Shown here in pieces: positions 1-64,000 of a DNA stretch of 64,000 nucleotides. The number at the start of each line of letters is the position of its first letter. Positions within the stretch are counted from its first letter, which is position 1. Source of the DNA: an uncultured Bradymonadales bacterium (GTDB taxonomy: Bacteria > Myxococcota_A > Bradymonadia > JAFGEP01); NCBI GenBank assembly GCA_964503485.1, contig CAZDBH010000003.1, positions 678 to 64,677 of the forward strand. The letters are read 5' to 3'. The notes under the pieces are model-generated. The model had not been told where the DNA came from. It saw only the letters and a program-made list of their open reading frames with translations, and did no database searches. The translations under genes were made by a program, and so were the position numbers.

Positions 1-762
1 ATCCAGGGCGGCGTTCTGAGAGGCGAAGTGGCTGACGTCTTGCTGATTGACGTCACACCGTTGTCCCTGGGTGTAGAAACCCAAGGCGGTGTGTTCACCA
101 AGCTCATCGACCGAAACTCGAAACTGCCCTGCTCCTCTTTTCAGGTGTTCAGTACGACGGTCGATAATCAATCTCTGGTTACCGTGCACGTTCTACAGGG
201 AGAGCGGCCACTGGCGGCAGACAATCACTCCTTGGCCAGATTCGATCTCATCGGAATTCCCCCGGCCCCTCGTGGTGTTCCCCAGATCGAAGTGAAGTTC
301 GCGATCGATGCCAATGGCCTGGTCTCGGTAGAAGCGACCGAGCTCGGTACCGGGAAGAAACAGTCGGTTGTCGTGACCGCGACCGGTGGCCTCAATGAGG
401 AGGACATCGACGAGCTGGTCGCGCTGGCCGACCAGCGAAGCGAAGACGATCGGGAACGGCGTGCTTTGGTGGAGCTAAGAAACCGAGCCAAAGGCCTGAT
501 CTACACCACGGAGCGAAGCCTAGTTGAGTACGCCGAATTTGTCGGTGTGGATGCGCTTGATATTCTGCAGCAGGAACTTGCGCACTGCTCCGAAGTAGTC
601 GGCAGAAAGCACGCTCTACCGGACGAGCTGCAAGAGGCCATCAACTCTTTGGAGGACGCGGCACACCAACTGGCCGACATGCTCTATCAGGAGATGTCCT
701 TTGACGATGACGGGGAGACCTACGACGACGAAGGTCCGGGTGAATACGAACAAGATATGTAG
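1..762 (+). CDS. dnaK: Molecular chaperone DnaK (Hsp70), C-terminal substrate-binding and lid region. Partial CDS; the 5' end lies outside the window.
   Basis: Frame 1 reads IQGGVLRGEVADVLLIDVTPLSLGVET.. without a start codon, the hallmark DnaK beta-sandwich region. It continues to an acidic EEVD-like tail and a stop at 760-762. Confidence 0.9.
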   Translation: MQGGVLRGEVADVLLIDVTPLSLGVETQGGVFTKLIDRNSKLPCSSFQVFSTTVDNQSLVTVHVLQGERPLAADNHSLARFDLIGIPPAPRGVPQIEVKFAIDANGLVSVEATELGTGKKQSVVVTATGGLNEEDIDELVALADQRSEDDRERRALVELRNRAKGLIYTTERSLVEYAEFVGVDALDILQQELAHCSEVVGRKHALPDELQEAINSLEDAAHQLADMLYQEMSFDDDGETYDDEGPGEYEQDM

Positions 763-1942
763 CCTGCTCGCCTTCGCGACCTGCCTTTTAGGCTATCACA
801 CAGCCGAAGCCCAAGTCCCGACCTCCCCTCGTATCGGCGTGATCCTACCACTCTCCGGCGACCACGCTCACATTGGGGAACAACTCCTGGATGCCATCAC
901 ACTCGCATTGGAGGATGCGCCCGGTGTTGTCTGGACCGTTGTCGATTCCGGCGGAACCGAAGAAGGCGCCAGGGAACGCGTTCGGGAGCTCACCGGGTTC
1001 CCTGATTTGCTCGCGATCGTCGGCCCAGTAGGGGCCAATGAATCGAGGGCGGCAGCGCAGGAAGCAGAGGTCATTGGCGTCCCCATTTTAACGTTGACCA
1101 GTCAGGACGGGATCGAAGACTTGGGGCCTATGACCTTTCGTTTGCGAGTCTCCCCCGAGGAACAGTCGCGCTGGATGGCTCGGTTCGCTGCAAATGACCT
1201 CGGGGTGGAGCGTGTCGCGATTCTCTACCCCGAAGACGAGTTCGGGAGGTCGTGCATGCGGGCATTTCTCGAGGCGCTCGAGGGCTCCTCGGTTCGGGTG
1301 GTGGGGGTGGAGTCCTACGAACTCGATGAAACCGACTTTGGGGATCCAGTAGAGCTGCTTGTGAATCGTCGTTACCGACAGATACGAATCGAGCCCTTTC
1401 GGCACGAGCCGCGAACTCGGGTTCGGCGTTTATCGCACACCAGCGATGTCGATTTCGATGCCATCTTCATCCCGGAGTTCGATCGCCAAGTCGGCCTCAT
1501 CGTACCGTTCCTAGCCTTCTGGGACGTCCCGATGGATCGTATTACACGCCTTCTAGGCCTCTCGAGCTGGGGTGGTGCCGGCCTTGCTAAGTCCGAAGAC
1601 CTCATCGAAGGCGCGACCTTCACGATGGTCTATCACGAGTCCCTCTACAACTCGGACGCCGAACGCTTCGCCCGCGCCTTTCGAGAAGCCTATGAGAGGG
1701 ACCCTTCTGAGGCCGAAGCTCAGGCATTCGACGCTGTCGGGATACTTCTCGAAGGGGTTCGGCCCTCATCCGCGACGCCGGCAACCCGGCTGAGTCTTGC
1801 TGCATGGCTTCGCGGTGGTCCGCGGCATCGCGGTGCGACGGGCGATTTGTCGATTTCTACAGATGGTGCGGTGGTCCACGACCTATCTCTCTTTGCGACC
1901 GACTCGGCTGGTTATATTTCACCGTGGATACATCTCCGATGA
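740..1942 (+). CDS. Periplasmic ligand-binding protein of the type-1 PBP fold (LivK/LpoA-like), secreted.
   Basis: ORF 701-1942. A signal-peptide-like segment (KICSLLAFATCLLGYHTAEAQ) is followed by IGVILPLSG..G, typical of Leu/Ile/Val-binding-protein and LpoA-like folds. The GTG at 740 with an upstream GAAGG avoids a 62-nt overlap with dnaK, so the start is uncertain. Confidence 0.55.
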   Translation: MNTNKICSLLAFATCLLGYHTAEAQVPTSPRIGVILPLSGDHAHIGEQLLDAITLALEDAPGVVWTVVDSGGTEEGARERVRELTGFPDLLAIVGPVGANESRAAAQEAEVIGVPILTLTSQDGIEDLGPMTFRLRVSPEEQSRWMARFAANDLGVERVAILYPEDEFGRSCMRAFLEALEGSSVRVVGVESYELDETDFGDPVELLVNRRYRQIRIEPFRHEPRTRVRRLSHTSDVDFDAIFIPEFDRQVGLIVPFLAFWDVPMDRITRLLGLSSWGGAGLAKSEDLIEGATFTMVYHESLYNSDAERFARAFREAYERDPSEAEAQAFDAVGILLEGVRPSSATPATRLSLAAWLRGGPRHRGATGDLSISTDGAVVHDLSLFATDSAGYISPWIHLR

Positions 1943-2021
1943 CTGCCTTGGATACGTCCCCGATAGAGATCGCGGCGCTTGAAGCTATTCCTGTCTCTCG
2001 GAATATCGTGTAGAAGCAGGC

Positions 2022-2951
2022 ATGGATTCGTCCCCCCAACTCGAGGCCGCTCCCCCGAAAAAGGACAGACGCTGGCTCCATTACCTCCTGTTCGGACTGA
2101 CCCTGGCGTCGACGCTCTATTTTGGTTTTGCGATGAGCGAAGGGTTCTATTTCGGGGCTGGCGGTACAGAAGGCGTCGTGCCCAGCTTTCCGTTGGTTGC
2201 TTTCGGCGCTGCGAGCTACTGCCTGTCGATCATGGGCATCCTTCTCGCACACGAAATGGGTCACTACCTGACCGCGAAAAAGTACGGTGTGGACGCGACG
2301 CCCCCGTTTTTTATCCCCATGTACACCATCTTCGGGACGATGGGGGCTTTTATACGAATGCGTGTGACCGAGAAGGTCCGGGGCGATCACTTCATGAAGA
2401 TCGCAGCCTACGGGCCGTTGGCCGGTTTCGCGGTGACTGTGCCTGTGGTCTTCTTTGGCCTGGCTCTCTCGTCGGTCGGTCCCGCGCCGGTCGATGGTGG
2501 CTCGGGAATGGCGTTGGGGGATTCCGCCCTCTTCCTGCTTTTCGAACCGATCTTCTTTAGCGAGCTACCGGCTGGGTACGACATTTGGCTGCACCCAATG
2601 GCCTTCGCGGGCTGGGCTGGCCTGTTCGTGACCGCGATCAACCTGATACCGGTCGGGCAGCTCGATGGCGGTCATATCTCCTATTGTCTTTTCGGCGAAA
2701 GTCACAACCGGGTAGTGCCTCTGGTTTTTGGCGGCTTTCTGGCCGTAACGTTTTTCGTTTTTGCAGGTTGGGTCGCGATCTGTATCTTCGTGTTCTTGAT
2801 GGGAATCAAACATCCTCCCCTTTGCACTGGGTTGCCGGTGGGGGGAGTGAGTCGAAGAATTGGTGTGCTCACCGTTGTAGTTTTCTTCCTGTCCTTTACA
2901 CCGATTCCTTTCGAGGGCTTTCCGTCTTTGTTGGAGATGCTTGCCCCATGA
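2022..2951 (+). CDS. Peptidase M50 (site-2 protease family) integral membrane zinc metalloprotease.
   Basis: Multiple predicted TM helices, an HEMGHY (HExxH) motif inside a helix, and a later LDGG motif. Confidence 0.8.
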   Translation: MDSSPQLEAAPPKKDRRWLHYLLFGLTLASTLYFGFAMSEGFYFGAGGTEGVVPSFPLVAFGAASYCLSIMGILLAHEMGHYLTAKKYGVDATPPFFIPMYTIFGTMGAFIRMRVTEKVRGDHFMKIAAYGPLAGFAVTVPVVFFGLALSSVGPAPVDGGSGMALGDSALFLLFEPIFFSELPAGYDIWLHPMAFAGWAGLFVTAINLIPVGQLDGGHISYCLFGESHNRVVPLVFGGFLAVTFFVFAGWVAICIFVFLMGIKHPPLCTGLPVGGVSRRIGVLTVVVFFLSFTPIPFEGFPSLLEMLAP

Positions 2952-3715
2952 AATTCGAGTGCGAAAGCTGTGGTCAGTTAGCCGAGGCCGCCAGTCTCGG
3001 CGTCGAGGACGGCCAAGTCGTCGTCAAATGTAGCCAGTGCGGAGCGATCAACCGCCCCGAATCCAAGGCCGGCAGCGGTCCCCACGAGGCCGCCCCCCTG
3101 GCCGAACAGCGAGAAGAGGTTGCCACCGGCAGCGTCTCGACCTCGGCGGAACCCGTCGAGGAAGAGCCTGAATCACACAGCCAGCCGGGCCCGGTTCGCA
3201 TCCACCACGACGAGATCAAGTGTCCGAAGTGTTTCCATACCCAGCTCGTGCGCTCCAATTGTGCTCGCTGTGGTCTGGACTTGAGTCAATCGGACCTGGA
3301 CAAAGCGCGGTGGGAGCCAGATCCATCAGGCAAGGAAGAGGCCTATGCGCGAGCGCTGGAGCTCTGGGCGCAGATAGAGATATCGCCGGGCGAACGCCAA
3401 CAGCACGAACGGTTTGTGTCTCACTGCACGAATCACCATCTTCTGGACCTGTGTACTAGGCGCTATCGAGAATGGATCTCGGAGAGGCCCGGCGACGAGC
3501 CTGCTACAGAATTCATGATGGTCGCTGTTCAGCGTATGGAGAAAGTGGCACTCGCGATGATGGGTACCCAGGCTTGGGCCGAGAATCTCAAGGACCGCGT
3601 GGCTTCAGTAAGGCGCTTGCTACTGTTTGTTTCGGTCGTGTTGGTCGTGCTCGGGTTGGCCCTGCTCTTCTTGATCATGAAAAAGAAACAAGAGGTACTT
3701 CCCGTCGATCTGTAG
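2948..3715 (+). CDS. MJ0042-type zinc-ribbon protein with a C-terminal transmembrane anchor.
   Basis: The ATG at 2948 overlaps the upstream stop (ATGA). MKFECESCGQ..CSQCGA forms a CxxC..CxxC ribbon and a second CPKC..CARCG pair follows. The terminal LLLFVSVVLVVLGLALLFLIM forms a TM helix. Confidence 0.55.
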   Translation: MKFECESCGQLAEAASLGVEDGQVVVKCSQCGAINRPESKAGSGPHEAAPLAEQREEVATGSVSTSAEPVEEEPESHSQPGPVRIHHDEIKCPKCFHTQLVRSNCARCGLDLSQSDLDKARWEPDPSGKEEAYARALELWAQIEISPGERQQHERFVSHCTNHHLLDLCTRRYREWISERPGDEPATEFMMVAVQRMEKVALAMMGTQAWAENLKDRVASVRRLLLFVSVVLVVLGLALLFLIMKKKQEVLPVDL

Positions 3716-3784
3716 CCTTCCGGTATGACTGATTCGGTGCCATAATGCTTGAACGACTTCAGCCAAGCGGTCGGTAGGAAACGA

Positions 3785-4471
3785 ATGGTTCAGTTCAATC
3801 TGAAAAAGCGCGAAGTTGCAATCAAGATCGTTTACTACGGCCCGCCGTTGAGCGGCAAAACCACGAACCTGCAAGCGCTTTTCGGAGAAGCCGACAAAAT
3901 GTCTCGTGGCCGGCTGGTCACTCTCGAGACACGCGACGACAGAACGATCTACTTCGACATGTTGCCGGTTGTCCTGTCCTCTCGCTCCGGCCATCGTCTG
4001 ACCTTCAAGCTCTACACAGTACCCGGGCAGCCGGTGCACAATGCGACCCGTCGAGTCGTGCTGCGGGGAGTGGATGGGGTTGCGTTTATTGCCAGCAGCG
4101 AGCGCAATGAGCTCGAGAACAACACACTGTCGTGGTCGAACCTATTGGAGAACCTCGAGGCCAATAACCTGAAAATTCAGGACGTCCCGGCGGTCATCCA
4201 GTTCAATAAACAAGACCTGCCAGACGTCCTTACGGCCGCCGAAATGAAGGCCGTGGAACGTTATTCCGGTGTACCGACCTTCGGAGCCACTGTCATTCGC
4301 GGAGAGGGGGCGTACGAAACCCTCAATGGGCTGCTGTTGCGGCTCTGGGATCAACTCTGTGAACGGCAGAACCTCGACAAGCGGCTCGGCTTGACCAAAG
4401 AAGAATTCGCTTCACACGTCAAAAAAGTCTTTGGAAAATCGTTAAATCCCTATGGACGACCTGGGTTCTGA
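3785..4471 (+). CDS. mglA: MglA-family Ras-like small GTPase (paralogue of the mutual gliding-motility protein A).
   Basis: IKIVYYGPPLSGKTTNLQ is the P-loop. RDDRTIYFD carries the intrinsic Arg finger and YTVPGQ the catalytic Gln. NKQDL is the G4 box. It aligns along its length to M. xanthus MglA. A start at 3749 is also possible. No Roadblock/LC7 (MglB) gene is adjacent, so it may be a paralogue rather than the true mglA. Confidence 0.7.
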   Translation: MVQFNLKKREVAIKIVYYGPPLSGKTTNLQALFGEADKMSRGRLVTLETRDDRTIYFDMLPVVLSSRSGHRLTFKLYTVPGQPVHNATRRVVLRGVDGVAFIASSERNELENNTLSWSNLLENLEANNLKIQDVPAVIQFNKQDLPDVLTAAEMKAVERYSGVPTFGATVIRGEGAYETLNGLLLRLWDQLCERQNLDKRLGLTKEEFASHVKKVFGKSLNPYGRPGF

Positions 4472-5828
4472 AATAAGCGTCTCCCTCGCGGAAGTCGTTC
4501 ACAAAGACCGCGAGCTCTTTCAAGAGGTTTGCCAGAGCTATGTCGATCTGTATCGAGTAGCGGTGAAACTTCTCGACAACCAGGGTAGCCGACTGATGGA
4601 CATCCCCAGTCGCGCCGAGCTCTGCCAGTATATCTATGGCTTCCAGACCTGCCGGCTGGGATGTGTTCGCACGGTAAACGCGATCCGATTCCACGAACCG
4701 GCCTTTCAAACAGTGGAACAATCCGTCTGTTTCAGCGGCGCAGAGTACCGAATCGTCCCAATCCACTATGCTACTGACGTAGTTGGCAAGGTCGTCTTCG
4801 GACCGTTTCTGCCGACCACTGTCACGGGCCCTCCAGCGCACTTCTTGGCCATGGATCCGGGTCTGGACGCACGAGCCGCATGGGAAAAAACCGTGCGCTT
4901 CCGAAAGATGAGCCCCACTCTCGCCGAAAAGGTAGCTCGAAACCTGGCGACCGTGATCGAGGTGATGTCGTTTGTCGGTTTCAAGGGGCAGATGACAACC
5001 GATATGCACGTCGAATCGATAACCGAGGCCTACGCGGAGCTCGAAGCGAAGAACAAAGCACTCGAAGCATCCGTTCATACCCTTCAAGGCCTCAACGAAG
5101 AACGCTCGACCTTCCTCGCGAGAATCAGCGATCAGGTCAAGAAGCCGCTCACTAATCTCATCGGATATGCAGAAATGTTGGCCGAAGGAATCGGCGGCGA
5201 CGTTACCGAGGATCAGACCGAGTTTCTCGGGACGATGATCGCCCAAGGCGAACTGATTCTCGGTCTTGCTGAAACGATGGATGAGTTGTCCCTGATCGAG
5301 CGAGGTCAGATCAACATCGCCCCCCATTCGGCGTCGATCGAAGAGCTGCTCATGTCGGTCTTGGACTTTGGGCAGAAGCAAGGCGAGCTACACGACGTCG
5401 AGGTCGAGATTCTCCCAGCCGATCCAGACCTGCCAAAGCTGTGGGTCGACGAAGACAGAATCCGCTCGATTCTGCTGAGAATCATCGACAACGCTGTTAA
5501 GTTCACCCCCGCTGGCGGTCGAGTTGTGATTTCGGCCTTTGGGGAGGACGACATAACCGATGGCGATCCTGTGCCACCCGGCTTCGTCGCATTAGCTGTA
5601 ACCGACAGCGGAATCGGCGTGTCCCCGGCCTATCACGACCAGCTCTTTCACCCGTTCTACAGTGTTCACGGCGCCGAGTCCGCATACACCGGAACGGGCG
5701 TTGGTCTCACGATTGCGGCCGCCTATGCCGAGGCACACGGCGGCAAGATACTCGTGCAGAGCAAGCCAAACGCCGGCTCGACGTTTAGCATCCTCCTGCC
5801 AACCAGTCCGTCGAGTTCACTTCCTTAG
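4452..5828 (+). CDS. Sensor histidine kinase with a Cys-containing N-terminal sensor domain (PocR-like?), HisKA and HATPase_c domains.
   Basis: The H-box is ERSTFLARISDQVKKPL. The N box (IIDNAVKF), G1 (DSGIGV) and G2 (GTGVGL) motifs are present. It overlaps the MglA-like gene by 20 nt. The N-terminal 190 aa are soluble and carry four Cys residues. Confidence 0.8.
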   Translation: MDDLGSEISVSLAEVVHKDRELFQEVCQSYVDLYRVAVKLLDNQGSRLMDIPSRAELCQYIYGFQTCRLGCVRTVNAIRFHEPAFQTVEQSVCFSGAEYRIVPIHYATDVVGKVVFGPFLPTTVTGPPAHFLAMDPGLDARAAWEKTVRFRKMSPTLAEKVARNLATVIEVMSFVGFKGQMTTDMHVESITEAYAELEAKNKALEASVHTLQGLNEERSTFLARISDQVKKPLTNLIGYAEMLAEGIGGDVTEDQTEFLGTMIAQGELILGLAETMDELSLIERGQINIAPHSASIEELLMSVLDFGQKQGELHDVEVEILPADPDLPKLWVDEDRIRSILLRIIDNAVKFTPAGGRVVISAFGEDDITDGDPVPPGFVALAVTDSGIGVSPAYHDQLFHPFYSVHGAESAYTGTGVGLTIAAAYAEAHGGKILVQSKPNAGSTFSILLPTSPSSSLP

Positions 5829-5831
5829 CTG

Positions 5832-6812
5832 ATGTCTGAGTTCTCGAACATCGATATCTTCGTAGACCGTCTTGGCGGAAGGGGCTCCTTTGGAGGTGTA
5901 GAGATCGGAAGTGGCGACGACGCCGCTGTTCTTCGAGGAGGGACCTGGCCAGTCGTGTCGGTCGACACGCTGGTCGAAGGTGTTCACTGGGATGAGAAAT
6001 ACTCGAGCTGGGAGGATGTGGGGTACAAATTGTTGGCCTGCAACCTGAGTGATATGGCCGCGATGGGTGCCATTCCAGGGCCCTTCTTGTTGGCGCTCAG
6101 TCTGCCCTCGGCACAGGACGCCGACCTAGCACGTCGGCTGGCCGAAGGCCTGGCCATGGCGCGGGAACCCCACGGCCTGAAAGCTGAAATGGTCCGCCCG
6201 ATTGGGGGAGACTTGACCCGAAGTCCGGGCCCGGCGGTCCTTTCCTTAACCCTTTTCGGACAACCCGGACCTGGCGAGCGCCTTCTGCTGAGGAGCGGCG
6301 CCCGAGTTGGCGACAGTATCTGGGTATCAGGACGCCTTGGCCTCTCCGCCAGTGGCCTTGCGGTTCTCGAAGCAGGCTGCGATCCACAACCGTTCGAAAG
6401 GGCGATTTCTCGTCACCGGCGTCCGGCGGCTCGGCTGGAGCTGGGTCTTGCGCTTGCTGAACATGCAGGGGTCAGCGCCGCCATCGACATCAGCGACGGC
6501 ATCGGCGGCGATCTCCCACATATTCTGCGGGCATCGGGCGGCCTTGGTGCGACCATCCGGGCGGACGACCTTCCGATCGCGGACGAGACCGAGCGCGCTG
6601 GGTCCATTCTCGGACTCGATCCGCTGGAGCTGGCGATTGGGGGCGGCGAGGACTTCGAGCTCTTGGTTACAGCAACGTCCGACGAAGACGCCAACCTGAC
6701 GGCGTTGGGATTGACACCTATCGGGCGCGTTGTGGAAGAGCCGGGCATCACTTACACTGCTCGAGGGGGGAAGCTATCGAATCACGTGATTTTTGGCTAC
6801 CAACACGAGTGA
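5832..6812 (+). CDS. thiL: Thiamine-monophosphate kinase (AIR-synthase-related fold).
   Basis: DDAAVL...VVSVDTLVEGVHW and a later ISDGIGGDL match the ThiL/PurM-like signature. Length 326 aa. Confidence 0.75.
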   Translation: MSEFSNIDIFVDRLGGRGSFGGVEIGSGDDAAVLRGGTWPVVSVDTLVEGVHWDEKYSSWEDVGYKLLACNLSDMAAMGAIPGPFLLALSLPSAQDADLARRLAEGLAMAREPHGLKAEMVRPIGGDLTRSPGPAVLSLTLFGQPGPGERLLLRSGARVGDSIWVSGRLGLSASGLAVLEAGCDPQPFERAISRHRRPAARLELGLALAEHAGVSAAIDISDGIGGDLPHILRASGGLGATIRADDLPIADETERAGSILGLDPLELAIGGGEDFELLVTATSDEDANLTALGLTPIGRVVEEPGITYTARGGKLSNHVIFGYQHE

Positions 6813-6818
6813 CCCCAG

Positions 6819-7766
6819 ATGGAGTACGGACTTCAGAGCGAAGGGTTTGCGTCAAGCTACGCCGCTGACGTAGCCCCGAAGTGGGACAAGGAACTCTGCG
6901 ACGCACTTCGGCCCTACCTGGCCCACGTCGACAATGAGAATGCGCTTGCGGCCGAGTGCCGCGCTGGGCAAATCTGCGACCTCATTTTGGAGTCCGTCGG
7001 AACCGGGCGGGTAATGGCTGTCGATCCGTCCCGAGAGATGCTCGATGTGGCGCGGGGCCGTCTCGCCGAACGGGACGGGCAGTCTGTGTTCTTCAACTGC
7101 CAGTCGACCACCAATCTCAGCTACGCAGGTGGCGTCTTTGGACGTGCAGTATGTCTGGCCGCACCGCTCACCAGGAAGAAGGCCAATCTCGTCGTGGGCG
7201 AACTCAATCGGGTTGTGAAGCCCGGTGGTCTCCTCGCGATTGCGGCACCGGTTTCGGGAACCGACGTGTTTCTCGACCTCCTAGTCGAATCGATCTGCGC
7301 CTGCGCGGCCCTCAACGAGAGATTGCTCGAGGACGTCGAGGCTTTTCGGAACGATCTGGTCAGCGCGGAATCACTGTCTGATTCCCTCGAGCGCCGGGGA
7401 GCCACGGTTGTGGCCAGCGGTCAAATCGACGCCGTGGCTCAGATCAATTATCCTCAAGCGCTCTACTTCACTCCCCTTCTGCAACACCTTTTGCTGCCAC
7501 ATTGGTTGGACGTGGTTTCAGTTCCAGCGCAGCGGAAAGAGCTGATGCAGGACGTCATTAAGAGGGTGCAGCACTACTTCGAGGGTATGGACCTGTCGAT
7601 CACAATCAGCGGCGCTTGGATCGTCGCCAGTACATCCGAAGAGCGACACGAAGAGATCTACGAGATCGAGGACCTCGATGTCGCCGAGGTCGAAGAGGCT
7701 GTGAGCGTCACCTCGAGAGACCTCTTCGATCCGCTGGATGACGACGCACACGAGCCGCCGCTGTGA
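6819..7766 (+). CDS. Class I SAM-dependent methyltransferase-like protein.
   Basis: ILESVGTGRVMAVDPS resembles motif I and VKPGGLL resembles the post-I/motif II region. The call is weak. Confidence 0.45.
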   Translation: MEYGLQSEGFASSYAADVAPKWDKELCDALRPYLAHVDNENALAAECRAGQICDLILESVGTGRVMAVDPSREMLDVARGRLAERDGQSVFFNCQSTTNLSYAGGVFGRAVCLAAPLTRKKANLVVGELNRVVKPGGLLAIAAPVSGTDVFLDLLVESICACAALNERLLEDVEAFRNDLVSAESLSDSLERRGATVVASGQIDAVAQINYPQALYFTPLLQHLLLPHWLDVVSVPAQRKELMQDVIKRVQHYFEGMDLSITISGAWIVASTSEERHEEIYEIEDLDVAEVEEAVSVTSRDLFDPLDDDAHEPPL

Positions 7767-10700
7767 TACCGAACGACCCAGCCAATCTCCGGCCGGGGTC
7801 TCTATTTGCAGGCCGGTATGTCATTCAGTTGAGAGTGGCCACCGGACCCCTATCAGTTGTCCATTTCGCCAGACGTACCGACACAGGACAGCGGGTCGCG
7901 ATCAAATGCCTGCGGGTTGACCGTATAGCCGACGCGGACGTCAGTCGCAGCTTCCGTTCCGAGTGTTTGGTGGCCTCTGGATTACGACATCGAAACACAG
8001 TCCAACTACTCGACTATGGTGCCACCGGTGGCATCCCGTATCTGGTTATGGAAGCCGTGCTGGGATCCAATCTGGGCGGTGTGCTCAAGACGGGAGGCAA
8101 ACTTTCCCCACAACGCGTGACACGCATCGTCAAACAGGTTCTGGATTCGCTCGAAGAGGCGCACAGCCTCGGAGTCCTACACCGCGACATCAAGCCAACC
8201 AACATCATGTTGGCTCAACACCCGTTCGAGAAGGACTTCGTCAAAGTCCTCGACTTCGGGACCGCCACGACGGTGGGCGCTGCAGCCTCGACCCCCTTGG
8301 CAGGGACACCGCTCTACATGGCTCCCGAGCTTACTCAGGGGACGTCGGCGAGCATCGGAAGCGACTTGTACTCGCTGGGCTGCGTGGCATACGAGCTCTC
8401 GGTTGGCAGACCGCCGTTCGAGGGTGAGTCGGCGATCGATACAATGATGATGCACGCCAAGGAGCCTTTTCCTTCGCTGCCCAACGACCTCCACTCACCC
8501 GCTCTGGTGGAGTTCATACAGTGGACTACTCAGAAGGACCCGACTTCGCGTTTGAGGGACGCTCGGACGGCCAGATTGACCCTGACGGGTGAGCGCCAGT
8601 TTGCAACCTTGCCACCGCCCCTATTCCATCGTTTTGGGCAGGTACCCGCAGTCCCGCTCAAAGCCGGAGAGACCTTGAGAGCGGTCGAGGTGGAGAGACG
8701 TGATGACTCCAACCGGCTGTTACGCGCGGTGGTTGAGGCCGTCGACTCGCCTCTTCCGACCTTTGTGTTCCTGACCGGATTGTCGGGTTCGGGGGTAAGT
8801 AGATTGGCAAGCGACGTGCTGGCTCTGGACGCTATCCAGAGACGAGTCGAGGTGAAGTCCGCTCGCTGTTGGCCGTCGAAAACATCCGAAGGCAAGCCAC
8901 TGGCGAATGCCTTCGCAGAGCCAGACGACGGCGATCCGCTTTCGAGGCTCGAAATGGCCACACGGCTGTGGGATAGGGCAAAGGAAAGGCCCTCGCTCCT
9001 GTTCTTGGACGAGATTCATCTTGCTGACGAGCTTACGCTCGGAATACTGGAACGCTGGCTCCATAAGGGTCGGGGAATCCCCCAGAATCTCACAGTGGTG
9101 GGAACGGTTCGTCTGCACGATCCGCGTACCAATCGCGGCTTCGATCAGATCTGCGGCCGCCTCGTGGGCCGATGGGCCCAACATCTGAGAGTCATCTCGA
9201 TCGAGAACCCGCCGGTATCGCAGGTGGGTGAGCTCGTATCCGAGACGTTCGGACCGTCAGACCAAGCAAAGCAGATCCTGTGGAATCTGACCCGTGGCCA
9301 TCTGCATTACCTGACCCAACTCTACCATCACTGCCACCAAGACCGCTCAGCGCGAATGGCGGTGGCGACCATCACCAAAACCACCGGCGCCAGAGGTCCA
9401 GAACTGCGAATGCCGACCAGTTTTCGCGATCTCGTAATCCGGCGGCTTGCGTCTACTCGAACCGAATCGCCGGGCCTCCACTATACGTTGCTCGCGCTCG
9501 CGGTGCTGGGCGGGAGCGCACGTGTAACCAAGCTCGACGAGATGGCAAAGGCTCTGCCCGACCAAGAGGAGGGCCTCTTCAGCCTCGATGATGTCGCCGA
9601 CTACGTTTCGCTCGGTTGCTCGCTCGGCTTACTAGTGGATGAGAGCACTGGTCACGAAACGCGCGTCCGGCTTGCCAACGACGCACTGTTCGAGGTCATC
9701 GTCTCGTCGATGATCGACAGTGGCCAATGGCAGACCGCCAACCTGAAAGCGGCACAAACTGCGCTGAGTACACAGCGAGGTGCATTCGGCCAACATTCTA
9801 CCTCGGCGTTTCACGCTCTCATCGGCGGAAACGTCGCAGAAGGATGCCGGCAGTTGATTCAAGCCTCTCACACCGCCCGTTCTGGCGGAGATCTGGTGCA
9901 CGCCGGCCAGCTTCTGGAGCTGGCCCACTTGCGTGCCGAGGCGGCAGAACTCTCGCCGCAAGAACGTCTACAGATCATGTTGCTGCTGGCCGAAATCAAA
10001 CGAACCTCGGGGGTCTGGGGAGCAGCCCAAGACTTGTTTGAACGAGCCCTCGAGTTCCCGCATACCGAGGACGACTCGGAACGCCGGTTGCGTTTGCGGC
10101 TCGATCTCGCCGACGTGATGATCTCCCGGGGCGACTTAGAGAACGCGAGGGAGCAACTGAGTTCCGCGCTGGGTGCAGCTGCGGAGCTGGAGCGATTCGA
10201 CCTCGAGGGGGAAACCTCTTTCCACCTCGGCAAGCTCGAAGCAGAGGCCGGCAATCCGGAACAAGCCCAGAGCCTATTTCAGCACGCTAGATTGCTGTTG
10301 AGTCAACAGGGCGATCGTGACTGGCTTCTGAAGATCGATGTCGCTCTCGCAAACTCACTCTTGGAGAGTGGGCAGAACACAGCCGCTCAGCAGTCCCTTT
10401 CACGGGTCGACGAGTCCGCGATCGCCCAATTGGGTGGCACTGTCGAGGCGTCGTTCTTTCACATCAGAGCGAAGTTGGCGTTGCGGTCAAAGGACTACTC
10501 CAAGGCCAAAGAGGACCTCCGAGCGGCGGTCAAGTTGAGGCAGGCCGCGGGGGAAGATCGACAACTCGGTCGATTGATCATGGACCTGGCCTGGACGTAC
10601 TTTCGAGAGGGCAGCTATCAGCGTGCTGCCCGGAGCGCAGCCAGCGCTGCCCGGAACTTTGCGATCGTCGACTATGCCTCCGGAGAATCGGCCGCTCGAG

Positions 10701-11347
10701 CGCTGCTGATCCGCGCCTCCTACCAGAGCAGGAACTTCAATGATGTGATCGACGGGGCGGAGGAGGCCTTGAGCTTGAGTGAATTCGTGGACAACACGGT
10801 CGAGTGGGCCTCAACCTCCCATTTCGCGTGTCGTGCTGCGCTCCGTGTGGGGTCCAGCGAGGAAGCCCTGAGGCATGCTCAGAACCTCAATGGTCATGTC
10901 GAGCAACACGGTCTGGAAAAACTCCGAGCTGCCGCGACACTCGATCTGGCTGACAGCCTGTTTTGCAATGGTAGATTCGAGGAAGCTCGCGGTCAGGTCG
11001 AGGCCGAATCGGCCGCGTTAGTTGCCCAGCCGTGGGCGACCGAAGCCGCCTTCCTGAGATTGCGCCTGGCCATTCTGGACCGACCGGCCGATATCGAAGC
11101 AGCTGCCGGCTTGGTCCTGTCACAACTCGACTCAGTCGACCCGTATGCCGATCTCGAGGGAAGGCTGCTCTTGGCCTTGTCAGCGGAACTCGGTTGGGCT
11201 GGGTGTCCGGGTGACAACCCGACTCGCCTCTTCGACCTATCAAAGCAGCCAGGCTCAGATCCAGCGGCAACACTCGACTATCTCTTGGGGTCTCATGCTT
11301 CAGATCAGGTCGAACACGCCCGACAGGCGGTGTTGAGGAAACTCTAG
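7763..11347 (+). CDS. Ser/Thr protein kinase fused to a STAND-type NTPase domain and C-terminal TPR-like repeats.
   Basis: Kinase motifs are VAIKCL, HRDIKPTNIM, DFG and APE. A central P-loop-like segment (FLTGLSGSGVSRL) and a Walker B (LLFLDEIH) follow. The C-terminal about 500 aa are alpha-helical repeats. The start overlaps the upstream stop. Confidence 0.8.
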   Translation: MIPNDPANLRPGSLFAGRYVIQLRVATGPLSVVHFARRTDTGQRVAIKCLRVDRIADADVSRSFRSECLVASGLRHRNTVQLLDYGATGGIPYLVMEAVLGSNLGGVLKTGGKLSPQRVTRIVKQVLDSLEEAHSLGVLHRDIKPTNIMLAQHPFEKDFVKVLDFGTATTVGAAASTPLAGTPLYMAPELTQGTSASIGSDLYSLGCVAYELSVGRPPFEGESAIDTMMMHAKEPFPSLPNDLHSPALVEFIQWTTQKDPTSRLRDARTARLTLTGERQFATLPPPLFHRFGQVPAVPLKAGETLRAVEVERRDDSNRLLRAVVEAVDSPLPTFVFLTGLSGSGVSRLASDVLALDAIQRRVEVKSARCWPSKTSEGKPLANAFAEPDDGDPLSRLEMATRLWDRAKERPSLLFLDEIHLADELTLGILERWLHKGRGIPQNLTVVGTVRLHDPRTNRGFDQICGRLVGRWAQHLRVISIENPPVSQVGELVSETFGPSDQAKQILWNLTRGHLHYLTQLYHHCHQDRSARMAVATITKTTGARGPELRMPTSFRDLVIRRLASTRTESPGLHYTLLALAVLGGSARVTKLDEMAKALPDQEEGLFSLDDVADYVSLGCSLGLLVDESTGHETRVRLANDALFEVIVSSMIDSGQWQTANLKAAQTALSTQRGAFGQHSTSAFHALIGGNVAEGCRQLIQASHTARSGGDLVHAGQLLELAHLRAEAAELSPQERLQIMLLLAEIKRTSGVWGAAQDLFERALEFPHTEDDSERRLRLRLDLADVMISRGDLENAREQLSSALGAAAELERFDLEGETSFHLGKLEAEAGNPEQAQSLFQHARLLLSQQGDRDWLLKIDVALANSLLESGQNTAAQQSLSRVDESAIAQLGGTVEASFFHIRAKLALRSKDYSKAKEDLRAAVKLRQAAGEDRQLGRLIMDLAWTYFREGSYQRAARSAASAARNFAIVDYASGESAARALLIRASYQSRNFNDVIDGAEEALSLSEFVDNTVEWASTSHFACRAALRVGSSEEALRHAQNLNGHVEQHGLEKLRAAATLDLADSLFCNGRFEEARGQVEAESAALVAQPWATEAAFLRLRLAILDRPADIEAAAGLVLSQLDSVDPYADLEGRLLLALSAELGWAGCPGDNPTRLFDLSKQPGSDPAATLDYLLGSHASDQVEHARQAVLRKL

Positions 11348-11363
11348 AGCGCCCGGAAGGCCT

Positions 11364-12182
11364 TCACTCGCTAGCAAGAGGCTGAACGGTGACGTTGTAG
11401 GTCGCTCTCACCCTCGGGTTGTGGCTTCCGACGTAGATCCTCACCAGTCCTTCTGAGAACCAGGCATCAATGGCTGGGTTGATTGAACCGCGGCTGTCGT
11501 CATTGCAGAAGATGCCATCGGACGATTTGACCACCAGCGTCAAGTCGCTCGACGACTCGGCCAAGATTCCCAGGTGCGCGTCGCTCGACAGCAAAATCGT
11601 GTGATTGGCCTCTTCCGAGATTGCCCCCAAGCAGGCTGCTCCATGAACCTGTGCGGACTGATCGCCCCCGCTGGTTCCCTGCAGCCGAAGCGGTCTGCTG
11701 CCCGTGACTTCTGGGGCGAGCGGCCGACCGGTATGGCTCACCAGAACGGAGTACTCACCCGTGGCATCACTGCTGGTGGTGCCGACGTAAAGCGAATACT
11801 CCCCGATTGCGAGGTAGTTGGTTAGCGCCGGGTCGCGATTCGTCTCAGATGCGTCATCGTTGCAGAAGCCCAAGTTCCCACCGCCCAGAAGTAAAGTCGG
11901 ATCGTGGTCTCCGTCTGTTGTGACTTCGACGCGAATGACGCCCTCTTCGATCACATCGAGAAGGAACTGGGGTTGGCGCGATACATAGCCCGGACAGCCG
12001 TGGACGACGGATCCGGCTGAAACCTCGCCACCATAGCTACCCGAGAAGTTTCCAGTGAATCCCTCGCGCACGATGATCCGGGATGGCCCCGTCTGGGCAC
12101 TGGCCACACAGGCTATGACCGTTACAATCATCCAGATAGTGATCGATATATGAACTCTCAGGGAGCGAGTTCCGTGTTGCAT
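11364..12182 (-). CDS. Secreted protein with two internally duplicated PPC-like (pre-peptidase C-terminal) beta-sandwich domains.
   Basis: A signal peptide (ITIWMIVTVIACVASAQ) is followed by two repeats, each ending in LGFCNDD or GIFCNDD with DPTLLL / DLTLVV motifs. Confidence 0.5.
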   Translation of the reverse strand: MQHGTRSLRVHISITIWMIVTVIACVASAQTGPSRIIVREGFTGNFSGSYGGEVSAGSVVHGCPGYVSRQPQFLLDVIEEGVIRVEVTTDGDHDPTLLLGGGNLGFCNDDASETNRDPALTNYLAIGEYSLYVGTTSSDATGEYSVLVSHTGRPLAPEVTGSRPLRLQGTSGGDQSAQVHGAACLGAISEEANHTILLSSDAHLGILAESSSDLTLVVKSSDGIFCNDDSRGSINPAIDAWFSEGLVRIYVGSHNPRVRATYNVTVQPLASE

Positions 12183-12321
12183 GCCTCTTCCTCGAATCCG
12201 TTATTGGGCGGCGGAATCATGGCGGATTCCGATCACAAGTACAACCCCACGTTCCGTTGGATTCTTGCATTGGCGCAGTGAACGTGTTAGCACGCTCTGA
12301 GAGCGTAACTTCAGGTGAGTA

Positions 12322-13251
12322 ATGGCAATCGTCCTCCTGATTGACCCGAGTCGAACGATTCGACGGGTTGTCGAAATGGCCTTCAAGGCTTCCGGGCATG
12401 ATATTGTGGCTGCCGATTCGGCTGCTGCGGGCAAAGAGGCGGTGGTTCGATATGATCCAGCAGTCGTCTTGCTCAACTACCGTCTGCCCGACGCCTCCGG
12501 TCTTGAATTGTTGGGTGCACTAAGAGCCGATCCTGCGACCTCTGGCGTGCCGATTGTCGTTATGGGTGGAACCTTCGAGGCCTTTGATGCGGACCAAGCC
12601 GCGCAAGCGGGCGCGAACTCGGTCCTGATGAAACCCTTCAAAACAGAAGCTTTGCGGCAAACCGTCGCCGGACTGATCAGTGGTGCAGGCGTTCCTGCTA
12701 GCGCACAGCCTTCGGCGCCACAGCCAGCCGCGCTTCCGCAGGCACCGCCACCACCGCCACCTGCACCGCAGGGAATGAGGCCTCCAGCTCCAATGGCCGC
12801 CCCTCGGCCGGCAGCAGCTGCGCCACCGGCACCGCCCGCACCTCCGAGAATGGCACCGCCTCCGGCGCCGCCAGTAAGGCAGGCTCCCGCAATGGCACCT
12901 CCGGTGGCACCGCCACCGGCCGCGCCGCCCGCGCCGCCAGTTGCGATGGCTGCTCCGGTTCCGCCGGTCGCTGCGCCAGTACCAGCTTCACCGCCTGTCC
13001 CGAGTGGCAGACCAGTCGGAGCGCCTCCTGCGGCCATGGTGACCGCCGATCCTGAAGCAGTCAGGGCGGCAGTTCGGGAGTTTCTACCCCAGGTAGTGCG
13101 CGACGCCCTCGCCCAGTTGCTTCGTGATGGACTAGAAAATCGCCTGCGCAGCTACGCCCAGGAACGGGTGGCGGCCATGTTCCGAGAGAACCTGCGCGAG
13201 ACTGCTCGCCAGCTCGTGGAACAAGAGCTTCAACGCTACCGAGGCGGATGA
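12322..13251 (+). CDS. Response-regulator-like protein: receiver domain with the phospho-acceptor Asp replaced (pseudo-receiver), a long Pro/Ala-rich linker and a conserved helical C-terminal domain (RomR/FrzS-like architecture).
   Basis: N-terminal LLIDPSRTIRR..VVLLNYRLPDASG..VMKPF has the receiver fold, but the residue at the canonical phosphorylation position is Asn (LLN). About 110 aa of P/A low complexity follow, then a helical 60-aa tail. Confidence 0.65.
   Translation: MAIVLLIDPSRTIRRVVEMAFKASGHDIVAADSAAAGKEAVVRYDPAVVLLNYRLPDASGLELLGALRADPATSGVPIVVMGGTFEAFDADQAAQAGANSVLMKPFKTEALRQTVAGLISGAGVPASAQPSAPQPAALPQAPPPPPPAPQGMRPPAPMAAPRPAAAAPPAPPAPPRMAPPPAPPVRQAPAMAPPVAPPPAAPPAPPVAMAAPVPPVAAPVPASPPVPSGRPVGAPPAAMVTADPEAVRAAVREFLPQVVRDALAQLLRDGLENRLRSYAQERVAAMFRENLRETARQLVEQELQRYRGG
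12700..13020 (+). repeat. GC-rich low-complexity tract encoding the Pro/Ala-rich linker of the pseudo-receiver protein.
   Basis: Reiterated ccgcc(a/g)ccggc(a/g)ccgcc units. It generates long spurious antisense ORFs. Confidence 0.6.
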
Positions 13252-13772
13252 ACGACCGACTGCGAGAACAGGTCCTCGCAGACCCGACTATTCCCAAACC
13301 AATCCGAAGTGCACTCGAACAGGGACTTCCGCTCGAAGAGATTCGTCTCGATCGGTTCGGAGCCTGGTGGCATGCCGGCCAACGGGTTGAGCATGAGCGG
13401 ATCTGCCGACTGTTTCATCGCAGTATCGAGCGGACTGAAGGCGGCACATACGTTTTGGCCATCTGGCATTTCACGTACCCAATTGTTGTCGAAGATACCC
13501 CGCTCTTTGTTTTGCGAGTCCGAATACCCGAAGACGGCACTGAGAAGGTGGCCGTTGAGCTCTCCGACGGTTCGACCGAGCAACTCGAGTTGGAGGATCT
13601 GAGGCTCGATGGCGAGCGCCTCACAACCACCTTCCAGAACCGACCCTTCGAGGCCCGCTTTCTGCGAGACCCCTACCATACGCTGTTGGACGCCGTTCGC
13701 GATTACCCCGGTGGCGGCTATGCACTGGCCGTCGGTGACACGCTCCAGCCACTGCCGTTTGATTCCGCGTGA
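13248..13772 (+). CDS. Conserved hypothetical protein, translationally coupled to the pseudo-receiver gene.
   Basis: ATGA overlap with the upstream stop. 174 aa, no recognised motif. Confidence 0.45.
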   Translation: MNDRLREQVLADPTIPKPIRSALEQGLPLEEIRLDRFGAWWHAGQRVEHERICRLFHRSIERTEGGTYVLAIWHFTYPIVVEDTPLFVLRVRIPEDGTEKVAVELSDGSTEQLELEDLRLDGERLTTTFQNRPFEARFLRDPYHTLLDAVRDYPGGGYALAVGDTLQPLPFDSA

Positions 13773-13898
13773 TTCGACCGTGCGGGCGGCTGCCCCCACC
13801 ATACCGTGCCTTTTCGGGCTGACTTTCGGGCTCTGCTTCGCTATCATCATGATGACAATAGCCTTTTAGAACAGTCGATTTGAATTGGAGGTAAAGCC

Positions 13899-14342
13899 AT
13901 GAAGCGCTTTCTTAGCGACGTATTGGCCCAGAAGGGGGGTACCGTTTACAGCGTGGCTCCTGATGCCACGGCTCTTGAGGCCGTTCACCTCATGAACGAA
14001 AAAGGCATCGGGGCGGTCCTCGTATTAGTCGATGGCAAAACTGTCGGCATCTTCTCCGAACGAGATGTACTTCGCCGGGTCCTGGACGACGGCTTGGATG
14101 CCGCAAAAACCGCGGTTAGCGAGGTCATGACCAAAAAAGTGGTCTCGATGCGTTCGGACAAGACAGTCAATGAGGCGATGGGCGTCATGACCGAGAAACG
14201 CTGCCGCCATCTTCCGATTATCGACGATGACGAACTGAAAGGAGTCCTCTCTGTCGGCGACCTAACGAAGTGGGTTTGTCGGGATCAGGAACATGAGATC
14301 GAGGAAATGATCGACTACATCGTGGGCCGGTATCCCGGCTAG
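13899..14342 (+). CDS. CBS-domain pair protein.
   Basis: Two CBS repeats are present (GAVLVLVDGKTVGIFSERDVLRRV and RHLPIIDDDELKGVLSVGDL). A good RBS (GGAGG) precedes the start. 147 aa. Confidence 0.75.
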   Translation: MKRFLSDVLAQKGGTVYSVAPDATALEAVHLMNEKGIGAVLVLVDGKTVGIFSERDVLRRVLDDGLDAAKTAVSEVMTKKVVSMRSDKTVNEAMGVMTEKRCRHLPIIDDDELKGVLSVGDLTKWVCRDQEHEIEEMIDYIVGRYPG

Positions 14343-17215
14343 TCGTGGTGAATCGATTCAGGCACTGGCGTTGTCGAGTGGACCGAGTCCTCCTCGTCGC
14401 TGACTTCTGTCTGAGAGACCTCGTCGATCAGAATCGAGTCTCCCTCCACGCCAGCCAGCAAGCATGTGGTCACCGGTTCGATAACACGCTCAGAGAACAA
14501 TCGGCGAAGGTCGCGAGCGTCAGTGAGCTTGAGGGCGTCTGCCTTGATGAGCTCCTCGGTTCGCGACTCGATATCAAGCTGCAGACCGTAGCCCTCTAGG
14601 AGACTGGCGCGAAATCGGGCCAGCTGTTGCTCGAAAAGTGCGCCGATTAAAGCACCGCCGGATGACGCGGCCGATTCGAACAAGATGGGGTGGTGAGCGT
14701 AACACTTCAGTTTAGCGCCCAGGCGCTCGTCATGAGCCTCCAGAAGGCGCGAGGCTCTTGCCCTCGTGTCCTTCACCGGATCGGCGCTTCCAAATCCGAT
14801 CCGCTTCAGTTCCTCTACGCCAGTGTTGACGGTCAGAACGAATACAGCGTGACTCGCGTCGGCGACCATACCCCGAGTATCCCTGATCTTGCCCTCTTCG
14901 AAGAGCGCAAAAAACCGGTCCTGAACTTGAGGATGGGCGAGATCGAAGTCTTCGAGTAGTACGACCGAAGTCGGCCGTCGCCTCAAGGGCGTCACGAGCG
15001 CGTCTTCGTCCTGATAACCTACGTAGCCTGGGGGCGAACCGATCAAACGACTGATCGCGTGCGCCTCCTGGAAATCGGTCATGTTGAGACGAATCAAGGC
15101 TCGAGTATCAGCGTAGATCTCCTTCGCGAGCGCTTTGGCCAGGTCGGTCTTGCCTACAGCCGGTGGCCCGACGAAGACGAAGACTGCTTGGGGACCGCTG
15201 CTCATTCCAGAGCGGAGGCGGCCCGACACCAGTGCGCGAGCCGATTGCTGGACTGCAGCCTCCTGTCCAATCACGTAGGGTTTGAGGCGAGATGCTAAAC
15301 CAACCCACCAACCCTGCTCGCCGTGAACGAGACGGTCGAGAGGCAGTCCCGTCTTCAGGGCGATTTGGGCGGCCACCGACTCCCGCGAAACCACGGGCAG
15401 CGTCGCCTGTGGCGCACCGCTATCGTTGTTCGAAGCCTCGTCCTGTGGCTGGTCGTCGACACTCTCGGCAGCCTTGATGGATTCAGCGATCGCCGCGTCC
15501 ATCAGCAGTTTCTTGGCCTTATCGGGCAGCCGTTGTTCTGGCAGGAAGCGGACAGAGAGCTCCAACGCCGCCACGACCGCTTCGTCAGAGACGCGAACTT
15601 CGTAGTCCTTTTCGTAGGCACTGACCAAACTGTGGAGGATCGATGCGCACAGCTCCTCTTCGGGCTCTGGGACCTCAATCCGCTCGAAGCGGCGCTTCAA
15701 GGCTGGATCTTGCTCGATCCAGCGGTGATATTCTGTCTCTGTGGTCGCTGCGACCACCGCAACATCGCCGTTAGCTAGCGCTGCTTTGAAGTGATTTGGA
15801 ACCTCGGCGGGCTGCCCGCTTCCACTCCTTGGCGAGAAAACCGCGTGGGCTTCGTCGATGAACAGGATGACTTTGTTGGTCGCTTCGAGAAGCAACGCTT
15901 TGATTCGCGCCTCGAGATCACCCCTGTAGCTCGTTCCGCCGATCAGGCTGGCGCCGTTGATCTCGACAACGCGGCAGCCGAGCAACTTGGCGGGGACGTT
16001 CCCTTGTTCGATGCGCGTTGCGAGCGCTGAGGCAAGGGCCGTCTTACCGACTCCAGCCTCTCCGGTCAGCAGTGGGTTGCGCTGTTCCGGTCGCAGTAGG
16101 ACGTTGATCATCCGTTGCAGCTCACGGTCTCGGCCGAGGATTTTCGGGAGGCGCCCGTTGGCAGCCTCGGCCGTCAGGTCCCGCCCCAGTAGGTCCAGCA
16201 TCGGCGTGGGCGACAGCGAACCGGCCAAATCGTCTCCGCGGTCCTGTTCGGCCAGAGCAGCACCCTCGAGCACTTTTGGATCGCCGAGCAAACTCCGGAT
16301 TTCGGATTCGAGACCTAGCGCTCGGATCAACTCGAGGCTGGAACCACCGTCTGCTAGAAAGCCCTCAACCAGATTGGCCTCGCCGACTCGACCCTTGAGG
16401 CCCGCCTTGTCCGATGCATAGGTCAGCATCCGAACCAGTCGAGGGGTCATCGTTCGGCGAGAGAGCAAGAACACGGGCTGTGCTGGAAAGCGAACCCCGA
16501 CAATCCGCAGGAGTTCCTCTCTCAGTTTTCGCGGATCGACGCCTGATGCTTCCGATGCCCGCCACAGGATGCTCTCTCTGAGGCTGCACAAAACTGCCAC
16601 GACGTGGGGAGTACCCAAGAAGGGCATTCCGTTCTTGGCCGCGAGTTGCATGGCGTCTTGCATGACTCGCCAGGTCTGCTCGATAAACGCAGTGGGTCGA
16701 AGCACGCCATCGGTATCGAAGAGGGTGTCGCTTCCCGGTGCAGCCAGCTGCCGAATCGCCCATCGTACTGATGCTGATTCCTGTACCTCGGCTCGCCAGC
16801 CGACGACTCGGGCAAGATCGTTCTCGGAGACCCGGTCCCAGCCAGCTTCGCGAGCCCAATTGAGAGCGTCGTCGAGAATACCGATGAATCCGAGGGAAAA
16901 GTTGTCGACCAGAAGCCTTGGCTCACCGTCCGTCTCGCGCTCGACGCGTCGTGCCAGTTCCTCGATGTCTGCAAGAATGTTCTGAGTCGTACCGGAACCT
17001 CGGGAAGCCCGAGCTAGCTGCTCGCCTAGTTCGTCGTGTCCGCTGCGGAGAAGGACGACAATCAAGTCGATCGGAAGGAACAGAGAGCGACCTACCTCGC
17101 CGAGCCAATCGCGAGTGTTTTCCAAGGCCTTCCAGGCCTTGGCGTCAAACAAATGACGTTGTAGATAACCTTCGCCGTCGTACAAACCCGACGACGTAGA
17201 CTGCCCTTTCATCAA
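14339..17215 (-). CDS. Clp/Hsp100-family double-AAA+ ATPase (ClpV/ClpA-like, short middle domain) with an extended duplicated N-terminal region.
   Basis: AAA1 has Walker A (GEAGVGKTA) and Walker B (ILFIDEAH). AAA2 has VGPPAVGKTDLAK, VVLLEDFD and a sensor-2 region. There is no long ClpB-type coiled-coil M-domain. About 360 aa precede AAA1. Confidence 0.8.
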   Translation of the reverse strand: MMKGQSTSSGLYDGEGYLQRHLFDAKAWKALENTRDWLGEVGRSLFLPIDLIVVLLRSGHDELGEQLARASRGSGTTQNILADIEELARRVERETDGEPRLLVDNFSLGFIGILDDALNWAREAGWDRVSENDLARVVGWRAEVQESASVRWAIRQLAAPGSDTLFDTDGVLRPTAFIEQTWRVMQDAMQLAAKNGMPFLGTPHVVAVLCSLRESILWRASEASGVDPRKLREELLRIVGVRFPAQPVFLLSRRTMTPRLVRMLTYASDKAGLKGRVGEANLVEGFLADGGSSLELIRALGLESEIRSLLGDPKVLEGAALAEQDRGDDLAGSLSPTPMLDLLGRDLTAEAANGRLPKILGRDRELQRMINVLLRPEQRNPLLTGEAGVGKTALASALATRIEQGNVPAKLLGCRVVEINGASLIGGTSYRGDLEARIKALLLEATNKVILFIDEAHAVFSPRSGSGQPAEVPNHFKAALANGDVAVVAATTETEYHRWIEQDPALKRRFERIEVPEPEEELCASILHSLVSAYEKDYEVRVSDEAVVAALELSVRFLPEQRLPDKAKKLLMDAAIAESIKAAESVDDQPQDEASNNDSGAPQATLPVVSRESVAAQIALKTGLPLDRLVHGEQGWWVGLASRLKPYVIGQEAAVQQSARALVSGRLRSGMSSGPQAVFVFVGPPAVGKTDLAKALAKEIYADTRALIRLNMTDFQEAHAISRLIGSPPGYVGYQDEDALVTPLRRRPTSVVLLEDFDLAHPQVQDRFFALFEEGKIRDTRGMVADASHAVFVLTVNTGVEELKRIGFGSADPVKDTRARASRLLEAHDERLGAKLKCYAHHPILFESAASSGGALIGALFEQQLARFRASLLEGYGLQLDIESRTEELIKADALKLTDARDLRRLFSERVIEPVTTCLLAGVEGDSILIDEVSQTEVSDEEDSVHSTTPVPESIHHD

Positions 17216-17372
17216 TCCTCCCTAATGGCCCCGCCAACCGGTGCGTCGCCAAGTATAGCAGGCTTGGCGGGTTCGGTAGATGGTCACTTTTGCAAAATCG
17301 GCAGTTTCAGCGGAAAAACAAATCTTTGTTACTTTACAACAACGCTTTAGGTGGCCAATACTCCCCGAAGCC

Positions 17373-18014
17373 ATGGCAAGAATTTGTCCCGAATGCGGTG
17401 TTACGAGCCCCGGAGAAGTCGACTTCTGCGAGCTCTGCGGTCACGACCTACGTGGGAGTGCGACCCCATCCGGCGGCCACCCCCACAGGATGCCGAGCGG
17501 CCTACTGCGTGTGCCTGGCGAGGCCGATAGCGGAACTGACCAGGGTTCCCGGCCGATCCAACACACTGAAGATCTCCCGGTGGTTCAGGTACAACCCGTC
17601 AACAAGGCGGCGGTCGGCGAAGCAGCTGCGCGGGTCTCTCTGTCAGGCGACTTCACCGGTCTCGAGGGCTCAATTGTCGGGCGAGTGAAACTCGTCGTCG
17701 AGCAGGGGAAGATCATTGGCGAGCAGTATCTACTGTCTGAGAGCCTCATGCTTATTGGACGCGTCGACCCCGAAGCCAATTTCTACCCCGATATCGATCT
17801 GAGCGGACAGGATAACGAATACGTGCATCGTCAACATGCCCGGATTCAATTCATCGACGGGGGCGCCAAAATCTCCGTGGAGCACATCGGCGGTCACAAC
17901 CAGACCCTTGTGAACAACTCGCCTCTCGAGGTCGGAGAACTCGTCGAACTCCGAGTCGGCGACAGACTCCGGGTCGGCCGAGTCGTCATGCGACTCGTGT
18001 GGTTTGAGTCGTGA
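17373..18014 (+). CDS. FHA-domain protein with an N-terminal zinc ribbon.
   Basis: MARICPECG..CELCGH forms a CxxC..CxxC ribbon. The C-terminal FHA signature is LIGR...D..L....VHRQHARI...G...V.H.GG.N.T.VN. Confidence 0.7.
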   Translation: MARICPECGVTSPGEVDFCELCGHDLRGSATPSGGHPHRMPSGLLRVPGEADSGTDQGSRPIQHTEDLPVVQVQPVNKAAVGEAAARVSLSGDFTGLEGSIVGRVKLVVEQGKIIGEQYLLSESLMLIGRVDPEANFYPDIDLSGQDNEYVHRQHARIQFIDGGAKISVEHIGGHNQTLVNNSPLEVGELVELRVGDRLRVGRVVMRLVWFES

Positions 18015-18058
18015 TCACCTATTGGCAAGACTATTGCTAGTATGACGATGACACTCAG

Positions 18059-20038
18059 TTGTGTGGGAGCGAACCGATTAACTTGCTACGTACCACTTTA
18101 TTTTTCCTATTTGGCCTCGCGCTAGTTCAGGGCACGGCCTGCACCAAGACCAAAAAGGTCATTGATGTCCGCTCCTCGTGCGCCGTGTGCCACTCTCCCA
18201 GACCGGCGACGGGAGGAGAACCTCATGGCATCGTCGATGCCCATCCGGGGCACGAGCTGTCATGCGTCGATTGCCATGGGGGAGACTCAACCTCCTATTC
18301 GCAAGACACAGCTCATGTTCAGCCCCCCGAAGAGGGAATGCAGCTGCGATTCCTCACCGCGGGCGAGCTGGACGAACTGGACCCGGAATACCTCAGATTC
18401 GTGAATCCGGGTGACTTGCGTGTCGCACCACAAGCATGCGGGCAATCTGACTGCCACGGTGATATCGTCGACCGTGTGTCGCGCTCTGTCATGACCCATA
18501 CCTCCGGTGAGGTCACAGTGGCCCGCTATCGCGCCGGAGTGCAGGACACACCCCTCGCAGAGGTCGGCGCCCAGGGACTGACCGATCCAGATTATGATCC
18601 AAATGTCCTGGGTTCGTCGGAGAGCATCACGCGATTTGATCCTCGTGTGGACGAAACACCCATCGAAGAACGCACCTACGGTCAGTTTCAGGATGACTAC
18701 ATGGTGAAATCCTGCTTCCGTTGCCACATCTCGGATTTCGGCGAGAACAGGTTTCCTGGTGACTACCGATCGTCCGGTTGCTCTGCCTGTCATATGTTGT
18801 ATGCAGACAACGGTGTGTCGGAGTCGGCAGATCCCACTATCAGCCGCGACCATATCCCGCGACCCATTACGCATGAAATGACCTCTGAGATAACGAGTGA
18901 GCAATGCATGCATTGCCACTATCGCGGCGCGAGAATCGGCCCCAGTTATTTTGGATATCGCGAAGCCGGAGGCGCCGGGTTTAACCCAGAGAATCCCGAA
19001 GTGCTGGGAATTGGGCTGCACGGGCATGATCCGGCCTTCTACTTAACCGACGAGGACACGACGAACTTCGTCGACGAAACACCGCCAGATGTTCATCAGC
19101 TGGGTGGTATGACCTGCATCGATTGCCATACCGAGCTCGAGGTTCACGGCGACGGCCACCTCTATGCAGATACACAGCTCGCGACCGAGATTCGGTGTGA
19201 GAGCTGTCATGGCTCAATCGACGAAGAAACCGACGGTCAGACAGCACTCGGCAATCCTGTGTCGCGGTTGACTCGCTCCGAGTCTGGCACCTGGACACTT
19301 GGCTCGGCAGACGGTCAGTCGACGTGGGAAGTGACGCAAATCGCCAACTCTGTCGACCCGAATAGCCCCACCTATTCCAGCCGAGCAGACTATGCGATGG
19401 GACGAACAGAAGACGGTTTCAGTCATTCAGATGGAATCAGCTGTGAAACCTGTCACGCAGGGTGGTTGCCGAGCTGCTACGGGTGCCATGTCACCATGAA
19501 CTACGACGGCACCGGGCGCGTTCAGAGTACTGGCCAGGTCACTCCGGGACGGCCCTCGGGCGACCGTTGGTGGGTGGTCACAGACGATCTTGTTCTCATG
19601 CACAAACCGGACGGCATGATCGGCCTGTCGATGCCCTCTGAGCGCTTCTTTCTGACGGTCCTAGACGGCTCTGATGAACCAATATTGGACCGCGTCGCTC
19701 GACCCTTTGAGGGGGAGGAGGGGATGGGCTTTGGCCAACGCACGGTTCAACCTCACACGATTCAGGAAAGGGCTGCCTTCAGCCAGTGCCCGCGCTGCCA
19801 CATCCTAGACGACCGCTCCAATGAGGATCAGTTGAGAGTCACCGTTGGTTTCGGTTCCGACCGATTCGTAGTGGAGGACGGCGCTGGCGTCAGCTACCGC
19901 CTCGATGCCATTCAGGATGAAGAGGGAAATCCGCTCGTCACGGTCGGCCACCCTGGCCAAGAGGAAAGCCGACCACTCGACATCGACCTAGCCCACTGGC
20001 TGCTCAACACGTCAATCGAAGATGAGGGGGCTGAGTGA
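18059..20038 (+). CDS. Multihaem c-type cytochrome (about 10-11 haem sites), probable lipoprotein.
   Basis: CxxCH motifs found: CAVCH, CVDCH, CFRCH, CSACH, CMHCH, CIDCH, CESCH, CETCH, CYGCH, CPRCH. There is one CX4CH-like site (CGQSDCH). The N-terminal signal has GTAC. Confidence 0.8.
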   Translation: MCGSEPINLLRTTLFFLFGLALVQGTACTKTKKVIDVRSSCAVCHSPRPATGGEPHGIVDAHPGHELSCVDCHGGDSTSYSQDTAHVQPPEEGMQLRFLTAGELDELDPEYLRFVNPGDLRVAPQACGQSDCHGDIVDRVSRSVMTHTSGEVTVARYRAGVQDTPLAEVGAQGLTDPDYDPNVLGSSESITRFDPRVDETPIEERTYGQFQDDYMVKSCFRCHISDFGENRFPGDYRSSGCSACHMLYADNGVSESADPTISRDHIPRPITHEMTSEITSEQCMHCHYRGARIGPSYFGYREAGGAGFNPENPEVLGIGLHGHDPAFYLTDEDTTNFVDETPPDVHQLGGMTCIDCHTELEVHGDGHLYADTQLATEIRCESCHGSIDEETDGQTALGNPVSRLTRSESGTWTLGSADGQSTWEVTQIANSVDPNSPTYSSRADYAMGRTEDGFSHSDGISCETCHAGWLPSCYGCHVTMNYDGTGRVQSTGQVTPGRPSGDRWWVVTDDLVLMHKPDGMIGLSMPSERFFLTVLDGSDEPILDRVARPFEGEEGMGFGQRTVQPHTIQERAAFSQCPRCHILDDRSNEDQLRVTVGFGSDRFVVEDGAGVSYRLDAIQDEEGNPLVTVGHPGQEESRPLDIDLAHWLLNTSIEDEGAE

Positions 20039-20601
20039 TTTCTGGTACGATTAACGCGATGAACACGAAACGCTATCAGCTACTTGCCATCGTTGGACTG
20101 GTTGCTCTCAGCTCGACCTTCACTGCATGTATCGAAGAAATTCTACTGATCGACCCGGCCGTCACGTTCTCACAATCGAACGAGCCGCCCGTCACTGGTG
20201 AGATTTCGATCACACTCGGAATGTACCAGGAACAGTTTTTTGACGAGCTGAACGAAGGCGATGACCTCCCCATCATCTTCGGGCTACAGGGCGGGACGTG
20301 GGTAATGCCTGCGATCCGATGCACCGGCATGGCAGTCTCGGTCGAAGTAACCGCTTCCGTGGTGACCGAAAACGGCGAGGACGTCGGAATACTTCCTGCT
20401 GATGGAATGCGACTGTTGCCTCAGCCGGACGGTTCGCTTCACATCGAGGCGATTCCAATTCCCATCGGGCATCCTGGCACCGCTTCGAACGAACCAATCG
20501 ACGACCTATATGGCCAAAATGCGATCCTCACGATATCGGTGGTCGATTCGGGTGGCCGGCGCGCTGAGGCCCATATTGACGTCGTGCTCACCAGCGGCTA
20601 A
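20035..20601 (+). CDS. Lipoprotein of unknown function, co-operonic with the multihaem cytochrome.
   Basis: ATGA overlap with the cytochrome stop. Lipobox LSSTFTAC. 188 aa. Confidence 0.5.
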   Translation: MISGTINAMNTKRYQLLAIVGLVALSSTFTACIEEILLIDPAVTFSQSNEPPVTGEISITLGMYQEQFFDELNEGDDLPIIFGLQGGTWVMPAIRCTGMAVSVEVTASVVTENGEDVGILPADGMRLLPQPDGSLHIEAIPIPIGHPGTASNEPIDDLYGQNAILTISVVDSGGRRAEAHIDVVLTSG

Positions 20602-20672
20602 CCACTATTTTCGCTCGACGAGTCCTCGAGGCTACGCTATAAGCCCCTGCGACAGGCTGGAGAGTCGTAGCG

Positions 20673-22544
20673 GTGAAGACATTTGATGCAATAGTTGTTG
20701 GGGGCGGTCACGCTGGCTGCGAGGCCGCCCATGCCACCGCTCGACTGGGCCTCAACACCCTCCTCCTCACTATGAACATCGATACAATCGGGCACATGAG
20801 CTGTAACCCAGCGATGGGTGGCCTCGCCAAGAGCCAGCTCGTCCGTGAGGTTGATGCACTCGGCGGCCTGATTGCCCGAATCGCCGATGCGTCCGCGATT
20901 CAGTATCGACGCCTGAACATGAGCAAAGGGCCGGCTGTACGAGCCACCCGCTGTCAGTGCGACATGCGCATCTATCGCCAGCAGATGCAGCAAACGCTTT
21001 TCCAAACCCCCAATCTCACAATTAAGCAGGGGACAGCGGACAAGTTCATAATCGCCAACGGGCGTGTCAGCGGCGTAGTTACTCGACTGGGCCAGACCTT
21101 TGAGGCAGACGCCGTGGTCTTGACGACCGGTACCTTTCTCCGCGGCCTCTGTCACGTCGGAATGCGCAACTTCGATGGCGGACGAGCTGGAAGCAAATCA
21201 GCCGTTGCGCTCGCTGAGGTCCTGGCAGGACTCGGCCTCGAGATGGGGCGCCTCAAAACGGGAACAACCCCGCGGATCGATGGCAGAACAATTGATTGGA
21301 GTGTCACCACCGAGCAGCCCAGCGAGGCGACAGCCCGTTTGAGCTACTTTCACGACAGCGATCTGCTGCCCCAACGGTCGTGCTTCATCACATACACCAA
21401 CGAGCAAACCCACGAAATCATCCGCGCTGCGACTGACCAATCACCGATGTTCACCGGTAAAATCGAAGGCGTAGGCCCCAGATATTGCCCCAGTATCGAG
21501 GACAAAGTCGTACGCTTTCCCGACAGGCCACGCCACCAGGTTTTTCTCGAACCGCACGGATTGGACACCCCGGAAATCTACCCGAACGGCCTGTCCACAA
21601 GCCTGCCAATTGAGGTTCAAGAGCGGTATGTCCAATCGATTGCCGGACTCGAGAACGCCCGAATCACTCGACCGGGCTACGCCGTAGAGTACGACTTCGT
21701 GCAACCCACGCAGCTTGCGCCCACTCTCGCTCTCAAGGCGCTGCCCGGCCTATATCTCGCGGGGCAGATCAACGGCACCAGCGGCTACGAGGAGGCCGCG
21801 GCGCAGGGACTGATGGCCGGCCTCAATGTCGCTCGTGAGATTCGAGGTGAGGATCCGGTTATCCTGGCCAGAGACCAAGCCTATATCGGCGTCTTAATCG
21901 ACGATCTCGTGACACTCGGTACTCAAGAACCCTATCGAATGTTCACCAGTCGGGCTGAGTTCAGACTTCTTCTTCGCGAAGACAACGCCGACGAACGCCT
22001 CAGCGATATCGGTCGGTCTGTCGGCCTCTTGCCCGACGCGGACTTTGAGCAATTCAGCCAGAAGATGCGCGCCATCGAGTCGCTTACCTCCAGGGTCAGG
22101 CGAATCGTCATACCTGTCAGCGAGCGCGGAAAGGAAATCGTCGCTGAACGGAACCTCGGCGGCCTGTCGAAAGCCATTACGGGCGCCGATCTGCTGGCTC
22201 GTCCCGGTTCATCGCTGGAGGATCTGGCCGTGTTGTCGGAGCAGCCCTTTGACGACGTGTCGCCAGAAGTCGCAGAAGCCGTCGAGATCAGGCTGCGTTA
22301 TCGTGGTTACATCGAGCGCCAGAAGGAACAAGCGGCCCGTTTTCACGTCATGGAGGATCGCAAGATCCCCGACTGGGTCGTCTACTGCGAGGTCGCTGGG
22401 CTCAGCGCGGAAGTGATTGAAAAACTGGCCTCGGTGAGGCCGATCACCTTTGGGCAGGCAGTTCGGATTTCTGGTGTCACACCAGCGGCAATTACGAACT
22501 TAATGGTTTATATCAGTTCACGTAAACGGGCAGGAACAGCCTAA
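20673..22544 (+). CDS. mnmG: tRNA uridine-5-carboxymethylaminomethyl(34) synthesis enzyme MnmG (GidA).
   Basis: The FAD-binding N-terminus (FDAIVVGGGHAGCEAA) and collinear MnmG motifs (NPAMGG, GQINGTSGYEEAAAQG) are present. Length 623 aa. Confidence 0.9.
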   Translation: MKTFDAIVVGGGHAGCEAAHATARLGLNTLLLTMNIDTIGHMSCNPAMGGLAKSQLVREVDALGGLIARIADASAIQYRRLNMSKGPAVRATRCQCDMRIYRQQMQQTLFQTPNLTIKQGTADKFIIANGRVSGVVTRLGQTFEADAVVLTTGTFLRGLCHVGMRNFDGGRAGSKSAVALAEVLAGLGLEMGRLKTGTTPRIDGRTIDWSVTTEQPSEATARLSYFHDSDLLPQRSCFITYTNEQTHEIIRAATDQSPMFTGKIEGVGPRYCPSIEDKVVRFPDRPRHQVFLEPHGLDTPEIYPNGLSTSLPIEVQERYVQSIAGLENARITRPGYAVEYDFVQPTQLAPTLALKALPGLYLAGQINGTSGYEEAAAQGLMAGLNVAREIRGEDPVILARDQAYIGVLIDDLVTLGTQEPYRMFTSRAEFRLLLREDNADERLSDIGRSVGLLPDADFEQFSQKMRAIESLTSRVRRIVIPVSERGKEIVAERNLGGLSKAITGADLLARPGSSLEDLAVLSEQPFDDVSPEVAEAVEIRLRYRGYIERQKEQAARFHVMEDRKIPDWVVYCEVAGLSAEVIEKLASVRPITFGQAVRISGVTPAAITNLMVYISSRKRAGTA

Positions 22545-22567
22545 GTACTAAGCTATGGAGAAGCAGC

Positions 22568-23509
22568 ATGGACTTTAAGGGCTCTGACATCATCACCGTA
22601 AAGAAGTTCGAGCGTGCCGATCTCGAGCGCGTTTTCAGCGTCGCCAAGGCACTGGAGCCGTATGCGCGAGCGGAGAAGACTACGGACGTGCTCAAGGGTC
22701 GAGTACTGGCCAACCTGTTCTTTGAAGCCAGTACACGTACTCGGCTCTCTTTCGGCAGTGCGTTCCTGCGGCTGGGCGGCTCCGTCGAGACGACGGTTGG
22801 TGTTCATTTCAGTTCCATCTCGAAGGGGGAGACCCTTGCCGACACCATCCGAGTAATCGACGGATACTCGGACTGCATCGTCTTGCGTCATCCCGAGGTC
22901 GGCTCGGCTGGCCTCGCCGCCGAGGTGGCACACTCCCCGGTTATCAACGGTGGCGACGGCCCCGGCGAGCACCCCACACAGGCTCTCCTGGACCTGTACA
23001 CGATTCAGAAAGAGCGCGGCAAAATCGACGGCAGCACGATCGCCTTCGTCGGCGACCTCCGCTTTGGCCGAACGGTTCATTCTCTTGTTGAGCTCCTCAG
23101 CCGATTCAGTGACATGCGAGTTATTCTGGCCTCTCCACCGGCTCTGAAACTGCCGAGTATGGTGGTCGAGCAACTTCGTGCCAGAGGCATCCCCTGTGAA
23201 GAAACAACAGACCTCAAACGCGCGGCGGCAGCCGCCGATGTCATGTACGTGACGCGGGTTCAGGCAGAGCGGTTCCCGGATCCAGCCGAAGCCGCCCGTT
23301 ATGTCGGTGCTTATGTCGTCGATCGGCGGCTGCTCGACGACGCCAAGGATGACGTCACGATTCTCCATCCGCTACCGCGACACGGCGACCTCGCTGAGGA
23401 TGTCGACGACCACCCAGGTGCGGCCTACTTCAGGCAAGCTCACAACGGCATACCGCTGAGGATGGCGATCTTCGCCCTCATCTTCGGCGTCGATTCGGCC
23501 TTTCTTTGA
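22568..23509 (+). CDS. pyrB: Aspartate carbamoyltransferase catalytic subunit.
   Basis: Motifs: STRTR in FFEASTRTRLSF, HPTQ, and the ATCase-type GDLRFGRTVHSL. The HPLP motif and the 313-aa length also fit. Confidence 0.8.
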   Translation: MDFKGSDIITVKKFERADLERVFSVAKALEPYARAEKTTDVLKGRVLANLFFEASTRTRLSFGSAFLRLGGSVETTVGVHFSSISKGETLADTIRVIDGYSDCIVLRHPEVGSAGLAAEVAHSPVINGGDGPGEHPTQALLDLYTIQKERGKIDGSTIAFVGDLRFGRTVHSLVELLSRFSDMRVILASPPALKLPSMVVEQLRARGIPCEETTDLKRAAAAADVMYVTRVQAERFPDPAEAARYVGAYVVDRRLLDDAKDDVTILHPLPRHGDLAEDVDDHPGAAYFRQAHNGIPLRMAIFALIFGVDSAFL

Positions 23510-23535
23510 GTTTTGAAGGGAGCTGACCTTCTCGG

Positions 23536-24231
23536 TCAGCGAGAGACTCTGAGCTCGCCAGTCACAAAGAAACTGACACCGACACTGAGGAGAATGTTGT
23601 GTGAGAACTCTTCTTCTGGTCGCTGTTCTCCCCGTTGCACCTCGGCCGACGAGAACATGTGATCCACGATGTTGATGGTCAGAGCCGTGTCCCCATTCAG
23701 GAAGAACCTTAGACCAGCACCGAATGCGGGCCCGAACTTGAAGCCCTCTAGAGAGGGTGAGTCAGAGGTGAGTAACGCCGCAGCGAGCCCACCGATGAGA
23801 TGCAGGTCGAAATTGACGGTCGTCGCCTCCAAGAAGTTGAACCGTCCATAATAGGGAACCCATCCGACGTGGAAGTTGAACAATAGCGTGGTCTCGGCGA
23901 AGCCCAGCGTTCGGGCAACCGACGGGTTGGTCGCTTCTACTTCGTCGAGGATGTTGCTGTTGTACTTCAGCGCGCCCCAACCGGCGTTGAGGCCGAGTGA
24001 GAACGTATTCGTCAGGTGGTAGTTTGCGCCCACATCCAGGAAGAGAGTTCGTCGATAGGGATCGTTCAGTGTGTGAGCCAGACTGGGCATCACTTCAATG
24101 CGATCACTTCGATATAGGAGCTGGCGGCGGACAATCGGTCCTTCTTCCAGACTTCGGCTCTGGGCGAACCCGGTTGCTTGGAAGGCAACGCAAACGAGAA
24201 GGACGATTGAGACTCTAATGATCATTTTCAT
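23536..24231 (-). CDS. Outer-membrane beta-barrel protein (small OMP family common in Myxococcota), paralogue 1.
   Basis: Signal peptide ...VAFQATGFAQS. Alternating amphipathic beta-strands and a C-terminal aromatic-rich strand. 231 aa. Confidence 0.6.
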   Translation of the reverse strand: MKMIIRVSIVLLVCVAFQATGFAQSRSLEEGPIVRRQLLYRSDRIEVMPSLAHTLNDPYRRTLFLDVGANYHLTNTFSLGLNAGWGALKYNSNILDEVEATNPSVARTLGFAETTLLFNFHVGWVPYYGRFNFLEATTVNFDLHLIGGLAAALLTSDSPSLEGFKFGPAFGAGLRFFLNGDTALTINIVDHMFSSAEVQRGEQRPEEEFSHNILLSVGVSFFVTGELRVSR

Positions 24232-24234
24232 GGT

Positions 24235-24930
24235 CTAATCCCAATCCAAGATGCGTTCTTCGTGCACTTCGTAGTCAAACGTGGTCGGCAAAAAGAATCC
24301 GAACCCGGCAGAGACAGAGACGATGTTGGTGAAGGCATTCCCAGAGGGCAATGGCTCGATGTAAATCCGGTCGCGCATCTCGAGGACGAGAGCCAACCAA
24401 TCGGTGATGAACGTCCGCTGACCAAATGAGACGGCCCCGGCAGGATGGATTTCGTCTAGACTCTGCACCACACCCAAACCAGCGGTGAGGTAGATGTCGT
24501 AGTAGACGATGAGTGCGTCGAAAAGAGCGAATTTACCGTTGATCGGGACCCAACCGAAGTCGGCCCCAGCATACATCGTCAGCGGGGCGACCTCAGGGAT
24601 GGTCGAACTGACGGTGATGACCTCATCGTACGTCTCGGTTGTGCCGCCGAAATCCGAACCGTAGTCGTACCACTCGAAGGTCGGACCCACGTGGTACCTT
24701 TCGGAAATGTGATAGTACAGACTTCCGCCGGTGTGGAATTGGCTGATTAGCGGATCGTTGAACGTCACGCCAAAACGGGGAATGAACTCGACCCGCTGCT
24801 GGACCAAAACCGGTTTTGGTTGGATGATTGCGATCTCACCTTCGTTGAGAGACTGCGCTACGGCAGGCCCTGCAGAGAGTAGTATCGCGATAACGATTAA
24901 TGCTATTCGCACAGCCAAAGAGAACCCCAT
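24235..24930 (-). CDS. Outer-membrane beta-barrel protein, paralogue 2 (tandem duplicate).
   Basis: The internal start MGFSLAVRIALIVIAILLSAGPAVAQS gives 232 aa. The strand pattern matches the neighbour, and 3 nt separate the two genes. The ORF-track start at 25152 is probably an over-extension. Confidence 0.55.
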   Translation of the reverse strand: MGFSLAVRIALIVIAILLSAGPAVAQSLNEGEIAIIQPKPVLVQQRVEFIPRFGVTFNDPLISQFHTGGSLYYHISERYHVGPTFEWYDYGSDFGGTTETYDEVITVSSTIPEVAPLTMYAGADFGWVPINGKFALFDALIVYYDIYLTAGLGVVQSLDEIHPAGAVSFGQRTFITDWLALVLEMRDRIYIEPLPSGNAFTNIVSVSAGFGFFLPTTFDYEVHEERILDWD

Positions 24931-25127
24931 TTCCCGCTGCGCCCTCACCATAGGTCCATTATCTAACACAGTTTCTGCCCACCTGCCAGCTCGTCTAATC
25001 TGGCCTTTCGAACTGTTCCACGTGTTTCCGTTGACAAGCGTCTTGTCAGCACTACACTCCCCCCGGATTCCGCTCGATATTCGCGGCTTCGTAAACCTCA
25101 AATCAAACCGGAACACCGAACAAAGAT

Positions 25128-26549
25128 ATGAACCTTTCAATCCCGGACGCAACCCTCATCGATCGGATTCCTGAACCTGGCCTCGCAGATCCCATTGAGG
25201 CCCTGGCACAAATCAACCAAGCAGCGGCTCCCGGCGTGCTCGTATGGGTCGGTTTAGCCGTTCTTTTCGGCCTTATATTTCTTCTGGTTCGAACTTTTGG
25301 CCGCGGCCAGATCGAGCAGGAGCCGCCGCCCAAGCAGCTCAAGACCGAAAAGGAAGTCGAATATGATGAAGACGGCAATCGCAAGCTGAGCCTGAAGGAG
25401 ATCAAGGCCGCGCGTGCTGAGAAGCTCACTGACGATCTGAGCAAACAAGCGCGCTTAGAGGCGCGCCAGCAACGCAAGGGTAAGAGCCGCGCTGCGCCCG
25501 ACTCTCTCGACGATTCTCAATCCGACGACGACAAGGAAGACAAAACGCCTGACGTCGAGGAGGACTCGGCGCCATCGTCTGACGCTGCCGAACAACCAGC
25601 CGACGCCGAGGAGCCCGTGGCCGACAGCGGCGCCGACCAGGCTGTCGTGGCGAAGTCGCTCAAAGAAGGCCTCGAAAAGACCCGTAGTGCGGGGTTTGTC
25701 GGTCGGCTCAAGAGCCTCTTCTCGAAGAAGACGGTGCTTGACGGCGATCTCTTGAGTGAACTCGAGGAAGTCCTCTTTACCGCCGACATCGGGGTCAAAA
25801 CGAGTCAGTACTTGCTCGAAACCCTCGAAGCCAAACTGTCTGACGCTGAGCCCGACTCTCAATCGGCCTGGGAGCTGCTCAAAGAAGAAACCGCTCGAAT
25901 ACTCCTGGCCAACCAAAAACCGTTCGAGGTGGGCGAGGAACGTCCCCAGGTCGTTTTGGTAATCGGAGTAAATGGGGTCGGAAAAACGACGACCATCGGC
26001 AAGTTGGCCGATCGCTATACAGAAAAAGGACTCAAAGTCCTGCTGGTAGCGGGCGACACATTCAGGGCGGCTGCCGTGGACCAACTCAAGGTGTGGGGCG
26101 ACAGAACGGGATGCGAAGTCGTCGCTGGCGCCGACCAGGCCGACCCATCTGCTGTCGTGTTCGATGCACTCGAGAAGGCAGAGAACGAGGGCATCGATCT
26201 CGTGCTCGTGGATACAGCGGGCCGTTTGCACACAAAAGTCAACCTAGTCGAGGAACTCAAGAAGGTGCGACGGGTCTGCGACAAAGCGATACCTGGCGCG
26301 CCCCATCAAACGCTTCTCGTCTTAGACGCCAACACGGGGCAAAACGCCATCAGTCAGGCCGACATGTTCTCGAAAGAGATCGGGTTGAGTGGTCTCATTC
26401 TGACCAAACTGGATGGTACCGCGAAGGGCGGCGTCGTGATTGGAATCAGCGACGAACTTCAAGTACCGATTCAATTCATTGGAATCGGCGAGCAGGTTGA
26501 GGATCTTCGTGAATTCAACGCTCCGGACTTCGTGGAAGCTCTGTTCTAG
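25128..26549 (+). CDS. ftsY: Signal-recognition-particle receptor FtsY.
   Basis: N-terminal TM/acidic region, then an NG domain with GVNGVGKTTTIGKLA, DTAGR and TKLDGTAKGG. Confidence 0.9.
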   Translation: MNLSIPDATLIDRIPEPGLADPIEALAQINQAAAPGVLVWVGLAVLFGLIFLLVRTFGRGQIEQEPPPKQLKTEKEVEYDEDGNRKLSLKEIKAARAEKLTDDLSKQARLEARQQRKGKSRAAPDSLDDSQSDDDKEDKTPDVEEDSAPSSDAAEQPADAEEPVADSGADQAVVAKSLKEGLEKTRSAGFVGRLKSLFSKKTVLDGDLLSELEEVLFTADIGVKTSQYLLETLEAKLSDAEPDSQSAWELLKEETARILLANQKPFEVGEERPQVVLVIGVNGVGKTTTIGKLADRYTEKGLKVLLVAGDTFRAAAVDQLKVWGDRTGCEVVAGADQADPSAVVFDALEKAENEGIDLVLVDTAGRLHTKVNLVEELKKVRRVCDKAIPGAPHQTLLVLDANTGQNAISQADMFSKEIGLSGLILTKLDGTAKGGVVIGISDELQVPIQFIGIGEQVEDLREFNAPDFVEALF

Positions 26550-27331
26550 CCCGGGTAGTACTCGCGGGATGTGACCTCGGGTTTGACGGCCGGTGTACTT
26601 CCGCTCAACTGGGCGTTGGCTGATTGCAATATCGACTTCGCGATCAAACGCCGAAAACGTCCATTTGTCAGGTAGCTATCCCAGTATTCGTTCCGGTCGT
26701 GGATATGAATGACCGCCGGTGGATAGCCTAACCTCAAGAGCCAAGCGTTCATGGCCATTCGAGCGACACAGCCGTTGTCTCGATGAAACGGGAACGTCTC
26801 GATCAGTTGCCGATGGATTTCGCAGGCCGTAGCGACGGCGTGCATTCCCCTGCCTTCGTCCTCGATCCAGCTGATCATCCGGCGTAGACGGTAGGAAATG
26901 CCAGTTGGGGGGGAGATATCGTGGCGGTAAGCCGTACTCGGACCAGCGTCCTTGCGGTATTTCCCGGCCGTATCATCGCCGTCACTGGTCAGCGCTCTGT
27001 GGATACTCTTGATGAAATCCAGGTCATACGGACTTCGGTGAGTCTCTGGGGCCTGAACCAGCTTGAGCGTACGCGCCATACAGCGCACCTTCTCTAGTAA
27101 TCGGTTCTCGGACCAGTTCGCGCCCTCACGCCCTCTCAGACCGCGCTCGAGTTCGTCGTCTCTGAAGATCGCACCTTCGATCGACAGGTCGTGGTAAATC
27201 CAACTGGCAACGAAACGTTCTTCGAGCCAGGGTGTGTCATTCCACTCCCGGCCCGGCCCTTCGCGGTTGATTGCGTGGAGCTTTTCGTCGATTTCAAAGA
27301 AGAGTAAATCCATTGGCGGCCTCCATCCCAT
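26546..27331 (-). CDS. Fic/DOC (Fido) family protein with a non-canonical active-site motif.
   Basis: The Fic-like core TFPFHRDNGCVARMAMNAWLL resembles HPFx[DE]GNGR but with substitutions (HRDNGC). It is convergent with ftsY, overlapping by 4 nt. Confidence 0.5.
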   Translation of the reverse strand: MGWRPPMDLLFFEIDEKLHAINREGPGREWNDTPWLEERFVASWIYHDLSIEGAIFRDDELERGLRGREGANWSENRLLEKVRCMARTLKLVQAPETHRSPYDLDFIKSIHRALTSDGDDTAGKYRKDAGPSTAYRHDISPPTGISYRLRRMISWIEDEGRGMHAVATACEIHRQLIETFPFHRDNGCVARMAMNAWLLRLGYPPAVIHIHDRNEYWDSYLTNGRFRRLIAKSILQSANAQLSGSTPAVKPEVTSREYYPG

Positions 27332-27537
27332 AGCAAGAGCGCTTCCCCAAAAAGGCTCGCCGATAGGCGTCGTCAGCCGCGACTCTTATAATCTAGGTAG
27401 CCTCTTACCCGATGTCAAACTGAGATGCCGCTGGGAACATCGGAAGACTCCCATCCGTTCCTCAGGCCGTGTATCATTTGGTGAGCTGGCGCCATCGAGT
27501 TACTATCTAAACGGTGTGTTCGGCGAAACAGGATTGA

Positions 27538-28800
27538 GTGATGATCGTACAATGCCCAGGCTGCAACTCTCGCTACCGAGTTAGGGAAGAAAAACTGCCC
27601 TCAGGAGGCGGGAACATCGAGTGCCCGAGTTGTCACTCTATCTTCCCAGCTGCCCCTGCTAGCCGAGTCGCAGCGCCGAGAAACACCCTTCCCGGATCGG
27701 GCCCCAAGGCCACGGCCACCAATTCGCCTCCTCCGCTGCCCGAAGGCGCTGAGGCGGGTGCGACCGTTCTCATCGAACCAGGGCAAAGCGAAGGTTCGAC
27801 GACCTGGAAGATTCGGACTCCGGTCGGCCTTGTGTATGATTTTCCGAACTTGGCCGCCCTCAAGAACTGGCTGTCTACCCGTGACAGCGTCGCCGATATG
27901 GTGGCCAGCACCGACGAAGGCACCACCTGGCAAAACTTGACCGCTTTTGACCAGCTCAAGGGCTCGTTACCCAAAGGGGGTAGGGCCGCCAAGGGCGCCG
28001 AACCACCCGCTCTCTCCAAAAAGGAAGGGCTGGCAGAGGCCATGGACGCCGTTCTCAGCAATCGTAAGAGCACTGAGATGCCTGGGTTCCAGCCGCCTCC
28101 CAAAGCGGTTCAAAAGCGGCCAGACCCGAAGACTATGCTCGAAAAACCCCGTAGGGCGAGCGCACCAGCCCGTCCCGCCTCGAGGGGTCCCGGCCAAAAG
28201 AACCGGCCGGCCACAAAACCAACTTTCCAGAGAATTCGGACCGCTCCCGCTCAAGAAGGCGGGGGTTTCGGGGCCATGCTGGGCATCCTTATCTTCGGTG
28301 CCGTGGTCTTCGGATTCACAGCCCAACTGGCTGGAGTCGACGTACTCGGTAAGATTGGAATCACCAATTCCGACGCCCCAGAGGTTGGAGACGACCCAGC
28401 ACGCATTGCGCCGGCTCCGTCAGAAGCCCTGCCGCCGATCGATGAGGTCGAATGGGTCGTCGTAGATGACCCGTATGTTCCGAATCAGGTCAGTCCCCAG
28501 CGCCCGCTCGGCAACGCAACTGAGTCGATAGGACTTATCCAACAGGGTGTCAGTCCCACCGATGTGCGTGTTGCGGGTCTCATACAGGAGGCGCAGCGCG
28601 AGATTCAGCAGGAGAACTACGACACCGCCGCCCAACTGCTCGGAAGCGCCTCCCATCGCGCGCCGACAAACCCAGAACCCGTCTGCCTCCTGGCTGGCGT
28701 AAACCGGGCTCAGGGCCGAATCGTAGAGGCGCAGACTCTTGAAGAGCGCTGTACGGCGTTGCGCGCAGCTCAGTCGCAAACCGCTGCTCAACAGAACTAG
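27538..28800 (+). CDS. MJ0042-type zinc-ribbon protein with a DUF4339-like domain, a Pro-rich linker, a TM helix and a TPR-like tail.
   Basis: MMIVQCPGCNSRYRV...IECPSCHS forms the ribbon. WKIRTPVGLVYDFPNLAALKNWL...WQNLTAFDQLKGSL is the DUF4339-like segment. The TM helix is LGILIFGAVVFGF. Confidence 0.6.
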   Translation: MMIVQCPGCNSRYRVREEKLPSGGGNIECPSCHSIFPAAPASRVAAPRNTLPGSGPKATATNSPPPLPEGAEAGATVLIEPGQSEGSTTWKIRTPVGLVYDFPNLAALKNWLSTRDSVADMVASTDEGTTWQNLTAFDQLKGSLPKGGRAAKGAEPPALSKKEGLAEAMDAVLSNRKSTEMPGFQPPPKAVQKRPDPKTMLEKPRRASAPARPASRGPGQKNRPATKPTFQRIRTAPAQEGGGFGAMLGILIFGAVVFGFTAQLAGVDVLGKIGITNSDAPEVGDDPARIAPAPSEALPPIDEVEWVVVDDPYVPNQVSPQRPLGNATESIGLIQQGVSPTDVRVAGLIQEAQREIQQENYDTAAQLLGSASHRAPTNPEPVCLLAGVNRAQGRIVEAQTLEERCTALRAAQSQTAAQQN

Positions 28801-28815
28801 CTGGGAGACCAACGG

Positions 28816-29619
28816 TTGACCGAGGCCCCGCAAATCCGAATCGCCTGCCCGGAATGTGAGAGGAAGTACAAGATACCCGCCTCGTCGCTCACCGGGAAAC
28901 CGCGCACGCTCAAATGCTCGAGTTGTGGGCACACCTTTCCCCTGCGAGCCCCCAAGAGAGTCGGGCGAGAACCCTCGGGCTTCAGGGTGAAAGATCCAGA
29001 CGGACTCCAGGTCAGAAGCGTGCCCTCTCTCGATACGATTCGGCGACTGATTATCGAGGGCCAATTGTCGGGCGACCACCAACTGGCCAAGGCAGCAGAC
29101 GGACCTTGGCAGCGGCTCGGCGATATCGAGCAACTCAAAGCCTCGTTGCGAATGGCAAAGTCGGGCGAATCGAAGGCCGCTCAGCCTCAAGACAGTCCCC
29201 CTGAAAGTGAAGCGGGCGGAAAGGCGGTCGCAGAGGGCGAAAGTGAGCCAGTGCCGGTCCCTGCCGTCCTGTCAGAGCTGGCGGCGACTCCAGAGCCCGA
29301 AACAACCCCAATACCAGACAACAGCGACGAAGACCCCCAAACGGAACCTGTCGAAGAATGTGCCGGCAGTTCGGACGATGTGAGCTCGTCGGAAGCGGGC
29401 CTAAGTGATGTGACGGTCCCTACCGCGAAGGGTGGACAACCGGTCGAACCCGCGCCTCAGCCCCAAGCGGCACCTCAGCCCGAAGCCTCGCCCCCAAGCA
29501 CTCAACCACCGGCACAGGTGGCTAAGAAGGAGGGTGGCTCTCCCATCGCCATCCTGAGTATACTCGCTGCAGTCGCTGCGATTGTGGTCTTTCTGCTGTT
29601 CTATTTCGAGGTAATCTAA
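28816..29619 (+). CDS. MJ0042-type zinc-ribbon protein with a DUF4339-like domain and a C-terminal TM anchor (paralogue of 27538-28800).
   Basis: IRIACPECERKYKI...LKCSSCGH forms the ribbon. GFRVKDPDGLQVRSVPSLDTIRRLIIEGQL...WQRLGDIEQLKASL is the DUF4339-like segment. The TM helix is ILSILAAVAAIVVFLLFY. Confidence 0.6.
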   Translation: MTEAPQIRIACPECERKYKIPASSLTGKPRTLKCSSCGHTFPLRAPKRVGREPSGFRVKDPDGLQVRSVPSLDTIRRLIIEGQLSGDHQLAKAADGPWQRLGDIEQLKASLRMAKSGESKAAQPQDSPPESEAGGKAVAEGESEPVPVPAVLSELAATPEPETTPIPDNSDEDPQTEPVEECAGSSDDVSSSEAGLSDVTVPTAKGGQPVEPAPQPQAAPQPEASPPSTQPPAQVAKKEGGSPIAILSILAAVAAIVVFLLFYFEVI

Positions 29620-29636
29620 CGGCCTACCGCCGCCTT

Positions 29637-30917
29637 TCAGCCCTTGTAACCGTTGATTACGGCCACAATTTCTTCCTCTTCGAGGGTGTGATTCGAGGCT
29701 TTTGCGACCTCGAAGATTGCTGAGACCAACCCCTCTTCAGGCTCGTACCCTCGGGAGCGCAACCAATACACAACGTTCGATTCGCCGCTCATATGTCCGA
29801 CGTCGATCTCTTGTCGGCGACCAAACATCCCAGCGGGAACCCCCGAATAGATCCGGTCGGCCAACCACTGGTCGCCTTTCTTCTCGGCTTTGATGATTGC
29901 TGACGCATGGACTCCAGTCGCCGTGCGGAATGCGTCCCGACCGGCCAGAGGATAGTTGAACGGGATTGGGGTGTGATACGCCTCGCCTACCACTCGGCAG
30001 TAATCCAGAAGATGGGTCAGATCCCAGTCGACTTCACCGAGCAGTTTGAGGTTCAGCAGGATTTGGTCCATCGCCGCGTTGCCGACTCGCTCGCCAACGC
30101 CCAGCGCTGTTCCATGAATTCGGGTGGCACCTGCCTCGATAGCGCGTATGGCGTTGGTGACCGCAAGACCCCGATCGTTGTGGCCATGCCAATCAATGCC
30201 AACATCGACGTTCATCGCCCGGATGAGGCCTTTTGTGAACTCGATGAGGTGTCGTAGCCCGTCGGGAGTCGCATGGCCCACGGTGTCGCAAAGACAAAGC
30301 CTAGACGCGCCATGGTTGATCGCATTGCGAAAGAGTGCGTCGAGTGTGTCCGGCCGAGCACGCGTTGTGTCTTCTGTGACGAAGGTCACTGTGAGGCCGG
30401 CTTTGACGCCTAGCTCGATGGCCTCGCCGGACATCTTGAGCATCCGATCCAGGTCCCAGTTCTCGGCGTACTGCCGAATAGGGCTACTTCCGAGGAACGC
30501 CATCACCTCGATGGGACGACCGACCTTTTGGCTGATGTCGATTATGGGGTTGATGTCATTGGGGTGAGTTCGGGCTGCGCAACTCGGCTTGACCTTGAGG
30601 TCGTTTCTGTCGATCTCTCGAGCAAGCTCGAGCACGTCTTCATAGGCTCTTGGACCCGCACCGGGGAGGCCGATGTCTGCGCACTGAACTCCGATGTTCT
30701 CGATCAGATTGAGAATCTCGATCTTCTTGGCGATAGGAGGGTCAACCACACTTGGGGACTGGACGCCGTCTCGCAGGGTTTCATCGTAGAAGGTGATTTC
30801 CTGCGATGAGAGGCTGCCTCGTTTCTCGAGGCTATTCCAATCGAAAATTATCTCGTCCGCGTGCGGTTGAGTCATCTCGACCTCCAAATTGTCGTCGAAG
30901 TACGAAGCATCAGGCAA
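29637..30917 (-). CDS. HMGL-like / LeuA-family synthase (2-isopropylmalate, citramalate or homocitrate synthase type).
   Basis: TFYDETLRDGVQSP is the DRE-TIM motif. HGHNDRGLAVTNAIRAIEAGA is the His-x-His metal-binding site. 426 aa, with no LeuA regulatory C-domain. Confidence 0.65.
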   Translation of the reverse strand: MPDASYFDDNLEVEMTQPHADEIIFDWNSLEKRGSLSSQEITFYDETLRDGVQSPSVVDPPIAKKIEILNLIENIGVQCADIGLPGAGPRAYEDVLELAREIDRNDLKVKPSCAARTHPNDINPIIDISQKVGRPIEVMAFLGSSPIRQYAENWDLDRMLKMSGEAIELGVKAGLTVTFVTEDTTRARPDTLDALFRNAINHGASRLCLCDTVGHATPDGLRHLIEFTKGLIRAMNVDVGIDWHGHNDRGLAVTNAIRAIEAGATRIHGTALGVGERVGNAAMDQILLNLKLLGEVDWDLTHLLDYCRVVGEAYHTPIPFNYPLAGRDAFRTATGVHASAIIKAEKKGDQWLADRIYSGVPAGMFGRRQEIDVGHMSGESNVVYWLRSRGYEPEEGLVSAIFEVAKASNHTLEEEEIVAVINGYKG

Positions 30918-30918
30918 A

Positions 30919-32589
30919 CTAGCCTCGGCGTTTTTTCCGAACCCAGAAGCTGGCGAACACTAGCACAAAACTAGGGAACCAAGAACGACCGCCCCTGGCC
31001 CCCACCTGAACGCAACCCTCCTCGCCCAGACCGTCCTCTCCGACGACTGCGAACCGTGACAACCCAGACTCTTCGGTAGTCGGGGTGCGGATGGCGTCAG
31101 GGGTTCGCCTATTGTCTTGGGTCACGCTGTCTGGCGTGTCCTCCGTCACGTCGGCTTCGGTGTTCAGGTCGGGTGCACTGTCGACCGATGGACTGTCCGG
31201 AGAAGACAGAACGACACTCGTCCAGTTATCGCGTCCCTCGCGGATCTCTACCGAGGTCTCAACCGTTGTGAATCCAGTAGCCGACACGGTGAGATCGTAC
31301 TGTCCTTCGTTCAAGGCATCGAAAACAAAGAACCCGCTCGAGTTGGTCGTCGTCTCGACTCCGCCCTCGAGGGAAACCGAGGCGCCGGGCACGCCCAGTC
31401 CAGTTTCAATCGACTCGGCGCGAACGACCCCGAGTAAGCGGGTACTGACGACTGGGTTCACACTTCGTGTCTGAAGGTTCGGTTGGTAGTGGGAAAGAAT
31501 CTCGAGGTAAGAGTCTCCTCGGGCCGAACGCTCAGCTGTCCCCCACTGGCAGATGCCCCTGACGAGGCAGCGGCCTTCGTCTGGGAAGTCCGGATTCACC
31601 TGGTGCGCTGCACATTGGGAATGACCGCACCAACCACCAGTCGTACACGCTTCTCCGCCTGTGATGTCTGGAATCGTTTCGTCTTGGTATTCCGGCAGGG
31701 TGCCGTGCCTACCGCAGGCCGCGGCGTATTCGTATTTGTCGATGGTGAATTCGCTGTCCTCTTTCACCAGGAACGTACCCGCAGTATCTGCAGCGGCCTG
31801 AACAATCAACTCATGGTAGGGCCCCGACACGTAGCGCTGGTTGCAGGCCGTGTCGTCCAGGTGGTAGTCCGCTTCTGGATCGCGCGCCCAAAACCAAAGA
31901 GCATAGGCTCGAGCAGCGATCGCGAACGTCTTGAAGCCCTCGAGCTGTCCGTCGGCACCGGTCGTAAGACTCCTGAACACGCCAATTTCGGCGGTCACTA
32001 CCCCGGCGGCATAGGTTTCGAGGTCGACCTCTTCGATCCTCAAGATCGGGTTGCCGCTGCAGCTCCCGGCATCGCGGCGACCGACACGAATGGTATTGGG
32101 AATGAGTTCGGGTAGCTCCAGACGGAAGATATCATCACCTGAGGGTGCGTCCGGGTCGCGATCTCGGGCCCAACGCTCCAGCAGGTCAATCGCGCCGCCC
32201 GTAGTAGTAGTAGAGGGCCTCTCGCCCGGCACGCCGACGGCGCCCGGCACGGTCGGAGCCCCGCCGTCGTCGAGCACGAAGGTGCGCCGCGGGTTAGTCA
32301 AATCGACATCGGCACGATCCAACCATTGGCGGAGTGGCTCGTAGCTGCCATCGGAGACCGGAATGAACATCTCGAGGAGGAAGCGTCCCTCTGAGGGTAC
32401 GGCGATCACGTAAAAGCCTTCGTCGTCGGTGAGGGTGTCGACGTCGCCAATTCTGACGATCGCGTCCTCAACCGCTGTTTCCGAAAAGGCGTTGACGACG
32501 TAGCCCATTAACTCGGTCGGCGCAGGCTCAGCTGCAGCCGTTGCCCCAAAACACAGCACAGTCGCTACTATCGCAAAAACAGCCCTCAT
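30919..32589 (-). CDS. SpoIID/LytB-domain protein flanked by carboxypeptidase-regulatory-like domains, with a MYXO-CTERM-like sorting tail.
   Basis: Signal peptide, then GYVVN..T..AIVRI at the N-terminus and a second copy near the C-terminus. The SpoIID core is FKTFAIAARAYALWFWARD. The tail is EEGCVQVGARGG-SWFPSFVLVFASFWV-RKKRRG. Confidence 0.7.
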   Translation of the reverse strand: MRAVFAIVATVLCFGATAAAEPAPTELMGYVVNAFSETAVEDAIVRIGDVDTLTDDEGFYVIAVPSEGRFLLEMFIPVSDGSYEPLRQWLDRADVDLTNPRRTFVLDDGGAPTVPGAVGVPGERPSTTTTGGAIDLLERWARDRDPDAPSGDDIFRLELPELIPNTIRVGRRDAGSCSGNPILRIEEVDLETYAAGVVTAEIGVFRSLTTGADGQLEGFKTFAIAARAYALWFWARDPEADYHLDDTACNQRYVSGPYHELIVQAAADTAGTFLVKEDSEFTIDKYEYAAACGRHGTLPEYQDETIPDITGGEACTTGGWCGHSQCAAHQVNPDFPDEGRCLVRGICQWGTAERSARGDSYLEILSHYQPNLQTRSVNPVVSTRLLGVVRAESIETGLGVPGASVSLEGGVETTTNSSGFFVFDALNEGQYDLTVSATGFTTVETSVEIREGRDNWTSVVLSSPDSPSVDSAPDLNTEADVTEDTPDSVTQDNRRTPDAIRTPTTEESGLSRFAVVGEDGLGEEGCVQVGARGGRSWFPSFVLVFASFWVRKKRRG

Positions 32590-32594
32590 CCGGC

Positions 32595-34367
32595 TTAGTC
32601 TCCTCCGGTGTCGTTCTCCAACAAGATCAATGGAGCCAGAAACTGTGCTTCGGTCGCAGGTCCACCTTGTAGCACGCCGTACTCGTCAATCAAGCGTTGT
32701 TTCACAGTGGAGGCCCACGTCCGGGCGAGGTGCGCTGTCGCGGGCGAAGCGTTCGCACTGCCCGCCGTCGAGGCTTTGTCTAGCGCAGCGGCAAGGGCCT
32801 CGGACAGTCCTTCGGCTCCGATCTCGTCGCTCAGAATCCGCCCGATCTCGGACGGCTTCACCAAACGGAAGTTCTGGACCCCATCCAGTAGCAATACGAC
32901 TGTCTCAGTTGCCAACAGCGAATCGAAGCTGATCTGATCGATGTTTGGTACGGCGCCTGGTGGCCCCAACAGGAGGGCGACGAGCTCGTCTTTCCGGTGA
33001 TGGCGCAGATTGTAGGTCCAGAGTTCCTTGTACGCGACCAGTGTTAGCTGTTTGGCCGCGTGCTCGATTTGCTCGAGTGTTCGAAAACCCTGCTGGTACA
33101 TTTTCGATCGCATGGGCCTCATCTCGGTGAGGCCGGCCAACAGATCTGTGACATCCGCGCCACACAGGGAAGAGCTCAAGCCTTCGACCAGCGTGAGATT
33201 CTCCCGTTGTAGTAGGATCTTTGCCTGCCGGGCCAGCGAGATACTCAAGCTGTGCCCCACTCGCAGGACGCGCTTCAGCGGCCAAAGATTGAGCAGGCGA
33301 CCTGCGGTCTCAACCTCGCTGTTGGCGAGGTAGCGAAGGCCTACGTTGAGATAGTCGTGGACCCGCCGGAAGGAGTCCTTCAACGCTTCCCCATCTGACG
33401 GACTCTCCAAATTAGCCGACACGGTGATGTTCACTAGTGTACTGATTTGGGAAAACAGAGCGTCCGCCGTCAGGCCATCAGTCACGGTCTGAGTCGCGCT
33501 GTCGAGCGCCTCGCCCAGGAAAGTGGGATTCTCTCTGGTGACCTGCCGGAGTTCGTCGATAATCGGCACCGGCAGCTGTACTGCCGTCCTCGTCGAGAAC
33601 GCCAGAACGTCGGGCTCTTCGGCGTTGAGATCGCGGTCTGCGGCCTCTTTCTCGCCACTGGGATCGACGGGTGCGAAGACGGCTGTAGCCTCTTCCGTCG
33701 GCAGGAACCCGTATTGCTCTATTCGGCCCTTGCGAACCTGGTATGCCGTTTCCTCGAGTGGCGCGTTGAGTTCCCAGCGAGCCGCATGCAGGAACTGGCG
33801 GGCAGCGTCCTGATCTGCTTGATAGAGACGGTGTATGATCAGGCGGATGAGGGCTGCCACATCTGGATCTTCCGGCATCACCAGCGCGTACACACCATCG
33901 GGTGAGGACTGAATCGGAGCGTCAATTACCTGTATCAGCGCTTCGTCCTCTTCCGATCGCCAGAACAGTACATGGACGTGCTCACGAAGAAACCGGCCCA
34001 ACACTTCGGCGTCCAATTCGTGGCTTAGGTCGACGATTTTTTCGTCGTCACCCTGAAACAACAGGGACAGCCAATGTGCCAACCGTTTGTGGTCGAGCGC
34101 ACCCTTAGTCCAACACTCGAAATCGAGGAAGGCCTGTGACTGCTCTCCAGAGGCGAGGTTCACCAGCTCGAGAGCGCTCTCAATCCCAACTTCTCGTATC
34201 AAGCTGTACAGCGCGAAGGCGTCGAGTGCGTGTACTTGGTCCCTGGCATCGTCAGCCGTTATGAGTGCGTCTAGGCGGTCCTTGATCGGGACCTCGGCTA
34301 GTTTTCTAGCCACTGGATCAAAGGGAAGGATGTCGCCCACTGGATGTCTCCTTTGCCGCCGGCACAC
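32595..34367 (-). CDS. Conserved hypothetical cytoplasmic protein (590 aa, helical).
   Basis: Long ORF with genome-typical codon bias. No recognised catalytic motif. The start could be an internal Met. Confidence 0.45.
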   Translation of the reverse strand: MCRRQRRHPVGDILPFDPVARKLAEVPIKDRLDALITADDARDQVHALDAFALYSLIREVGIESALELVNLASGEQSQAFLDFECWTKGALDHKRLAHWLSLLFQGDDEKIVDLSHELDAEVLGRFLREHVHVLFWRSEEDEALIQVIDAPIQSSPDGVYALVMPEDPDVAALIRLIIHRLYQADQDAARQFLHAARWELNAPLEETAYQVRKGRIEQYGFLPTEEATAVFAPVDPSGEKEAADRDLNAEEPDVLAFSTRTAVQLPVPIIDELRQVTRENPTFLGEALDSATQTVTDGLTADALFSQISTLVNITVSANLESPSDGEALKDSFRRVHDYLNVGLRYLANSEVETAGRLLNLWPLKRVLRVGHSLSISLARQAKILLQRENLTLVEGLSSSLCGADVTDLLAGLTEMRPMRSKMYQQGFRTLEQIEHAAKQLTLVAYKELWTYNLRHHRKDELVALLLGPPGAVPNIDQISFDSLLATETVVLLLDGVQNFRLVKPSEIGRILSDEIGAEGLSEALAAALDKASTAGSANASPATAHLARTWASTVKQRLIDEYGVLQGGPATEAQFLAPLILLENDTGGD

Positions 34368-34577
34368 GGCGAGCGTAGAGGCTTCCTAAAGCAGGTTTAC
34401 CGGGTGCTGGCAACAGAATTCTCCACTGGGTGGCGAGTAGAGGAACCAGGTGGCAAATATACTAGCCAGTGGGGGTCCCGGCTGGGGCCGAACCACCCCA
34501 GACCCGAACTTAAGCAAGGCATTACAACGACTTACACCTGGAAGGCGAGGGCGTACCGGGTGGATACTCCAGTTGAT

Positions 34578-34617
34578 CTGTCACAACAGACCCCAGATTC
34601 TGAGGGTCTGTGACACA
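34578..34617. promoter_or_regulatory. Imperfect palindrome TGTCAC-N3-AGACCC [11 nt] GGGTCT-G-TGACA, a candidate operator or RNA stem-loop.
   Basis: ctgtcacaacagacccc agattctga gggtctgtgacac. Located about 210-250 bp upstream of the start of ORF 32595-34367. Confidence 0.4.
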
Positions 34618-35150
34618 AATTTCTGGATCTGCGCACGCCACCCAATCGAGGGCGGACACCGGTAACACTCGGAGAGATGAGAAAAACCGGATACAAAACA
34701 ACGATTTAACTATAAACGTGAAATAAAAACAGGACGAAAACCTGTTTTGGCACACAGCTTGTATATGTACTGGTCATTCGCTGGCGATACTGAAAGAGCG
34801 CTGGCACAAATGATTTTTTTTGAATGTTTTTGCTGAATGGCCATCTAACGATTATTGAATGGCTCGAATGATTCGAATGGCTTTTTTTAATGGAATGATT
34901 TTCTTTTTTGACTTCCGCCCTGGATCGTAGTGGTCTTTGGTTTGGATTTAGGTTTCCTGGCGATACACTCGGGCCCCGTCATTGCGTACGGTGTGCTAGT
35001 CGAGTAAACGCCCGGTCGTCGAAAGGCGATAGTCGGGTCGCTTCGGATTACCAGCATTGCGAAGGTAATCAATCGAAGAAGTCAGGGAAGGATCGCAAAC
35101 TGCGATGGGCGTTATCGGCATCCATGCATTTTAATGTACTATTGGGTTGC

Positions 35151-38100
35151 CTATAGATTGGCCCTCGTCAAACGACGAGGGCCTTTTTTCTTTCTTGTTA
35201 GGCCAACCGCAATCAGTCCCATCCAGATCAGGAATCCCCGCGGCGATTCGGCGGTAATCGAACAGGCACAGTCTGAAGGCGGGGTTGTTCGGTCGTCCGC
35301 TGGGGTGTAGCCACCGGTGTCGAAGGAGAAGAGGTCGTCTGCGTCGCCACCGATCGACACCGCGTCAGATTCGTCCTCGACATCAGCACCCATATCTTCG
35401 CCAACCCGATTTGCTATCGTAATCGTGTGGCTGGTCGGCTGGCTGTTCGCACTGCCATCGAATACCACCAAGATGTACGTGCGCTCACTCCCGTCGGGTA
35501 GGTCGGGAACCAAGACGGTGATGAACTCGGTAGAAGGATCGTCGATGGCGACCGCTTCCGGCTCGAGAGGCGTCCAGTAGTGGGTCAACTCACCATCGTC
35601 GGAGGTGGAGTCACGGCCGTCCAATACGATCAGCTCACCGGGGACACCGGTCTCAGGCCCGGTTATCACAGCGGTCGGTATCTGGGCGTTGTTGAAGCGC
35701 TGAACGTCGATTGCGGTCACCCGAGCGTCACTGTCCGACAGGAAATCGCTGACCACGAGTTCGAACTCGAGCGTCACCTGCTCGCCCGGCCCGATGTCAG
35801 GGGCCTCGAGTGTGACGACTGCTTGTTCGTCGTCGAAGGATCCGACCTCTGGACCAGAGACCTGCACCCACAGGAACGAGAGTTCGTCGCCATCTGGGTC
35901 GAAAGACCGTCTGCCGTCGAGTGTAATCAAAGATTGGTCTGCCACCTGCTGGTTGGGGCCTGGATCTGCGATTGGAGGGCTGTTGGGTGGACGGCAGAGT
36001 CCGTCTCGGCAGAAGCCGGCGGTAGGGCACTCGTCGTCGTCGTCACACTCGAATTCGCACACCCCGCCACTGCAATCGGCCTCACCACAGTCGGTTCGCG
36101 TTCCCCGGACACACAGGCCACCGATGTCGCAAATGGCTGGGGGATCGGCGAACCGTCCGCTGCACAGGCCGTCTCCACAGACGTGTCCCACCTCGACCGC
36201 TGCGACTACACAGCTCTCAGCCATTTCGTCGCATGATCCACGCTGACACTCGGCGTCGAGCGAGCTGCAGTCGACGGGTTCGTCACCGCTAGTGCACACG
36301 CCGCTCCTGCAGTGGTCTGCGCCGTTACAATAGGAGCCATCGTCGCAGTCCTCACCCTCGAACTCGTCGCTGTCAACTTCACACTCGTCCGTTGTGGTGT
36401 TGCAAACGCCCAGGTTGCACGTGTCGGTGAGGTGTTCGCAGGTGGGCGCAGAGCCGGGGCGACACACGCCTGAGCCGCAGATTTCGGCGCCATTGCAGAA
36501 GACGCCGTCACTACAGGACTCACCGTTCAAGATTGACGCGTCGCGTTCGCACTCATCCGTTCTGACGTTACACACCCCGACACTACACTGATCATCTAGA
36601 TCAGAGCAGTCGGTCTCGCCACTGCCTACGCAGAGCCCTCGCGCATCGCACGTGTCATTTCGGGTGCAAAAGGTCTCATCGTCACAGACCGCTCCAACCT
36701 CAGGTACCCAGCCCGTTTCATCCACACTCGGATCGCAGATTTTACACTCGCCCTCGGCGGGTCGTTCATCCTCCCGGTAGCACTCGCCGTCGACCACGCA
36801 TCCAACGCAGCAGATCGAGTCCACACAGCGACTAGAGGCGCACTGCCGATCGTCACTGCAGGTAAGCCCCTCCTCCAGCAGGATCGTCGTCGCGACCCCC
36901 GTGAGTTGTGTCCAACCCAGCAGGTTCACCGCATCGCCGACCGGTGTTCCCGACGAAGAGACCATCTGGGCGTTCCCGTGGTCCCCCACGACGATGAACT
37001 GACTCCCTGTCCAAGCAGCAGAACGTACCGTCGCGCCCTCGAGGGCGACGTTCACTGCGCTGGCCCGCGAACCGAACGCATCGAGAAGCTGAACACCACC
37101 GCCGTCGCCCACAGCCAAAGCGTTCGTTCCATTCCAAACTAGAGCGTGAGTGCATTCCCCTTCGAGTATTTCGGCATAGGCATCCAGTCGGCCGATTGGA
37201 ATGCCTGCGGCGCTGACGCGTTGAATCGCATCGCAGCCCGCAATCAGCCACTCTTCACCGTTCCATTCGACGGCCTGCACCGCTTCCCCATCGAAAACCG
37301 AGATGCTTGCCACTGCCAGCTCGCCGTATTCGTCCGCTCGCCGAATCGCACCCGTGCTTCCGAAAAGAAACTCTCGGCCGTTCCAGGCTGCAGAGCTGAT
37401 CGTCAGACCGTCAAACACGGATACCGGGTCACTTGTCGGTGTTCCCGTGTCGTCCAGAAACACGAACTGACCGTTGCTCGAAGCCAACAGCCAACCGGCT
37501 CCTCGAAACAGGAGAATCGGTGTGGCACCAACGTCCTCGGCGAGTTCGGTATCGGCCGGTTCCTTTACCAGGGGCCCCTCGAGGACCAGCTGACGTGTCC
37601 ACCGGTGGGACGCAGCGAGCCAAAGAGAGCCGTCCCAACTCACCGTAGTGCGCCTAGTCTGCTCTGAAAACACCGTGAGCGGTACTGGGGGCTCGTCGGC
37701 TACGCCCGCATCCGAGACCGTGCTCACTGCCCCAAACTCTCCAACCAGGAGCCACTCGACTCCGGTCCAGGTCGCGGCGTGTATCGAATGACCACCCAGT
37801 GCGCGACCGACTTCTGAGGTCGGAACGCCCGAGGTGCTGAGCAAGCGAAACTGACCGTAGTCGCCCACTGCCACGATCGACTCGGAACCGTCAAAGGCTA
37901 GATCATGGATCCATCCGTCCAACACCTCGACGGGGTCGTCGATTGAGCCCCCTTCGTGAAGGAGCTGAACGAAGCCCGTATCGCCTGCAATCAACCAATC
38001 GGTGCCGTTGTAGAGGATACTCGTGACGACCTCAAAGCTGGTTTCGACACAGGTGCCGACCTCATCGGAAGCATCTACAAAACAGACGCTTCCACCCTGG

Positions 38101-38807
38101 CCGCCGACGATCCAACCCGCTCCGGCCTCGGCTGCCGCGAAGAGAGCGGAGCCGCCCGTCGGTTCGTAAATCGTACCAGTCGGCACGCCGCCGGATGTGA
38201 CCCGCTGCGCTTCTCCATTCAATCCGACAACAAGCCATTGGGTTCCGTTCCAGGCAGCGGCATTGACCGCGGTGCTGTTCAGCGCGGTCCGGGCAGGACC
38301 CACGTCGAAACTGGAGTCGATGCGGACAATCTGCCCTTTCGAACTCGTCACGAGCCAATCGGAACCACTCCAACTCGCACTGAGCGCATTGCCAGACTCG
38401 AACGGTGTGAGGCTCGAGTGGGTCCCTTGGAGACCGTCCTTGTCCAACTCTCCAACCGTGTTTTCATCTCCGAGGGCGAGTGCCGAGGCGTCGCCCCAGA
38501 TAACATCGTTTAGGGTCTCTTCACCCAGAGGTGGTGCCCAGGCGGATCCACCGTCGAGCGTCTCGAAACGCGTTGCGACTCCATCTTGCCCGACCACGAC
38601 GAACTGCGGCTGCGCTGCTAGGGCAGTGGGCAGAAGAAAGATGAGTGTGAATGGGAGCGCAAGGATCGAGTGTCGAAACTGAGTGGGGACTGTTTGGATG
38701 AGGCTACTGGAACCGTGCAAGAGTGCCCTCGTACGACGATGGAATAGGATCCCGTAGGGGCGCGGGCTGAGAAGAATCGAGGAGGCTAGAACTGACCTCC
38801 GAGCCAA
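35151..38807 (-). CDS. Giant secreted surface protein with N-terminal W-x-G propeller-like repeats, Cys-rich repeats (myxobacterial disulfide-repeat type), PKD-like domains and a MYXO-CTERM-like tail.
   Basis: Signal peptide, then eight or more copies of about 40 aa with [AV]xW[NT]G..[WF]L[IV][AV]G..G. A block of CxxGxCxxxxxxC / DxxCxxGxC repeats follows. PKD-like (IADPGPNQQV...LDG..S.DPDGD.L...W) and Ig-like domains come next. The terminal DCACS..FLIWMGLIAVGL-TRKKK is the MYXO-CTERM-like tail. Confidence 0.75.
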   Translation of the reverse strand: MARRSVLASSILLSPRPYGILFHRRTRALLHGSSSLIQTVPTQFRHSILALPFTLIFLLPTALAAQPQFVVVGQDGVATRFETLDGGSAWAPPLGEETLNDVIWGDASALALGDENTVGELDKDGLQGTHSSLTPFESGNALSASWSGSDWLVTSSKGQIVRIDSSFDVGPARTALNSTAVNAAAWNGTQWLVVGLNGEAQRVTSGGVPTGTIYEPTGGSALFAAAEAGAGWIVGGQGGSVCFVDASDEVGTCVETSFEVVTSILYNGTDWLIAGDTGFVQLLHEGGSIDDPVEVLDGWIHDLAFDGSESIVAVGDYGQFRLLSTSGVPTSEVGRALGGHSIHAATWTGVEWLLVGEFGAVSTVSDAGVADEPPVPLTVFSEQTRRTTVSWDGSLWLAASHRWTRQLVLEGPLVKEPADTELAEDVGATPILLFRGAGWLLASSNGQFVFLDDTGTPTSDPVSVFDGLTISSAAWNGREFLFGSTGAIRRADEYGELAVASISVFDGEAVQAVEWNGEEWLIAGCDAIQRVSAAGIPIGRLDAYAEILEGECTHALVWNGTNALAVGDGGGVQLLDAFGSRASAVNVALEGATVRSAAWTGSQFIVVGDHGNAQMVSSSGTPVGDAVNLLGWTQLTGVATTILLEEGLTCSDDRQCASSRCVDSICCVGCVVDGECYREDERPAEGECKICDPSVDETGWVPEVGAVCDDETFCTRNDTCDARGLCVGSGETDCSDLDDQCSVGVCNVRTDECERDASILNGESCSDGVFCNGAEICGSGVCRPGSAPTCEHLTDTCNLGVCNTTTDECEVDSDEFEGEDCDDGSYCNGADHCRSGVCTSGDEPVDCSSLDAECQRGSCDEMAESCVVAAVEVGHVCGDGLCSGRFADPPAICDIGGLCVRGTRTDCGEADCSGGVCEFECDDDDECPTAGFCRDGLCRPPNSPPIADPGPNQQVADQSLITLDGRRSFDPDGDELSFLWVQVSGPEVGSFDDEQAVVTLEAPDIGPGEQVTLEFELVVSDFLSDSDARVTAIDVQRFNNAQIPTAVITGPETGVPGELIVLDGRDSTSDDGELTHYWTPLEPEAVAIDDPSTEFITVLVPDLPDGSERTYILVVFDGSANSQPTSHTITIANRVGEDMGADVEDESDAVSIGGDADDLFSFDTGGYTPADDRTTPPSDCACSITAESPRGFLIWMGLIAVGLTRKKKGPRRLTRANL
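35161..35190 (+). terminator. Plus-strand intrinsic-terminator-like hairpin (GCCCTCGTC-AAAC-GACGAGGGC followed by CTTTTTTC) lying inside the last codons of the minus-strand adhesin gene.
   Basis: Perfect 9-bp GC-rich stem, 4-nt loop and a T-run on the plus strand only. It follows the small plus-strand ORF 34908-35156. Confidence 0.5.
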
Positions 38808-39859
38808 ACGCCGGCATCAGCGCCTCCTGGGTTGCCGATTCCCCAATCCCAGCAGACACCCGTGCAATCCGTTGTGTCGTCGCTAGCCCCACCTGCTGTG
38901 AGATACACGACCAGACCAGCTGCTACGCCGGCGATGCCTACGCCGTAGAGGATAAATGACAACGTCTTTGCACTGTCGAGGTCTTCTCTCAGCGAGTTGA
39001 ACTCGTCCTCGTCGCCCGCTGCTGCGGCTGCTTCATAGTCGTCAATGGTTCCGCCACCGGCGGCATCGTGAATGATCGCACCGAGAAGAACGGCACCGCC
39101 GACCCCAGTGATAACCAGTCCGAGAGTCCGTTGAGAGGCGCCGGCTGCTTCGAGGGCCTCCTCATTCTGTCTCTTGGTCTCTTCGCAAGCGGCTCGTGCT
39201 TCCTGGCAGCCGGTCGCGTCGACGCACTGTTCAGCGCGAACGAGGTCGCTTCGGGCCTCTTGTTTGATTCGTTCTTCGACGTCCGAGGCCTCGATGACCT
39301 GTGCGTTGAGGAACGTGATCGCGTCCTGACAGCGAGACAGGTGGTACAGAACGTCTGCATAGAGCATCCGCGCCTCTGGCTCGTCGCTGGATTCTCGCGC
39401 TTCAGCAATCAACTGCTCAGCCTCGGGTAGCTGCCCCGAGTTGATGGCGTTTTCGGCCGCTGTCAGAGCCGAGTCGTAGGCTTCAGCACACTCGGTCTGG
39501 CCTGGCTCGTGCTCTTCAGCTTGGCTCAACGCCTGAGTGTCTCCGCTGTTGAGGTACTGACGGAAGAACTGGCTGGCGGGCACACAGCGATCGGCCTGTT
39601 GGTAGGCTCGTGCAATATTGTAGAGCAGCACCGGTACCGCTTCGCAGTTGTAGGCTTGTTGAAGTACTTCAGCAGCTTCGAGGTAGCGATTGCTTCGGAA
39701 GTACTCCGCTCCTTGAGCGGCCAAGTCTTCTACGTTCTGGGTGCAGTCTTGAGCCCACGCATTTGAAGTCGCTAGTGATGTCAGCGTGATCAATGCGGTC
39801 ACGAGAACGCGTTTTGTTGTTCGTGTATTCATCAGCATCCACCTGGGCTCTTGGTCCAC
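38786..39859 (-). CDS. Secreted TPR-like repeat protein with C-terminal membrane-spanning segments.
   Basis: Signal peptide (LVTALITLTSLATSNAWAQD). TPR-like helices (YFRSNRYLEAAEVLQQAY, YNIARAYQQADRC). C-terminal hydrophobic segments (LGLVITGVGGAVLLGAII, FILYGVGIAGVAAGLVVYL). An alternative start is at 39838. The ORF-track frame overlaps the 3' end of the adhesin ORF by 22 nt. Confidence 0.5.
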   Translation of the reverse strand: MDQEPRWMLMNTRTTKRVLVTALITLTSLATSNAWAQDCTQNVEDLAAQGAEYFRSNRYLEAAEVLQQAYNCEAVPVLLYNIARAYQQADRCVPASQFFRQYLNSGDTQALSQAEEHEPGQTECAEAYDSALTAAENAINSGQLPEAEQLIAEARESSDEPEARMLYADVLYHLSRCQDAITFLNAQVIEASDVEERIKQEARSDLVRAEQCVDATGCQEARAACEETKRQNEEALEAAGASQRTLGLVITGVGGAVLLGAIIHDAAGGGTIDDYEAAAAAGDEDEFNSLREDLDSAKTLSFILYGVGIAGVAAGLVVYLTAGGASDDTTDCTGVCWDWGIGNPGGADAGVWLGGQF

Positions 39860-40305
39860 GTAACAGTGATGGGCGAGAGGACATCGTGTTCCGTACTGTC
39901 ATTGTTGTACGGCACGACCAGTAGCTCGTGGTCCTCCGGGTGGTCGGAGGCCAACGAGCACACCCTCACGTCGAGCTGGACTGAGGTCAGGGCGCGATCG
40001 CCTTGAACAATTGGCTCTCCGTCGATGTAGATCCTCACATGCCCCTGCGTTTCGACGTTTTCCCCTCCCGGGTCGACTAGCGAGAAATTCGTCGCCTCCA
40101 AACGTATTCGCAGAATATTCTCCACTGATTCGCCATCCGTTGGCGAAGTAACGGTCAGCTTTGGCGTTCCGTCGACGGTGCCGAGCTCGACGCCATCTGG
40201 ATCATAAGCAATCAAACAGCCAGACAGACCCAGAATTAAGGTGGTCAGTCCAAGCCATGCGATCAAGGAAAGCATCCGTGGTTTTCCGAACTGCCTCATA
40301 CCCAT
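39832..40305 (-). CDS. Lipoprotein of unknown function.
   Basis: Lipobox LILGLSGC after a basic n-region. 157 aa, beta-rich. Apparently co-operonic with the TPR protein. Confidence 0.5.
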   Translation of the reverse strand: MGMRQFGKPRMLSLIAWLGLTTLILGLSGCLIAYDPDGVELGTVDGTPKLTVTSPTDGESVENILRIRLEATNFSLVDPGGENVETQGHVRIYIDGEPIVQGDRALTSVQLDVRVCSLASDHPEDHELLVVPYNNDSTEHDVLSPITVTWTKSPGGC

Positions 40306-40632
40306 CCCGTCTCCCTGAGCGTTCTGGTCGACTCGGATTGTCCCGAGTGTCGAACCGAAAAAGAAAAAAACGTCTGTTAAATAACGACTATGACTTCATA
40401 CGTTCGGGGACTGTAACACAAGGCGATTCAGGCTTCCACAAATCCGGATTGTCTGTGTAAATCGGACGCCCGCCCCCAATCAGACCTCGGAAATCGCCTC
40501 CAAAATCGTGACGATCTCTGTGGGGCTTTGACCTGAGTCAGGAATTTGGTAATGCTGCTGGCCTGTTTTGACGTGGAACCTGCAGTACCGCCCTCCGCCG
40601 TGTTGCAGCATCAGATAACTCAAGGAGAGATT

Positions 40633-41316
40633 ATGAAAACTGGTCTTATCGCCGTGCTGTTCGTCTCGACCGCTATCGCGGGGGTCGCCTTCGCAGCCTC
40701 CGACTACCCGATTTCTGAAGATGTCGACGACGCGCGCGTTGCCCAAGACGTACCAGCGGTGGGAAGTGAAACCGCCGAAGACATTCTCGCCACGGTCCCC
40801 GGTGAAGGTCGGATTCACATGACTCTGACAACGTCCCTCGGCGCACTGCACTGCGTGATGTTCGACAACCTCGTGCCGAACACGGTGGCCAACTTCGTAG
40901 GTCTTGCCACGGGCATCAAAACCTTCGTCGACCCCGCGACCGGCGAACCGACCCGTCGTCGTTTCTACGATGGTCTGATTTTCCACCGAGTGATTCCTGA
41001 CTTCATGATTCAGGGTGGAGATCCACTCGGCAACGGCACGGGTGGACCCGGCTATCGCTTCAATGATGAGTTTCATCCCGAGCTGCGCCACGATCGTGGC
41101 GGACTCTTGTCCATGGCGAATTCGGGTCCCAACACCAATGGCAGCCAGTTCTTCGTCACAGAGCGGCCAACTCCGCACCTGGACAACCGTCACAGCGTCT
41201 TCGGCGCCTGCGACGAAATCGACCTGATTCGCACAATCGCTCGCGTACCGACGGGGCCCCGCGACAGGCCGCTGGAGCCAGTCACGATCGACTCCGTCGA
41301 GTTCGAGCGGCGCTGA
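40633..41316 (+). CDS. Peptidyl-prolyl cis-trans isomerase, cyclophilin type, secreted.
   Basis: AAGGAGAG RBS, then MKTGLIAVLFVSTAIAGVAFA as signal peptide. Cyclophilin motifs: FHRVIPDFMIQGGDP, GLLSMANSGPNTNGSQFF. Confidence 0.85.
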   Translation: MKTGLIAVLFVSTAIAGVAFAASDYPISEDVDDARVAQDVPAVGSETAEDILATVPGEGRIHMTLTTSLGALHCVMFDNLVPNTVANFVGLATGIKTFVDPATGEPTRRRFYDGLIFHRVIPDFMIQGGDPLGNGTGGPGYRFNDEFHPELRHDRGGLLSMANSGPNTNGSQFFVTERPTPHLDNRHSVFGACDEIDLIRTIARVPTGPRDRPLEPVTIDSVEFERR

Positions 41317-41324
41317 GCGAAACC

Positions 41325-41801
41325 ATGTCGAACGAACACGACGATAGCGAAGCCACCCACGCCCCAATTGACGGCGAAAGTGAAGCGGACCGGCAGGAAC
41401 GGGAACGCGACAGTTGGCTGAAAGAGCGCCTAGAGGGAATCGTTCCCGGAGTTGTCAAAAAGGCGATGCTGTCCGGGCTGGGTGCCATCGTCGTTACCGA
41501 AGAGACCATCCGAAGTGCTGTAACCGATGCCCCCAAAGAGGCGATGGGTTACGTCTTGTCACAGGCCGACAACACCAAAGACCAATTCCTCGGTCTAGTT
41601 GCCGCTGAGGTGCGTGATTTTCTTCGTGAGATGGACATCGAGACCACACTCGCCCGGGTCCTCTCTACGATGACCATGCAGATCAACACCGAGATCAAAT
41701 TCTCCCCAACCCAACCTGCAGATTCTGAGCAGGGTGACGTGGAACCGGAAGTGAAGACGGACGTCACTCTGAAGCGAACTCGGAAGAAAAAGAAGGACTG
41801 A
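41325..41801 (+). CDS. Hypothetical acidic/helical protein with a K-rich tail.
   Basis: 158 aa. Codon usage typical of the window. No recognised motif. Confidence 0.4.
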   Translation: MSNEHDDSEATHAPIDGESEADRQERERDSWLKERLEGIVPGVVKKAMLSGLGAIVVTEETIRSAVTDAPKEAMGYVLSQADNTKDQFLGLVAAEVRDFLREMDIETTLARVLSTMTMQINTEIKFSPTQPADSEQGDVEPEVKTDVTLKRTRKKKKD

Positions 41802-41803
41802 AC

Positions 41804-42181
41804 TCAGTCCTCCCCTTCCGGCAGCGCTTTGCACAATGCTTGCAGTTTCGAAGCCAGGCCTTGTTGCTCGTTTTCGATCGCCTCCAGGCGAGCAGCTATC
41901 GATCGGTGTAAGACCTCGCTCTGGTCGGATAGCTCCACAACGCGAGCAGTCGTCTCACTGACACGGGCTTGGAGGGCGGAAAACTCGGCTTTGACGAGGG
42001 CTCCGAGCCCAGCGGCAGCAGCTTCGAGTCGTTGAGTCGACTGTTCGATGGCCTGGCCCAACTCCCCACCGACTGCGGCCAGGGCGGCTGGGGTCGAACG
42101 ATTGGACTTCTTTAGGTGGTCCTCGATCTGAGCGAGTAGATCGAGTACCGACGCGACTATTCCTGATTCAGAGAGCTTCAT
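41804..42181 (-). CDS. Hypothetical coiled-coil protein.
   Basis: 125 aa, Ala/Leu/Glu-rich heptad-like. Convergent with 41325-41801. Confidence 0.4.
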   Translation of the reverse strand: MKLSESGIVASVLDLLAQIEDHLKKSNRSTPAALAAVGGELGQAIEQSTQRLEAAAAGLGALVKAEFSALQARVSETTARVVELSDQSEVLHRSIAARLEAIENEQQGLASKLQALCKALPEGED

Positions 42182-42378
42182 TGAACTGCCGGTATTGTGG
42201 GGACGACGTCGCTCACGAGAGTCTCGAGAAAACCCATCAGTTGGGCGTGTGCATCGTCGTTGTCGAAGATAACGAAGTGGCCGTCCTCGTTCTCAGCAGG
42301 TTGATACTGACCGATGGCCGCAGTAGCGGCGCCGTCGGCCACGTTCCCAGAGACGGGAGGGTCAATTTCTGGGCGGCC

Positions 42379-44667
42379 CTAGTCGTCGATAACTGGCCTC
42401 AGAATCGAGAGGCCCAGCACCCCCGAGAGCGCTTCTATCGAGCGATCGGGCGTGTAGGAATCGCCGATACCGAAGGTCTGAAACAGACTGGGAACGGCTG
42501 CCTCTTCAGGGCGCTGACGGATGATCCGGGCCGCGTAATTGAGTGGGTCGACCTGTTCGAAGTACATCTGGATCAGATTGAGAACAGGATGAAACTCGGA
42601 AGTGGACTCCTGCAGAACCAGACTGATACCGGAGGCGATATCGACCGGTTCGCTCTTTTCGAGCAGCGACAACAGAAGCCCCCCACCTGTTCCGCTGAGA
42701 ACGATAGCCGCGTAACTGTGGTCGGCTGCGGCCGCAATCGAACCGACGGTGCCTCCTTGCGAGTGACCAAAAAACACCAGGTTGGCTGGATTGAAGCGGA
42801 TAATGCCCGTGGTCGGTGAGTCGGCCCCAGCCACAGAAAAAGTCTCGGCAAATCGGCCATAGCTCAACACGTCGACTGCGCCTTGCAGCACGTTGCCGTG
42901 ACTGGCCCTGGGGTTGATGAAGTTGAAGAAGAGGCCGTCCGGTGGATCGGTCGAGTCGCCCCTGCGGTTGCCGTGCTGGACTCCGTCGTACCCGATCGTG
43001 GCGTATCCCATCTCGGACAACTCACTGCCAAGTTCGTCGACGTGGCCGCGGAAATTGCCCCCAGTCCCGTGGGCATAAACGACGACGGGCCAACCTTCAG
43101 CCGGCATGCTCGAGGTCTTCGGGACAGTGATCGTTGTACATACCGGCTCAGTGCGCTGCAGAATGGCGACTCCGCCGTCATCGAAGAGCAGTCCCCCGTC
43201 CTGTTCTAGATAGGGCGGTTCACCCACCTGAAAGACCGGAATCTCAACCGTGGTGTGAATCTCGAAGTGGTCTTCGCTTTCGGTGAAACAACCGCGGACA
43301 TGGTCTTCACCGTCCAATCCATCGTCGCATGGAGAAGTAGCGCCCTGACTGCAAAGCACGAGTTCGTCGTTCGTCGGCGGGTCCAACAGATCGAGTGCGG
43401 CCGAAATGCCATCGATCGGTTGGTCGGGATCGTCGATCGTGAAAACGGCCGCGGCCATGATGGTGCCTGAGGGTACGCCGACATCCAGGAGGTAAGTCCG
43501 CAGGGGGGCGTAGGCGTCCCATGCAGCGACCAGTTCTTGGTCCTCGGGCTCTCGCCCGTTCATCATGAGGGTAAAATCGTCTGACTGGACTGGCCGGTCG
43601 CCGTTTCGGCTGCGTATCCCATCAGTGATGATTGTGGCGTAAGTCGATCCGTGCTCGAAAGCCTGTGACCAAAGCGGTCGCACTGCTAGCCAGTTGTTGC
43701 AGATGAACGAACCGCGACCGTCGGTTGCCGACCAACTCAGCGATGTCCTGCGACCGTAGTTTCGGGATTCCGGAGTGATGTTGACCAGAGAGAGCACGGG
43801 GCTGTCGCCCGAGATGGTCACGCTGTCTGGATCGGGAAACTCATTGAAGCGAAAGAAGCCGGCTTGGTGGGTGCCAAACCCTGAGATATCGGCCTCGGCC
43901 TGCTCGATGAGTGTCTTGATGACATTGCCCACCACGTCGAGTTCTGGGCGTGGGTGCCCTGAAAGATCGACCCGACCGCCTGAGATGCGGATATCGTTTG
44001 GAAAGGGGAGTCGATAGAACTCCGTGACCTCTTCGTCCGAACGTGGAATTTCAAAAAACACTTGGAAATCACCGCCGTCTGGGATGCCTGGTGGCTCGCA
44101 CTCGATGGGTGTCACGAGCACCAACCCGCCGCCGGCTGCACCAGGTGTGCAGGCGGTTGCGTTCACCGTGGGATCGGGCTGAATGCATCCCAGGCCTGCT
44201 AGGCAATCAGCGGTCGATTCGCACTCGTCGCCCGAGTCGCCGATGCCAGGCTCTGCACAGACACCCACGAAGCCGCGCAGCTCACAGTAGAGTCCGGACA
44301 CACAATCACCGCTAGAATTGCAGGATTCGTCGATTTCGGATTCGCCCGCCTGAGCGCAGATACTGATCTCACTGCAGTACAGATCGTCTGCACACTCGCC
44401 ACTCAACGTGCAGCGACCGCCCTCGGGTTGGCTTCCCGTGGCAGTGCACAAGCCATCGTCGCAGCGGAGGCCGGTTCTGCAATCGCCGGCCACCGAACAG
44501 CTTTCGCCGACTCCTGCCCCTTCCGGCACTGCTGTAGGGGACTCTTCGCCTCCGAAAACAGCGTCGCAGCCGGCCATACAGAACAAGAAGGCACCGAGGC
44601 CGAAAAGCATCGCGGTGCGTTTTTTCCAGGCATGATGAGAACCGTTACTACGGTTTGATTGGTACAC
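42379..44667 (-). CDS. Secreted Cys-rich alpha/beta-hydrolase (lipase/esterase-like).
   Basis: Signal peptide, N-terminal CxxxxC-rich modules, then the nucleophile elbow FFGHSQGGTVGS and downstream Asp/His candidates. 762 aa. Confidence 0.6.
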   Translation of the reverse strand: MYQSNRSNGSHHAWKKRTAMLFGLGAFLFCMAGCDAVFGGEESPTAVPEGAGVGESCSVAGDCRTGLRCDDGLCTATGSQPEGGRCTLSGECADDLYCSEISICAQAGESEIDESCNSSGDCVSGLYCELRGFVGVCAEPGIGDSGDECESTADCLAGLGCIQPDPTVNATACTPGAAGGGLVLVTPIECEPPGIPDGGDFQVFFEIPRSDEEVTEFYRLPFPNDIRISGGRVDLSGHPRPELDVVGNVIKTLIEQAEADISGFGTHQAGFFRFNEFPDPDSVTISGDSPVLSLVNITPESRNYGRRTSLSWSATDGRGSFICNNWLAVRPLWSQAFEHGSTYATIITDGIRSRNGDRPVQSDDFTLMMNGREPEDQELVAAWDAYAPLRTYLLDVGVPSGTIMAAAVFTIDDPDQPIDGISAALDLLDPPTNDELVLCSQGATSPCDDGLDGEDHVRGCFTESEDHFEIHTTVEIPVFQVGEPPYLEQDGGLLFDDGGVAILQRTEPVCTTITVPKTSSMPAEGWPVVVYAHGTGGNFRGHVDELGSELSEMGYATIGYDGVQHGNRRGDSTDPPDGLFFNFINPRASHGNVLQGAVDVLSYGRFAETFSVAGADSPTTGIIRFNPANLVFFGHSQGGTVGSIAAAADHSYAAIVLSGTGGGLLLSLLEKSEPVDIASGISLVLQESTSEFHPVLNLIQMYFEQVDPLNYAARIIRQRPEEAAVPSLFQTFGIGDSYTPDRSIEALSGVLGLSILRPVIDD

Positions 44668-44687
44668 GGCTTCCTCTTTGCTTCGGG

Positions 44688-45356
44688 CTATCGGCTGAGG
44701 AATTTCATCGCCTGACCCAAAGTCGGCAATTCGTCCTCGTCTTCATCGTGGTCGATTTCCAAGACCTGATAGCCCAGTTTCGCTGCTGGGTCGAGGTCGG
44801 CTATTCGGTCGTTAGATACAACCAGTATCTCGTTGCGCTCCTCGACTTCGAGCTGGGTGGGCAACAGGTCGTAGAACCGCTGAGACGGTTTGTAGGCGCG
44901 GGCGAGATCGGTCGTCAGAAAGCGATCGAAACGACAGGATATTGTCGGCATGCACGGTCCCAAGGTGGCGCCGTCCAGCTGAGTCATTATCGCCGTGTCC
45001 AACTTTCGAGGCAGCAGGGCGACGAGCGAGGCATCTTCGTAGAGCGGCCAGCGCCTTACTGAATCGATCAGGTCGCGTTTCGTCCAGCCGGTCCATCGGA
45101 TGCCGTGGGTCTTGCAGACGTGTCGGAGCGTGAGCAAAGCGAGCTTGCTCCAAGGCTCGTAGCGTTTGTGCATCGCCCGCCACAGCAACTTTCGCCAAGC
45201 GAGCGCCATGCCTTCGAGATCCACATCAATCCGTTGCGCGCCGCATACCTTCACCAAGGCCTGCTGCATACCTGCCAGCTCGTCCATGAAGGTTCCAAAC
45301 CAACCAAAGATCACGATCTTGATGGGGCGGCGCTCGATGTGATTGAACCAGTCCAA
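44688..45356 (-). CDS. HAD-superfamily-like protein with a degenerate motif I.
   Basis: IKIVIFGWFGTF stands in place of the canonical hhhhDxDGT motif I, with the catalytic Asp absent. Motif III/IV-like VVSNDRIADLD is near the C-terminus. Confidence 0.45.
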   Translation of the reverse strand: MDWFNHIERRPIKIVIFGWFGTFMDELAGMQQALVKVCGAQRIDVDLEGMALAWRKLLWRAMHKRYEPWSKLALLTLRHVCKTHGIRWTGWTKRDLIDSVRRWPLYEDASLVALLPRKLDTAIMTQLDGATLGPCMPTISCRFDRFLTTDLARAYKPSQRFYDLLPTQLEVEERNEILVVSNDRIADLDPAAKLGYQVLEIDHDEDEDELPTLGQAMKFLSR

Positions 45357-45366
45357 AGTGCCTACC

Positions 45367-47358
45367 TCAATCGGAAATAGTCGGGATACCGTCGACTGCC
45401 GTACTCCAAAAGTTCACGGCGCGGAGGCGAGCCTCCTCGATATTATAGATCGTATAGTGCCCCTGTGAACCATCTAGAATCGTCGCGATTGTAAGAGACG
45501 ACCCGTCCACCGCACTCGTATTGCCTGACAGAGGCAAGCTCTGCGCCTCCATGTCCCACACGCCAAAGGGATCGACGTCCCAGCCAGCCGGGTCGATGGG
45601 CGTCACCGACCCCGCGATGGTGATCGCGTTCAATGACCGCGTGGGCGTGGTCACGTCGAGCATTCCGTTGATGAGCAGTAGATTCGAGCCCTCGGTATGC
45701 TCTTGCCATCCGCGCCATCTCGACGCGTAGCTGAGCGTATCGGACACCTCCCCTCCCATCTGTGCAAGCGCGACCAATGGATGAAACCGAGTCAGGGGGC
45801 GGCTGAGCCCCAATATGCCCTGAATCTGGGCATTGATGTCGATCGGGTCCTTTCGGTCAACGATCGTAATCGACAGATAACCACCAATCCCGTTTAGGGC
45901 GTAGGCGGCGATTTCGGTTTCAACACCAGCTGCGATCGCCCCGACCAACGCCCCCTGCGACTGGCCCCCGTAGATCAGCCGGTCAGTATTCAGCTCGGGT
46001 AGACCCTCTAGGCCGTCGAGCCCCTCCCTCAACAGCCTGACGAAGTACGCGGTATCGACGACCTGCTGCCTGAGGACGGTCCTTCCCGACTCGGGGTTCA
46101 GGTAATTGAAGGTGTGAGTGGTTGGGTCCGCACCTGTAGAGGCGCGTTGACCGTGGAACTGGGCCTCGAAACTGGCGATTGCAATGCCTTCGCGGAGTAG
46201 CAGCCGGGTGATCGGAGAGGTGACGAAGCTGTCGAGTGTCGCGCCAGTTCCGTCTTCCCAGATGAAGACCGGAAACGGTGGTTCACGATTTTCTGGAAAG
46301 GTAATGATGAAAGGCACCTCTTCGTAGCGTTGAATCCTCGGCAACCCGTCGCTGTCGTACTCGACACCTCCGCCCGAGTTATAAGGAGATTGACCTCGTT
46401 GAAAAATCGGCGACTCGAATGTTCCAGTGTAGGTCGCCGTCTGACCCGAGATCGACGCGTCATCATCTATCGCCCAGTTGCTTACAGTTGGGGCCTGAGT
46501 GGCGTCCGGATCGACCGCCACTGCTCGCATCGCAATGAGTTCTTCGGTCGGGTCTTGGGTGGTGAACACCGTCGCGACGGCGATCTCCTCGCTCGTCAAC
46601 CCCGCACCGTCCAGGCAGTCTCGCAGCGGGGCGAGGCTGTCGTTGAGAGCCTGATCCGATGAGCTGCCCGCGAGGGCCTCGGCGAAGAGCGAAGGCGTCG
46701 CAGTGACGTAGCCGGCCTCTGAACCAAAGGTTGTTGTAACGACGAGAGCATAACTGGTCACGGGCTCGAGAACGAAGCCTGGGACTGGTGCGATGGACAG
46801 CACACCCTCATCGACGAAGGCGTCCCCCTCTTCCTCGAAGACCGACTCCACCGGTATCCTCTGGTCGCAGCCCTCACTGAGGTTGATCAACTGGATCGAC
46901 GAGTCGGCCGCCAGGGTCTCGGACGGCTCGGGAATGGCCTCAGGGAGCGGGGTGTCGAATCGGACATAAATCACTGGAACGGTGGCAAAACCGTGCACGA
47001 ACTCGGTCAACACGCCCAGATACAGGTCGACGAATGGGTTGTTCGATTCCGGGAAATCGCCCAAGTCGAGGCTTCCGTCGTCCGTCACTCTGTGGTCCGA
47101 GGGCCACGGAAAGGCATAAAAACCGCTGTCGTCCGCTGCGTAGCTAGGCGTGAGCGTGCCGCTGTTTTGGGTCTCGTCTGGTGCGTCCGCGGTCGCGTCG
47201 ACCGTGTCGTCCGATGTGGCGTCATCGCCGCAAGACAGCTGAAACAGGACAGTCGCACACAATAATAGCCGGCCGAGTGGCCGTGTTCTACTCATCTTCG
47301 TTCGCTCCATACGCCAATGCGGCGCGGATTGTAGCAGAATCCGTGCAGAGGAAAACAA
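45367..47358 (-). CDS. Secreted alpha/beta-hydrolase, paralogue of 42379-44667.
   Basis: Signal peptide (LLLCATVLFQLSCG), a GxSxG elbow (YGGQSQGALVGA) and collinear similarity to the upstream hydrolase. 663 aa. Confidence 0.6.
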   Translation of the reverse strand: MFSSARILLQSAPHWRMERTKMSRTRPLGRLLLCATVLFQLSCGDDATSDDTVDATADAPDETQNSGTLTPSYAADDSGFYAFPWPSDHRVTDDGSLDLGDFPESNNPFVDLYLGVLTEFVHGFATVPVIYVRFDTPLPEAIPEPSETLAADSSIQLINLSEGCDQRIPVESVFEEEGDAFVDEGVLSIAPVPGFVLEPVTSYALVVTTTFGSEAGYVTATPSLFAEALAGSSSDQALNDSLAPLRDCLDGAGLTSEEIAVATVFTTQDPTEELIAMRAVAVDPDATQAPTVSNWAIDDDASISGQTATYTGTFESPIFQRGQSPYNSGGGVEYDSDGLPRIQRYEEVPFIITFPENREPPFPVFIWEDGTGATLDSFVTSPITRLLLREGIAIASFEAQFHGQRASTGADPTTHTFNYLNPESGRTVLRQQVVDTAYFVRLLREGLDGLEGLPELNTDRLIYGGQSQGALVGAIAAGVETEIAAYALNGIGGYLSITIVDRKDPIDINAQIQGILGLSRPLTRFHPLVALAQMGGEVSDTLSYASRWRGWQEHTEGSNLLLINGMLDVTTPTRSLNAITIAGSVTPIDPAGWDVDPFGVWDMEAQSLPLSGNTSAVDGSSLTIATILDGSQGHYTIYNIEEARLRAVNFWSTAVDGIPTISD

Positions 47359-47415
47359 CCGCGGCTTCCCGCCTGGCCCGCATCGTTCTACGAGCCGATT
47401 CGACCATCACTCTGC

Positions 47416-48234
47416 CTATCCCACGATCATCCGTATGGACAAGCCGATTGCCGTGACCAGGAAGACCGCCCTGATCAGTTTGTCGCCCTGTCGAATGACC
47501 GCGATCGTACCCAAGAACCCACCCAGCCCCGTAGCGAGCGAGAGAACGATTCCGTGGCCCCACGCGATATCATCCGCCAGCGAGAAAATCACGATCGACA
47601 CCAGCGCAAATGCTGAGATAGTGAGGACCTTGACTGCGTTCGCCTGGATCAAGCCGAGGCCGCCGAACATGCTGAGAGCCGTCAAGGCCAGCATGCCAAC
47701 TCCGGCCTGGATGAAGCCGGCGTAGAGACCAACGAAGAAGTAGGCGATCATCAGTGATTTGTTCTTCGAACCATCAAGGTGAGCGTCGTCTGAAGGCTTC
47801 TTGCGCAGGAAAATCACTGCGGCGAGCGGAATCATGGCCAGTCCGAAAATTTGGCGGAACAAATCCGGGTCCGTAATCGTCGCCAGATAGGTGCCAAGCG
47901 CCGCTCCAATCAGGCCTGCAGGCAGGAGCTTGGCCCCGAGCGTCACCCCCGAGAGTCCCCGTTTGTGGAATGTTCGAGTCGCCACGACTGACTGGACGAA
48001 CACTGCCACTCGATTGGTTCCGTTCGCCACGTTCGGGGGCAAACCGACCAACACGAGCAGCGGGAAGGTCAGCAGCGTACCGCCTCCCGCCATTGTATTG
48101 ATTGCACCCGCCGCCACACCGCCTGCGAGTAACAGCGCCCAGCTCAGGATATCCATCGCCCCTCCGCTCGCGTGAGTAGGTCGCAGATCGAGGAAAGTTG
48201 CAAGCTGGTCAGCTGCCAATTCCCACAGAAACAA
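47416..48234 (-). CDS. TauE/SafE-family (sulfite exporter-like) membrane permease.
   Basis: Seven to eight TM helices with the characteristic repeated G-rich motifs (INTMAGGGTLLTFPLL, FVGLYAGFIQAGVGML). The start is possibly at 48156. Confidence 0.7.
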   Translation of the reverse strand: MFLWELAADQLATFLDLRPTHASGGAMDILSWALLLAGGVAAGAINTMAGGGTLLTFPLLVLVGLPPNVANGTNRVAVFVQSVVATRTFHKRGLSGVTLGAKLLPAGLIGAALGTYLATITDPDLFRQIFGLAMIPLAAVIFLRKKPSDDAHLDGSKNKSLMIAYFFVGLYAGFIQAGVGMLALTALSMFGGLGLIQANAVKVLTISAFALVSIVIFSLADDIAWGHGIVLSLATGLGGFLGTIAVIRQGDKLIRAVFLVTAIGLSIRMIVG

Positions 48235-48304
48235 GAATCATTGCGAATCCCGTGTTCGCGAATTATTGTGTGGCTGCAACGTGTCCTATTGGAGAGAGTT
48301 TTTC

Positions 48305-48631
48305 ATGAATACGAACCGTCTTGGCAATTTCCGCGCTGTCCTCGTTTTGACTGCGCTTGTTTTCATGCTCCTCGGAGCTGCTTGCAAGGGTAGCGGAACC
48401 TCGGATGGAAGCGGCGAAGGAACGGGCGACAATGCGCCTACAGTAGAGGAACCGACGTCGGCGCCGGCTGCTACGCCAACTCCAACACCGACATCTGCAC
48501 CGACGCCAACTCCGACTCCAACTCCGACACCAACACCGACGTCCGCACCCACTGGGTCGGCACCCGCACCAACTGGCGCTGCGACTGCTCCCGCGACTGG
48601 CCAACCGACCAGCGCCCCAAGCGGACACTAG
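48305..48631 (+). CDS. Small lipoprotein with a (Thr-Pro)n low-complexity tail.
   Basis: Lipobox LLGAAC. TPTPTPTSAPTPTPTPTPTPTPTS repeats. Confidence 0.5.
   Translation: MNTNRLGNFRAVLVLTALVFMLLGAACKGSGTSDGSGEGTGDNAPTVEEPTSAPAATPTPTPTSAPTPTPTPTPTPTPTSAPTGSAPAPTGAATAPATGQPTSAPSGH
48480..48560 (+). repeat. Hexanucleotide (ACNCCN)n microsatellite-like tract encoding the TP repeats.
   Basis: ccaactccaacaccgacatctgcaccgacgccaactccgactccaactccgacaccaacaccgacg. Confidence 0.6.
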
Positions 48632-48855
48632 CCGATCCCACACGTTCGGCTCACAACAAGACAGGAAACCGTCAGCATCGAGATCGTGTGATGTCTCGCT
48701 CGGACTGCGCGTAGCGCGCCTCGTGTCCGGGCGCCGGGGGACGGAAGCCGAGATTGACGGGCGATCCCGACTCCGCTAAACCAGTCGTTGTCTCTTAATG
48801 AGTGTGAACGTTTAACTCCAGCGAGTGCCCCATCTGGCAGACTCCAGAGGTAGCG

Positions 48856-50955
48856 ATGACCAAGCGCCCGATAGTCTCAATTTCTCTTGCTCTACTGCTC
48901 GTTTCGGCCTGTGGAGACGAAACAGTTCCCGTCGAAGAAGATACCCGTTGCTCGTCCAGCGAAACCTGCCCCGATGGGGAGGTCTGCCGGTCTGGCTTCT
49001 GCGCCGATGCGCCTGAATGCGATCTTCTGACCGACTGCGGCGAGGGCGAAAACTGTCTCGAAAGCGTGTGCGCATGGGATCCGGACGTCTGCTTGTCAGA
49101 CAACGACTGCGACGAGAACTTGATCTGTGATGTCGGTGAGTGCCGAGAAGGCTGTCGTAATGACAACCAATGCGGTGACACAGAACTGTGTACCAGCGAT
49201 TTGGTCTGCGAGCGGAAGCCATGCACAGAACTGGCTTGCGATGAGGGCTACGACTGCATTGAGGACACTGGGCTCTGTCAGCTCCGACCCTGTAACGGCG
49301 GATGTGATGAGCCCTTACAGTGCCGGGAGAGCGACGATCAGTGTGTCGAGTGTTTCGAAACCGACGAGTGTGGCACCTCGCAAACCTGTACAGAGGACGG
49401 TTTCTGTCTCGAGGACTCCTGTGAGGTCCACGAACAATGTGAAGAGGGCACCTTCTGCATCAACGAGTTCTGCGAAGCACCTCCCGAGTGCGAAGACGAC
49501 GAGTTTGAAGACAACGACGAATACGACGACGGTGGCCTACTCGCCGAAGGCGTGTACACCGACATCGTGTCGTGTCCTTATGACGAGGATTTCTTCAAGG
49601 TCGTGGCCGACGCCAACCACAGCCTGACGGTCACCGTCGACTTTTTGCACGAAGACGGCAACGTCGAGCTCGAAATCTTCAACACAGTCGGTGTGCTATT
49701 CGCCCGTCGCATCAGTAGTGATGACGACGAGTCGATTACCGTGAACATCGGAACAACCGGCGTCTACACGATCCGTATCTGGCAAGATGCTGGCACGCAG
49801 GGCGTCGACTACTCCTTGACGATGGAGACGGGTCAACCGGTGGAAGTCGCTGCTGACCTTTGCGTCCCCGACGCATTCGAACCCAACGAAGACGTCGAAT
49901 CAGCCACCGAGATTTTCTCAGGACGGTGGACGGGCATGTCGATCTGTGAGGACGACTCCGACTACTACGATATCCCGGCCCAACCCGGCGAGATTATCGA
50001 AGTTTGCGTCACCCCGTCCGAGCTCTACGACAAGACACTGGGTCTCGAGGTTCTGGCAGAAGGTGAAGGCGTCATCTTGACGGCCGCCGGGCGAACCGAA
50101 TTCTGCGTCGATGAAGACCTTTCACTCGGCACCGCCTTCTACGCACATGTCTTCTCAACGGCCGATGGTGACGAAACGCCATACCACGTAACCTTCGACG
50201 TCAGGCCAGGCTGTCGCATCTACGACGACGCCTACGACCAGGCCGGCACACACGATCGTATGCCGCGGGATGGTGAAGATCCGCTCGCCCCCCTCGAAGA
50301 GCTTCCGGCCGAGCTTCGAGTCTGCCCAAGTGACTCGGACTACTGGCCTGTCGATCTGCTCTGGCGCGATCAACTCTCGGCGAACATCACGTTCGTTCAC
50401 GATGATGGCGATTTGCAGCTGAAACTCCACCGGCCCAATGGCAGTGCGAGATTGGGCAGTTCCGGGAGGACGGACACCGAGGTTATTGAATACCAAGCCG
50501 AAGAGAGCGGTACCTACTTTCTGCGAGTCTACGGAGAGGCCGACGCCATGGGACCGTACACTATCGACTACTCGGTTACTGCCTACTGCGAAGAAGACGA
50601 GCATGAAGACAACGATGACAGCGACTCTGCTGCGGAACTTGCCATTGGCGACCACGTCGACCTTTGGCTGTGCAACGAAGACGATGACTTCTTCAAGTTC
50701 AGCGTTGCCGACGACGCGGAGGCCGAACTGACCGTGGCGCTCAGTTTTGAGGCCAGCCAGGGCATCTTGTCTTTGTCAGTCGCACCGCCCGGCGGCGACT
50801 TCGTCGAAGCCGAGGGTTCGGGTGGCGAGTGGGCGGTCGTGGTTTGGCCCGCCCCCCGGTTCAAGGGGGGCACGCAAATTTTAACAATCAAGGTTGACGG
50901 GGCCGACGGAACAGAGAACACCTACGACCTGAGTATCGCGTTAGGCGGAGAGTAA
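48856..50955 (+). CDS. Lipoprotein with an N-terminal Cys-rich (CxxGxC) repeat region followed by four PPC (bacterial pre-peptidase C-terminal) domains.
   Basis: Lipobox LLLVSAC. About 200 aa contain more than 30 Cys in CxDGxC / CxxxxC spacing. Four modules each carry E[DP]N[DE]....A and a downstream D.D[YF][YFW] motif (DEDFFKV, DSDYYDI, DSDYWPV, DDDFFKF). Confidence 0.7.
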   Translation: MTKRPIVSISLALLLVSACGDETVPVEEDTRCSSSETCPDGEVCRSGFCADAPECDLLTDCGEGENCLESVCAWDPDVCLSDNDCDENLICDVGECREGCRNDNQCGDTELCTSDLVCERKPCTELACDEGYDCIEDTGLCQLRPCNGGCDEPLQCRESDDQCVECFETDECGTSQTCTEDGFCLEDSCEVHEQCEEGTFCINEFCEAPPECEDDEFEDNDEYDDGGLLAEGVYTDIVSCPYDEDFFKVVADANHSLTVTVDFLHEDGNVELEIFNTVGVLFARRISSDDDESITVNIGTTGVYTIRIWQDAGTQGVDYSLTMETGQPVEVAADLCVPDAFEPNEDVESATEIFSGRWTGMSICEDDSDYYDIPAQPGEIIEVCVTPSELYDKTLGLEVLAEGEGVILTAAGRTEFCVDEDLSLGTAFYAHVFSTADGDETPYHVTFDVRPGCRIYDDAYDQAGTHDRMPRDGEDPLAPLEELPAELRVCPSDSDYWPVDLLWRDQLSANITFVHDDGDLQLKLHRPNGSARLGSSGRTDTEVIEYQAEESGTYFLRVYGEADAMGPYTIDYSVTAYCEEDEHEDNDDSDSAAELAIGDHVDLWLCNEDDDFFKFSVADDAEAELTVALSFEASQGILSLSVAPPGGDFVEAEGSGGEWAVVVWPAPRFKGGTQILTIKVDGADGTENTYDLSIALGGE

Positions 50956-50959
50956 ACAG

Positions 50960-52936
50960 GTGCGACAGTCTCGTTTGGTTCTCGCTTGCAGTATCGCTGT
51001 TACCACTGCCTGCTCCGGCACCAACGTGGTCGTTTCGGACGGCTCCCTTCAAAGTCTAGAATCGTGCCAACAACTCATACAGCCCTATGATCTGTGGGGT
51101 GCCACTGAAGACGGCCTCGAGTGCCTCGGAGATTGGCTGGAAGAGGCTGAATACCCCTACTCGGTCGCCGGAAAAGAGGTGCGGAGCAATGCCCTCTTGG
51201 ATCTATGGGTGTTTTCCCAGCTGACGACCGATGACCAAGGCCGGCAACGCGCAATCGAACTAGTCGATGGGACGGTCGCTGCCTCGGGAGCGGAGAGTTT
51301 TGATGAATTGATTCGGTCCGATTTGGCCGAGGCCGAGGTCGAACGGGACGAACTCGCCACCGCCCTTGAACTACTCGAATTCGACATTCAAGCCGCCAGT
51401 GCGGCGTGGGACTTCGGACAGTGGAACGGCGCCACCCATTCTGGGCCCCGTTTGCGCCTCATTCTGGCGAGTTTGCTGGCCCGCCACGCCCCCGAATGGC
51501 TGGTGCCCGGTGTGCAAGCCAACCCAGCCTCCCTCGATCGCTTCGGTTGGCTGTGTGGCGCCGAACGAGGTGTCCCGCTGGCGCATATTGCTGGCCGGTG
51601 CGGCTATTGGTGCGATTCGGTTTCAGAGGCGGAGCCCACAGCCCCCCCGATCGAACGGGAAGCCCATGAGCTGGTGGAAGATGATACACCCGTCGAGGTT
51701 GACCTCGAACCGGACCCAAGCGACCCGGCTCCGGTGGTTGAAGACGATGACCGTGAGAGTGCCTGGCGACCCACGATCGGCGATGTGGGTTACGAACTGG
51801 TGAGCATGTGTGGCAGCGACTACTTCAGGCTTCCGAGTACAGGTGACTTGGTTCTGCTCAACGAGGCCAATTTTGTCCGGCTGGTCTACCTCGACTTCGT
51901 GGGCCAACTGCTGTCCGACATCGAAGGCGACCTGATTATGGGCGAGCCACTCACTGTCCTATCGTCCGACTTGCTGGCGGACTATTCGGTGACCTTCCTC
52001 GATGGTGCGGCGGCACAGGAGCTAACCCCTGCCGCCCTTGTGTTCGATGTCCGCCTCGAGCTTCCCCGGCTACTTGGAGCCCTCGCCGAGCGACGCTTGG
52101 ATCTCAGGGGGCCTGAGCTGCGAATCGTCTCGGTGCTGAGCTCCGGCGTTCATGTCGGTGTCCGCCCACACCTCCAATTGGCTCGCTCGGAGGCGGGTGG
52201 CTACGAATTAGACTACCCCGAGGGGAGATTCGGCCTGCATTACCCAGGTGAAGAGGTCGTCCCGTTTCCTCGACTCAACCGACTAGATGAAGGCGTGATC
52301 GAAGACGGCCGCCTTCCGGCCCTCGAGACCCGACTCAGCGAGCTCGAAGATCACCTGGGCGCGCTCGGATGGGCAACAGGCCGCGACACAGGCGCATGTC
52401 GAGTTGAACCGGGTACGACAGTCTCGGTTTTGGTAGATGGCTCCACCCCATTCGGCATCGTCAAGGCCGTGCTGGCGTCGCTACTACACTGCGGCTACGA
52501 ACCGACCCTTCACGGGCTCACGGATGAGCAGATTTTGACCGACGTACCGGGCTCGCTAGCCCAGGAGTCGATCTCGGAGCCCCACCACACCCTCACATTG
52601 CGCAGCCGAAACTACTCACTCGAACAATCGGGAGCGGCTGAAGACGAAGACCCCTTCTTGCTGCCCCGCTCCGAGTATGCGCCTATCTCCCGAATCGCTT
52701 CCCGTCTGTCGGAGTGGGTTGCCTCGGACTCGACCGCACCCCTCGTGGTCGTGGTTGAGGACTCTACCGACTTCGGAACAGTCGCCAACGTCCTCCAAGG
52801 ACTCGGCTTCCGCCGGATCGCTGTTGACGAAGTCGAGCGCGACGCGGACTTCCTTCGCCTCGATCTCGAATACGACGGCACGGGCTCACCGAGACCGCTG
52901 GTTCCTGCCGGTGTTGTGATTCGTCTCGCTCAGTAG
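50960..52936 (+). CDS. Lipoprotein of unknown function (GTG start).
   Basis: LVLACSIAVTTACSG lipobox. 658 aa with genome-typical codon bias. 4 nt after the upstream stop. Confidence 0.5.
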   Translation: MRQSRLVLACSIAVTTACSGTNVVVSDGSLQSLESCQQLIQPYDLWGATEDGLECLGDWLEEAEYPYSVAGKEVRSNALLDLWVFSQLTTDDQGRQRAIELVDGTVAASGAESFDELIRSDLAEAEVERDELATALELLEFDIQAASAAWDFGQWNGATHSGPRLRLILASLLARHAPEWLVPGVQANPASLDRFGWLCGAERGVPLAHIAGRCGYWCDSVSEAEPTAPPIEREAHELVEDDTPVEVDLEPDPSDPAPVVEDDDRESAWRPTIGDVGYELVSMCGSDYFRLPSTGDLVLLNEANFVRLVYLDFVGQLLSDIEGDLIMGEPLTVLSSDLLADYSVTFLDGAAAQELTPAALVFDVRLELPRLLGALAERRLDLRGPELRIVSVLSSGVHVGVRPHLQLARSEAGGYELDYPEGRFGLHYPGEEVVPFPRLNRLDEGVIEDGRLPALETRLSELEDHLGALGWATGRDTGACRVEPGTTVSVLVDGSTPFGIVKAVLASLLHCGYEPTLHGLTDEQILTDVPGSLAQESISEPHHTLTLRSRNYSLEQSGAAEDEDPFLLPRSEYAPISRIASRLSEWVASDSTAPLVVVVEDSTDFGTVANVLQGLGFRRIAVDEVERDADFLRLDLEYDGTGSPRPLVPAGVVIRLAQ

Positions 52937-53070
52937 CGCCGAGCGTTCATGGCCGGTAGGCGACCCACCCGTGCCGGCAAAACACCCCTTTACTTTCGAT
53001 TCGATCTGGATACACTGACCGGCCAGTCACACCTACTTGAGCTTGGGCGGCTTAGGGTAGTGCTACATCG

Positions 53071-54351
53071 ATGGATGGTGATACGCCGATGCGAACCGCT
53101 CTATCTTTTTCTCTGATGGGAAGTCTTGTCGTTTGTTGTTTTGCAACTGCCGTCAGCGGCTGTGCGGAGGACAAGATCGACCGGAACGCGTTTTCTGCGG
53201 CAGATAACTCGCAGAACGACGACACAGACCGAACTCGTCCCACCGACGACGACAACGATGATACGACCGATCCTCAGGTCGGTACTACCGACAACCCCGA
53301 TCCGAATCTTGCGGAGTTGGTTTACGAGGTGGACGAACCAATTGATCAGCCACTAGACGACGAAGAGCCAGACGATCCAATCGACCCGCCTCTCGACGAA
53401 CTAGAAGGTTTCATTGGTTCGCCCTGCGAAACGGCTAGCGACTGCGAGTTCGACAACCCGATGTGTCTGACCGACGAAGAGGGTTATCCAAACGGCATGT
53501 GCGCCGAGGCGTGCGATCGGCTGTGCCCAGACAGAGAGGGTTTTCCAACGACATTCTGCGTAGACAGCGAGGCGTCGGTTAGCGGCGCTTGCCACTCGCG
53601 ATGCGACTACCTCGCTTATCCCGGTATCGGATGCCGAGCTGGCTACAGTTGCCAAGTCACCGGCCGATACAACGAGTCCAGTACACAATATGGAACCTGC
53701 CTGCCGGGCGAAGGGCCGATCCAAGCCGAGTCCGAGTGTTTGCAATGGTTGATCGATCAGGGCGTGCCATTCGAGCCAACGACGTATACACCGCGCCATC
53801 CCAGCGGCGACACGAGCTTGACCTGCACCGTCGAGGACCCAGTCAGGCTGCATTCGCCCGTACATGGCGTCAACTTCCGCTACTACAGTGACAGCCCCGG
53901 CGAGTTCCGATCCATGCTCATGTCATGCGAACTGGCGCGGTCGCTCACCGAGATGTCGGACATCTTGTCCGAGGAATTCAACATCAACGAGACGCTGCAC
54001 ATCGGCACCACGGTCTGTCGCAAGATATCGGGCACGAGTCGGTTGAGCGAGCATGGCCGCGGCACGGCGATTGACCTGTATGGGTTCTTCGATGACGACG
54101 CCAACTGGTACGGTCTAGAAGACCATTGGGAACACGACACCACCAGCCCCACCACGGCTGAGGGACAAATGCTATACGAGTTCTCCGAGCGGCTGTACGA
54201 AGAGTGGGTCTTCAATGTCATCTTGACCCCGAACTACAACGCGGGGCACGACAACCACTTCCACGTAGACTTAACCGTAGGCTCCCATTTCATCGGGGTC
54301 CACGACGAGTACTGGGGTCCCTTTCTCGGGCCCAACACTCATGGCGATTGA
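53071..54351 (+). CDS. Lipoprotein with an acidic Asp/Pro-rich linker, a Cys-rich module and a C-terminal LAS/peptidase-M15-like (VanY/extensin-like) zinc hydrolase domain.
   Basis: Lipobox TAVSGC. SEHGRGTAIDL matches the SxHxxGxAxD zinc-ligand motif of D-Ala-D-Ala carboxypeptidase-like folds. A downstream GHDNHFHVDL matches the second His ligand region. Confidence 0.5.
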   Translation: MDGDTPMRTALSFSLMGSLVVCCFATAVSGCAEDKIDRNAFSAADNSQNDDTDRTRPTDDDNDDTTDPQVGTTDNPDPNLAELVYEVDEPIDQPLDDEEPDDPIDPPLDELEGFIGSPCETASDCEFDNPMCLTDEEGYPNGMCAEACDRLCPDREGFPTTFCVDSEASVSGACHSRCDYLAYPGIGCRAGYSCQVTGRYNESSTQYGTCLPGEGPIQAESECLQWLIDQGVPFEPTTYTPRHPSGDTSLTCTVEDPVRLHSPVHGVNFRYYSDSPGEFRSMLMSCELARSLTEMSDILSEEFNINETLHIGTTVCRKISGTSRLSEHGRGTAIDLYGFFDDDANWYGLEDHWEHDTTSPTTAEGQMLYEFSERLYEEWVFNVILTPNYNAGHDNHFHVDLTVGSHFIGVHDEYWGPFLGPNTHGD

Positions 54352-54382
54352 TTCGTTCGGTTGATCTGGCCTAAAAGAGGCC

Positions 54383-56107
54383 ATGAACGCAATCGAATAC
54401 TCCGTTAGCTTTCCTAATCCACACACTCACCGAATCGCTGTGACGCTGCGCTTTTGTGCGGCCAGCGACCGGCCTGAGGTCGCCATGCCCGCCTGGACTC
54501 CCGGCTCTTACCTACTTCGGGAGTTTGGGCGCCATATCGAGCACCTGTCTGCTCAAACAGGCGGGAAAGAGACCACGACCCACAAGATCGGGAAGGCAAC
54601 TTGGCGAATTGATGCCGTGGCAGGAGATGAGGTTGTCGTCGAGTATGGCATCTACGCCCATGAGTTGACTGTCCGAACCAGCCATGTCGACGGAACCCAC
54701 GCCTTTCTTTCTGGCACTTCGACCTTCCTCTTCGTCAAAGGACAGAAGGACCTGCCCGCCACCGTCCGGATTGCGACTCCTGATGGATGGCAGACCTTCA
54801 CAACCCTGCCGGAGGCCGGGCAGGATACCTTCAGCGCAAGCGACTACGATCATCTCGTGGACTGTCCGATCGAGATCGGACCCGACCACCACCACTTCGC
54901 ATTCAACGCACTCGGCGTCGAGCACCAGGTCGTGTTTTGGGGCCCGACCAATGCGGATTACGAAGAGCTCGCTGAAGACATGGCGGAGATTGTAAGGGCA
55001 AACGCAGCTCTCTTCGGTGGTCTGCCCTACGAGCGTTATCTGTTCATCGTTCACACCTCGAGCAAGGGTCAGGGTGGACTCGAACACCGCGACAGTTGTG
55101 CCCTGCAGTGGCAACGACACCGCTTCGAGGGTTCCGATTATGATGAGTTTCTGCGCCTCGTCTCGCACGAGCACTTCCACGTCTGGAATGTGAAACGCAT
55201 TCGTCCCGACAACCTGGGACCATTTGACTACCTCGCGGAGAGTCCAACGACCGTACTTTGGGCGATGGAGGGCGTAACCAGCTATTACGACAAGCGCCAG
55301 GTTCTTCGCTCGGGCCTGGTGGACGGCGAGCGGTACCTCGATTGGGTGGCAGAATCCATCAACAAGTTGAACCTCATCCCCGGCCGCAAGCTGACCTCAC
55401 TCGAAGAATCGAGCTTTGACGCCTGGATCAAGCTCTACCGACCGACTGAAAACTCGGCCAATGCCACGGTCAGCTACTACCTCTTGGGCAGCTTGGTCAC
55501 CATGGCGCTCGACCTCGAGATCCGGCGCACCACCAATGGGAATTCGAGCTACGACGACGTGATGGCAACCCTGTGGCAACGCTATCAGGACACCCGTTCC
55601 GGTCTAGACGAACTCGAGTTCAAACAGATCATCAAGGACATCGGCGGCGAACACCTCGATTCTTGGGTTCACGAATTGATCGAGACTCCCGCCGATCCGG
55701 ACTGGGATCATCACCTCAGCGTTGTGGGAATGAAACTCGAGGCCGAGAAGAACGGCAAACAACCCTACTTTGGTCTCGTCTTCTCGCGAGGAGCGAGGAT
55801 GCGGGTTACCACGGTGCTGACCGATGGACCGAACGCCGAGTCAGACATTTACCCGGGCGACGAAGTGATCGCGCTAAACGGCTTTGAAGTCGACCCAGGC
55901 AAATGGAAACGAGTTCTGTCGATGCTACCCAACGACGAGACAGTCGAGGCGACGCTCTTTCGGAAGGGGTTGCTTCACACCAGTACCATTCAATGCGGGC
56001 CACCCCGAGTGAAATTCAAGGTTGTGCCGGTCAGCGATCCGAGTCCGGAACAGTTAGAACACCGTGCCAGCTGGCTGTTTCAGACCGACTTGCCAGAGTC
56101 GGAGTAA
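54383..56107 (+). CDS. Peptidase M61 (glycyl aminopeptidase family) with a C-terminal PDZ domain.
   Basis: HEHFHVWNVKRIRP contains the HExxH zinc motif in the M61 context. The C-terminal PDZ-like segment is GDEVIALNGFEV. Confidence 0.75.
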   Translation: MNAIEYSVSFPNPHTHRIAVTLRFCAASDRPEVAMPAWTPGSYLLREFGRHIEHLSAQTGGKETTTHKIGKATWRIDAVAGDEVVVEYGIYAHELTVRTSHVDGTHAFLSGTSTFLFVKGQKDLPATVRIATPDGWQTFTTLPEAGQDTFSASDYDHLVDCPIEIGPDHHHFAFNALGVEHQVVFWGPTNADYEELAEDMAEIVRANAALFGGLPYERYLFIVHTSSKGQGGLEHRDSCALQWQRHRFEGSDYDEFLRLVSHEHFHVWNVKRIRPDNLGPFDYLAESPTTVLWAMEGVTSYYDKRQVLRSGLVDGERYLDWVAESINKLNLIPGRKLTSLEESSFDAWIKLYRPTENSANATVSYYLLGSLVTMALDLEIRRTTNGNSSYDDVMATLWQRYQDTRSGLDELEFKQIIKDIGGEHLDSWVHELIETPADPDWDHHLSVVGMKLEAEKNGKQPYFGLVFSRGARMRVTTVLTDGPNAESDIYPGDEVIALNGFEVDPGKWKRVLSMLPNDETVEATLFRKGLLHTSTIQCGPPRVKFKVVPVSDPSPEQLEHRASWLFQTDLPESE

Positions 56108-56114
56108 GACTGGC

Positions 56115-57680
56115 TCAGTTAGTCGGAAAGATCTGCTCGAATCGAGGCAGAGGTTCCTTGATTCGTTCAAGAAATGCCCGATCCCGGTCTAAATCAAGCT
56201 GGGCCGCCGAGATTATTGCGCTCGCCCGTTGCCAGCTCAGCACCAGCTCGAGGGGTGATGGGGGTGCTGCATAGGCCCGATACAAACTTGCGTAGGGCTG
56301 GTTTGCGGCCACCGACAGTGCTGCGATACGCTGCAGGGGCATGAACATTACGTTGCTGTTCACCTTTGGGGCGAATGGGTCTAGGGCATAAATGAACGCG
56401 TTGCGCGTCTTTGTTGTACCGGAGTGGACCGATTCCCAGGCGATTCGGGCGGGCACATTGTTGACCACGCCGCCGTCTGCCAACCCCCACAGTTTTCGCT
56501 CCTCGAACATCGCGTTGATGGTCGCTCGCGTTCCTTCGTGGACGTCGGATGGCAGGTCGTAGCAAAAAAGGCCGGGTACCGCGCACGAAAAGCCGACCGC
56601 ATCGATTATGGTCGTCTTTGCAGTTGCTTCATCGCGCCCAAACACGACCTCTTCGAGAAAACGTGGGTTGTCGACTAGGGTCGACAGGACCCGCATGAGT
56701 CCCGACACCCGCTTTCGAACCTTCAGCCCGGTGTACGTACGGAAGCTCCCTGGTGAGCCGGGCACTTCTCGCAACGCCGCTTTCATACCCACGCGAATTC
56801 CGGTCGTCACGATCTCGAGCGGAATCTGAAGCTCCTCGAAAGTGATTCGCGGTTGGTTGATGAGCAAATCGAGGGTGAGGCGCGAGATTTCGTTGAGCCT
56901 CAGATAGAACGCGCCAGGAAAGCCATATTTCAGCTTCCCACGATTGGGCCGAAAGAGGTCCCCGCGGTCGAAACGTCTGGGCAGAGCCAACATGGTGCCG
57001 ACCGGGTCCCAATCCTCTTTGATCGCTCTAAATAAGCCGATCAAGCTCCCCATAGAGGCGCCGACGATCAGGCTGGGCGTCCACGAGATGGCGTGCAACA
57101 AGGACAACACGCCGAGGTGGGCGAAGCCGGAGCCTCCGCCACCGCCGAGTGCCAGAACCAGTTCTTTGTTGCACACCTCGTTTTCGATGAGTTCGGGAGG
57201 CATTCGGTCGGCCGACTGCTCCTTCAACCGCTTTCTGGTCCTCACCATGCGCCGTTTGATGTCGGGAAGCAGGTAACTGAGGCCGGCCGGATCGATCGGT
57301 CCTTTGAGGCTGATCCGTTTGAAATTGTCGATCAGCCAACCGCGAAAGTCGCCTAGCGACCCGCTCAAATCGACGTCGTGGCCGCCGGGTGTGCGTATCA
57401 GACTCAGTTTTGCGAGGTTCAGGGCGTAGCGAGTGGTCAGCTCTTGGGACGACGCCATCGGCGTCTTGTTCGAGACAATCTGCTCGACCAACCGCCTCTC
57501 GAAGTCGATGAGAGGCCGTACTGACTCGAAGTGGGCTTTTGCTGAAACGACCAAATGGTTACCCGCTGCCAAACCATATAAAGACGCTTGCGATGACGCA
57601 CTGCGTCGGCTAAGTAACTCTCGAACCGCCTGAAAGTCCAGGGAGCTGTAGACATGGCTGAAGAAAGCAACGAACAACAA
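56115..57680 (-). CDS. Patatin-like phospholipase family protein.
   Basis: LVLALGGGGGSGFAHLGVL is the Gly-rich oxyanion loop. GASMG is the GxSxG nucleophile. The downstream DGG-type Asp is LADGGVVNN. The start may be internal. Confidence 0.75.
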   Translation of the reverse strand: MLFVAFFSHVYSSLDFQAVRELLSRRSASSQASLYGLAAGNHLVVSAKAHFESVRPLIDFERRLVEQIVSNKTPMASSQELTTRYALNLAKLSLIRTPGGHDVDLSGSLGDFRGWLIDNFKRISLKGPIDPAGLSYLLPDIKRRMVRTRKRLKEQSADRMPPELIENEVCNKELVLALGGGGGSGFAHLGVLSLLHAISWTPSLIVGASMGSLIGLFRAIKEDWDPVGTMLALPRRFDRGDLFRPNRGKLKYGFPGAFYLRLNEISRLTLDLLINQPRITFEELQIPLEIVTTGIRVGMKAALREVPGSPGSFRTYTGLKVRKRVSGLMRVLSTLVDNPRFLEEVVFGRDEATAKTTIIDAVGFSCAVPGLFCYDLPSDVHEGTRATINAMFEERKLWGLADGGVVNNVPARIAWESVHSGTTKTRNAFIYALDPFAPKVNSNVMFMPLQRIAALSVAANQPYASLYRAYAAPPSPLELVLSWQRASAIISAAQLDLDRDRAFLERIKEPLPRFEQIFPTN

Positions 57681-59192
57681 GAAGCTGCTGCCAAAGAAGA
57701 AAAGACCGCCGAGAAAAAGGCGGCTGCAAAGCCAAAGACCGCCAAGAAGAAGGCTGCCCCCAAAACGAAGAAGGCGGCGAGCTCAAAGGCTAAAGCCACT
57801 GCAAAGCCAAAAGCCAAGAAGGCTCCGGCCAAGGCGAAAAAAGCGACTACAAAGGCAAAAGCTGCCAAAGCTCCAGCCAAAGCAAAGAAGGCGCCTGCCA
57901 AAGCGAAGAAAGCACCCGCCAAGGCCAAGAAGGCGCCCGCCAAAGCGAAGACCAAGAAGGCACCTGCCAAAGCCAAGGCCAGTAAAGCACCTGCCAAGAC
58001 TGAAGAGGCGGCTGCCAAGGTAGAGACCGCCAAGGCACCTGCCAAAGCTGAGAAGGCGGCGAGTAACGGTGCCCCCAAGAAGGCGAAGGCGCCGAAGAAG
58101 AAGGTTCAGAACGTTCACCTCATCACTGGTTTTCCGGGCTTCATCGGCCGCCGGTTGGTTGGCGAGATACTGCGCACACAGCCCGACTCAACCGTCGTCG
58201 CGCTGGTTCAACCGCAGATGGTTGGGCACGCCAAGAAAGCCGTGGCCAACCTGACTGAAGAGAACGCTGGTAGCCGAGTTGAACTGGTGGTCGGCGACAT
58301 CACCCAGCCGAAATTGGGCATTGAGCCCAGCGTGCACTCGAGCCTTCTCGAGCGCGTGGGGACTGTCTGGCACCTCGCTGCGATCTACGACCTGGCCGTC
58401 GACGAACAAGTTGCCTATCGGGTCAACGTGGTCGGCACCTCCCACATTTTGGATTTCTGCGAGGCACTTCGCAATCTCGTTCGACTGAATTACGTATCCA
58501 CCTGCTACGTGGCTGGCGAGCGCGACGGGTTGGTGCTGGAAAGTGAGCTCGATGTCGGGCAAGGACACAAAAACCACTACGAGTCGACCAAGTTCTGGGC
58601 CGAACTCGAAGTTCAGCGACGTTGGGGGACCTTGCCGACCTCAATCTTCCGCCCAGGTATCGTAGTGGGCGACTCCAAGACGGGGGCCACGGACAAATAC
58701 GATGGCCCGTACTTCCTCATCAATCTGCTTCTACGCATTCCCAAGTGGTTGCCGATGGTCAACGTTGGTGCCGGTGACGCTACAGTCAACTTGGTACCGG
58801 TCGACTACGTGGTCGACGCAATGGTCTCGATCGGAAGCAGGGAGGGCACCACAGGAAAGGTCTATCAGCTCGGCGATCCCAACCCGATGCGCGCCAGAGA
58901 CTTGATCAGCTTGCTGCTTCAGCGATTGGGACGGAAGCAGGCGATCGGGACGATCCCTTCGTCGTTGTTCGAGGGGGCTCTCGGTGTTGCACCGATACGG
59001 CGACTGGTCGGCATCCCGAGAGAATCCGTGGTCTACTTCAATCATCCGGTTCGCTTCGATGTGAGTGCGACCCTCGAGGCTCTCGAAGGGACGGGCATCC
59101 GCTGCCCGCACTTCTCGGACTACGCGACCACAATGATCGATTACATGAAGCGAAACCCCGACAAGGGTTTCCTCGACAACCGCCGGATCTGA
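57654..59192 (+). CDS. Histone-H1-like Lys/Ala/Pro-repeat N-terminal domain fused to an SDR-type thioester/fatty-acyl reductase (NAD_binding_4-like) domain.
   Basis: About 145 aa of KAPAKAKKA repeats. Then VHLITGFPGFIGRRL (a GxxGxxG Rossmann loop) and YESTK in NHYESTKFWAE (the YxxxK catalytic motif). Confidence 0.7.
   Translation: MAEESNEQQEAAAKEEKTAEKKAAAKPKTAKKKAAPKTKKAASSKAKATAKPKAKKAPAKAKKATTKAKAAKAPAKAKKAPAKAKKAPAKAKKAPAKAKTKKAPAKAKASKAPAKTEEAAAKVETAKAPAKAEKAASNGAPKKAKAPKKKVQNVHLITGFPGFIGRRLVGEILRTQPDSTVVALVQPQMVGHAKKAVANLTEENAGSRVELVVGDITQPKLGIEPSVHSSLLERVGTVWHLAAIYDLAVDEQVAYRVNVVGTSHILDFCEALRNLVRLNYVSTCYVAGERDGLVLESELDVGQGHKNHYESTKFWAELEVQRRWGTLPTSIFRPGIVVGDSKTGATDKYDGPYFLINLLLRIPKWLPMVNVGAGDATVNLVPVDYVVDAMVSIGSREGTTGKVYQLGDPNPMRARDLISLLLQRLGRKQAIGTIPSSLFEGALGVAPIRRLVGIPRESVVYFNHPVRFDVSATLEALEGTGIRCPHFSDYATTMIDYMKRNPDKGFLDNRRI
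57790..57995 (+). repeat. Imperfect 27-bp tandem DNA repeats (about 6-7 copies) encoding AKAKKAPAK units.
   Basis: gccaaagcgaagaaagcacccgcc / aaggccaagaaggcgcccgcc ... reiterated. Confidence 0.65.
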
Positions 59193-59411
59193 AGCCGATG
59201 GCTCTCTCCTAAAACGCAGACGGCCTCCGACTTTCTTGCGACAGCCTCGTTGTGGGTGAGTGTAAGTTTTTGGCTTGATTCTTCCGCGTCAATTCGGTAA
59301 ATACGGTGTGTCTGGTCATGGTCCGTGGCGGCCCTTTGCGTCCCCTGGCCGGGCATTGTCGCAATCCACGGAATCCCATGTGTCCTTAACCGGCGCACTT
59401 TGGAGGCCAGG

Positions 59412-60707
59412 ATGCGATTCAACTCCCTATTCATTTGTAACATCACCCTAATCACTGCCCTGTTTTCGATTGGATGCGTCGAAGAACCGGTCGGCGATCT
59501 CGACGAGACCGGCGATTTGGCCACATCGACCCATGCCGTGCTCGAGGGAACGCCGCAGGCCATCGGCCTTCTGGCGTTGCTCAACGATCCGGCGCCCACT
59601 CTCGACATTCTGGATCATGACGTTCGGCTCGACAGTCGTGCCGCAAAGAACCTGATTCACCGCCGCGATGGTTACGACCAGACTCCCGGCACATCCGACG
59701 ACAACTTGTTCGAGAGTGTTGCCGAGGTAGATCGCGTTCGTTGGGTAGGCAACTCGGCGATCGGCCGCTTGCTTCACGCCGCGGAGAACTGGGGCTGGGT
59801 CCCGGAAGGCGACGAGCGTTTGGGACGCTGGGACCGCGTGGCCTTCACCGTCACCGAGGCCGCACTCACACTCGAGTTCGTCAATCAGGCCTCTCATGAC
59901 CTGCTTGATCACGATCTAGGTCTGGATCGGCGCGCCGCCGACTCGATTGTAGCTGCACAGCCCATCACGTCAGTCGCGACGCTGGCTGGCCTCTACTACG
60001 TAGGTCACAGCGCCTTGGACACGCTCAAGGAAGTGGCGAACCACGTGCCAGTGGTCGACTCCGTCCAATTCTCAGACCAGTTCAATCACGACGAAGCGGA
60101 CGAGATTCCCGATGGCGACAACTATGGCCTCACGACTCGAGTGCATGTGGCCAGCGTGCCGGATGTACGAGTCGGCGTTGTCATGGTCGTCGATTTTCTT
60201 CACGATGCTCAAGACGAGCTCCACCTGGAACTTACCAGCCCGACTGGCGACTCGTGGGAGTTCGTGGCCAACGACAAAGGGACCTATCCGATCGGCGCTC
60301 TGTTGAACCCGAACGGTTACTGGAGACTGACGGTTTCGGACCGAACAGACGGCAATGTGGGTGAACTCTACGGGTGGGCCCTGGAAGTCAGCACAGACAC
60401 GACTGAGTCCGTCATGCAGGACCGATTCAAACTCGACCTCGCCTGGTGGCTCGGTCACTGGTATCGCTCCTACGGCGCCGATGCCGTCCAAGCGGGAGGC
60501 CACTCCCTCGAGGAAGCAAGAGAGGCCATCGATGCCGGTACGGTCACAGAATTGGCGGACTACCAGGACGACCCCGAAGGCAACGATCCAGCCACAACGC
60601 TGGTCTTGACTCACAGTGACGTCGTATTCCCGGGTGGCGATACCGTGTGGTTCGTGTCCTACGACCGCGAGACCGGTACGATCGTCGACGTCTACGACTT
60701 CCAGTAG
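59412..60707 (+). CDS. Lipoprotein with two helix-hairpin-helix (ComEA-like) motifs and a C-terminal proprotein-convertase P-domain-like beta-sandwich.
   Basis: GGAGG RBS and lipobox LFSIGC. Two HhH-like motifs: LDHDVRLDSRAAKNLI and LDHDLGLDRRAADSIV...LAGLYYVGHSALDTL. The tail VVMVVDFLHDAQDELHLELTSPTGDSWEF...YWRLTVSDRTDGNVGELYGWALEV resembles P_proprotein. Confidence 0.55.
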   Translation: MRFNSLFICNITLITALFSIGCVEEPVGDLDETGDLATSTHAVLEGTPQAIGLLALLNDPAPTLDILDHDVRLDSRAAKNLIHRRDGYDQTPGTSDDNLFESVAEVDRVRWVGNSAIGRLLHAAENWGWVPEGDERLGRWDRVAFTVTEAALTLEFVNQASHDLLDHDLGLDRRAADSIVAAQPITSVATLAGLYYVGHSALDTLKEVANHVPVVDSVQFSDQFNHDEADEIPDGDNYGLTTRVHVASVPDVRVGVVMVVDFLHDAQDELHLELTSPTGDSWEFVANDKGTYPIGALLNPNGYWRLTVSDRTDGNVGELYGWALEVSTDTTESVMQDRFKLDLAWWLGHWYRSYGADAVQAGGHSLEEAREAIDAGTVTELADYQDDPEGNDPATTLVLTHSDVVFPGGDTVWFVSYDRETGTIVDVYDFQ

Positions 60708-60802
60708 CAATGTGCCCGTTCATCGGGTGGCGCCTCCTGCGGGGCTCGATCTCTGGTTAGGTAAACTTGTCAGCAGATCGGGTCTGGTGCTCTGCGAAGC
60801 AC

Positions 60803-60856
60803 ACTCTCAGCCACCAACTCCAAACTCTCAACTCTCAACTACCAACTTCCAACTGG
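60803..60856 (+). repeat. Heptameric direct-repeat tract (CAACTNN x6-7) in the nifS-like upstream region.
   Basis: ccaactc caaactc tcaactc tcaacta ccaactt ccaactg. Confidence 0.6.
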
Positions 60857-60917
60857 TCCCGTCCCAGGGTAGGTTGTCCCTGATCAAACCCGACAAAACG
60901 ACGCGACGGACTGGATC

Positions 60918-62141
60918 ATGAGCGAACAGAGAATCGTCTACTTCGACAACAACGCGACCAGCCAGGTCGACGAGAGAGCCATCACAGCGATGGTCGGAAT
61001 GCTGCGAGACACCTACGGCAATCCCTCGAGCTTGCACCATTTTGCGGAGCGAGCCAAAGAGGCGCGAGAGCAAGCCCGTCAGTCGGTTGCTACTCTGTTG
61101 GGATGCCGAAGGGCGGAGGTCATCTTCACCAGCGGAGCTACCGAAGCCATTGCGACAGCCTTTCATGGCGCTCTCAACGGTCTCGAGGGTGCTCATTTTG
61201 TGACGACGACTGTCGAACACCCAGCGGTGTTGAGCAACGCCGAGGTGTGGCGTGAGCGTGGCTGCCGCGAGACGCGAGTTGGCGTCAACGAGCACGGAGA
61301 ACTCGATTTAGAGGCCTTCGAGGCGGCACTGGCAGACGGAGCCGACTTTGCGGCCGTTATGGTCGCGAACAACGAGACTGGAGTTCTTTTTCCGGTTGGC
61401 GACATCGCCAGGCTGTGCAAGGAGCACGGCGTGAGCCTGCTCCTTGATGCCTCCCAGGCAGTAGGCAAAATCCCGTTCGACATCAAGAGCCTAAAACCGG
61501 ATTACGTGGCACTCTCAGGCCACAAGTTCAACGCCCCCAAAGGGGTTGGAGCCCTCTATCTGAAGCGCGGCGGGCGTTTCTCCCCTCTCTTCCCCGGGGG
61601 TGGGCAGGAACGCAACCGGCGGAGCGGCACCGAGAATATGCCTGGTATCGTCGCTTTGGGCGTCGCGGCTAGTATCGCGGGTGCACGTCTCGAAGCGGGA
61701 GAGATGGACCGCGTCGCCGAATTGAGAGACTACCTCGAATCCGAGATTCTTCAGCGCTTTCCAGAAGCCAGAGTCAATGGGAAGCGAGATTCCAGGTTGC
61801 CCAATACGTCGAACCTGAGCTTCAAGCATGCATCGGGAGAAGCAATTCTGCAGCACCTCGACGAACTCGGGATCGCCGCGTCCAGTAGCTCGGCGTGCTC
61901 GTCGAACGAACAGGAGCCGTCTCATGTACTGAGGGCCATGCGCGTGCCCGAATCGCACATTCACGGCTCCGTGCGCATTGGGTTAGGAGCGCACAACACC
62001 CGCTCTGAGATCGACTATTTGCTCGAACATCTGCCGCGAGTCATCGCAGCCGCGCGAGCGGCGAGTCCGTTTGTGGGCACCTCCCAAGGCGATGACTATT
62101 TCGAAGGAAACGCCAGAACTGGCGAGCGCTACTGCGAGTAG
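60918..62141 (+). CDS. Cysteine desulfurase, class V aminotransferase (NifS/IscS-like).
   Basis: FTSGATEA, and SGHKFNAPKGVGALY containing the PLP-Lys. SSSSACSS carries the catalytic Cys loop. 407 aa. Confidence 0.85.
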   Translation: MSEQRIVYFDNNATSQVDERAITAMVGMLRDTYGNPSSLHHFAERAKEAREQARQSVATLLGCRRAEVIFTSGATEAIATAFHGALNGLEGAHFVTTTVEHPAVLSNAEVWRERGCRETRVGVNEHGELDLEAFEAALADGADFAAVMVANNETGVLFPVGDIARLCKEHGVSLLLDASQAVGKIPFDIKSLKPDYVALSGHKFNAPKGVGALYLKRGGRFSPLFPGGGQERNRRSGTENMPGIVALGVAASIAGARLEAGEMDRVAELRDYLESEILQRFPEARVNGKRDSRLPNTSNLSFKHASGEAILQHLDELGIAASSSSACSSNEQEPSHVLRAMRVPESHIHGSVRIGLGAHNTRSEIDYLLEHLPRVIAAARAASPFVGTSQGDDYFEGNARTGERYCE

Positions 62142-62145
62142 GCCT

Positions 62146-62844
62146 GTGATTATTCGAGCCGGTACCAGTGGATTCCAGTACAAAGGCTGGAAGGGGTATT
62201 TCTACCCCGAAAAAATCGCCAACGCAGACATGCTCACCTACTACTCGAAGCAGCTGCCGACGGTCGAACTCAACAACACCTTCTACAGGATGCCAAAACG
62301 CGAGGTCGTCGCGAAATGGGCCGAACAGACGACCGACGACTTTCGCTTCGTGCTGAAGGCATCCCGGCGCATCAGCCATGTCAAACGGCTGAAGGACCCA
62401 GACGAACCCCTCGCCTTTCTGTATCGATCCATCGCTGAATTGGGTGACAAGCACGGGGCAACGCTCTTTCAGTTGCCGCCAAACGCCAAGCAGAACCTCG
62501 ACCGCCTGCGCACGTTTTTCGAGGCGCTTCCCGACCAGCATCACGCCGTGATGGAGTTCCGAAACCCCTCCTGGTTCGTCAAAGAGACCTATGATCTCAT
62601 GTCGGAATTCGGGGTGGGACTGTGCATGTCAGACTCGGAGGAGACCCCGCTCACGGATATCGTAGCAACCGCAGCACTGGGCTATTTGCGTCTTCGCAGA
62701 ATGGACTACGACAAAGCGCAGTTGGAACGCTTCGCCGAGCAGATTCGAGCCCAGAGTTGGACGGAAGCCTACGTCTTCTTCAAGCACGAAGACGAGGGGG
62801 CGGGGCCGCGCATGGCGGGACGTTTTCTCGAGATGCTCGCGTGA
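62146..62844 (+). CDS. DUF72 (YecE/UPF0759) family protein.
   Basis: The GTG at 62146, 4 nt after the desulfurase stop, gives VIIRAGTSGFQYKGWKGYFYP...ELNNTFYRMP...FRFVLKASRRISH, the DUF72 signature. Confidence 0.7.
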   Translation: MIIRAGTSGFQYKGWKGYFYPEKIANADMLTYYSKQLPTVELNNTFYRMPKREVVAKWAEQTTDDFRFVLKASRRISHVKRLKDPDEPLAFLYRSIAELGDKHGATLFQLPPNAKQNLDRLRTFFEALPDQHHAVMEFRNPSWFVKETYDLMSEFGVGLCMSDSEETPLTDIVATAALGYLRLRRMDYDKAQLERFAEQIRAQSWTEAYVFFKHEDEGAGPRMAGRFLEMLA

Positions 62845-62940
62845 ATTGAGGAACCCAAACGGCTGGCCTCTGCCGTATTCCAGCACTTTCCAATGTTTTC
62901 AATTGAACTCCACCTAGAAGTGCACTAGTGTCTTAATTCG

Positions 62941-63804
62941 GTGTATTCTGGAAAAACTATGACGACCAACTGGAAACCTGACATATTCAGTTATCTCGAC
63001 TACCGGAAGTACCTCGCGGACTACTACGATGCTGCGAAGGTGCACAACCGTGCCTTCTCTTATCGCTATTTCTCGCGAAAGGCGGGCTACAGCTCGCCCA
63101 ACTTCCTCAAGCTGGTCATTCTGGGTCAGCGAAACATCAGCTCAGATAGCATCGAGCGATTTGCCTCAGCCCTCAAACTGACGGTGACCGAATCCCGCTT
63201 CTTTGGGAATCTGGTGGCCTTCAATCAGGCGAGCAACGAGGAAGAAAAGAACGAGGCCTTCGAGCGGGTGGCGGCTAGTCGGCGTTTCAGGCAGGCCAGA
63301 AAGCTCGATCGAGACTTCTACACCTACCTTTCTCGTTGGTATTATCCCGCGATACGCGAAATGGTAGCGCGGGCCGACTTCGTTGAAGACCCCGAGTGGA
63401 TCGCGAGTCAACTTCTCCCTACAATCCAGCCGGCGCGTGCCAAAGCCTGTTTGGAGCTACTTTTGGATCTGGGACTAGTCGAACGAGACGAAACTGGACG
63501 TCTGACTCGGGGGGAATCCAGTATCACCACTGGGCACGAAGTGCGCTCACTGGCGGTCGGCAACTACCACCGGCAGATGCTCAAACGTGCCGCCGAGTCG
63601 ATTGAGTTGGTTCGGAGTGAGAGTCGGGACATCAGCGCCCTGACGGTCTCTATATCTGCCGACACGGTGCCCGAACTCAAAGAGAGAATACACAACTTCC
63701 GGGAGGTCCTGATCGACCTGTGCGATCGGGACGAGGCGCCCAATTCGGTGTACCAAATCAATATCCAGCTGTTCCCGCTGACCCAAACAGAGAGAGAGTC
63801 GTAA
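62941..63804 (+). CDS. TIGR02147/DUF4423-like helix-turn-helix family protein (hypothetical).
   Basis: YLDYRKYLADYYDAAKVHNRAFSYRYFSRKAGYSSPNFLKLVILGQRNIS matches the N-terminal region conserved in that family. 287 aa. Confidence 0.5.
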   Translation: MYSGKTMTTNWKPDIFSYLDYRKYLADYYDAAKVHNRAFSYRYFSRKAGYSSPNFLKLVILGQRNISSDSIERFASALKLTVTESRFFGNLVAFNQASNEEEKNEAFERVAASRRFRQARKLDRDFYTYLSRWYYPAIREMVARADFVEDPEWIASQLLPTIQPARAKACLELLLDLGLVERDETGRLTRGESSITTGHEVRSLAVGNYHRQMLKRAAESIELVRSESRDISALTVSISADTVPELKERIHNFREVLIDLCDRDEAPNSVYQINIQLFPLTQTERES

Positions 63805-63805
63805 A

Positions 63806-64000
63806 TGAAGGCGCTTCTTACTGCATTGATACTCGTAATCGCGTCTCTGGGCTGTGTTGCCACCGACGTGGGTAACCCCGCGCAGGAGGACGCAACTTCC
63901 TTGGAAGACTATAACGGTACCGGGCAGGACATGAGTTCCAGCATCGATGTTGGGCTCGACGAGTTCAACACCTCGGACGCCGGAGTCGAAGACACGAATT
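63806..64000 (+). CDS. Lipoprotein, 5' partial. The CDS continues beyond the window.
   Basis: MKALLTALILVIASLGC lipobox, 1 nt after the upstream stop. Confidence 0.4.

Follow-up and report, generated by a model that had tools for sequence, protein, structure and literature searches.

Gene organization of the locus

What does an MglA-family small GTPase do when the genes around it encode a kinase-like protein and a zinc-ribbon protein rather than MglB? The question is raised by a locus in a window of 64,000 nucleotides (the whole stretch of DNA analysed), for which the original prediction had proposed a polarity or motility switch, built on an MglA paralogue and wired directly to a two-component kinase. 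The genes concerned are:

2022..2951, + strand: M50 (site-2-protease family) membrane metalloprotease (Pfam Peptidase_M50, E=8.7e-18)
2948..3715, + strand: tail-anchored protein with two zinc ribbons, 255 aa
3785..4471, + strand: SofG-clade small GTPase (group-1 MglA family), 228 aa
4452..5828, + strand: PocR-DHp-CA protein, a cytoplasmic, histidine-less pseudo-histidine-kinase, 458 aa (Pfam PocR, HisKA, HATPase_c)
5832..6812, + strand: thiL, thiamine-phosphate kinase (TIGR01379, E=4e-74)

The three same-strand open reading frames at 2948-3715, 3785-4471 and 4452-5828 are present as claimed, and the overlap of 20 nt between the GTPase and kinase-like genes can be read in the sequence, with the kinase ATG at 4452 and the GTPase stop at 4469-4471. 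The thiL start lies 3 nt past the kinase-like gene. The ATGA overlap that had been placed between the zinc-ribbon and GTPase genes actually joins the M50 gene (stop at 2949-2951) to the zinc-ribbon gene (start at 2948), and the GTPase gene follows after a gap of 69 nt. Of the tight coupling proposed for three genes, the link between the GTPase and the kinase-like protein is thereby retained, whereas the zinc-ribbon gene is tied to the M50 gene.

A SofG-type GTPase without MglB

The P-loop, Arg finger and TVPGQ motif for which the GTPase had been likened to MglA are all found, and solved MglA structures are matched at approximately 45-48% identity over 180 residues (T. thermophilus 3t12, E=3e-47; M. 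xanthus 6hjh, E=2.5e-45). Group-1 MglA proteins are defined by a P-loop, an Arg beside the G2 Thr, a TVPGQ G3 and an [NT]KxD G4 (Wuichet & Sogaard-Andersen 2014). The GTPase has all of these: GPPLSGKT (residues 19-26, nt 3839-3862), RDDRTIYFD with its intrinsic Arg (residues 50-58, nt 3932-3958; DDRT, Arg53 equivalent), TVPGQ (residues 78-82, nt 4016-4030) and NKQD (residues 141-144, nt 4205-4216).

In a neighbour-joining tree, the window GTPase and a 239-aa Myxococcus protein, P0196, form one clade in 195 of 200 bootstraps with canonical MglA outside, the same split parting the GTPase from MglA of M. xanthus and T. thermophilus. In a larger tree, this SofG clade is grouped with a sister clade (167/200 bootstraps). 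M. xanthus SofG is represented in these trees by P0196, a Myxococcus orthologue assigned by synteny and length. P0196 is taken as SofG because its gene neighbours, one GNAT gene and a pair of T2SSE genes (368 and 568 aa), agree with MXAN_6704-6706, because its length of 239 aa is that of SofG and of M. fulvus LILAB_12945 (PMC4316618), and because its 90% cluster includes M. fulvus proteins. MXAN_6705 and MXAN_6706 are PilT paralogues, MXAN_6705 having the longer N-terminus (PMC13584747), and one orphan paralogue of ~230-240 aa is present per Myxococcales genome (PMC4316618, text and Table S2). The signatures common to the SofG clade are TVPGQxxH and a C-terminal GLxxxxF, the latter conserved in an extension of ~40 aa past the G domain that the window GTPase shares; its own version of this clade-specific motif begins LGLTKEEF (nt 4385-4435). 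Motifs and tree placement together identify the GTPase as a SofG-clade member of group 1, predicted to be a catalytically complete MglA-family switch. The reading as an MglA paralogue gives way to this placement (195/200), an outcome that the original prediction had itself named as counting against it.

The window protein resembles SofG in clade, length (~230-240 aa), GLxxxxF extension, Arg finger, TVPGQ and the lack of an adjacent mglB and, as in Myxococcus, a PocR kinase gene lies directly downstream. However, it is just ~47% identical to the SofG orthologue of Archangium, it branches deeply, within a Bradymonadales-like group, its surroundings have neither the GNAT gene nor the PilT paralogues that flank sofG in Myxococcus, and its partner kinase has lost the His. 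The GTPase gene tree broadly matches species groupings. Bactofilin and T2SSE or type IV pilus ATPase genes were not found among the scanned window ORFs. To our knowledge, the function of SofG (binding of the bactofilin BacP, polar positioning of PilB and PilT) is known for M. xanthus only; this and the missing genes count against the main reading given below.

The absence of an adjacent mglB, also predicted, was confirmed in two ways. No mglB was detected in the 64 kb window by tblastn with an M. xanthus MglB sequence, a probe that detected MglB beside 26 MglA-family genes at other loci, and no Robl_LC7 Pfam match was obtained in the scanned window ORFs (most of the long ORFs). Moreover, mglB is absent from all 13 SofG-clade loci. 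MglA of the MglA/MglB systems of M. xanthus and T. thermophilus shares its G-domain family and catalytic residues with the window GTPase, but the latter has no Roadblock/LC7 GAP gene, belongs to a separate clade, bears the extra C-terminal extension and has a His where MglA has a Tyr after TVPGQxx. A canonical MglA/MglB module was rejected for want of a Roadblock/LC7 gene in the window and for the separate tree placement (195/200). SofG is not stimulated by MglB, and its cognate GAP has been reported as unidentified (PMC4316618).

Conservation of the GTPase-kinase pairing

A PocR kinase gene lies directly 3' of the GTPase gene in 13 of 13 informative SofG-clade loci, which cover Bradymonadales, Myxococcaceae/Archangiaceae, Polyangiaceae and unclassified Myxococcota and include Myxococcus, where it is by synteny the neighbour of sofG. 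Start-stop overlaps of 1-40 nt occur in all ten loci with full junctions. By contrast, a kinase gene follows the GTPase gene in none of 38 other MglA-family loci, so this feature of the window is unmatched there; MglB is present at 26 of the 38. In the sister clade, whose loci are set among REC-domain genes, the GTPase gene is followed in 4/4 loci by a kinase of another, non-PocR kind and then by a REC-MshEN-T2SSE (PilB-like) ATPase. The PocR kinase stays next to the GTPase in Myxococcus (L031), where thiL and the upstream genes differ, and in Polyangiaceae, where argH lies upstream. The neighbourhood check suggested with the original prediction therefore came out in favour of conservation, for the GTPase-PocR kinase pair (13/13). 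The pairing is conserved across the phylum, and its gene layout marks the GTPase and the soluble PocR-DHp-CA protein as a translationally coupled pair. No paper on a sofG-PocR kinase pairing was found; the first paper on SofG (Bulyha et al. 2013), which lay outside the search, may note it.

The thiL gene is found downstream of the kinase gene in most Myxococcota loci (L007-L012, L014, L038; not Myxococcus L031) and is conserved in the GTPase-kinase block in 9 loci. Its position is nearly as conserved as that of the kinase gene, so tight synteny need not mean interaction, an observation that weighs against the main reading given below.

The kinase-like partner

The sensor of the kinase-like protein is a PocR domain (PF10114, residues 19-174, E=8.9e-11), matched at 42.3 bits against a Pfam gathering cutoff of 23.9 and also detected in the Myxococcus kinase orthologue. 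Four sensor Cys had been counted; five are present in this recognised domain (C27, C58, C67, C71 and C93, with codons at 4530, 4623, 4650, 4662 and 4728). HisKA and HATPase_c (E=1.8e-22) follow by Pfam. The label of cytoplasmic histidine kinase is borne out in its first word, no TM segment being found, and by the HATPase_c domain, but not in its second, since Asp227 (GAT, nt 5130-5132) replaces the phospho-acceptor His: the H-box reads ISDQVKKPL where orthologues have SHELRTPL.

In an alignment of the H-box and Cys positions covering >50 kinase orthologues, the His is missing in 11/11 distinct Bradymonadales-like orthologues, the window protein included. The residue in its place is D, K, R, S, A, E or G, and pairwise identity among the 11 is 35-84%. 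No alternative conserved His was found in the DHp domain of these proteins, and the flanking Glu and the phosphatase-motif Thr are not conserved. Across the same set, 82 invariant residues and the N, G1, F and G2 boxes are kept, with the ATP-binding motifs DNAVKFTP, DSGIGV, FHPF and GTGVGL; in the window gene the N box lies at nt 5487-5510, G1 at nt 5604-5621 and G2 at nt 5691-5708. As read from its sequence, the window protein cannot be a canonical two-component kinase. The phospho-acceptor His and its catalytic and phosphatase neighbours being lost, the direct phosphorelay wiring originally proposed is ruled out here. The partner has lost its His and yet, by this pattern of residue conservation, retains a Cys-bearing sensor and the dimerisation helices, along with an ATP-binding domain that is intact and maintained by purifying selection.

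Caulobacter DivL is a histidine-less pseudo-histidine kinase with a conserved Tyr at the phospho-acceptor site. As in DivL, DHp and CA are kept and the His is replaced, which implies signalling by protein-protein contact rather than phosphotransfer; unlike in DivL, the site is occupied by any of several residues (D/K/R/S/A/E/G), and gene order points to a small GTPase as the partner in place of a response regulator.

Most kinase orthologues outside the Bradymonadales-like lineage have an intact SHELRTPL H-box, so the protein may ancestrally have served mainly for ordinary phosphotransfer to a response regulator encoded elsewhere, a point against the main reading.

The zinc-ribbon protein

The two CxxC ribbons and the C-terminal TM anchor foreseen for the 255-aa protein are present: ZnR1 at residues 1-35 (nt 2948-3052; C5/C8/C28/C31), ZnR2 at residues 89-112 (nt 3212-3283; C92/C95/C105/C108) and a TM helix at residues 225-243 (nt 3620-3676; hydropathy peak 3.27), with TPR-like helices at residues 130-179. 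The eight Cys (5, 8, 28, 31, 92, 95, 105 and 108) are invariant in 43 members of a family of 282 cluster representatives. In an AF2 model (pLDDT 86), the inter-ribbon linker is disordered and of low confidence, and its sequence is not conserved. The protein has a profile match to the GltJ/AgmX ZnR (7zok, E=3.3e-4); Foldseek returned TPR-like matches only, all weak, and no GYF domain was found by Pfam. It resembles GltJ (AgmX) and Caulobacter ZitP in its N-terminal four-Cys ribbon, disordered linker, membrane anchoring and cytoplasmic N-terminus, but differs in having a second ribbon and a TPR-like bundle in place of a GYF or periplasmic domain, and in the coupling of its gene to an M50 protease gene.

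A start-stop overlap of M50 and zinc-ribbon genes (GTGA) recurs in Archangium (L008), where two genes separate the zinc-ribbon gene from the GTPase gene. A zinc-ribbon gene lies beside the GTPase gene only in some lineages (the window, L007, L015 with a 5-nt gap, and L038) and is missing upstream of it in Polyangiaceae and Myxococcus. Two further ribbons of the same type occur in the window, and the type is common in the lineage.

Interpretation and alternative readings

The locus is read, with a probability of about 0.6, as the form taken in the Bradymonadales lineage by an ancient Myxococcota operon of two genes, which pairs a SofG-type GTPase with a cytoplasmic PocR-sensor kinase-like protein. 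By analogy with M. xanthus, the GTPase would probably place machinery at the poles, type IV pilus ATPases for example. Its kinase-like partner would probably act directly on or with it as a regulator (GAP- or GEF-like), nucleotide-state sensor or localisation factor; gating would come from ATP binding and from a signal (ligand, metal or redox) that PocR reads. This partner is proposed as a candidate regulator of SofG. Phosphotransfer to a response regulator would be an accessory output, dispensed with in this lineage. The zinc-ribbon/TPR protein would primarily partner the M50 protease and, by analogy with GltJ, might also dock the GTPase at the membrane.

That the GTPase and the kinase-like protein interact is suggested by gene order, which alone cannot prove it, and this counts against the main reading.

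The polarity or motility switch first proposed, feeding a phosphorelay through a functional, autophosphorylating histidine kinase, is highly improbable: the HisKA and HATPase_c matches, the 20-nt overlap, the SHELRTPL kept in other Myxococcota and the REC-domain genes around the sister clade would suit it, but the His is replaced variously in the window protein and 10 other distinct lineage orthologues, the neighbouring Glu and phosphatase-motif Thr are not conserved, scans of most of the long window ORFs gave no response-regulator gene (Response_reg domain), though an orphan partner may lie elsewhere in the genome, and the GTPase is SofG-type. It is unlikely that the synteny here comes without interaction, with sofG, the kinase gene and thiL an inherited operon of independently working products, in which the kinase-like protein would sense a metabolite by way of PocR and regulate something unrelated to the GTPase. 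Housekeeping thiL does share the block in 9 loci without an obvious functional link, and the agreement of gene tree and species groupings fits vertical inheritance; however, the kinase stays with the GTPase in Myxococcus and Polyangiaceae where thiL or the upstream genes differ, start-stop overlaps are kept at 10/10 junctions, and a different kinase subtype holds the same place in the sister clade, which argues for selection on the GTPase-kinase pair.

The zinc-ribbon protein is improbable as the key partner, a GltJ-like membrane receptor or switch that makes the three genes one module. [quoted passage not shown] Against this stand the coupling to M50 in the window and Archangium, the patchy position (missing 5' of the GTPase in Polyangiaceae and Myxococcus, two genes off in Archangium), the commonness of the ribbon type, the missing GYF domain and the weak Foldseek matches. 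That the GTPase is the organism's only MglA-family protein, standing in for MglA with no MglB as reported for Bdellovibrio, is very unlikely. The 64 kb window yielded neither a second MglA-family gene nor mglB, and B. bacteriovorus has a known orphan MglA (PMC4316618), but the GTPase bears SofG-clade signatures and synteny, and surveyed Myxococcales genomes have canonical mglBA plus a SofG-type gene (PMC4316618, Table S2).

Within the preferred reading of a SofG-type GTPase and its kinase-like partner, a further step can be suggested tentatively, namely that the PocR-DHp-CA protein is the missing regulator or effector of SofG-type GTPases, forming a response-regulator-independent sensor kinase-to-GTPase pair, conservon-like but without Roadblock. 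If so, the Bradymonadales-like lineage, which lost the His but kept the ATP-binding domain and the Cys-bearing sensor, would offer the clearest view of the core function. The pairing provides a testable candidate for the missing SofG regulator.

In actinobacterial conservons (CvnA-D), too, one operon encodes a GTPase of the MglA family together with a sensor kinase-like protein but no response regulator, and a role as the output has been proposed for the GTPase (PMC4316618; PMC13343842). Identity with a conservon was rejected, the window GTPase being of group 1, Roadblock not being found and the neighbours being M50, the zinc-ribbon protein and ThiL. Conservon GTPases belong to group 2 (GTPGQ, no Arg finger) and are always accompanied by Roadblock (CvnB) and CvnC, both absent from the window locus, and CvnA is membrane-bound with a HAMP domain, whereas its kinase-like counterpart in the window is soluble and carries a PocR sensor.

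Gene order around the GTPase

Positions 1-12,000 of the window form one run of genes, all on the same strand:

28-762, DnaK C-terminus
701-1942, LppC/Peripla_BP_6 lipoprotein
2022-2951, M50 membrane protease
2948-3715, zinc-ribbon protein, 255 aa
3785-4471, GTPase, 228 aa
4452-5828, PocR-HisKA-HATPase_c protein, 458 aa
5832-6812, thiL
6819-7766, methyltransferase
7763-11347, Ser/Thr kinase with AAA and TPR regions

The original prediction described an ATGA overlap between the zinc-ribbon gene and the GTPase, and a 20-nt overlap between the GTPase and the kinase. Because the junctions were read directly, it can be said that the latter is correct, the kinase ATG lying at 4452, 20 nt inside the GTPase gene, and that the ATGA was misplaced. 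It is found at 2948-2951, where it joins the M50 stop to the zinc-ribbon start; the zinc-ribbon gene itself ends at 3715 and is followed by a 69-nt spacer with an AGGA before the GTPase ATG at 3785.

Identity of the GTPase

The MglA-family hallmarks first noticed in the GTPase are all present. It carries the P-loop, the Arg beside the G2 Thr, TVPGQ and NKQD, the features by which group-1 MglA proteins are defined (PMC4316618), and it matches the solved MglA structures of T. thermophilus (E=3e-47) and M. xanthus (E=2.5e-45). Three group-1 members are listed for each surveyed Myxococcales genome (Table S2 of PMC4316618): MglA, of 195 aa and encoded beside MglB; an orphan with a length of about 230-241 aa, represented by SofG in M. 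xanthus (MXAN_6703, corrected length 239 aa) and by LILAB_12945 (239 aa) in M. fulvus; and a third, PATAN-linked protein of some 370 aa. A Myxococcus protein from our comparison set, P0196 (239 aa), shares 76% identity with the Archangium relative of the window GTPase, and its 90% cluster includes M. fulvus proteins. The P0196 gene adjoins a divergent GNAT gene and two T2SSE genes (568 and 368 aa); MXAN_6705 and MXAN_6706 are PilT paralogues, with a longer N-terminus in MXAN_6705 (PMC13584747). Since the length of 239 aa and the GNAT/T2SSE neighbours match this region, P0196 is, by synteny and length, the SofG orthologue, and it represents SofG in our tree in place of the M. xanthus DK1622 sequence.

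In this tree (neighbour-joining only; Kimura-corrected distances, 181 G-domain columns, 200 bootstraps), one clade (195/200 bootstraps) unites the window protein with P0196 and every other Myxococcota paralogue of 220-245 aa, to the exclusion of canonical MglA from M. xanthus, T. thermophilus and the mglB-linked loci. The GTPase therefore groups with SofG and not, as had been proposed, with MglA. [quoted passage not shown] The window GTPase belongs to a deep subclade whose sole named member comes from a Bradymonadales MAG (locus L007, 67% identity); six metagenome contigs carry exact copies of the window sequence. Both the GTPase family and its orphan status are already known.

The absence of mglB beside the GTPase was borne out within the window. 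A tblastn search with an M. xanthus MglB probe, validated only by the loci it detected, gave no match in the 64 kb, and the same probe found MglB beside 26 MglA-family genes elsewhere. Among the long and mid-sized window ORFs scanned, Pfam returned no match to Roadblock, Response_reg, bactofilin or T2SSE. For a SofG-type GTPase, a window devoid of mglB is to be expected. SofG is not stimulated by MglB, and its GAP has been reported as unidentified (PMC4316618).

Other variants of the G domain were encountered among the comparison loci. At L015 (4860-5540), a SofG-clade GTPase is degenerate, with DEHALFFN for DDRTLFFD and TVPSQ for TVPGQ, and may be a GTPase-dead variant, judging from these motifs; a zinc-ribbon gene still lies upstream of it and a His-containing kinase downstream. 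MglA-like G domains also form the N-terminal part of several far larger proteins (L028 9081-13490, L023 10001-11239, L056 3711-5615), one of them a fusion to a Ser/Thr protein kinase (1469 aa) and the others with long coiled-coil or membrane-anchored extensions.

Conservation of the GTPase-kinase pair

Genome loci, metagenome loci and the Myxococcus locus were pooled, and SofG-clade loci with enough downstream sequence were considered informative (n=13: the window, L007-L012, L014, L015, L031, L032, L033 and L038). All 13 encode a full-length homologue of the window PocR kinase immediately after the GTPase, and the two genes overlap by 1 to 40 nt in 10/10 loci with complete junctions. By comparison, 0/38 other MglA-family loci have a kinase match within 2.5 kb downstream, the counts being made without a 60-bit filter that hides the kinases of the sister clade described below. 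Of the tight coupling originally seen in the window, that of the GTPase to the kinase is thus a conserved neighbourhood. Three of the SofG-clade loci, together with the sister clade, were added by a metagenome scan, which retrieved none from the window's own clade.

What lies upstream of the GTPase varies: the window and L007 have the M50 and zinc-ribbon genes, L015 and L038 have only the zinc-ribbon gene, Polyangiaceae have argH, and Myxococcus has GNAT and PilT paralogues. Downstream, thiL follows the kinase in nine loci representing most Myxococcota lineages (the window, L007-L012, L014 and L038), and not in Myxococcus. In the window it begins 3 nt past the kinase stop, and there is no obvious reason for this position. 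In both the window (7763-11347) and Myxococcus (L031 13693-16554), a few genes separate the pair from a large downstream Ser/Thr kinase with TPR repeats, a likeness of position and architecture for which orthology is not established; no match to it was obtained in L007. Finally, a 530-aa ORF in another locus (L043 784-2376) fuses an MglA-like G domain, with a GL...-type motif after it, to a putative HisKA-like region containing LAAILSHAELLL and a kinase-like C-terminal end. The HisKA match of this region is weak (E=0.003, below the Pfam cutoff), so that the ORF may hint at a natural GTPase-kinase fusion.

A sister clade with a different kinase

In four metagenome loci of lower GC and non-myxobacterial appearance, the GTPases are 217-233 aa long and share the C-terminal motif and G3 signature of the SofG clade, next to which they group in a larger neighbour-joining tree (167/200 bootstraps). 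Here too a kinase follows the GTPase, overlapping it or separated by a gap of at most 56 nt. Its H-box is AHEINNP, it has no PocR match, and over its catalytic half it shares only 24% identity with the window protein. Upstream are three REC-domain proteins, one with a weak PAS match and then two with HD-GYP-type HD domains; downstream of the kinase is a REC-MshEN-T2SSE (PilB-like) ATPase that ends in a double zinc ribbon. From its gene content, this cluster (L034 3394-8440; L035 57-6871; L044 3887-11568; L058 4558-11203) looks like an undescribed module in which c-di-GMP, a phosphorelay and a small GTPase would be assembled around a pilus-type ATPase. Because the sister clade repeats the pattern with a different kinase, gene order shows a recurring arrangement: a cytoplasmic kinase comes after a small GTPase, with type IV pilus-type ATPases nearby. 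This arrangement fits the role of SofG, which is reported to position PilB and PilT (PMC4085708).

Loss of the phospho-acceptor histidine

The downstream gene had been taken for a two-component histidine kinase with four Cys in its sensor. Alignment of the window protein with >50 orthologues gave the H-box SHELRTPL in every orthologue outside the window's lineage; in the window it is SDQVKKPL, with Asp227 (GAT at 5130-5132) at the phospho-acceptor site. This position is Lys in L007; among P0236-P0246, which supply nine more distinct proteins, it is R, R, D, S, A, S, E, A, G or R. Neither the Glu next to this site nor the Thr of the HisKA phosphatase motif is kept in this lineage, and no other conserved His was found in the DHp domain among the 11 histidine-less proteins, which on this evidence cannot be canonical histidine kinases. 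The flanking DHp sequence (PLTNLIGYAEML) is conserved. The N, G1, F and G2 boxes of the ATP-binding domain and 82 other positions are kept across the 11 proteins despite identity as low as 35%, and by this pattern the histidine-less protein is maintained rather than a decaying gene.

The PocR domain of the window protein has five Cys, not four. C58, C71 and C93 are common to Myxococcaceae and many other orthologues, and C67 is restricted to the histidine-less lineage, in which four Cys are invariant; Polyangiaceae lack most of them. A literature search on the ligand or Cys chemistry of PocR domains gave nothing usable. The protein has no TM segment.

A candidate regulator of SofG-type GTPases

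A complete SofG-clade GTPase is translationally coupled to a soluble PocR-DHp-CA protein, the pair is conserved phylum-wide, and the window's lineage has lost the phospho-acceptor His and retained everything else. To our knowledge, SofG of M. xanthus is one of only two small GTPases that organise type IV pilus motor polarity. Not only its GAP but also its GEF and upstream signals are reported as unidentified (PMC4316618), and no later paper naming any of these was found. A partner gene tied to sofG by start/stop overlap across the phylum is therefore a concrete candidate for the missing regulator. In such a mechanism, the GTPase would act as a SofG-like polarity switch, and a kinase-like dimer would use its PocR domain to sense a ligand, a metal or the redox state, would bind ATP, and would directly act on or read the GTPase, phosphotransfer being dispensable for the conserved function. 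The histidine-less lineage offers a natural separation-of-function mutant: should the pair remain functional in the absence of the His, the conserved job of the kinase-like protein is independent of phosphotransfer.

The main rival is that the gene order is inherited and the products do not interact, in which case the window would contain no more than a typical SofG orthologue next to a degenerate orphan kinase. The gene thiL, which keeps its place beside the pair and may likewise lack any interaction with it, speaks for this possibility. The case for a regulator is strengthened by the sister clade, where a different kinase subtype occupies the same position, next to a PilB-like ATPase. Our literature search, which did not extend to the first description of SofG by Bulyha et al. 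(2013), returned no paper on a conserved kinase partner of SofG, on its replacement by another kinase subtype in the sister clade, or on the histidine-less variant. The nearest parallel in function comes from actinobacterial conservons, where an MglA-family GTPase operates together with a kinase-like sensor and without any response regulator (PMC4316618; PMC13343842). The window locus is not itself a conservon, as it has no Roadblock and no CvnC and its GTPase belongs to group 1. If the pair does work independently of phosphotransfer, the "kinase-like sensor plus Ras-like GTPase" logic, so far known from conservons, would extend to group-1 MglA proteins.

The zinc-ribbon protein and the M50 protease

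The zinc-ribbon protein belongs to a family of 282 cluster representatives that carries no annotation; members are mostly 210-300 aa and have eight invariant Cys, forming two ribbons. In an AF2 model (pLDDT 86), the N-terminal ribbon is connected through a disordered linker to a second ribbon; after this come a three-helix TPR-like bundle and a single long helix that terminates in a TM segment. A Foldseek comparison of the model with PDB structures reached E<=0.001 for no entry and gave weak TPR-like matches only, and Pfam gave no zf-HC2 (anti-sigma) or other family pointing to a specific function. The top PDB profile match is the ZnR of GltJ/AgmX (7zok, E=3.3e-4). In GltJ, with Cys at 5, 8, 28 and 31, the linker after the ZnR binds MglA-GTP and the ZnR recruits MglB (PMC11135422). 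The N-terminal ribbon of the window protein has its Cys at the same four positions, but the GYF domain of GltJ is absent. By this attractive analogy, the protein could be a docking site for the GTPase, which we regard as a secondary possibility.

The window encodes two more ribbon proteins of the same type in adjacent genes (27538-28800 and 28801-29619), both with MJ0042/Zn_ribbon_4-type N-terminal zinc ribbons and one with a C-terminal TPR. The ribbon type is thus expanded in this organism, which weakens any specific inference from the similarity to GltJ. Because the type is common, the GYF domain is missing, and start/stop overlaps couple the M50 and zinc-ribbon genes both in the window (2022-3715, ATGA) and in Archangium (L008 4802-6906, GTGA), the zinc-ribbon protein is treated here first as a putative partner, possibly a substrate, of the M50 protease. 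This gene coupling suggests that the M50 protease and the tail-anchored double-zinc-ribbon protein form a conserved protease-partner or protease-substrate pair.

Follow-up and report, generated by a model that had tools for sequence, protein, structure and literature searches.

Does a STAND protein whose P-loop has lost its Walker A lysine still hold nucleotide without hydrolysing it, or does it work without the usual nucleotide switch? The question is raised by a 64,000-nucleotide stretch of DNA from an uncultured Bradymonadales bacterium (hereafter the window), in which one gene joins a Ser/Thr kinase to a degenerate STAND NOD and to TPRs. The initial annotation, made from the sequence alone, had proposed this architecture, had reported all the catalytic residues of the kinase and a retained Walker B motif, and had pointed out that the Walker A lysine was missing. 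Each of these descriptions agrees with what we found. The functional suggestions attached to them are another matter, and are weighed below.

The kinase gene, which starts with GTG, shares four nucleotides (GTGA) with the stop end of the methyltransferase-fold reading frame upstream, and apparent translational coupling of the two is seen at every orthologous locus. The alignment with the orthologues begins at residue 1 of the 1194-residue protein, to which the NCBI/ENA record P0028 is identical; the JGI gene call is shorter, starting at M96 and thereby losing VAIK. In the upstream reading frame, xCR[AT]G stands at SAM motif I in place of GxGxG. The operon runs Arf-like GTPase, PocR histidine kinase, thiL, methyltransferase-like gene, kinase, and the kinase gene holds the same slot near thiL in four lineages, across some of which ThiL is only about 54% identical. 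The setting of the gene is a conserved housekeeping operon, whose conservation is vertical core-genome behaviour, unlike the turnover of defence islands. The gene product is a genuine bacterial signalling protein that has been conserved.

Table 1. Features of the kinase gene and its upstream neighbour, in coordinates of the window.
Feature	Position (nt)	Strand	Basis or remark
Methyltransferase-fold ORF, 315 aa	6819-7766	+	Directly upstream of the kinase gene
Kinase-STAND-TPR ORF	7763-11347	+	1194 aa; degenerate STAND NOD between Ser/Thr kinase and TPRs
Hanks-type Ser/Thr kinase domain, aa 1-279	7763-8599	+	Pfam, NCBIfam, catalytic motifs
ATLPPP linker, kinase to NOD	8603-8620	+	Invariant in orthologues
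STAND NOD, aa ~308-645	8684-9697	+	Profile comparison and AF2/Foldseek
L0 loop VERRDD	8690-8707	+	Gly of canonical VGRxxE replaced by Arg312
Degenerate Walker A GLSGSGVS, aa 339-346	8777-8800	+	Profile alignment, motif scan
Walker B LLFLDEIH, aa 412-419 (D416, E417)	8996-9019	+	Kept, conserved in orthologues
Sensor-1 strand VVGTVR	9095-9112	+	Arg450 kept, aligned to GTYR
Degenerate GxP motif TRGHLHY, then QLYHH (519-523)	9290-9331	+	Pro replaced by Leu
Winged-helix segment RVRLANDAL	9662-9688	+	Asn639 at the conserved STAND His position
Arm and TPR (MalT-like) sensor region, aa ~646-1100	9698-11062	+	Pfam TPRs, invariant columns

The kinase domain is matched by Pfam Pkinase (aa 26-264, E 2.9e-46) and by an NCBIfam PknB-type kinase model (aa 12-271, E 8e-66). 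Its catalytic residues are VAIK at 45-48 (K48), the alpha-C glutamate E67, HRDIKPTN at 140-147, DFG at 164-166 and APE at 187-189; all are invariant across three orthologues, and dN of the domain against the sister genome is 0.083. The Gly-rich loop is atypical (ATGPLSVV), having only the middle glycine of GxGxxG, and its residues G28, S31 and V33 are invariant in the three orthologues. Such a loop is probably tolerated, and from its motifs we predict the kinase to be catalytically competent and active.

The NOD is made up of an NBD (aa 308-480), a helical domain (HD, 481-545) and a winged-helix domain (WHD, 546-645). Pfam AAA_16 covers aa 313-437 at 25.3 bits, under its gathering score of 32.6, and the profile-profile comparison of the family NOD with 17 canonical AAA_16 NODs by HHalign gave a probability of 99.94% (E 1.5e-36, 394 columns). 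In Foldseek, the AF2 model (pLDDT 82.3) is closest to closed Apaf-1 (TMq 0.61-0.64), CED-4 and MalT (8bob_C; TMq 0.60, TMt 0.62), a likeness to the closed, ADP-bound STAND state that may merely mirror the training set and the MSA. The NBD-HD-WHD core of the MalT/AAA_16 STAND clade is recognisable by both profile and fold, and the signatures hhhhD[DE]hH.AD (Walker B) and LP..hR..h..RL (WHD) are kept. In the sensor region, Pfam TPR_12, TPR_2 and TPR_4 match at aa 736-1084, an HFACR motif (aa 1020-1024) is invariant in the orthologues, and the orthologue P0002 has a TPR_MalT match of 43.6 bits, just under the GA of 45. One polypeptide therefore carries, in this order, a kinase, an AAA_16 NOD and a TPR/MalT-like region.

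As the profile alignment sets Val345 on the lysine that is invariant in the 17 canonical NODs, GLSGSGVS is a true P-loop, and the suggestion of a miscalled motif is excluded. The motif still has its three glycines and Ser346. A motif scan of all 1194 residues found neither GxxxxGK[ST] nor any match to the relaxed pattern [AG]xxxxG[KR][ST], so that the protein has no second, canonical P-loop. Among comparator AAA_16 NODs, GK[ST] was present in all 22 remote HMMER/profile matches with a locatable P-loop and in 35 of 35 assessable loci chosen by their Walker B pattern alone (57/57 in total). The loss of the lysine is more than chance.

Further nucleotide contacts have gone with it. Positions G9/R10, K42, R186, P251 and H361 show at least 90% conservation, up to full invariance, across the 17 canonical NODs, and at four of them the window protein has a different residue (R312, V345, L514 and N639). 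Residues 512-514, GHL, align to GNP of the canonical NODs, with L514 in the proline position; QLYHH, which follows, is family-specific and invariant, and aa 508-524 do not differ in the sister genome, although the codons carry many synonymous changes. Asn639 (nt 9677-9679) aligns to the FxH histidine, at which P0002 and P0003 have Ser and the sister genome has Ala. In a TPR-STAND crystal structure, ADP is contacted by the P-loop, by GxP (at the adenine) and by the WHD histidine (at the beta-phosphate) (PMC6468293). Because the GxP proline, the L0 glycine and the WHD histidine are lost besides the lysine, the combined changes point to impaired nucleotide binding, beyond lost hydrolysis; multimerisation that depends on nucleotide is likewise predicted to be impaired. 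Residual binding is possible, since the protein keeps the glycine scaffold, Ser346, Asp416/Glu417 and Arg450.

A search of about 15 billion proteins yielded only three 50%-identity clusters of the protein and one sister genome (L048, 79.5% amino-acid identity), all of them positional orthologues. Their P-loops form a stepwise series, GAAGMGKS, GPQGIGTT and G[LV]SGSGVS, along which the AAA_16 scores drop from 60.5 to 45.1 to 25.3 bits. P0003/P0029 have GKS, the sensor-1 arginine and the GxP proline, and lack the WHD histidine; P0002 has GTT at the P-loop and a serine in place of the sensor-1 arginine; the window protein and L048 have GVS at the P-loop and GHL at GxP. The lysine is hence missing from the window protein, L048 and P0002.

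The NOD is still slow to change: against the sister genome, dN is 0.139 for the NBD, 0.078 for the HD, 0.141 for the whole gene and 0.163 for the neighbouring thiL. Synonymous sites approach saturation (pS 0.65-0.70), so that omega values are rough. Residues of the P-loop, of Walker B and of GHL-QLYHH are conserved across many synonymous codon changes. Both the fold and the amino-acid sequence of the NOD are under purifying selection. The kept GxxGxG backbone, Ser346 at the Mg ligand position, Asp416/Glu417 and Arg450 are under purifying selection as well, a pattern that continued binding of a nucleotide or of some other phosphate ligand would equally produce.

Since the lysine and other contacts have been lost and yet the NOD is under purifying selection, the protein most probably operates independently of the usual ATP/ADP switch. 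On balance, we lean towards a PknK-like kinase with a pseudo-NTPase NOD that acts as a nucleotide-independent scaffold or regulator. Such a protein would be a cytoplasmic signalling protein built from a Hanks kinase, a MalT/AAA_16-clade STAND NOD and a TPR sensor. With its pocket dismantled in the window lineage (Lys to Val, GxP Pro to Leu, L0 Gly to Arg, WHD His to Asn), the NOD would no longer run the canonical cycle of ADP-to-ATP exchange and hydrolysis; its scaffold would instead signal to the kinase that a ligand or partner has bound at the arm and TPR sensor. Autoinhibition might thereby be relieved, self-association promoted, or both, and the outcome would be trans-autophosphorylation of the Thr/Ser-rich activation loop of the kinase. 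Activation through oligomerisation is extrapolated here from the general STAND model (PMC4381067, PMC6468293). The methyltransferase-fold protein, whose gene appears to be translationally coupled, might conceivably be a partner.

The foremost alternative is the one put forward in the initial annotation, namely that the NOD binds nucleotide and is dead only for hydrolysis. Nucleotide would then be held by the P-loop backbone amides, Ser346-Mg and Walker B, leaving a permanently loaded, locked switch. It is consistent with this that both the window protein and L048 have retained the three P-loop glycines, Ser346, Asp416/Glu417 and Arg450 through many synonymous changes, that dN of the NBD is not above the gene average, and that the AF2 model fits closed, ADP-form STAND structures. 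However, the Walker A lysine is itself a phosphate-binding residue, the main ligand of the beta- and gamma-phosphates, and P-loop variants that bind but do not hydrolyse normally arise from changes in Walker B. Natural P-loop modules without the lysine (ORC2/3, clamp-loader delta-prime, dynein AAA5/6) are not known to bind nucleotide. The three other lost contacts weigh in the same direction. Moreover, the substitute for the lysine varies between the Lys-less orthologues (Val versus Thr) and the further loss differs too (the GxP proline in the window protein, the sensor-1 arginine in P0002), which fits a pocket that is no longer selected for nucleotide. We therefore regard the bound but inactive switch as not well supported: possible, but unlikely.

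A decaying remnant or inert linker in place of a working NOD, or even a pseudogene, might be suspected from the AAA_16 similarity, which is lowest in the window protein and falls under the Pfam threshold, and from the disappearance of several catalytic and binding motifs. This explanation is largely refuted and very improbable. The reading frame is intact and full-length in four lineages, with identities of 35-80%, and dN of the NBD and the HD is no higher than that of housekeeping thiL, synonymous sites being near saturation. When the two Lys-less deep orthologues are compared, identity is higher in the NBD (43%) than in the HD-WHD (29%) or the TPRs (34%), and the motif residues have been held through synonymous changes.

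The idea of an Avs-like immune sensor, or of another antiviral STAND sensor whose effector is the kinase, finds even less favour with us. STAND-TPR proteins include antiviral Avs systems, with which the window protein shares a STAND NTPase and a C-terminal TPR-like sensor, and its kinase domain matches the PADLOC kinase models PD-T4-6, mad6 and PglW. However, the PADLOC matches listed for the protein all lie within aa 4-311, the kinase domain, and no Avs or STAND model is among them. Avs proteins typically reside in defence islands; the window gene, unlike them, sits in its housekeeping operon, in a slot that persists where ThiL itself has diverged widely, and its degenerate nucleotide pocket is at odds with nucleotide-dependent Avs assembly. 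The suggestion is thus unsupported. An artefact of sequencing or assembly at codon 345, or a polymorphism of the strain there, has no finding in its favour and is refuted outright: the Val345 codon, GTA (nt 8795-8797), is at least two base changes away from any lysine codon, the gene is nucleotide-identical in three further assemblies (L027, L028 and L047; four in all), the sister genome reads GVSGSGVS with the valine synonymously encoded by GTG, and the deep orthologue P0002 is without the lysine as well.

Among known systems, the window protein is most readily set beside PknK of Mycobacterium tuberculosis, which is classed as a STAND kinase together with MalT (PMC4381067, PMC6468293) and, as a soluble regulatory kinase, controls both growth and the VirS/mymA operon (PMC3544749). 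By the description of PknK, the two share an N-terminal Hanks kinase, an AAA_16-type NOD and a C-terminal TPR/MalT-like sensor. The canonical kinase-AAA_16 proteins sampled (P0005 and P0013, recognised from their sequences, and L005, L010 and L018, flagged by the pattern HRDxKxxN) keep GxxGxGK[ST], the GxP proline and the WHD histidine, whereas the window protein has none of the Walker A lysine, this proline and this histidine. With E. coli MalT and P. horikoshii PH0952 it has the NBD-HD-WHD-arm-TPR organisation in common, although its effector is a kinase and that of MalT a DNA-binding domain. MalT and PH0952 hold ADP by the P-loop, GxP and the WHD histidine (PMC6468293); these contacts are absent in the window protein, where the ADP/ATP switch on which the mechanism of MalT and PH0952 is built is probably inoperative. 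Finally, plant NLRs such as rice Pb1 and the ADR1 family are STAND proteins that fulfil their biological role without a functional P-loop (PMC3782705). These immune receptors are eukaryotic, belong to the NB-ARC clade and have LRR sensors and no kinase effector. They have no evolutionary tie to the window protein beyond the STAND superfamily, but they offer a precedent for a NOD that serves as a scaffold or regulator.

The central region of the protein gave a Pfam AAA_16 match at residues 313-437 that, at 25.3 bits, fell below the gathering score of 32.6, and we therefore ran the profile-profile comparison proposed in the initial annotation on the whole NOD, comprising the NBD, a helical domain (HD) and a winged-helix domain (WHD). 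The family NOD alignment matched an alignment of 17 canonical AAA_16 NODs, from loci chosen by Walker B pattern alone, with 99.94% probability (E 1.5e-36, 394 columns). An AF2 model from a 13-sequence alignment (pLDDT 82.3, pTM 0.76), which replaced a poor earlier one from a 3-sequence MSA (pLDDT 62), contains NBD, HD and WHD, the first of these with five strands. Its best PDB matches were the closed ADP-form of Apaf-1 (3sfz, 1z6t; TMq 0.61-0.64), CED-4 and MalT (8bob_C; TMq 0.60, TMt 0.62), a closed-form likeness in which conformation is no evidence of ligand state. Taken together, the profile match and the structural matches identify the region as a genuine MalT/AAA_16-clade STAND NOD with GLSGSGVS as its P-loop, and not, as the initial annotation had allowed, a miscalled motif. 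What that annotation had said of a P-loop without lysine (Val345 in its place), a retained Walker B and a full set of kinase catalytic motifs was borne out by motif scan and alignment. The same scan found no GxxxxGK[ST], even relaxed, in the entire 1194-aa protein, ruling out a hidden second P-loop. UvrA, the sole match by phmmer against the PDB (LTGLSGSGKS versus LTGLSGSGVS, window 8759-8800), was rejected as a homologue and taken as a chance resemblance, since the match spans only about 40 residues. The NOD by itself matched nothing in a word-indexed protein search, and a three-sequence profile gave only three weak generic AAA_16 matches there, missing the protein's own family.

Features of the kinase gene and its neighbourhood (positions in the window unless a locus is named)
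Feature	Nucleotides	Residues	Strand	Remark
Arf/MglA-like small GTPase	3785-4471		+	overlaps histidine kinase gene
PocR-HisKA-HATPase histidine kinase	4452-5828		+	
thiL, bona fide	5832-6812		+	TIGR01379, 249 bits
Methyltransferase-fold ORF	6819-7766		+	upstream of kinase gene
Its counterparts	L029 1917-2861; L030 478-1461; L048 10001-10948			
Kinase-NOD-TPR gene	7763-11347	1-1194	+	GTG start overlaps upstream stop by 4 nt
Pkinase (Pfam)		26-264	+	E 2.9e-46
Kinase Gly-rich loop ATGPLSVV	7838-7861	26-33	+	GxGxxG keeps central Gly only
VAIK		45-48	+	motif scan
HRD		140-142	+	motif scan
DFG		164-166	+	motif scan
APE		187-189	+	motif scan
GLSGSGVS (P-loop)	8777-8800	339-346	+	motif scan
LLFLDEIH (Walker B)		412-419	+	motif scan
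QLYHH	9317-9331	519-523	+	directly after degenerate GxP
Several TPR families (Pfam)		736-1084	+	
Hydrophobic N-terminus ORF	11364-12182		-	272 aa
Response-regulator receiver-domain ORF	12322-13251		+	
ClpB/ClpA-like double-AAA protein	14339-17215		-	958 aa

We searched the NOD exhaustively with HMMER against 1.84 billion cluster representatives and obtained only 23 matches. Related clusters numbered just three, namely P0002 (35% identity), P0003 (32%) and the window protein's own. All three are colinear kinase-NOD-TPR proteins and, by their common upstream gene order (LppC-like, M50 protease, unknown, Arf-like GTPase, PocR histidine kinase, thiL, methyltransferase-like, kinase), positional orthologues, with the methyltransferase-like stop overlapped by the kinase start at each locus; ThiL identity among the three deep lineages is about 54%. 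In the PH0952 structure the ADP contacts are the P-loop, GxP, the WHD histidine and the L0 loop that precedes the P-loop (PMC6468293). The L0 G/R, Walker A lysine, sensor 1 arginine, GxP proline and WHD histidine are invariant or at least 90% conserved in the canonical set, and the orthologues, whose Walker A the initial annotation had proposed comparing, form a graded series across four lineages. AAA_16 bit scores drop along the same series, from 60.5 (P0003) through 45.1 (P0002) to 25.3.

Nucleotide-contact motifs in canonical NODs and four lineages of the family (L048, the sister-genome locus, from the sister-genome alignment)
Motif	Canonical	P0003/P0029	P0002	Window	L048
L0 "GR"	VGR	VGR	VHR	ERR	DRR
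Walker A	GEPGIGKT	GAAGMGKS	GPQGIGTT	GLSGSGVS	GVSGSGVS
Walker B	LLLLDDLH	VLFLEDLH	ILFLDDLH	LLFLDEIH	ILFLDEIH
Sensor 1	GTYR	ATAR	GTVS	GTVR	GTVR
GxP	GNP	GDP	GRP	GHL	GHL
WHD FxH	FxH	FSS	LSS	LAN	LAA

The window and P0002 loci share their downstream synteny (secreted ORF, response regulator, DUF1285-like gene, ClpB-like gene), and NBD and methyltransferase-like identity is 43-44% between them and 33-38% to P0003. The simplest history has the WHD histidine lost in the family ancestor, the lysine once in the ancestor of the window protein and P0002, and the other contacts later and separately. Loss of the lysine is unusual in the clade, since GK[ST] is kept in 22/22 remote matches with a locatable P-loop and in 35/35 assessable Walker-B-selected loci. 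The latter came from genome and metagenome contig scans in which the generic Walker B pattern saturated the output and left only remote AAA_16 relatives; these then served as unbiased comparators for the state of Walker A. At L002 (9716 onwards) and L033 (a Thermoplasmatota MAG), both excluded from this count, the AAA_16 ORF starts just past the expected P-loop position, which might reflect a split gene, a frameshift or truncation of the NOD at its N-terminus.

In this protein an apparently active kinase is joined to a STAND domain that keeps its fold but whose nucleotide pocket is dismantled, and to a TPR sensor that is likewise conserved, with an apparently coupled gene upstream. On balance we favour, with modest confidence, the reading that the NOD no longer cycles between ADP and ATP and would act as a nucleotide-independent scaffold, passing on to the kinase what happens at the arm and TPR sensor. 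The kinase would then be switched on by relief of autoinhibition and/or by self-association and trans-autophosphorylation. This proposal follows general STAND logic (PMC4381067, PMC6468293) minus the nucleotide step, and plant NLRs that work without a P-loop offer an analogue (PMC3782705). Its main rival is the view of the initial annotation, that the NOD binds nucleotide but cannot hydrolyse it. The Gly scaffold, Ser346, Asp416/Glu417 and Arg450 are indeed retained and selected, but three or four other nucleotide contacts have also gone and the lysine is replaced differently, by Val or by Thr, in the two Lys-less lineages, and we regard this view as possible but unlikely.

It is more doubtful still that the pocket was re-purposed for another small ligand or for partner docking, leaving a STAND without a nucleotide switch and two "dead" enzymes steering one live Ser/Thr kinase. 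Val345, Leu514 and QLYHH would form the lining of such a pocket. The QLYHH motif is family-specific and invariant, kept in 4/4 lineages although the deep orthologues share only about 29% identity in the flanking HD-WHD; it lies in the helix that borders the adenosine/ribose site of canonical STANDs. The docked partner could be the methyltransferase-fold protein; at every orthologous locus the stop of its gene overlaps the kinase start, which suggests translational coupling. Its SAM motif I reads AECRAGQ, APCRTGR or AQCRTGF, a conserved xCR[AT]G with invariant Cys47, Arg48 and Gly50 in place of GxGxG; the corresponding stretch of 3bus_A, a methyltransferase of solved structure, is VGCGIGK. The protein is a candidate for a second "dead" enzyme that acts together with the kinase. 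Its dN between the window and the sister genome is only 0.072.

Whichever its function, the NOD is, by sequence comparison, maintained under purifying selection and not decaying. Nei-Gojobori dN between the window and L048 was 0.083 for the kinase, 0.139 for the NBD, 0.078 for the HD, 0.165 for the WHD, 0.137 for the TPR region and 0.141 for the whole gene, against 0.163 for thiL in the same operon; omega, roughly 0.05-0.1, is only indicative and semi-quantitative, since pS (0.65-0.70) is near saturation. The GHL-QLYHH stretch (residues 508-524) is identical in the two in spite of nine synonymous changes. For the Lys-bearing pair P0003 and P0029, omega was 0.034 in the NBD, against 0.073 overall. 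The two deep Lys-less orthologues agree more closely in the NBD (43% identity) than in the TPR region (34%) or HD-WHD (29%), and decay of the domain is very unlikely given these values and the low NBD and HD dN relative to thiL.

A sequence error at the P-loop is excluded. The Val345 codon, GTA, lies two substitutions from any Lys codon, and three more assemblies, each from another sample (L027, L028, L047), carry the kinase gene without a single nucleotide difference. A protein search with the upstream methyltransferase-like protein led to a sister genome (L048-L050) in which synteny of the locus is complete. Its kinase-NOD-TPR protein (79.5% identity) has the P-loop GVSGSGVS with Val345 encoded by GTG and further synonymous changes at Gly339, Gly344, Ser346, Arg347 and Leu348; strain polymorphism is likewise set aside. 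A frameshift or alternative start as the source of the motif was rejected since orthologues are colinear from residue 1. Gene callers disagree over window 7763-8047: the JGI call in L027/L028 starts at Met96 (1099 aa) and is too short, dropping the Gly-rich loop and the VAIK lysine, and the longer form is favoured by orthologue alignments beginning at residue 1, an NCBI/ENA record (P0028) with the same GTG start being identical to our translation. G28, S31 and V33 of the Gly-rich loop are invariant across three deep orthologues, so that both nucleotide-binding loops of the protein are atypical. The locus also carries a warning for annotation, as AAA_16 is sub-threshold in Pfam here and the kinase is clipped by one gene caller.

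The initial annotation had also said that such fusions are sometimes Avs-like immune sensors. The kinase gene is surrounded by genes of housekeeping or signalling function, defence and mobile elements being absent, and the PADLOC matches listed all lie inside residues 4-311, the kinase domain. That the operon position is kept across such deep divergence speaks for a core regulator passed on vertically, and we give an immune role almost no weight. The gene content is suggestive of a Myxococcota-like bacterium. The apparent operon upstream (window 3785-6812, gaps of 3-6 nt) keeps its order in L043 and L048 and has thiL, a thiamine-phosphate kinase gene, in odd company with a GTPase and a histidine kinase. 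Downstream, the ORF with a hydrophobic N-terminus is convergent with the kinase gene (stop codons 16 nt apart), has no Pfam or NCBIfam match, and is present in L029 (46% identity) and L048 and absent from the P0003/P0029 loci. The response regulator (64% identity to its L029 counterpart) continues from its receiver domain into a low-complexity tract, rich in Pro and Ala and well over 100 aa long, and then a short helical region at the C-terminus; no output domain is recognised. The ClpB/ClpA-like protein is 79% identical to its L029 counterpart, a yardstick of divergence against which the kinase-NOD-TPR protein stands at 40%.

In the accepted STAND mechanism, that of MalT, Apaf-1, NLRs and Avs, an ADP-clamped closed state is coupled with ATP-dependent multimerisation. 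The STAND kinase described here is a bacterial protein in which the lysine of Walker A, the proline of GxP and the histidine of the winged helix are all gone, and yet purifying selection maintains it. The orthologue range from GKS through GTT to GVS provides a ready natural series for the role of a NOD unable to use nucleotide, and lets one ask whether signalling from TPR sensor to kinase runs without a nucleotide switch. PknK-type STAND kinases, whose biology has been described (PMC3544749), share the architecture (PMC4381067). The architecture itself is therefore known, and what is new is the natural, selected loss of nucleotide contacts together with an orthologue series that records it.

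Follow-up and report, generated by a model that had tools for sequence, protein, structure and literature searches.

A RomR relative lacking the phosphorylatable aspartate appears to form a two-gene unit with a DUF1285-fold protein in an uncultured lineage

The stretch of DNA analysed here (64 kb; hereafter the window) encodes a relative of the polarity scaffold RomR whose receiver domain has no phosphorylatable Asp, next to a gene for a DUF1285-fold protein. Comparison with related loci indicates that the two make up a real two-gene unit. The genome is probably myxobacterial, an assignment to Myxococcota based on homologue names and gene content. Both open reading frames (ORFs) are present where the original prediction put them, at 12322-13251 (309 aa) and 13248-13772 (174 aa), and they are ATGA-coupled. 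The features on which the argument draws are the following.

3785..4471, + strand: gene for an MglA-family small GTPase with a C-terminal extension of ~45 aa; a conserved neighbour, putatively linked in function.
4452..5828, + strand: gene for a PocR-HisKA-HATPase 'kinase' without the phospho-His (His to Asp), overlapping the GTPase gene (Pfam; functional link putative).
12322..13251, + strand, stop codon included: RomR-related pseudo-response-regulator gene ('Q-type'), 309 aa (ORF list, Pfam, orthologues, dN/dS).
12322..12675, + strand: receiver (pseudo-receiver) domain, residues 1-118, with D8-P9-N52-G82-K104 against D-D-D-T-K (CheY alignments, AF2, RomR-REC profile).
12475..12477, + strand: codon AAC for Asn52 at the phospho-acceptor position, CheY D57 and RomR D53 (sequence, alignments).
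12676..13047, + strand: Pro/Ala-rich intrinsically disordered linker, residues 119-242 (composition, AF2, orthologue variation).
13048..13248, + strand: conserved helical tail, residues 243-309, with a family-specific proximal helix (REFLPQVVRDALAQLLRDGLENRLR) and a distal RomR-C-like segment.
13248..13251, + strand: ATGA start/stop overlap of the two genes, a translational coupling (sequence).
13248..13772, + strand: gene for a DUF1285-fold protein, 174 aa (homologues, AF2, Foldseek).

The receiver fold is intact, as had been predicted. The protein matches Pfam Response_reg (PF00072) at 65 bits, above the gathering cutoff of 30.2, and the AF2 model has a pLDDT of ~93 over residues 1-120, with five strands alternating with helices in the standard (beta-alpha)5 topology. 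A pseudo-receiver can be recognised as a receiver but is missing residues that phosphotransfer requires (DD, D, T, K) (PMC12632262). In phmmer and MAFFT alignments with CheY, D57 corresponds to Asn52, D13 to Pro9 and T87 to Gly82, and D12 (Asp8) and K109 (Lys104) are kept. Three of the five catalytic positions are altered, the acceptor among them, and both the proposed Asp-to-Asn substitution and the pseudo-receiver status are borne out by this check. A shifted acceptor was rejected, the segment VVLLNYRLPD having no acidic residue within four positions of Asn52. The Asp five positions further on (LPD, Asp57) was also rejected, because relatives with the canonical Asp conserve it just as well. 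Asn occupies the acceptor position in P0051-53, the L003 orthologue, P0151 and P0159 as well, Ser in P0154 and the L012 protein, and Asp in P0054, P0155, P0158 and P0160. Since the Asn/Ser sub-clade of Q-type receivers has a bootstrap of 99 in the receiver tree, the acceptor Asp was lost once, in one Q-type sub-clade.

RomR of Myxococcus xanthus is MXAN_4461, and homologues occur in Myxococcales, Geobacter/Pelobacter, Acidobacteria and others. Like the query, it has an N-terminal receiver, an unstructured linker of biased composition whose length depends on the lineage, and, at the C-terminus, a short conserved alpha-helical region, RomR-C (PMC3441718). The closest wider relatives of the query are bona fide RomR proteins with a receiver, a disordered linker and a WEVVPxLAE...EEIxRL tail; 64 RomR-type matches were obtained, in a list possibly biased by Pro-rich words. 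On a RomR-REC profile, CheY scores 65 bits and the query receiver 93 bits; the query receiver also shares with RomR the receiver signatures S.T...VVE and G.F..FD...A..GA....KPF. In the receiver tree, the Q-type proteins form one clade (bootstrap 95) beside the RomR receivers, with a bootstrap of only 19% at the Q-type/RomR junction. valS is the gene directly downstream of the Asp-retaining Q-type genes and also of one canonical RomR gene. In the window, an MglA-family gene is found near the query gene. Taken together, these comparisons place the receiver protein in a small sister family of RomR, the 'Q-type' family, which has few members from one uncultured lineage.

By RomR's own criteria, the query would not count as a member of the RomR family. 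The linker does agree, with 124 aa, 69% Pro+Ala, no predicted structure and variability among orthologues. The residue after KPF, however, is Glu or Asp in 59 of 59 RomR-type proteins and acidic in none of the 13 Q-type proteins, nine of which have Lys. The query residue at this position, RomR E108, is Lys107, and RomR E108 is the residue that docks RomX (bioRxiv 10.1101/2024.02.20.581209). The RomR-like character that had been claimed thus survives in architecture, receiver signatures, distal tail and, for the Asp-retaining relatives, valS position, but not in the invariant Trp, the tail charge, the RomX-docking residue or the acceptor Asp. The query differs further in its extra, highly conserved proximal tail helix and its coupling to DUF1285, and no MglB gene was seen among the larger ORFs of the 64-kb window.

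The linker and the tail show how far the resemblance goes. The linker, originally given as 110 aa, measures ~124 aa (residues 119-242), with 40% Pro, 29% Ala and five charged residues. It has no secondary structure in the AF2 model (pLDDT 43-67), and among orthologues its length ranges from 58 to 354 aa and its composition is also variable. The short conserved helical tail was predicted correctly: it has 67 aa, is modelled by AF2 as a single long helix (244-307) and was found in 13 proteins by exhaustive search, whereas a tail-profile search of a word-indexed database returned only three short fragments. RomR-C is alpha-helical, Glu-rich and negatively charged, with an invariant Trp and Pro (PMC3441718; PMC10329633). 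The proposed resemblance of the tail to RomR-C holds for the distal half, which hhalign aligns with a probability of 85% and an E of 6e-6, a score reached by 0 of 100 shuffles. It does not hold for the proximal helix, whose score is reached by 15 of 100 shuffles and is not significant; the attractive by-eye register REFLP / WEVVP for this helix is not supported by the same shuffle test. Comparison of the whole tail is weaker (2 of 200 shuffles, including one unexplained outlier of 132.6). The query tail has no Trp, is Arg-rich and carries a net charge of +1 to +2, where 64 RomR-C tails average -2.7, and the Pro of the RomR-C motif is missing in the Asn clade. A canonical RomR-C motif was not found elsewhere in the window in any of the six frames. 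Because the tail lacks the defining Trp and negative charge of RomR-C, RomR-like oligomerisation or pole binding is proposed for it by analogy only.

Orthologues of the receiver gene (L003, L008, L010 and L011 among them) come from five independent metagenome loci and keep the receiver and the tail, with a varying linker, and the reading frame is unbroken in all of them despite this variation. Relative to the L008 orthologue, the receiver has a dN/dS of 0.049 and the tail one of 0.009, and synonymous change is saturated in the more distant orthologues. The receiver and the tail are under strong purifying selection. Since the orthologues keep both parts and dN/dS is low, the receiver gene is real and not a chance ORF. 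Public gene calls on the identical contig nevertheless miss the 309-aa ORF and have two shorter ones in its place, of 71 aa for the tail and of 97 aa in antisense; no entry in the protein collection searched matches the 309-aa protein exactly. The linker region gives spurious antisense ORFs that mislead public gene callers; the Pro/Ala linker makes them miss or split the gene, and the Q-type family is therefore under-represented in protein databases. NCBIfam has a specific family for neither protein of the pair and yields generic regulators only, far below their cutoffs. A promoter and terminator scan gave no terminators, and promoter-like sites at chance level.

The 174-aa partner had been described as uncharacterised, which no longer applies, as it is predicted to be a two-domain, beta-rich DUF1285-fold protein, for which structures of homologues have been solved. 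PF06938 is present in homologues at 27-54% identity, two of which NCBI names DUF1285. The protein itself scores 24 bits on Pfam DUF1285_N, below the cutoff of 29.3, and phmmer aligns it to 2re3 at E = 0.047. The AF2 model has a pLDDT of 94 and a pTM of 0.87, and its only significant PDB matches in Foldseek are the DUF1285 structures 2re3 (SPO0140) and 2ra9 (Sbal_2486), with E 1e-8 to 8e-8, probability 1.00 and TM 0.54-0.71, at 16-19% sequence identity to the solved DUF1285 proteins. The crystallographers of this fold propose a nucleotide-derived ligand in a conserved interdomain cleft, to which the beta1-beta2 loop, the N-domain and strands of the C-domain are assigned (PMC2954208). The invariant residues of the subfamily, W40, H42, D83-T84-P85, A136-R137-F138 and R140, fall in these elements. 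The genomic context described for DUF1285 is Nudix hydrolases in proteobacteria (PMC2954208), whereas here it is a response regulator, and an association with receivers is unreported in the seven indexed papers mentioning DUF1285.

The two genes stay together through several rearrangements. The receiver gene precedes the DUF1285 gene with a 4-bp overlap in the window, L008, L010 and L011, and with a 7-bp gap in L003. In L012, the two genes are convergent, and a PspA/IM30-like gene, not the receiver gene, overlaps the start of DUF1285. In L017/L018, the order is swapped, with DUF1285 first and a receiver that keeps the Asp. The pairing therefore occurs in three arrangements and two genomic positions, irrespective of the acceptor residue, and withstands order swap, inversion and change of genomic location, across ~8 independent loci that all come from uncultured relatives. 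It is confined to the Q-type genes in our comparison: DUF1285 is absent next to the canonical RomR genes examined (0 of 2), and no receiver gene neighbours the more remote DUF1285 genes of this subfamily (L005, L007, L009 and L013-16). Of the further DUF1285 relatives found with the smaller alignment A3, one came from the genome scan and four from the metagenome scan; all are distant and none is paired. The Q-type receiver thus appears to be the first consistent gene partner of DUF1285.

The reading that we prefer, with roughly even confidence, is that the overlapping genes encode a phosphorylation-independent scaffold/adaptor pair. Because the acceptor and two further catalytic residues are lost while the receiver and the tail are still constrained, the receiver would act as a fixed protein-docking surface and not as a switch. 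If RomR is a guide, self-association and localisation might fall to the linker and the tail. The alpha1/beta5-alpha5 face of the receiver may bind a small partner, which would not be RomX-like, because the acidic residue that docks RomX is Lys in the query. On the indirect evidence of adjacency and translational coupling, the co-translated DUF1285 protein is the best candidate for this partner, and it could supply the regulatory input that was once given by phosphorylation. In the weakest step of the scheme, the pair may cooperate with, or act upon, the MglA-family GTPase and the His-less PocR 'kinase' 8 kb upstream.

Several known systems resemble parts of this scheme. In polarity-associated M. 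xanthus proteins of the FrzS/AglZ type, an unphosphorylated receiver fold is a protein-docking surface (PMC12632262). The 'FrzS-like' label of the original prediction is apt for a generic pseudo-receiver but not for the rest of the protein, in which the long C-terminal coiled-coil of FrzS is absent and a linker and a single 64-residue helix are found instead; in searches, the query receiver groups with RomR-type receivers. The small protein RomX (PDB 8ZNA) docks on the receiver of RomR and connects it with MglA-GTP, the role that the DUF1285 partner would have by analogy. It is, however, a three-helix bundle, in contrast to the beta-rich two-domain fold of the partner, and it was ruled out as a DUF1285 relative because the folds differ; the RomR residue that binds it is not conserved in the Q-type family. 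RomR D53N was found to retain polar localisation and support of motility (PMC2034494). Since later work, as cited in PMC6428892, disputes the D53N phenotype, this mutant serves only as an analogy. Bdellovibrio bacteriovorus RomR (Bd2761) is likewise a RomR-lineage protein that evolved away from phospho-control: its receiver is truncated and lacks the acidic pair, substitutions of D55 are tolerated, and the candidate cognate kinase is pseudogenised (PMC6428892). This parallels the Asp-less receiver and His-less kinase described here. Unlike the query, Bd2761 keeps its acceptor Asp and has a RomR-C 38% identical to that of M. xanthus; in the query, the acceptor is replaced, the tail has diverged and a DUF1285 partner is present.

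Among the alternatives, the one that survives best is that the pair is functional but unrelated to MglA or polarity and works in another pathway, for example envelope/proteostasis stress signalling; we consider this unlikely, though a serious competitor. Genes for an STK-AAA-TPR kinase, an FHA protein and a ClpB-like ATPase flank the pair in the window, L003, L008, L010 and L011, as such a pathway would suggest, and the PspA/IM30-like gene that overlaps the DUF1285 start in L012 fits it as well. The MglA-family gene of the window, identified by its match to Thermus thermophilus MglA (3t12; 164 bits, E 3e-47), lies 8 kb upstream of the pair, with thiL, a methyltransferase gene, the kinase gene and an opposite-strand gene intervening, and the Asp-retaining DUF1285-RR-valS loci show no GTPase on their short contigs. 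MglB/Roadblock, Frz or pilus genes were not found among the larger ORFs of the 64-kb window. However, an MglA-family gene is near the pair also in L008 and L012, and in the compact L012 locus, where the STK, ClpB and FHA genes are missing, the genes for the MglA-like protein and the PocR kinase still lie less than 6 kb from the pair. In addition, the receiver protein has its nearest relatives among RomR proteins, and what is known of their biology centres on MglA, and the kinase His is lost in the same lineages as the receiver Asp. The synteny argument for MglA is down-weighted here because a neighbour taken to be AIRS-like turned out to be the housekeeping ThiL. A link of the pair to the MglA-family GTPase is possible, weakly supported by synteny within one clade, thiL included.

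A bolder version of the preferred reading is that the His-less PocR 'kinase' and the Asp-less receiver are jointly phospho-dead and rewired around the MglA-family GTPase. A ligand-sensing DUF1285 adaptor would then replace both phosphorylation and RomX, dock on the pseudo-receiver and control the GTPase. We regard this as doubtful. Aligned with HK853, the PocR 'kinase' reads ISDQVKKPLT where HK853 reads ISHELRTPLT, and its L012 orthologue has Gly at the His position. Its PDB matches include DivL (4q20), the partner of DivK in Caulobacter and likewise a histidine-kinase homologue without the phospho-His. DivL has Tyr at this position and binds a phosphorylatable receiver, whereas here the kinase has no such His and the receiver no acceptor Asp.

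We think it very unlikely that the receiver is still a phosphorylation switch, working through Asp8, Asp57 or a Ser/Thr residue, or through an atypical kinase, for example the neighbouring Ser/Thr kinase. The protein does keep Asp8 and Lys104, the large Ser/Thr kinase and the FHA protein are conserved neighbours in window-type loci, and Ser takes the place of the acceptor in L012 and P0154. On the other hand, the altered catalytic positions include D13, which binds Mg and is Pro here, and T87, which is Gly, Asp57 is not compensatory, its conservation being equal where the true acceptor persists, and the sole histidine kinase of the conserved cluster is without its His; the window yielded no further receiver or kinase. 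Finally, the idea that the gene is a decaying, functionless RomR paralogue, adjacent to DUF1285 by inherited synteny without meaning, would suit the lost acceptor, the ORF left uncalled by public gene callers and the small family confined to one uncultured lineage, but it is strongly disfavoured by the dN/dS values of receiver and tail with synonymous sites saturated in distant orthologues, the frame intact in all orthologues, and an adjacency that outlasts order swap, inversion and relocation.

The front-rear polarity system that has been studied best in bacteria has RomR as its base scaffold, and whether RomR needs phosphorylation is disputed. A natural lineage that lacks the acceptor and is yet constrained supports a mainly docking role for the receiver fold of this RomR-like family. 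DUF1285, a structural-genomics orphan whose structures were solved in 2007, now has a consistent genomic partner that withstands rearrangement, and the pairing yields the hypothesis that DUF1285 binds to the receiver or the tail of a RomR-like protein and that a ligand may modulate this binding. That the kinase encoded beside an MglA paralogue has lost its His in parallel is a hint that a phosphorelay was converted wholesale into a binding-only module. If the phospho-dead, rewired arrangement around the GTPase were true, it would provide the first function for DUF1285 and a bacterial polarity module that is gated by a ligand and not by phosphorylation.

The RomR-related protein (the query) and its partner are encoded as a two-gene unit coupled through ATGA, as the original prediction had it, the stop of the query gene and the start of the partner gene overlapping in this motif. 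AGGTGAG, a purine-rich stretch, stands ahead of the first ATG, and GAGG ahead of the second. Upstream, 139 bp lie between the pair and a divergent gene for a 272-aa secreted protein; downstream, a CBS-pair gene lies 126 bp away. The pair and its neighbours in the window are:

3785-4471, + strand: MglA-family GTPase (164 bits to T. thermophilus MglA 3t12)
4452-5828, + strand: PocR-HisKA-HATPase "kinase"
7763-11347, + strand: Ser/Thr kinase-AAA-TPR protein, 1194 aa, flanking the pair
11364-12182, - strand: 272-aa protein with a signal-peptide-like N-terminus, beside the receiver gene
12322-13251, + strand: query gene, 309 aa (ORF list)
13248-13772, + strand: partner gene, 174 aa (ORF list)
14339-17215, - strand: ClpB-like double AAA+ ATPase, flanking the pair
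17280-18014, + strand: FHA-domain protein, flanking the pair

The query consists of a receiver domain (Pfam, 65 bits; AF2 pLDDT ~93), a linker of ~124 residues (40% Pro, 29% Ala), originally put at 110, and a 67-residue tail modelled by AF2 as a single long helix (pLDDT 53-80). No structure is predicted for the linker, which is predicted to be disordered. Equivalences to CheY, on which phmmer alignments to CheY structures and a MAFFT alignment agree, place the kept Asp8 and Lys104 at D12 and K109, Pro9 at D13, Gly82 at T87, and Asn52 at the acceptor D57. The Asn bears out the pseudo-receiver of the original prediction, whose named counter-case, a shifted acceptor Asp, we checked: the four residues on either side of Asn52 include no acidic one. 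Nor is the Asp at +5 (LPD motif) a shifted acceptor, since it hardly varies, even among relatives whose true acceptor is retained. The alignments show a receiver fold that would not be phosphorylatable.

Public gene calls for the identical contig show, in place of the query gene, an ORF of 71 aa for the tail and one of 97 aa on the antisense strand, and the exact query protein was not found in a collection of 5.8 billion proteins. Public callers split or missed the receiver gene in L001 (5451-6004) and L002 (2608-3161), two loci with the same sequence as the window at this gene, and for proteins P0152, P0163 and P0164; the miscalled ORFs are tail-only (71-73 aa), with a 97-aa antisense ORF within the Pro/Ala linker. 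Because of such calls, the query's small family, here named Q-type, is under-represented in protein databases. Receiver and tail are kept in the orthologues at loci L003, L008, L010 and L011, while the linker varies in length and composition, and the comparison of the window with L008 gives dN/dS values of 0.049 (receiver) and 0.009 (tail). Judged by conservation, the query is a working protein, with the tail its most constrained part.

By definition (Keilberg et al. 2012, PMC3441718), RomR has three parts: receiver, unstructured linker and RomR-C, the last a Glu-rich helix with an invariant Trp and Pro. Sixty-four distant matches share this build in full, their tails running ...WEVVPxLAExxIxEEIxRL, and are RomR proteins; the query is not among them. 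An exhaustive search with the query tail found only 13 proteins, which together with those of L003 and L012 make up the Q-type family (tail consensus RE(L/F)LPxxVRDALxQLLRDGLExRLRxY....(E)L). Q-type and RomR have receiver signatures in common, and the query scores 93 bits on a RomR-REC profile versus 65 for CheY. By hhalign, the distal half of the Q-type tail matches the RomR-C core (probability 85%, E 6e-6, score reached by 0/100 column shuffles), but its proximal helix, the most conserved part, finds no match. In addition, valS comes immediately after the Asp-keeping Q-type genes P0054 and P0158, as it does after the canonical RomR gene P0076. However, the Q-type tail lacks the Trp and is net positive (+1 to +2), where RomR-C averages -2.7. 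The residue after K-P-F, E or D in 59/59 RomR proteins, is acidic in 0/13 Q-type proteins and Lys in 9/13; in M. xanthus RomR this residue, E108, forms a salt bridge to RomX (bioRxiv 10.1101/2024.02.20.581209). In the receiver tree, Q-type forms one clade (bootstrap 95) beside the RomR receivers, with a weak junction (bootstrap 19). Q-type appears to be a distinct family related to RomR. The original RomR-like assignment therefore holds for kinship and possibly for manner of working, but the query falls outside RomR by RomR's own definition.

The gene valS is directly downstream of a canonical RomR-type gene at L020 and of Asp-keeping Q-type genes at L017-L019, and a tRNA-synthetase fragment lies two genes away at L021; this synteny suggests that the romR-valS order is old. 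Among the receiver matches, P0119 (311 aa) fuses a receiver to a Roadblock/LC7 (MglB-like) domain.

The acceptor is Asp in Q-type proteins P0054, P0155, P0158 and P0160, Asn in the query, P0051-53, P0151, P0159 and the L003 protein, and Ser in P0154 and the L012 protein. Since the Asn and Ser proteins form one sub-clade of the receiver tree (bootstrap 99), the phylogeny indicates that the Asp was lost a single time.

The 174-aa partner, first listed as unknown, has a DUF1285 fold. Its homologues carry PF06938, two of them named DUF1285 by NCBI, and its AF2 model (pLDDT 94) matches only 2re3 and 2ra9, both DUF1285 crystal structures, with probability 1.00. These structures have a conserved interdomain cleft; a ligand derived from a nucleotide and a part in signalling were proposed (PMC2954208), and the family is a structural-genomics orphan. 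Our data show that this DUF1285-fold product is translationally coupled to the query.

Genes for Q-type receivers and for DUF1285 proteins of the partner's subfamily adjoin each other in three arrangements. The receiver gene precedes DUF1285 with the same 4-bp overlap in the window, L008, L010 and L011, and with a 7-bp gap in the rearranged neighbourhood of L003. In L012 the two are convergent. In L017/L018, DUF1285 is followed by a receiver gene that keeps the Asp and then by valS. Because the two genes adjoin also where the Asp is kept, their association is older than the Asp loss. Neither swapped order, nor inversion, nor relocation in the genome has broken the adjacency. DUF1285 was absent beside the two canonical RomR genes examined, and no receiver gene adjoined more distant DUF1285 genes at the loci examined. 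The conserved coupling, shown by comparing gene order at ~8 loci of one uncultured lineage, is the strongest new result.

At L012, the gene that shares 4 bp with the DUF1285 start is not the receiver gene but one for a 276-aa PspA/IM30-like protein (5174-6004, + strand); the convergent receiver gene, just downstream, encodes the acceptor Ser and a ~400-aa acidic/Pro linker. In the distant relatives at L007 (3747-5063) and L009 (8001-9029), a metallophosphoesterase gene and two genes without a family match precede DUF1285 and a PilZ-domain gene follows it, which hints at a cyclic-di-GMP context.

The MglA-family GTPase has a conserved C-terminal extension of ~45 aa, and the 3' end of its gene overlaps the start of the PocR-HisKA-HATPase gene (orthologues: L008 1208-2584; L012 10185-11543, - strand). 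At the phospho-His position of HK853, this "kinase" has Asp in the window and L008 (ISDQVKKPLT versus ISHELRTPLT) and Gly in L012; its PocR sensor domain and its ATP-binding boxes (N, G1, F, G2) are retained, the boxes in the window and in L012 alike. The GTPase is paired with this His-less kinase and not with an MglB/Roadblock gene, and a Cys-rich protein (CxxC pairs), probably membrane-anchored and without a family match, is encoded before it (~2945-3715). MglB, Frz and pilus genes were absent among the window's larger ORFs. The window-type loci and the differently arranged L012 have in common the GTPase, the His-less kinase, thiL, the secreted protein, the Q-type receiver and DUF1285. Both arrangements come from a single clade, and housekeeping thiL is among the shared genes; for these reasons, a link between the pair and the GTPase is suggestive only. 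The parallel loss of the kinase His and the receiver Asp fits a former cognate pair, without proving one.

The gene for the 272-aa protein, which has no Pfam or NCBIfam match, adjoins the receiver gene in the window, L003, L008, L010, L011 and L012. The Ser/Thr kinase-AAA-TPR, ClpB-like and FHA genes are kept in window-type loci and absent at the compact L012 locus. Elsewhere in the window, two adjacent genes (27538-28800 and 28816-29619, + strand) each encode an N-terminal Zn_ribbon_4 (PF13717); such proteins are numerous in Myxococcota.

The query receiver may serve as a fixed docking surface, whose partner would have changed from a RomX-type protein to another, DUF1285 being the simplest candidate. 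In RomR, oligomerisation and MglC binding run through RomR-C (PMC10329633); on this model the query linker and tail might, as in RomR, provide self-association or localisation. DUF1285 would be the source of ligand-dependent input, and the output might be the MglA paralogue. RomR D53N is still polar and supports motility (PMC2034494), although the role of D53 has since been disputed (work cited in PMC6428892). In Bdellovibrio RomR, phospho-control is lost and a candidate kinase is pseudogenised (PMC6428892). Receivers that have gone phospho-dead are already known, one RomR lineage among them; what is new and testable is the coupling to DUF1285 and the matched His-less kinase.
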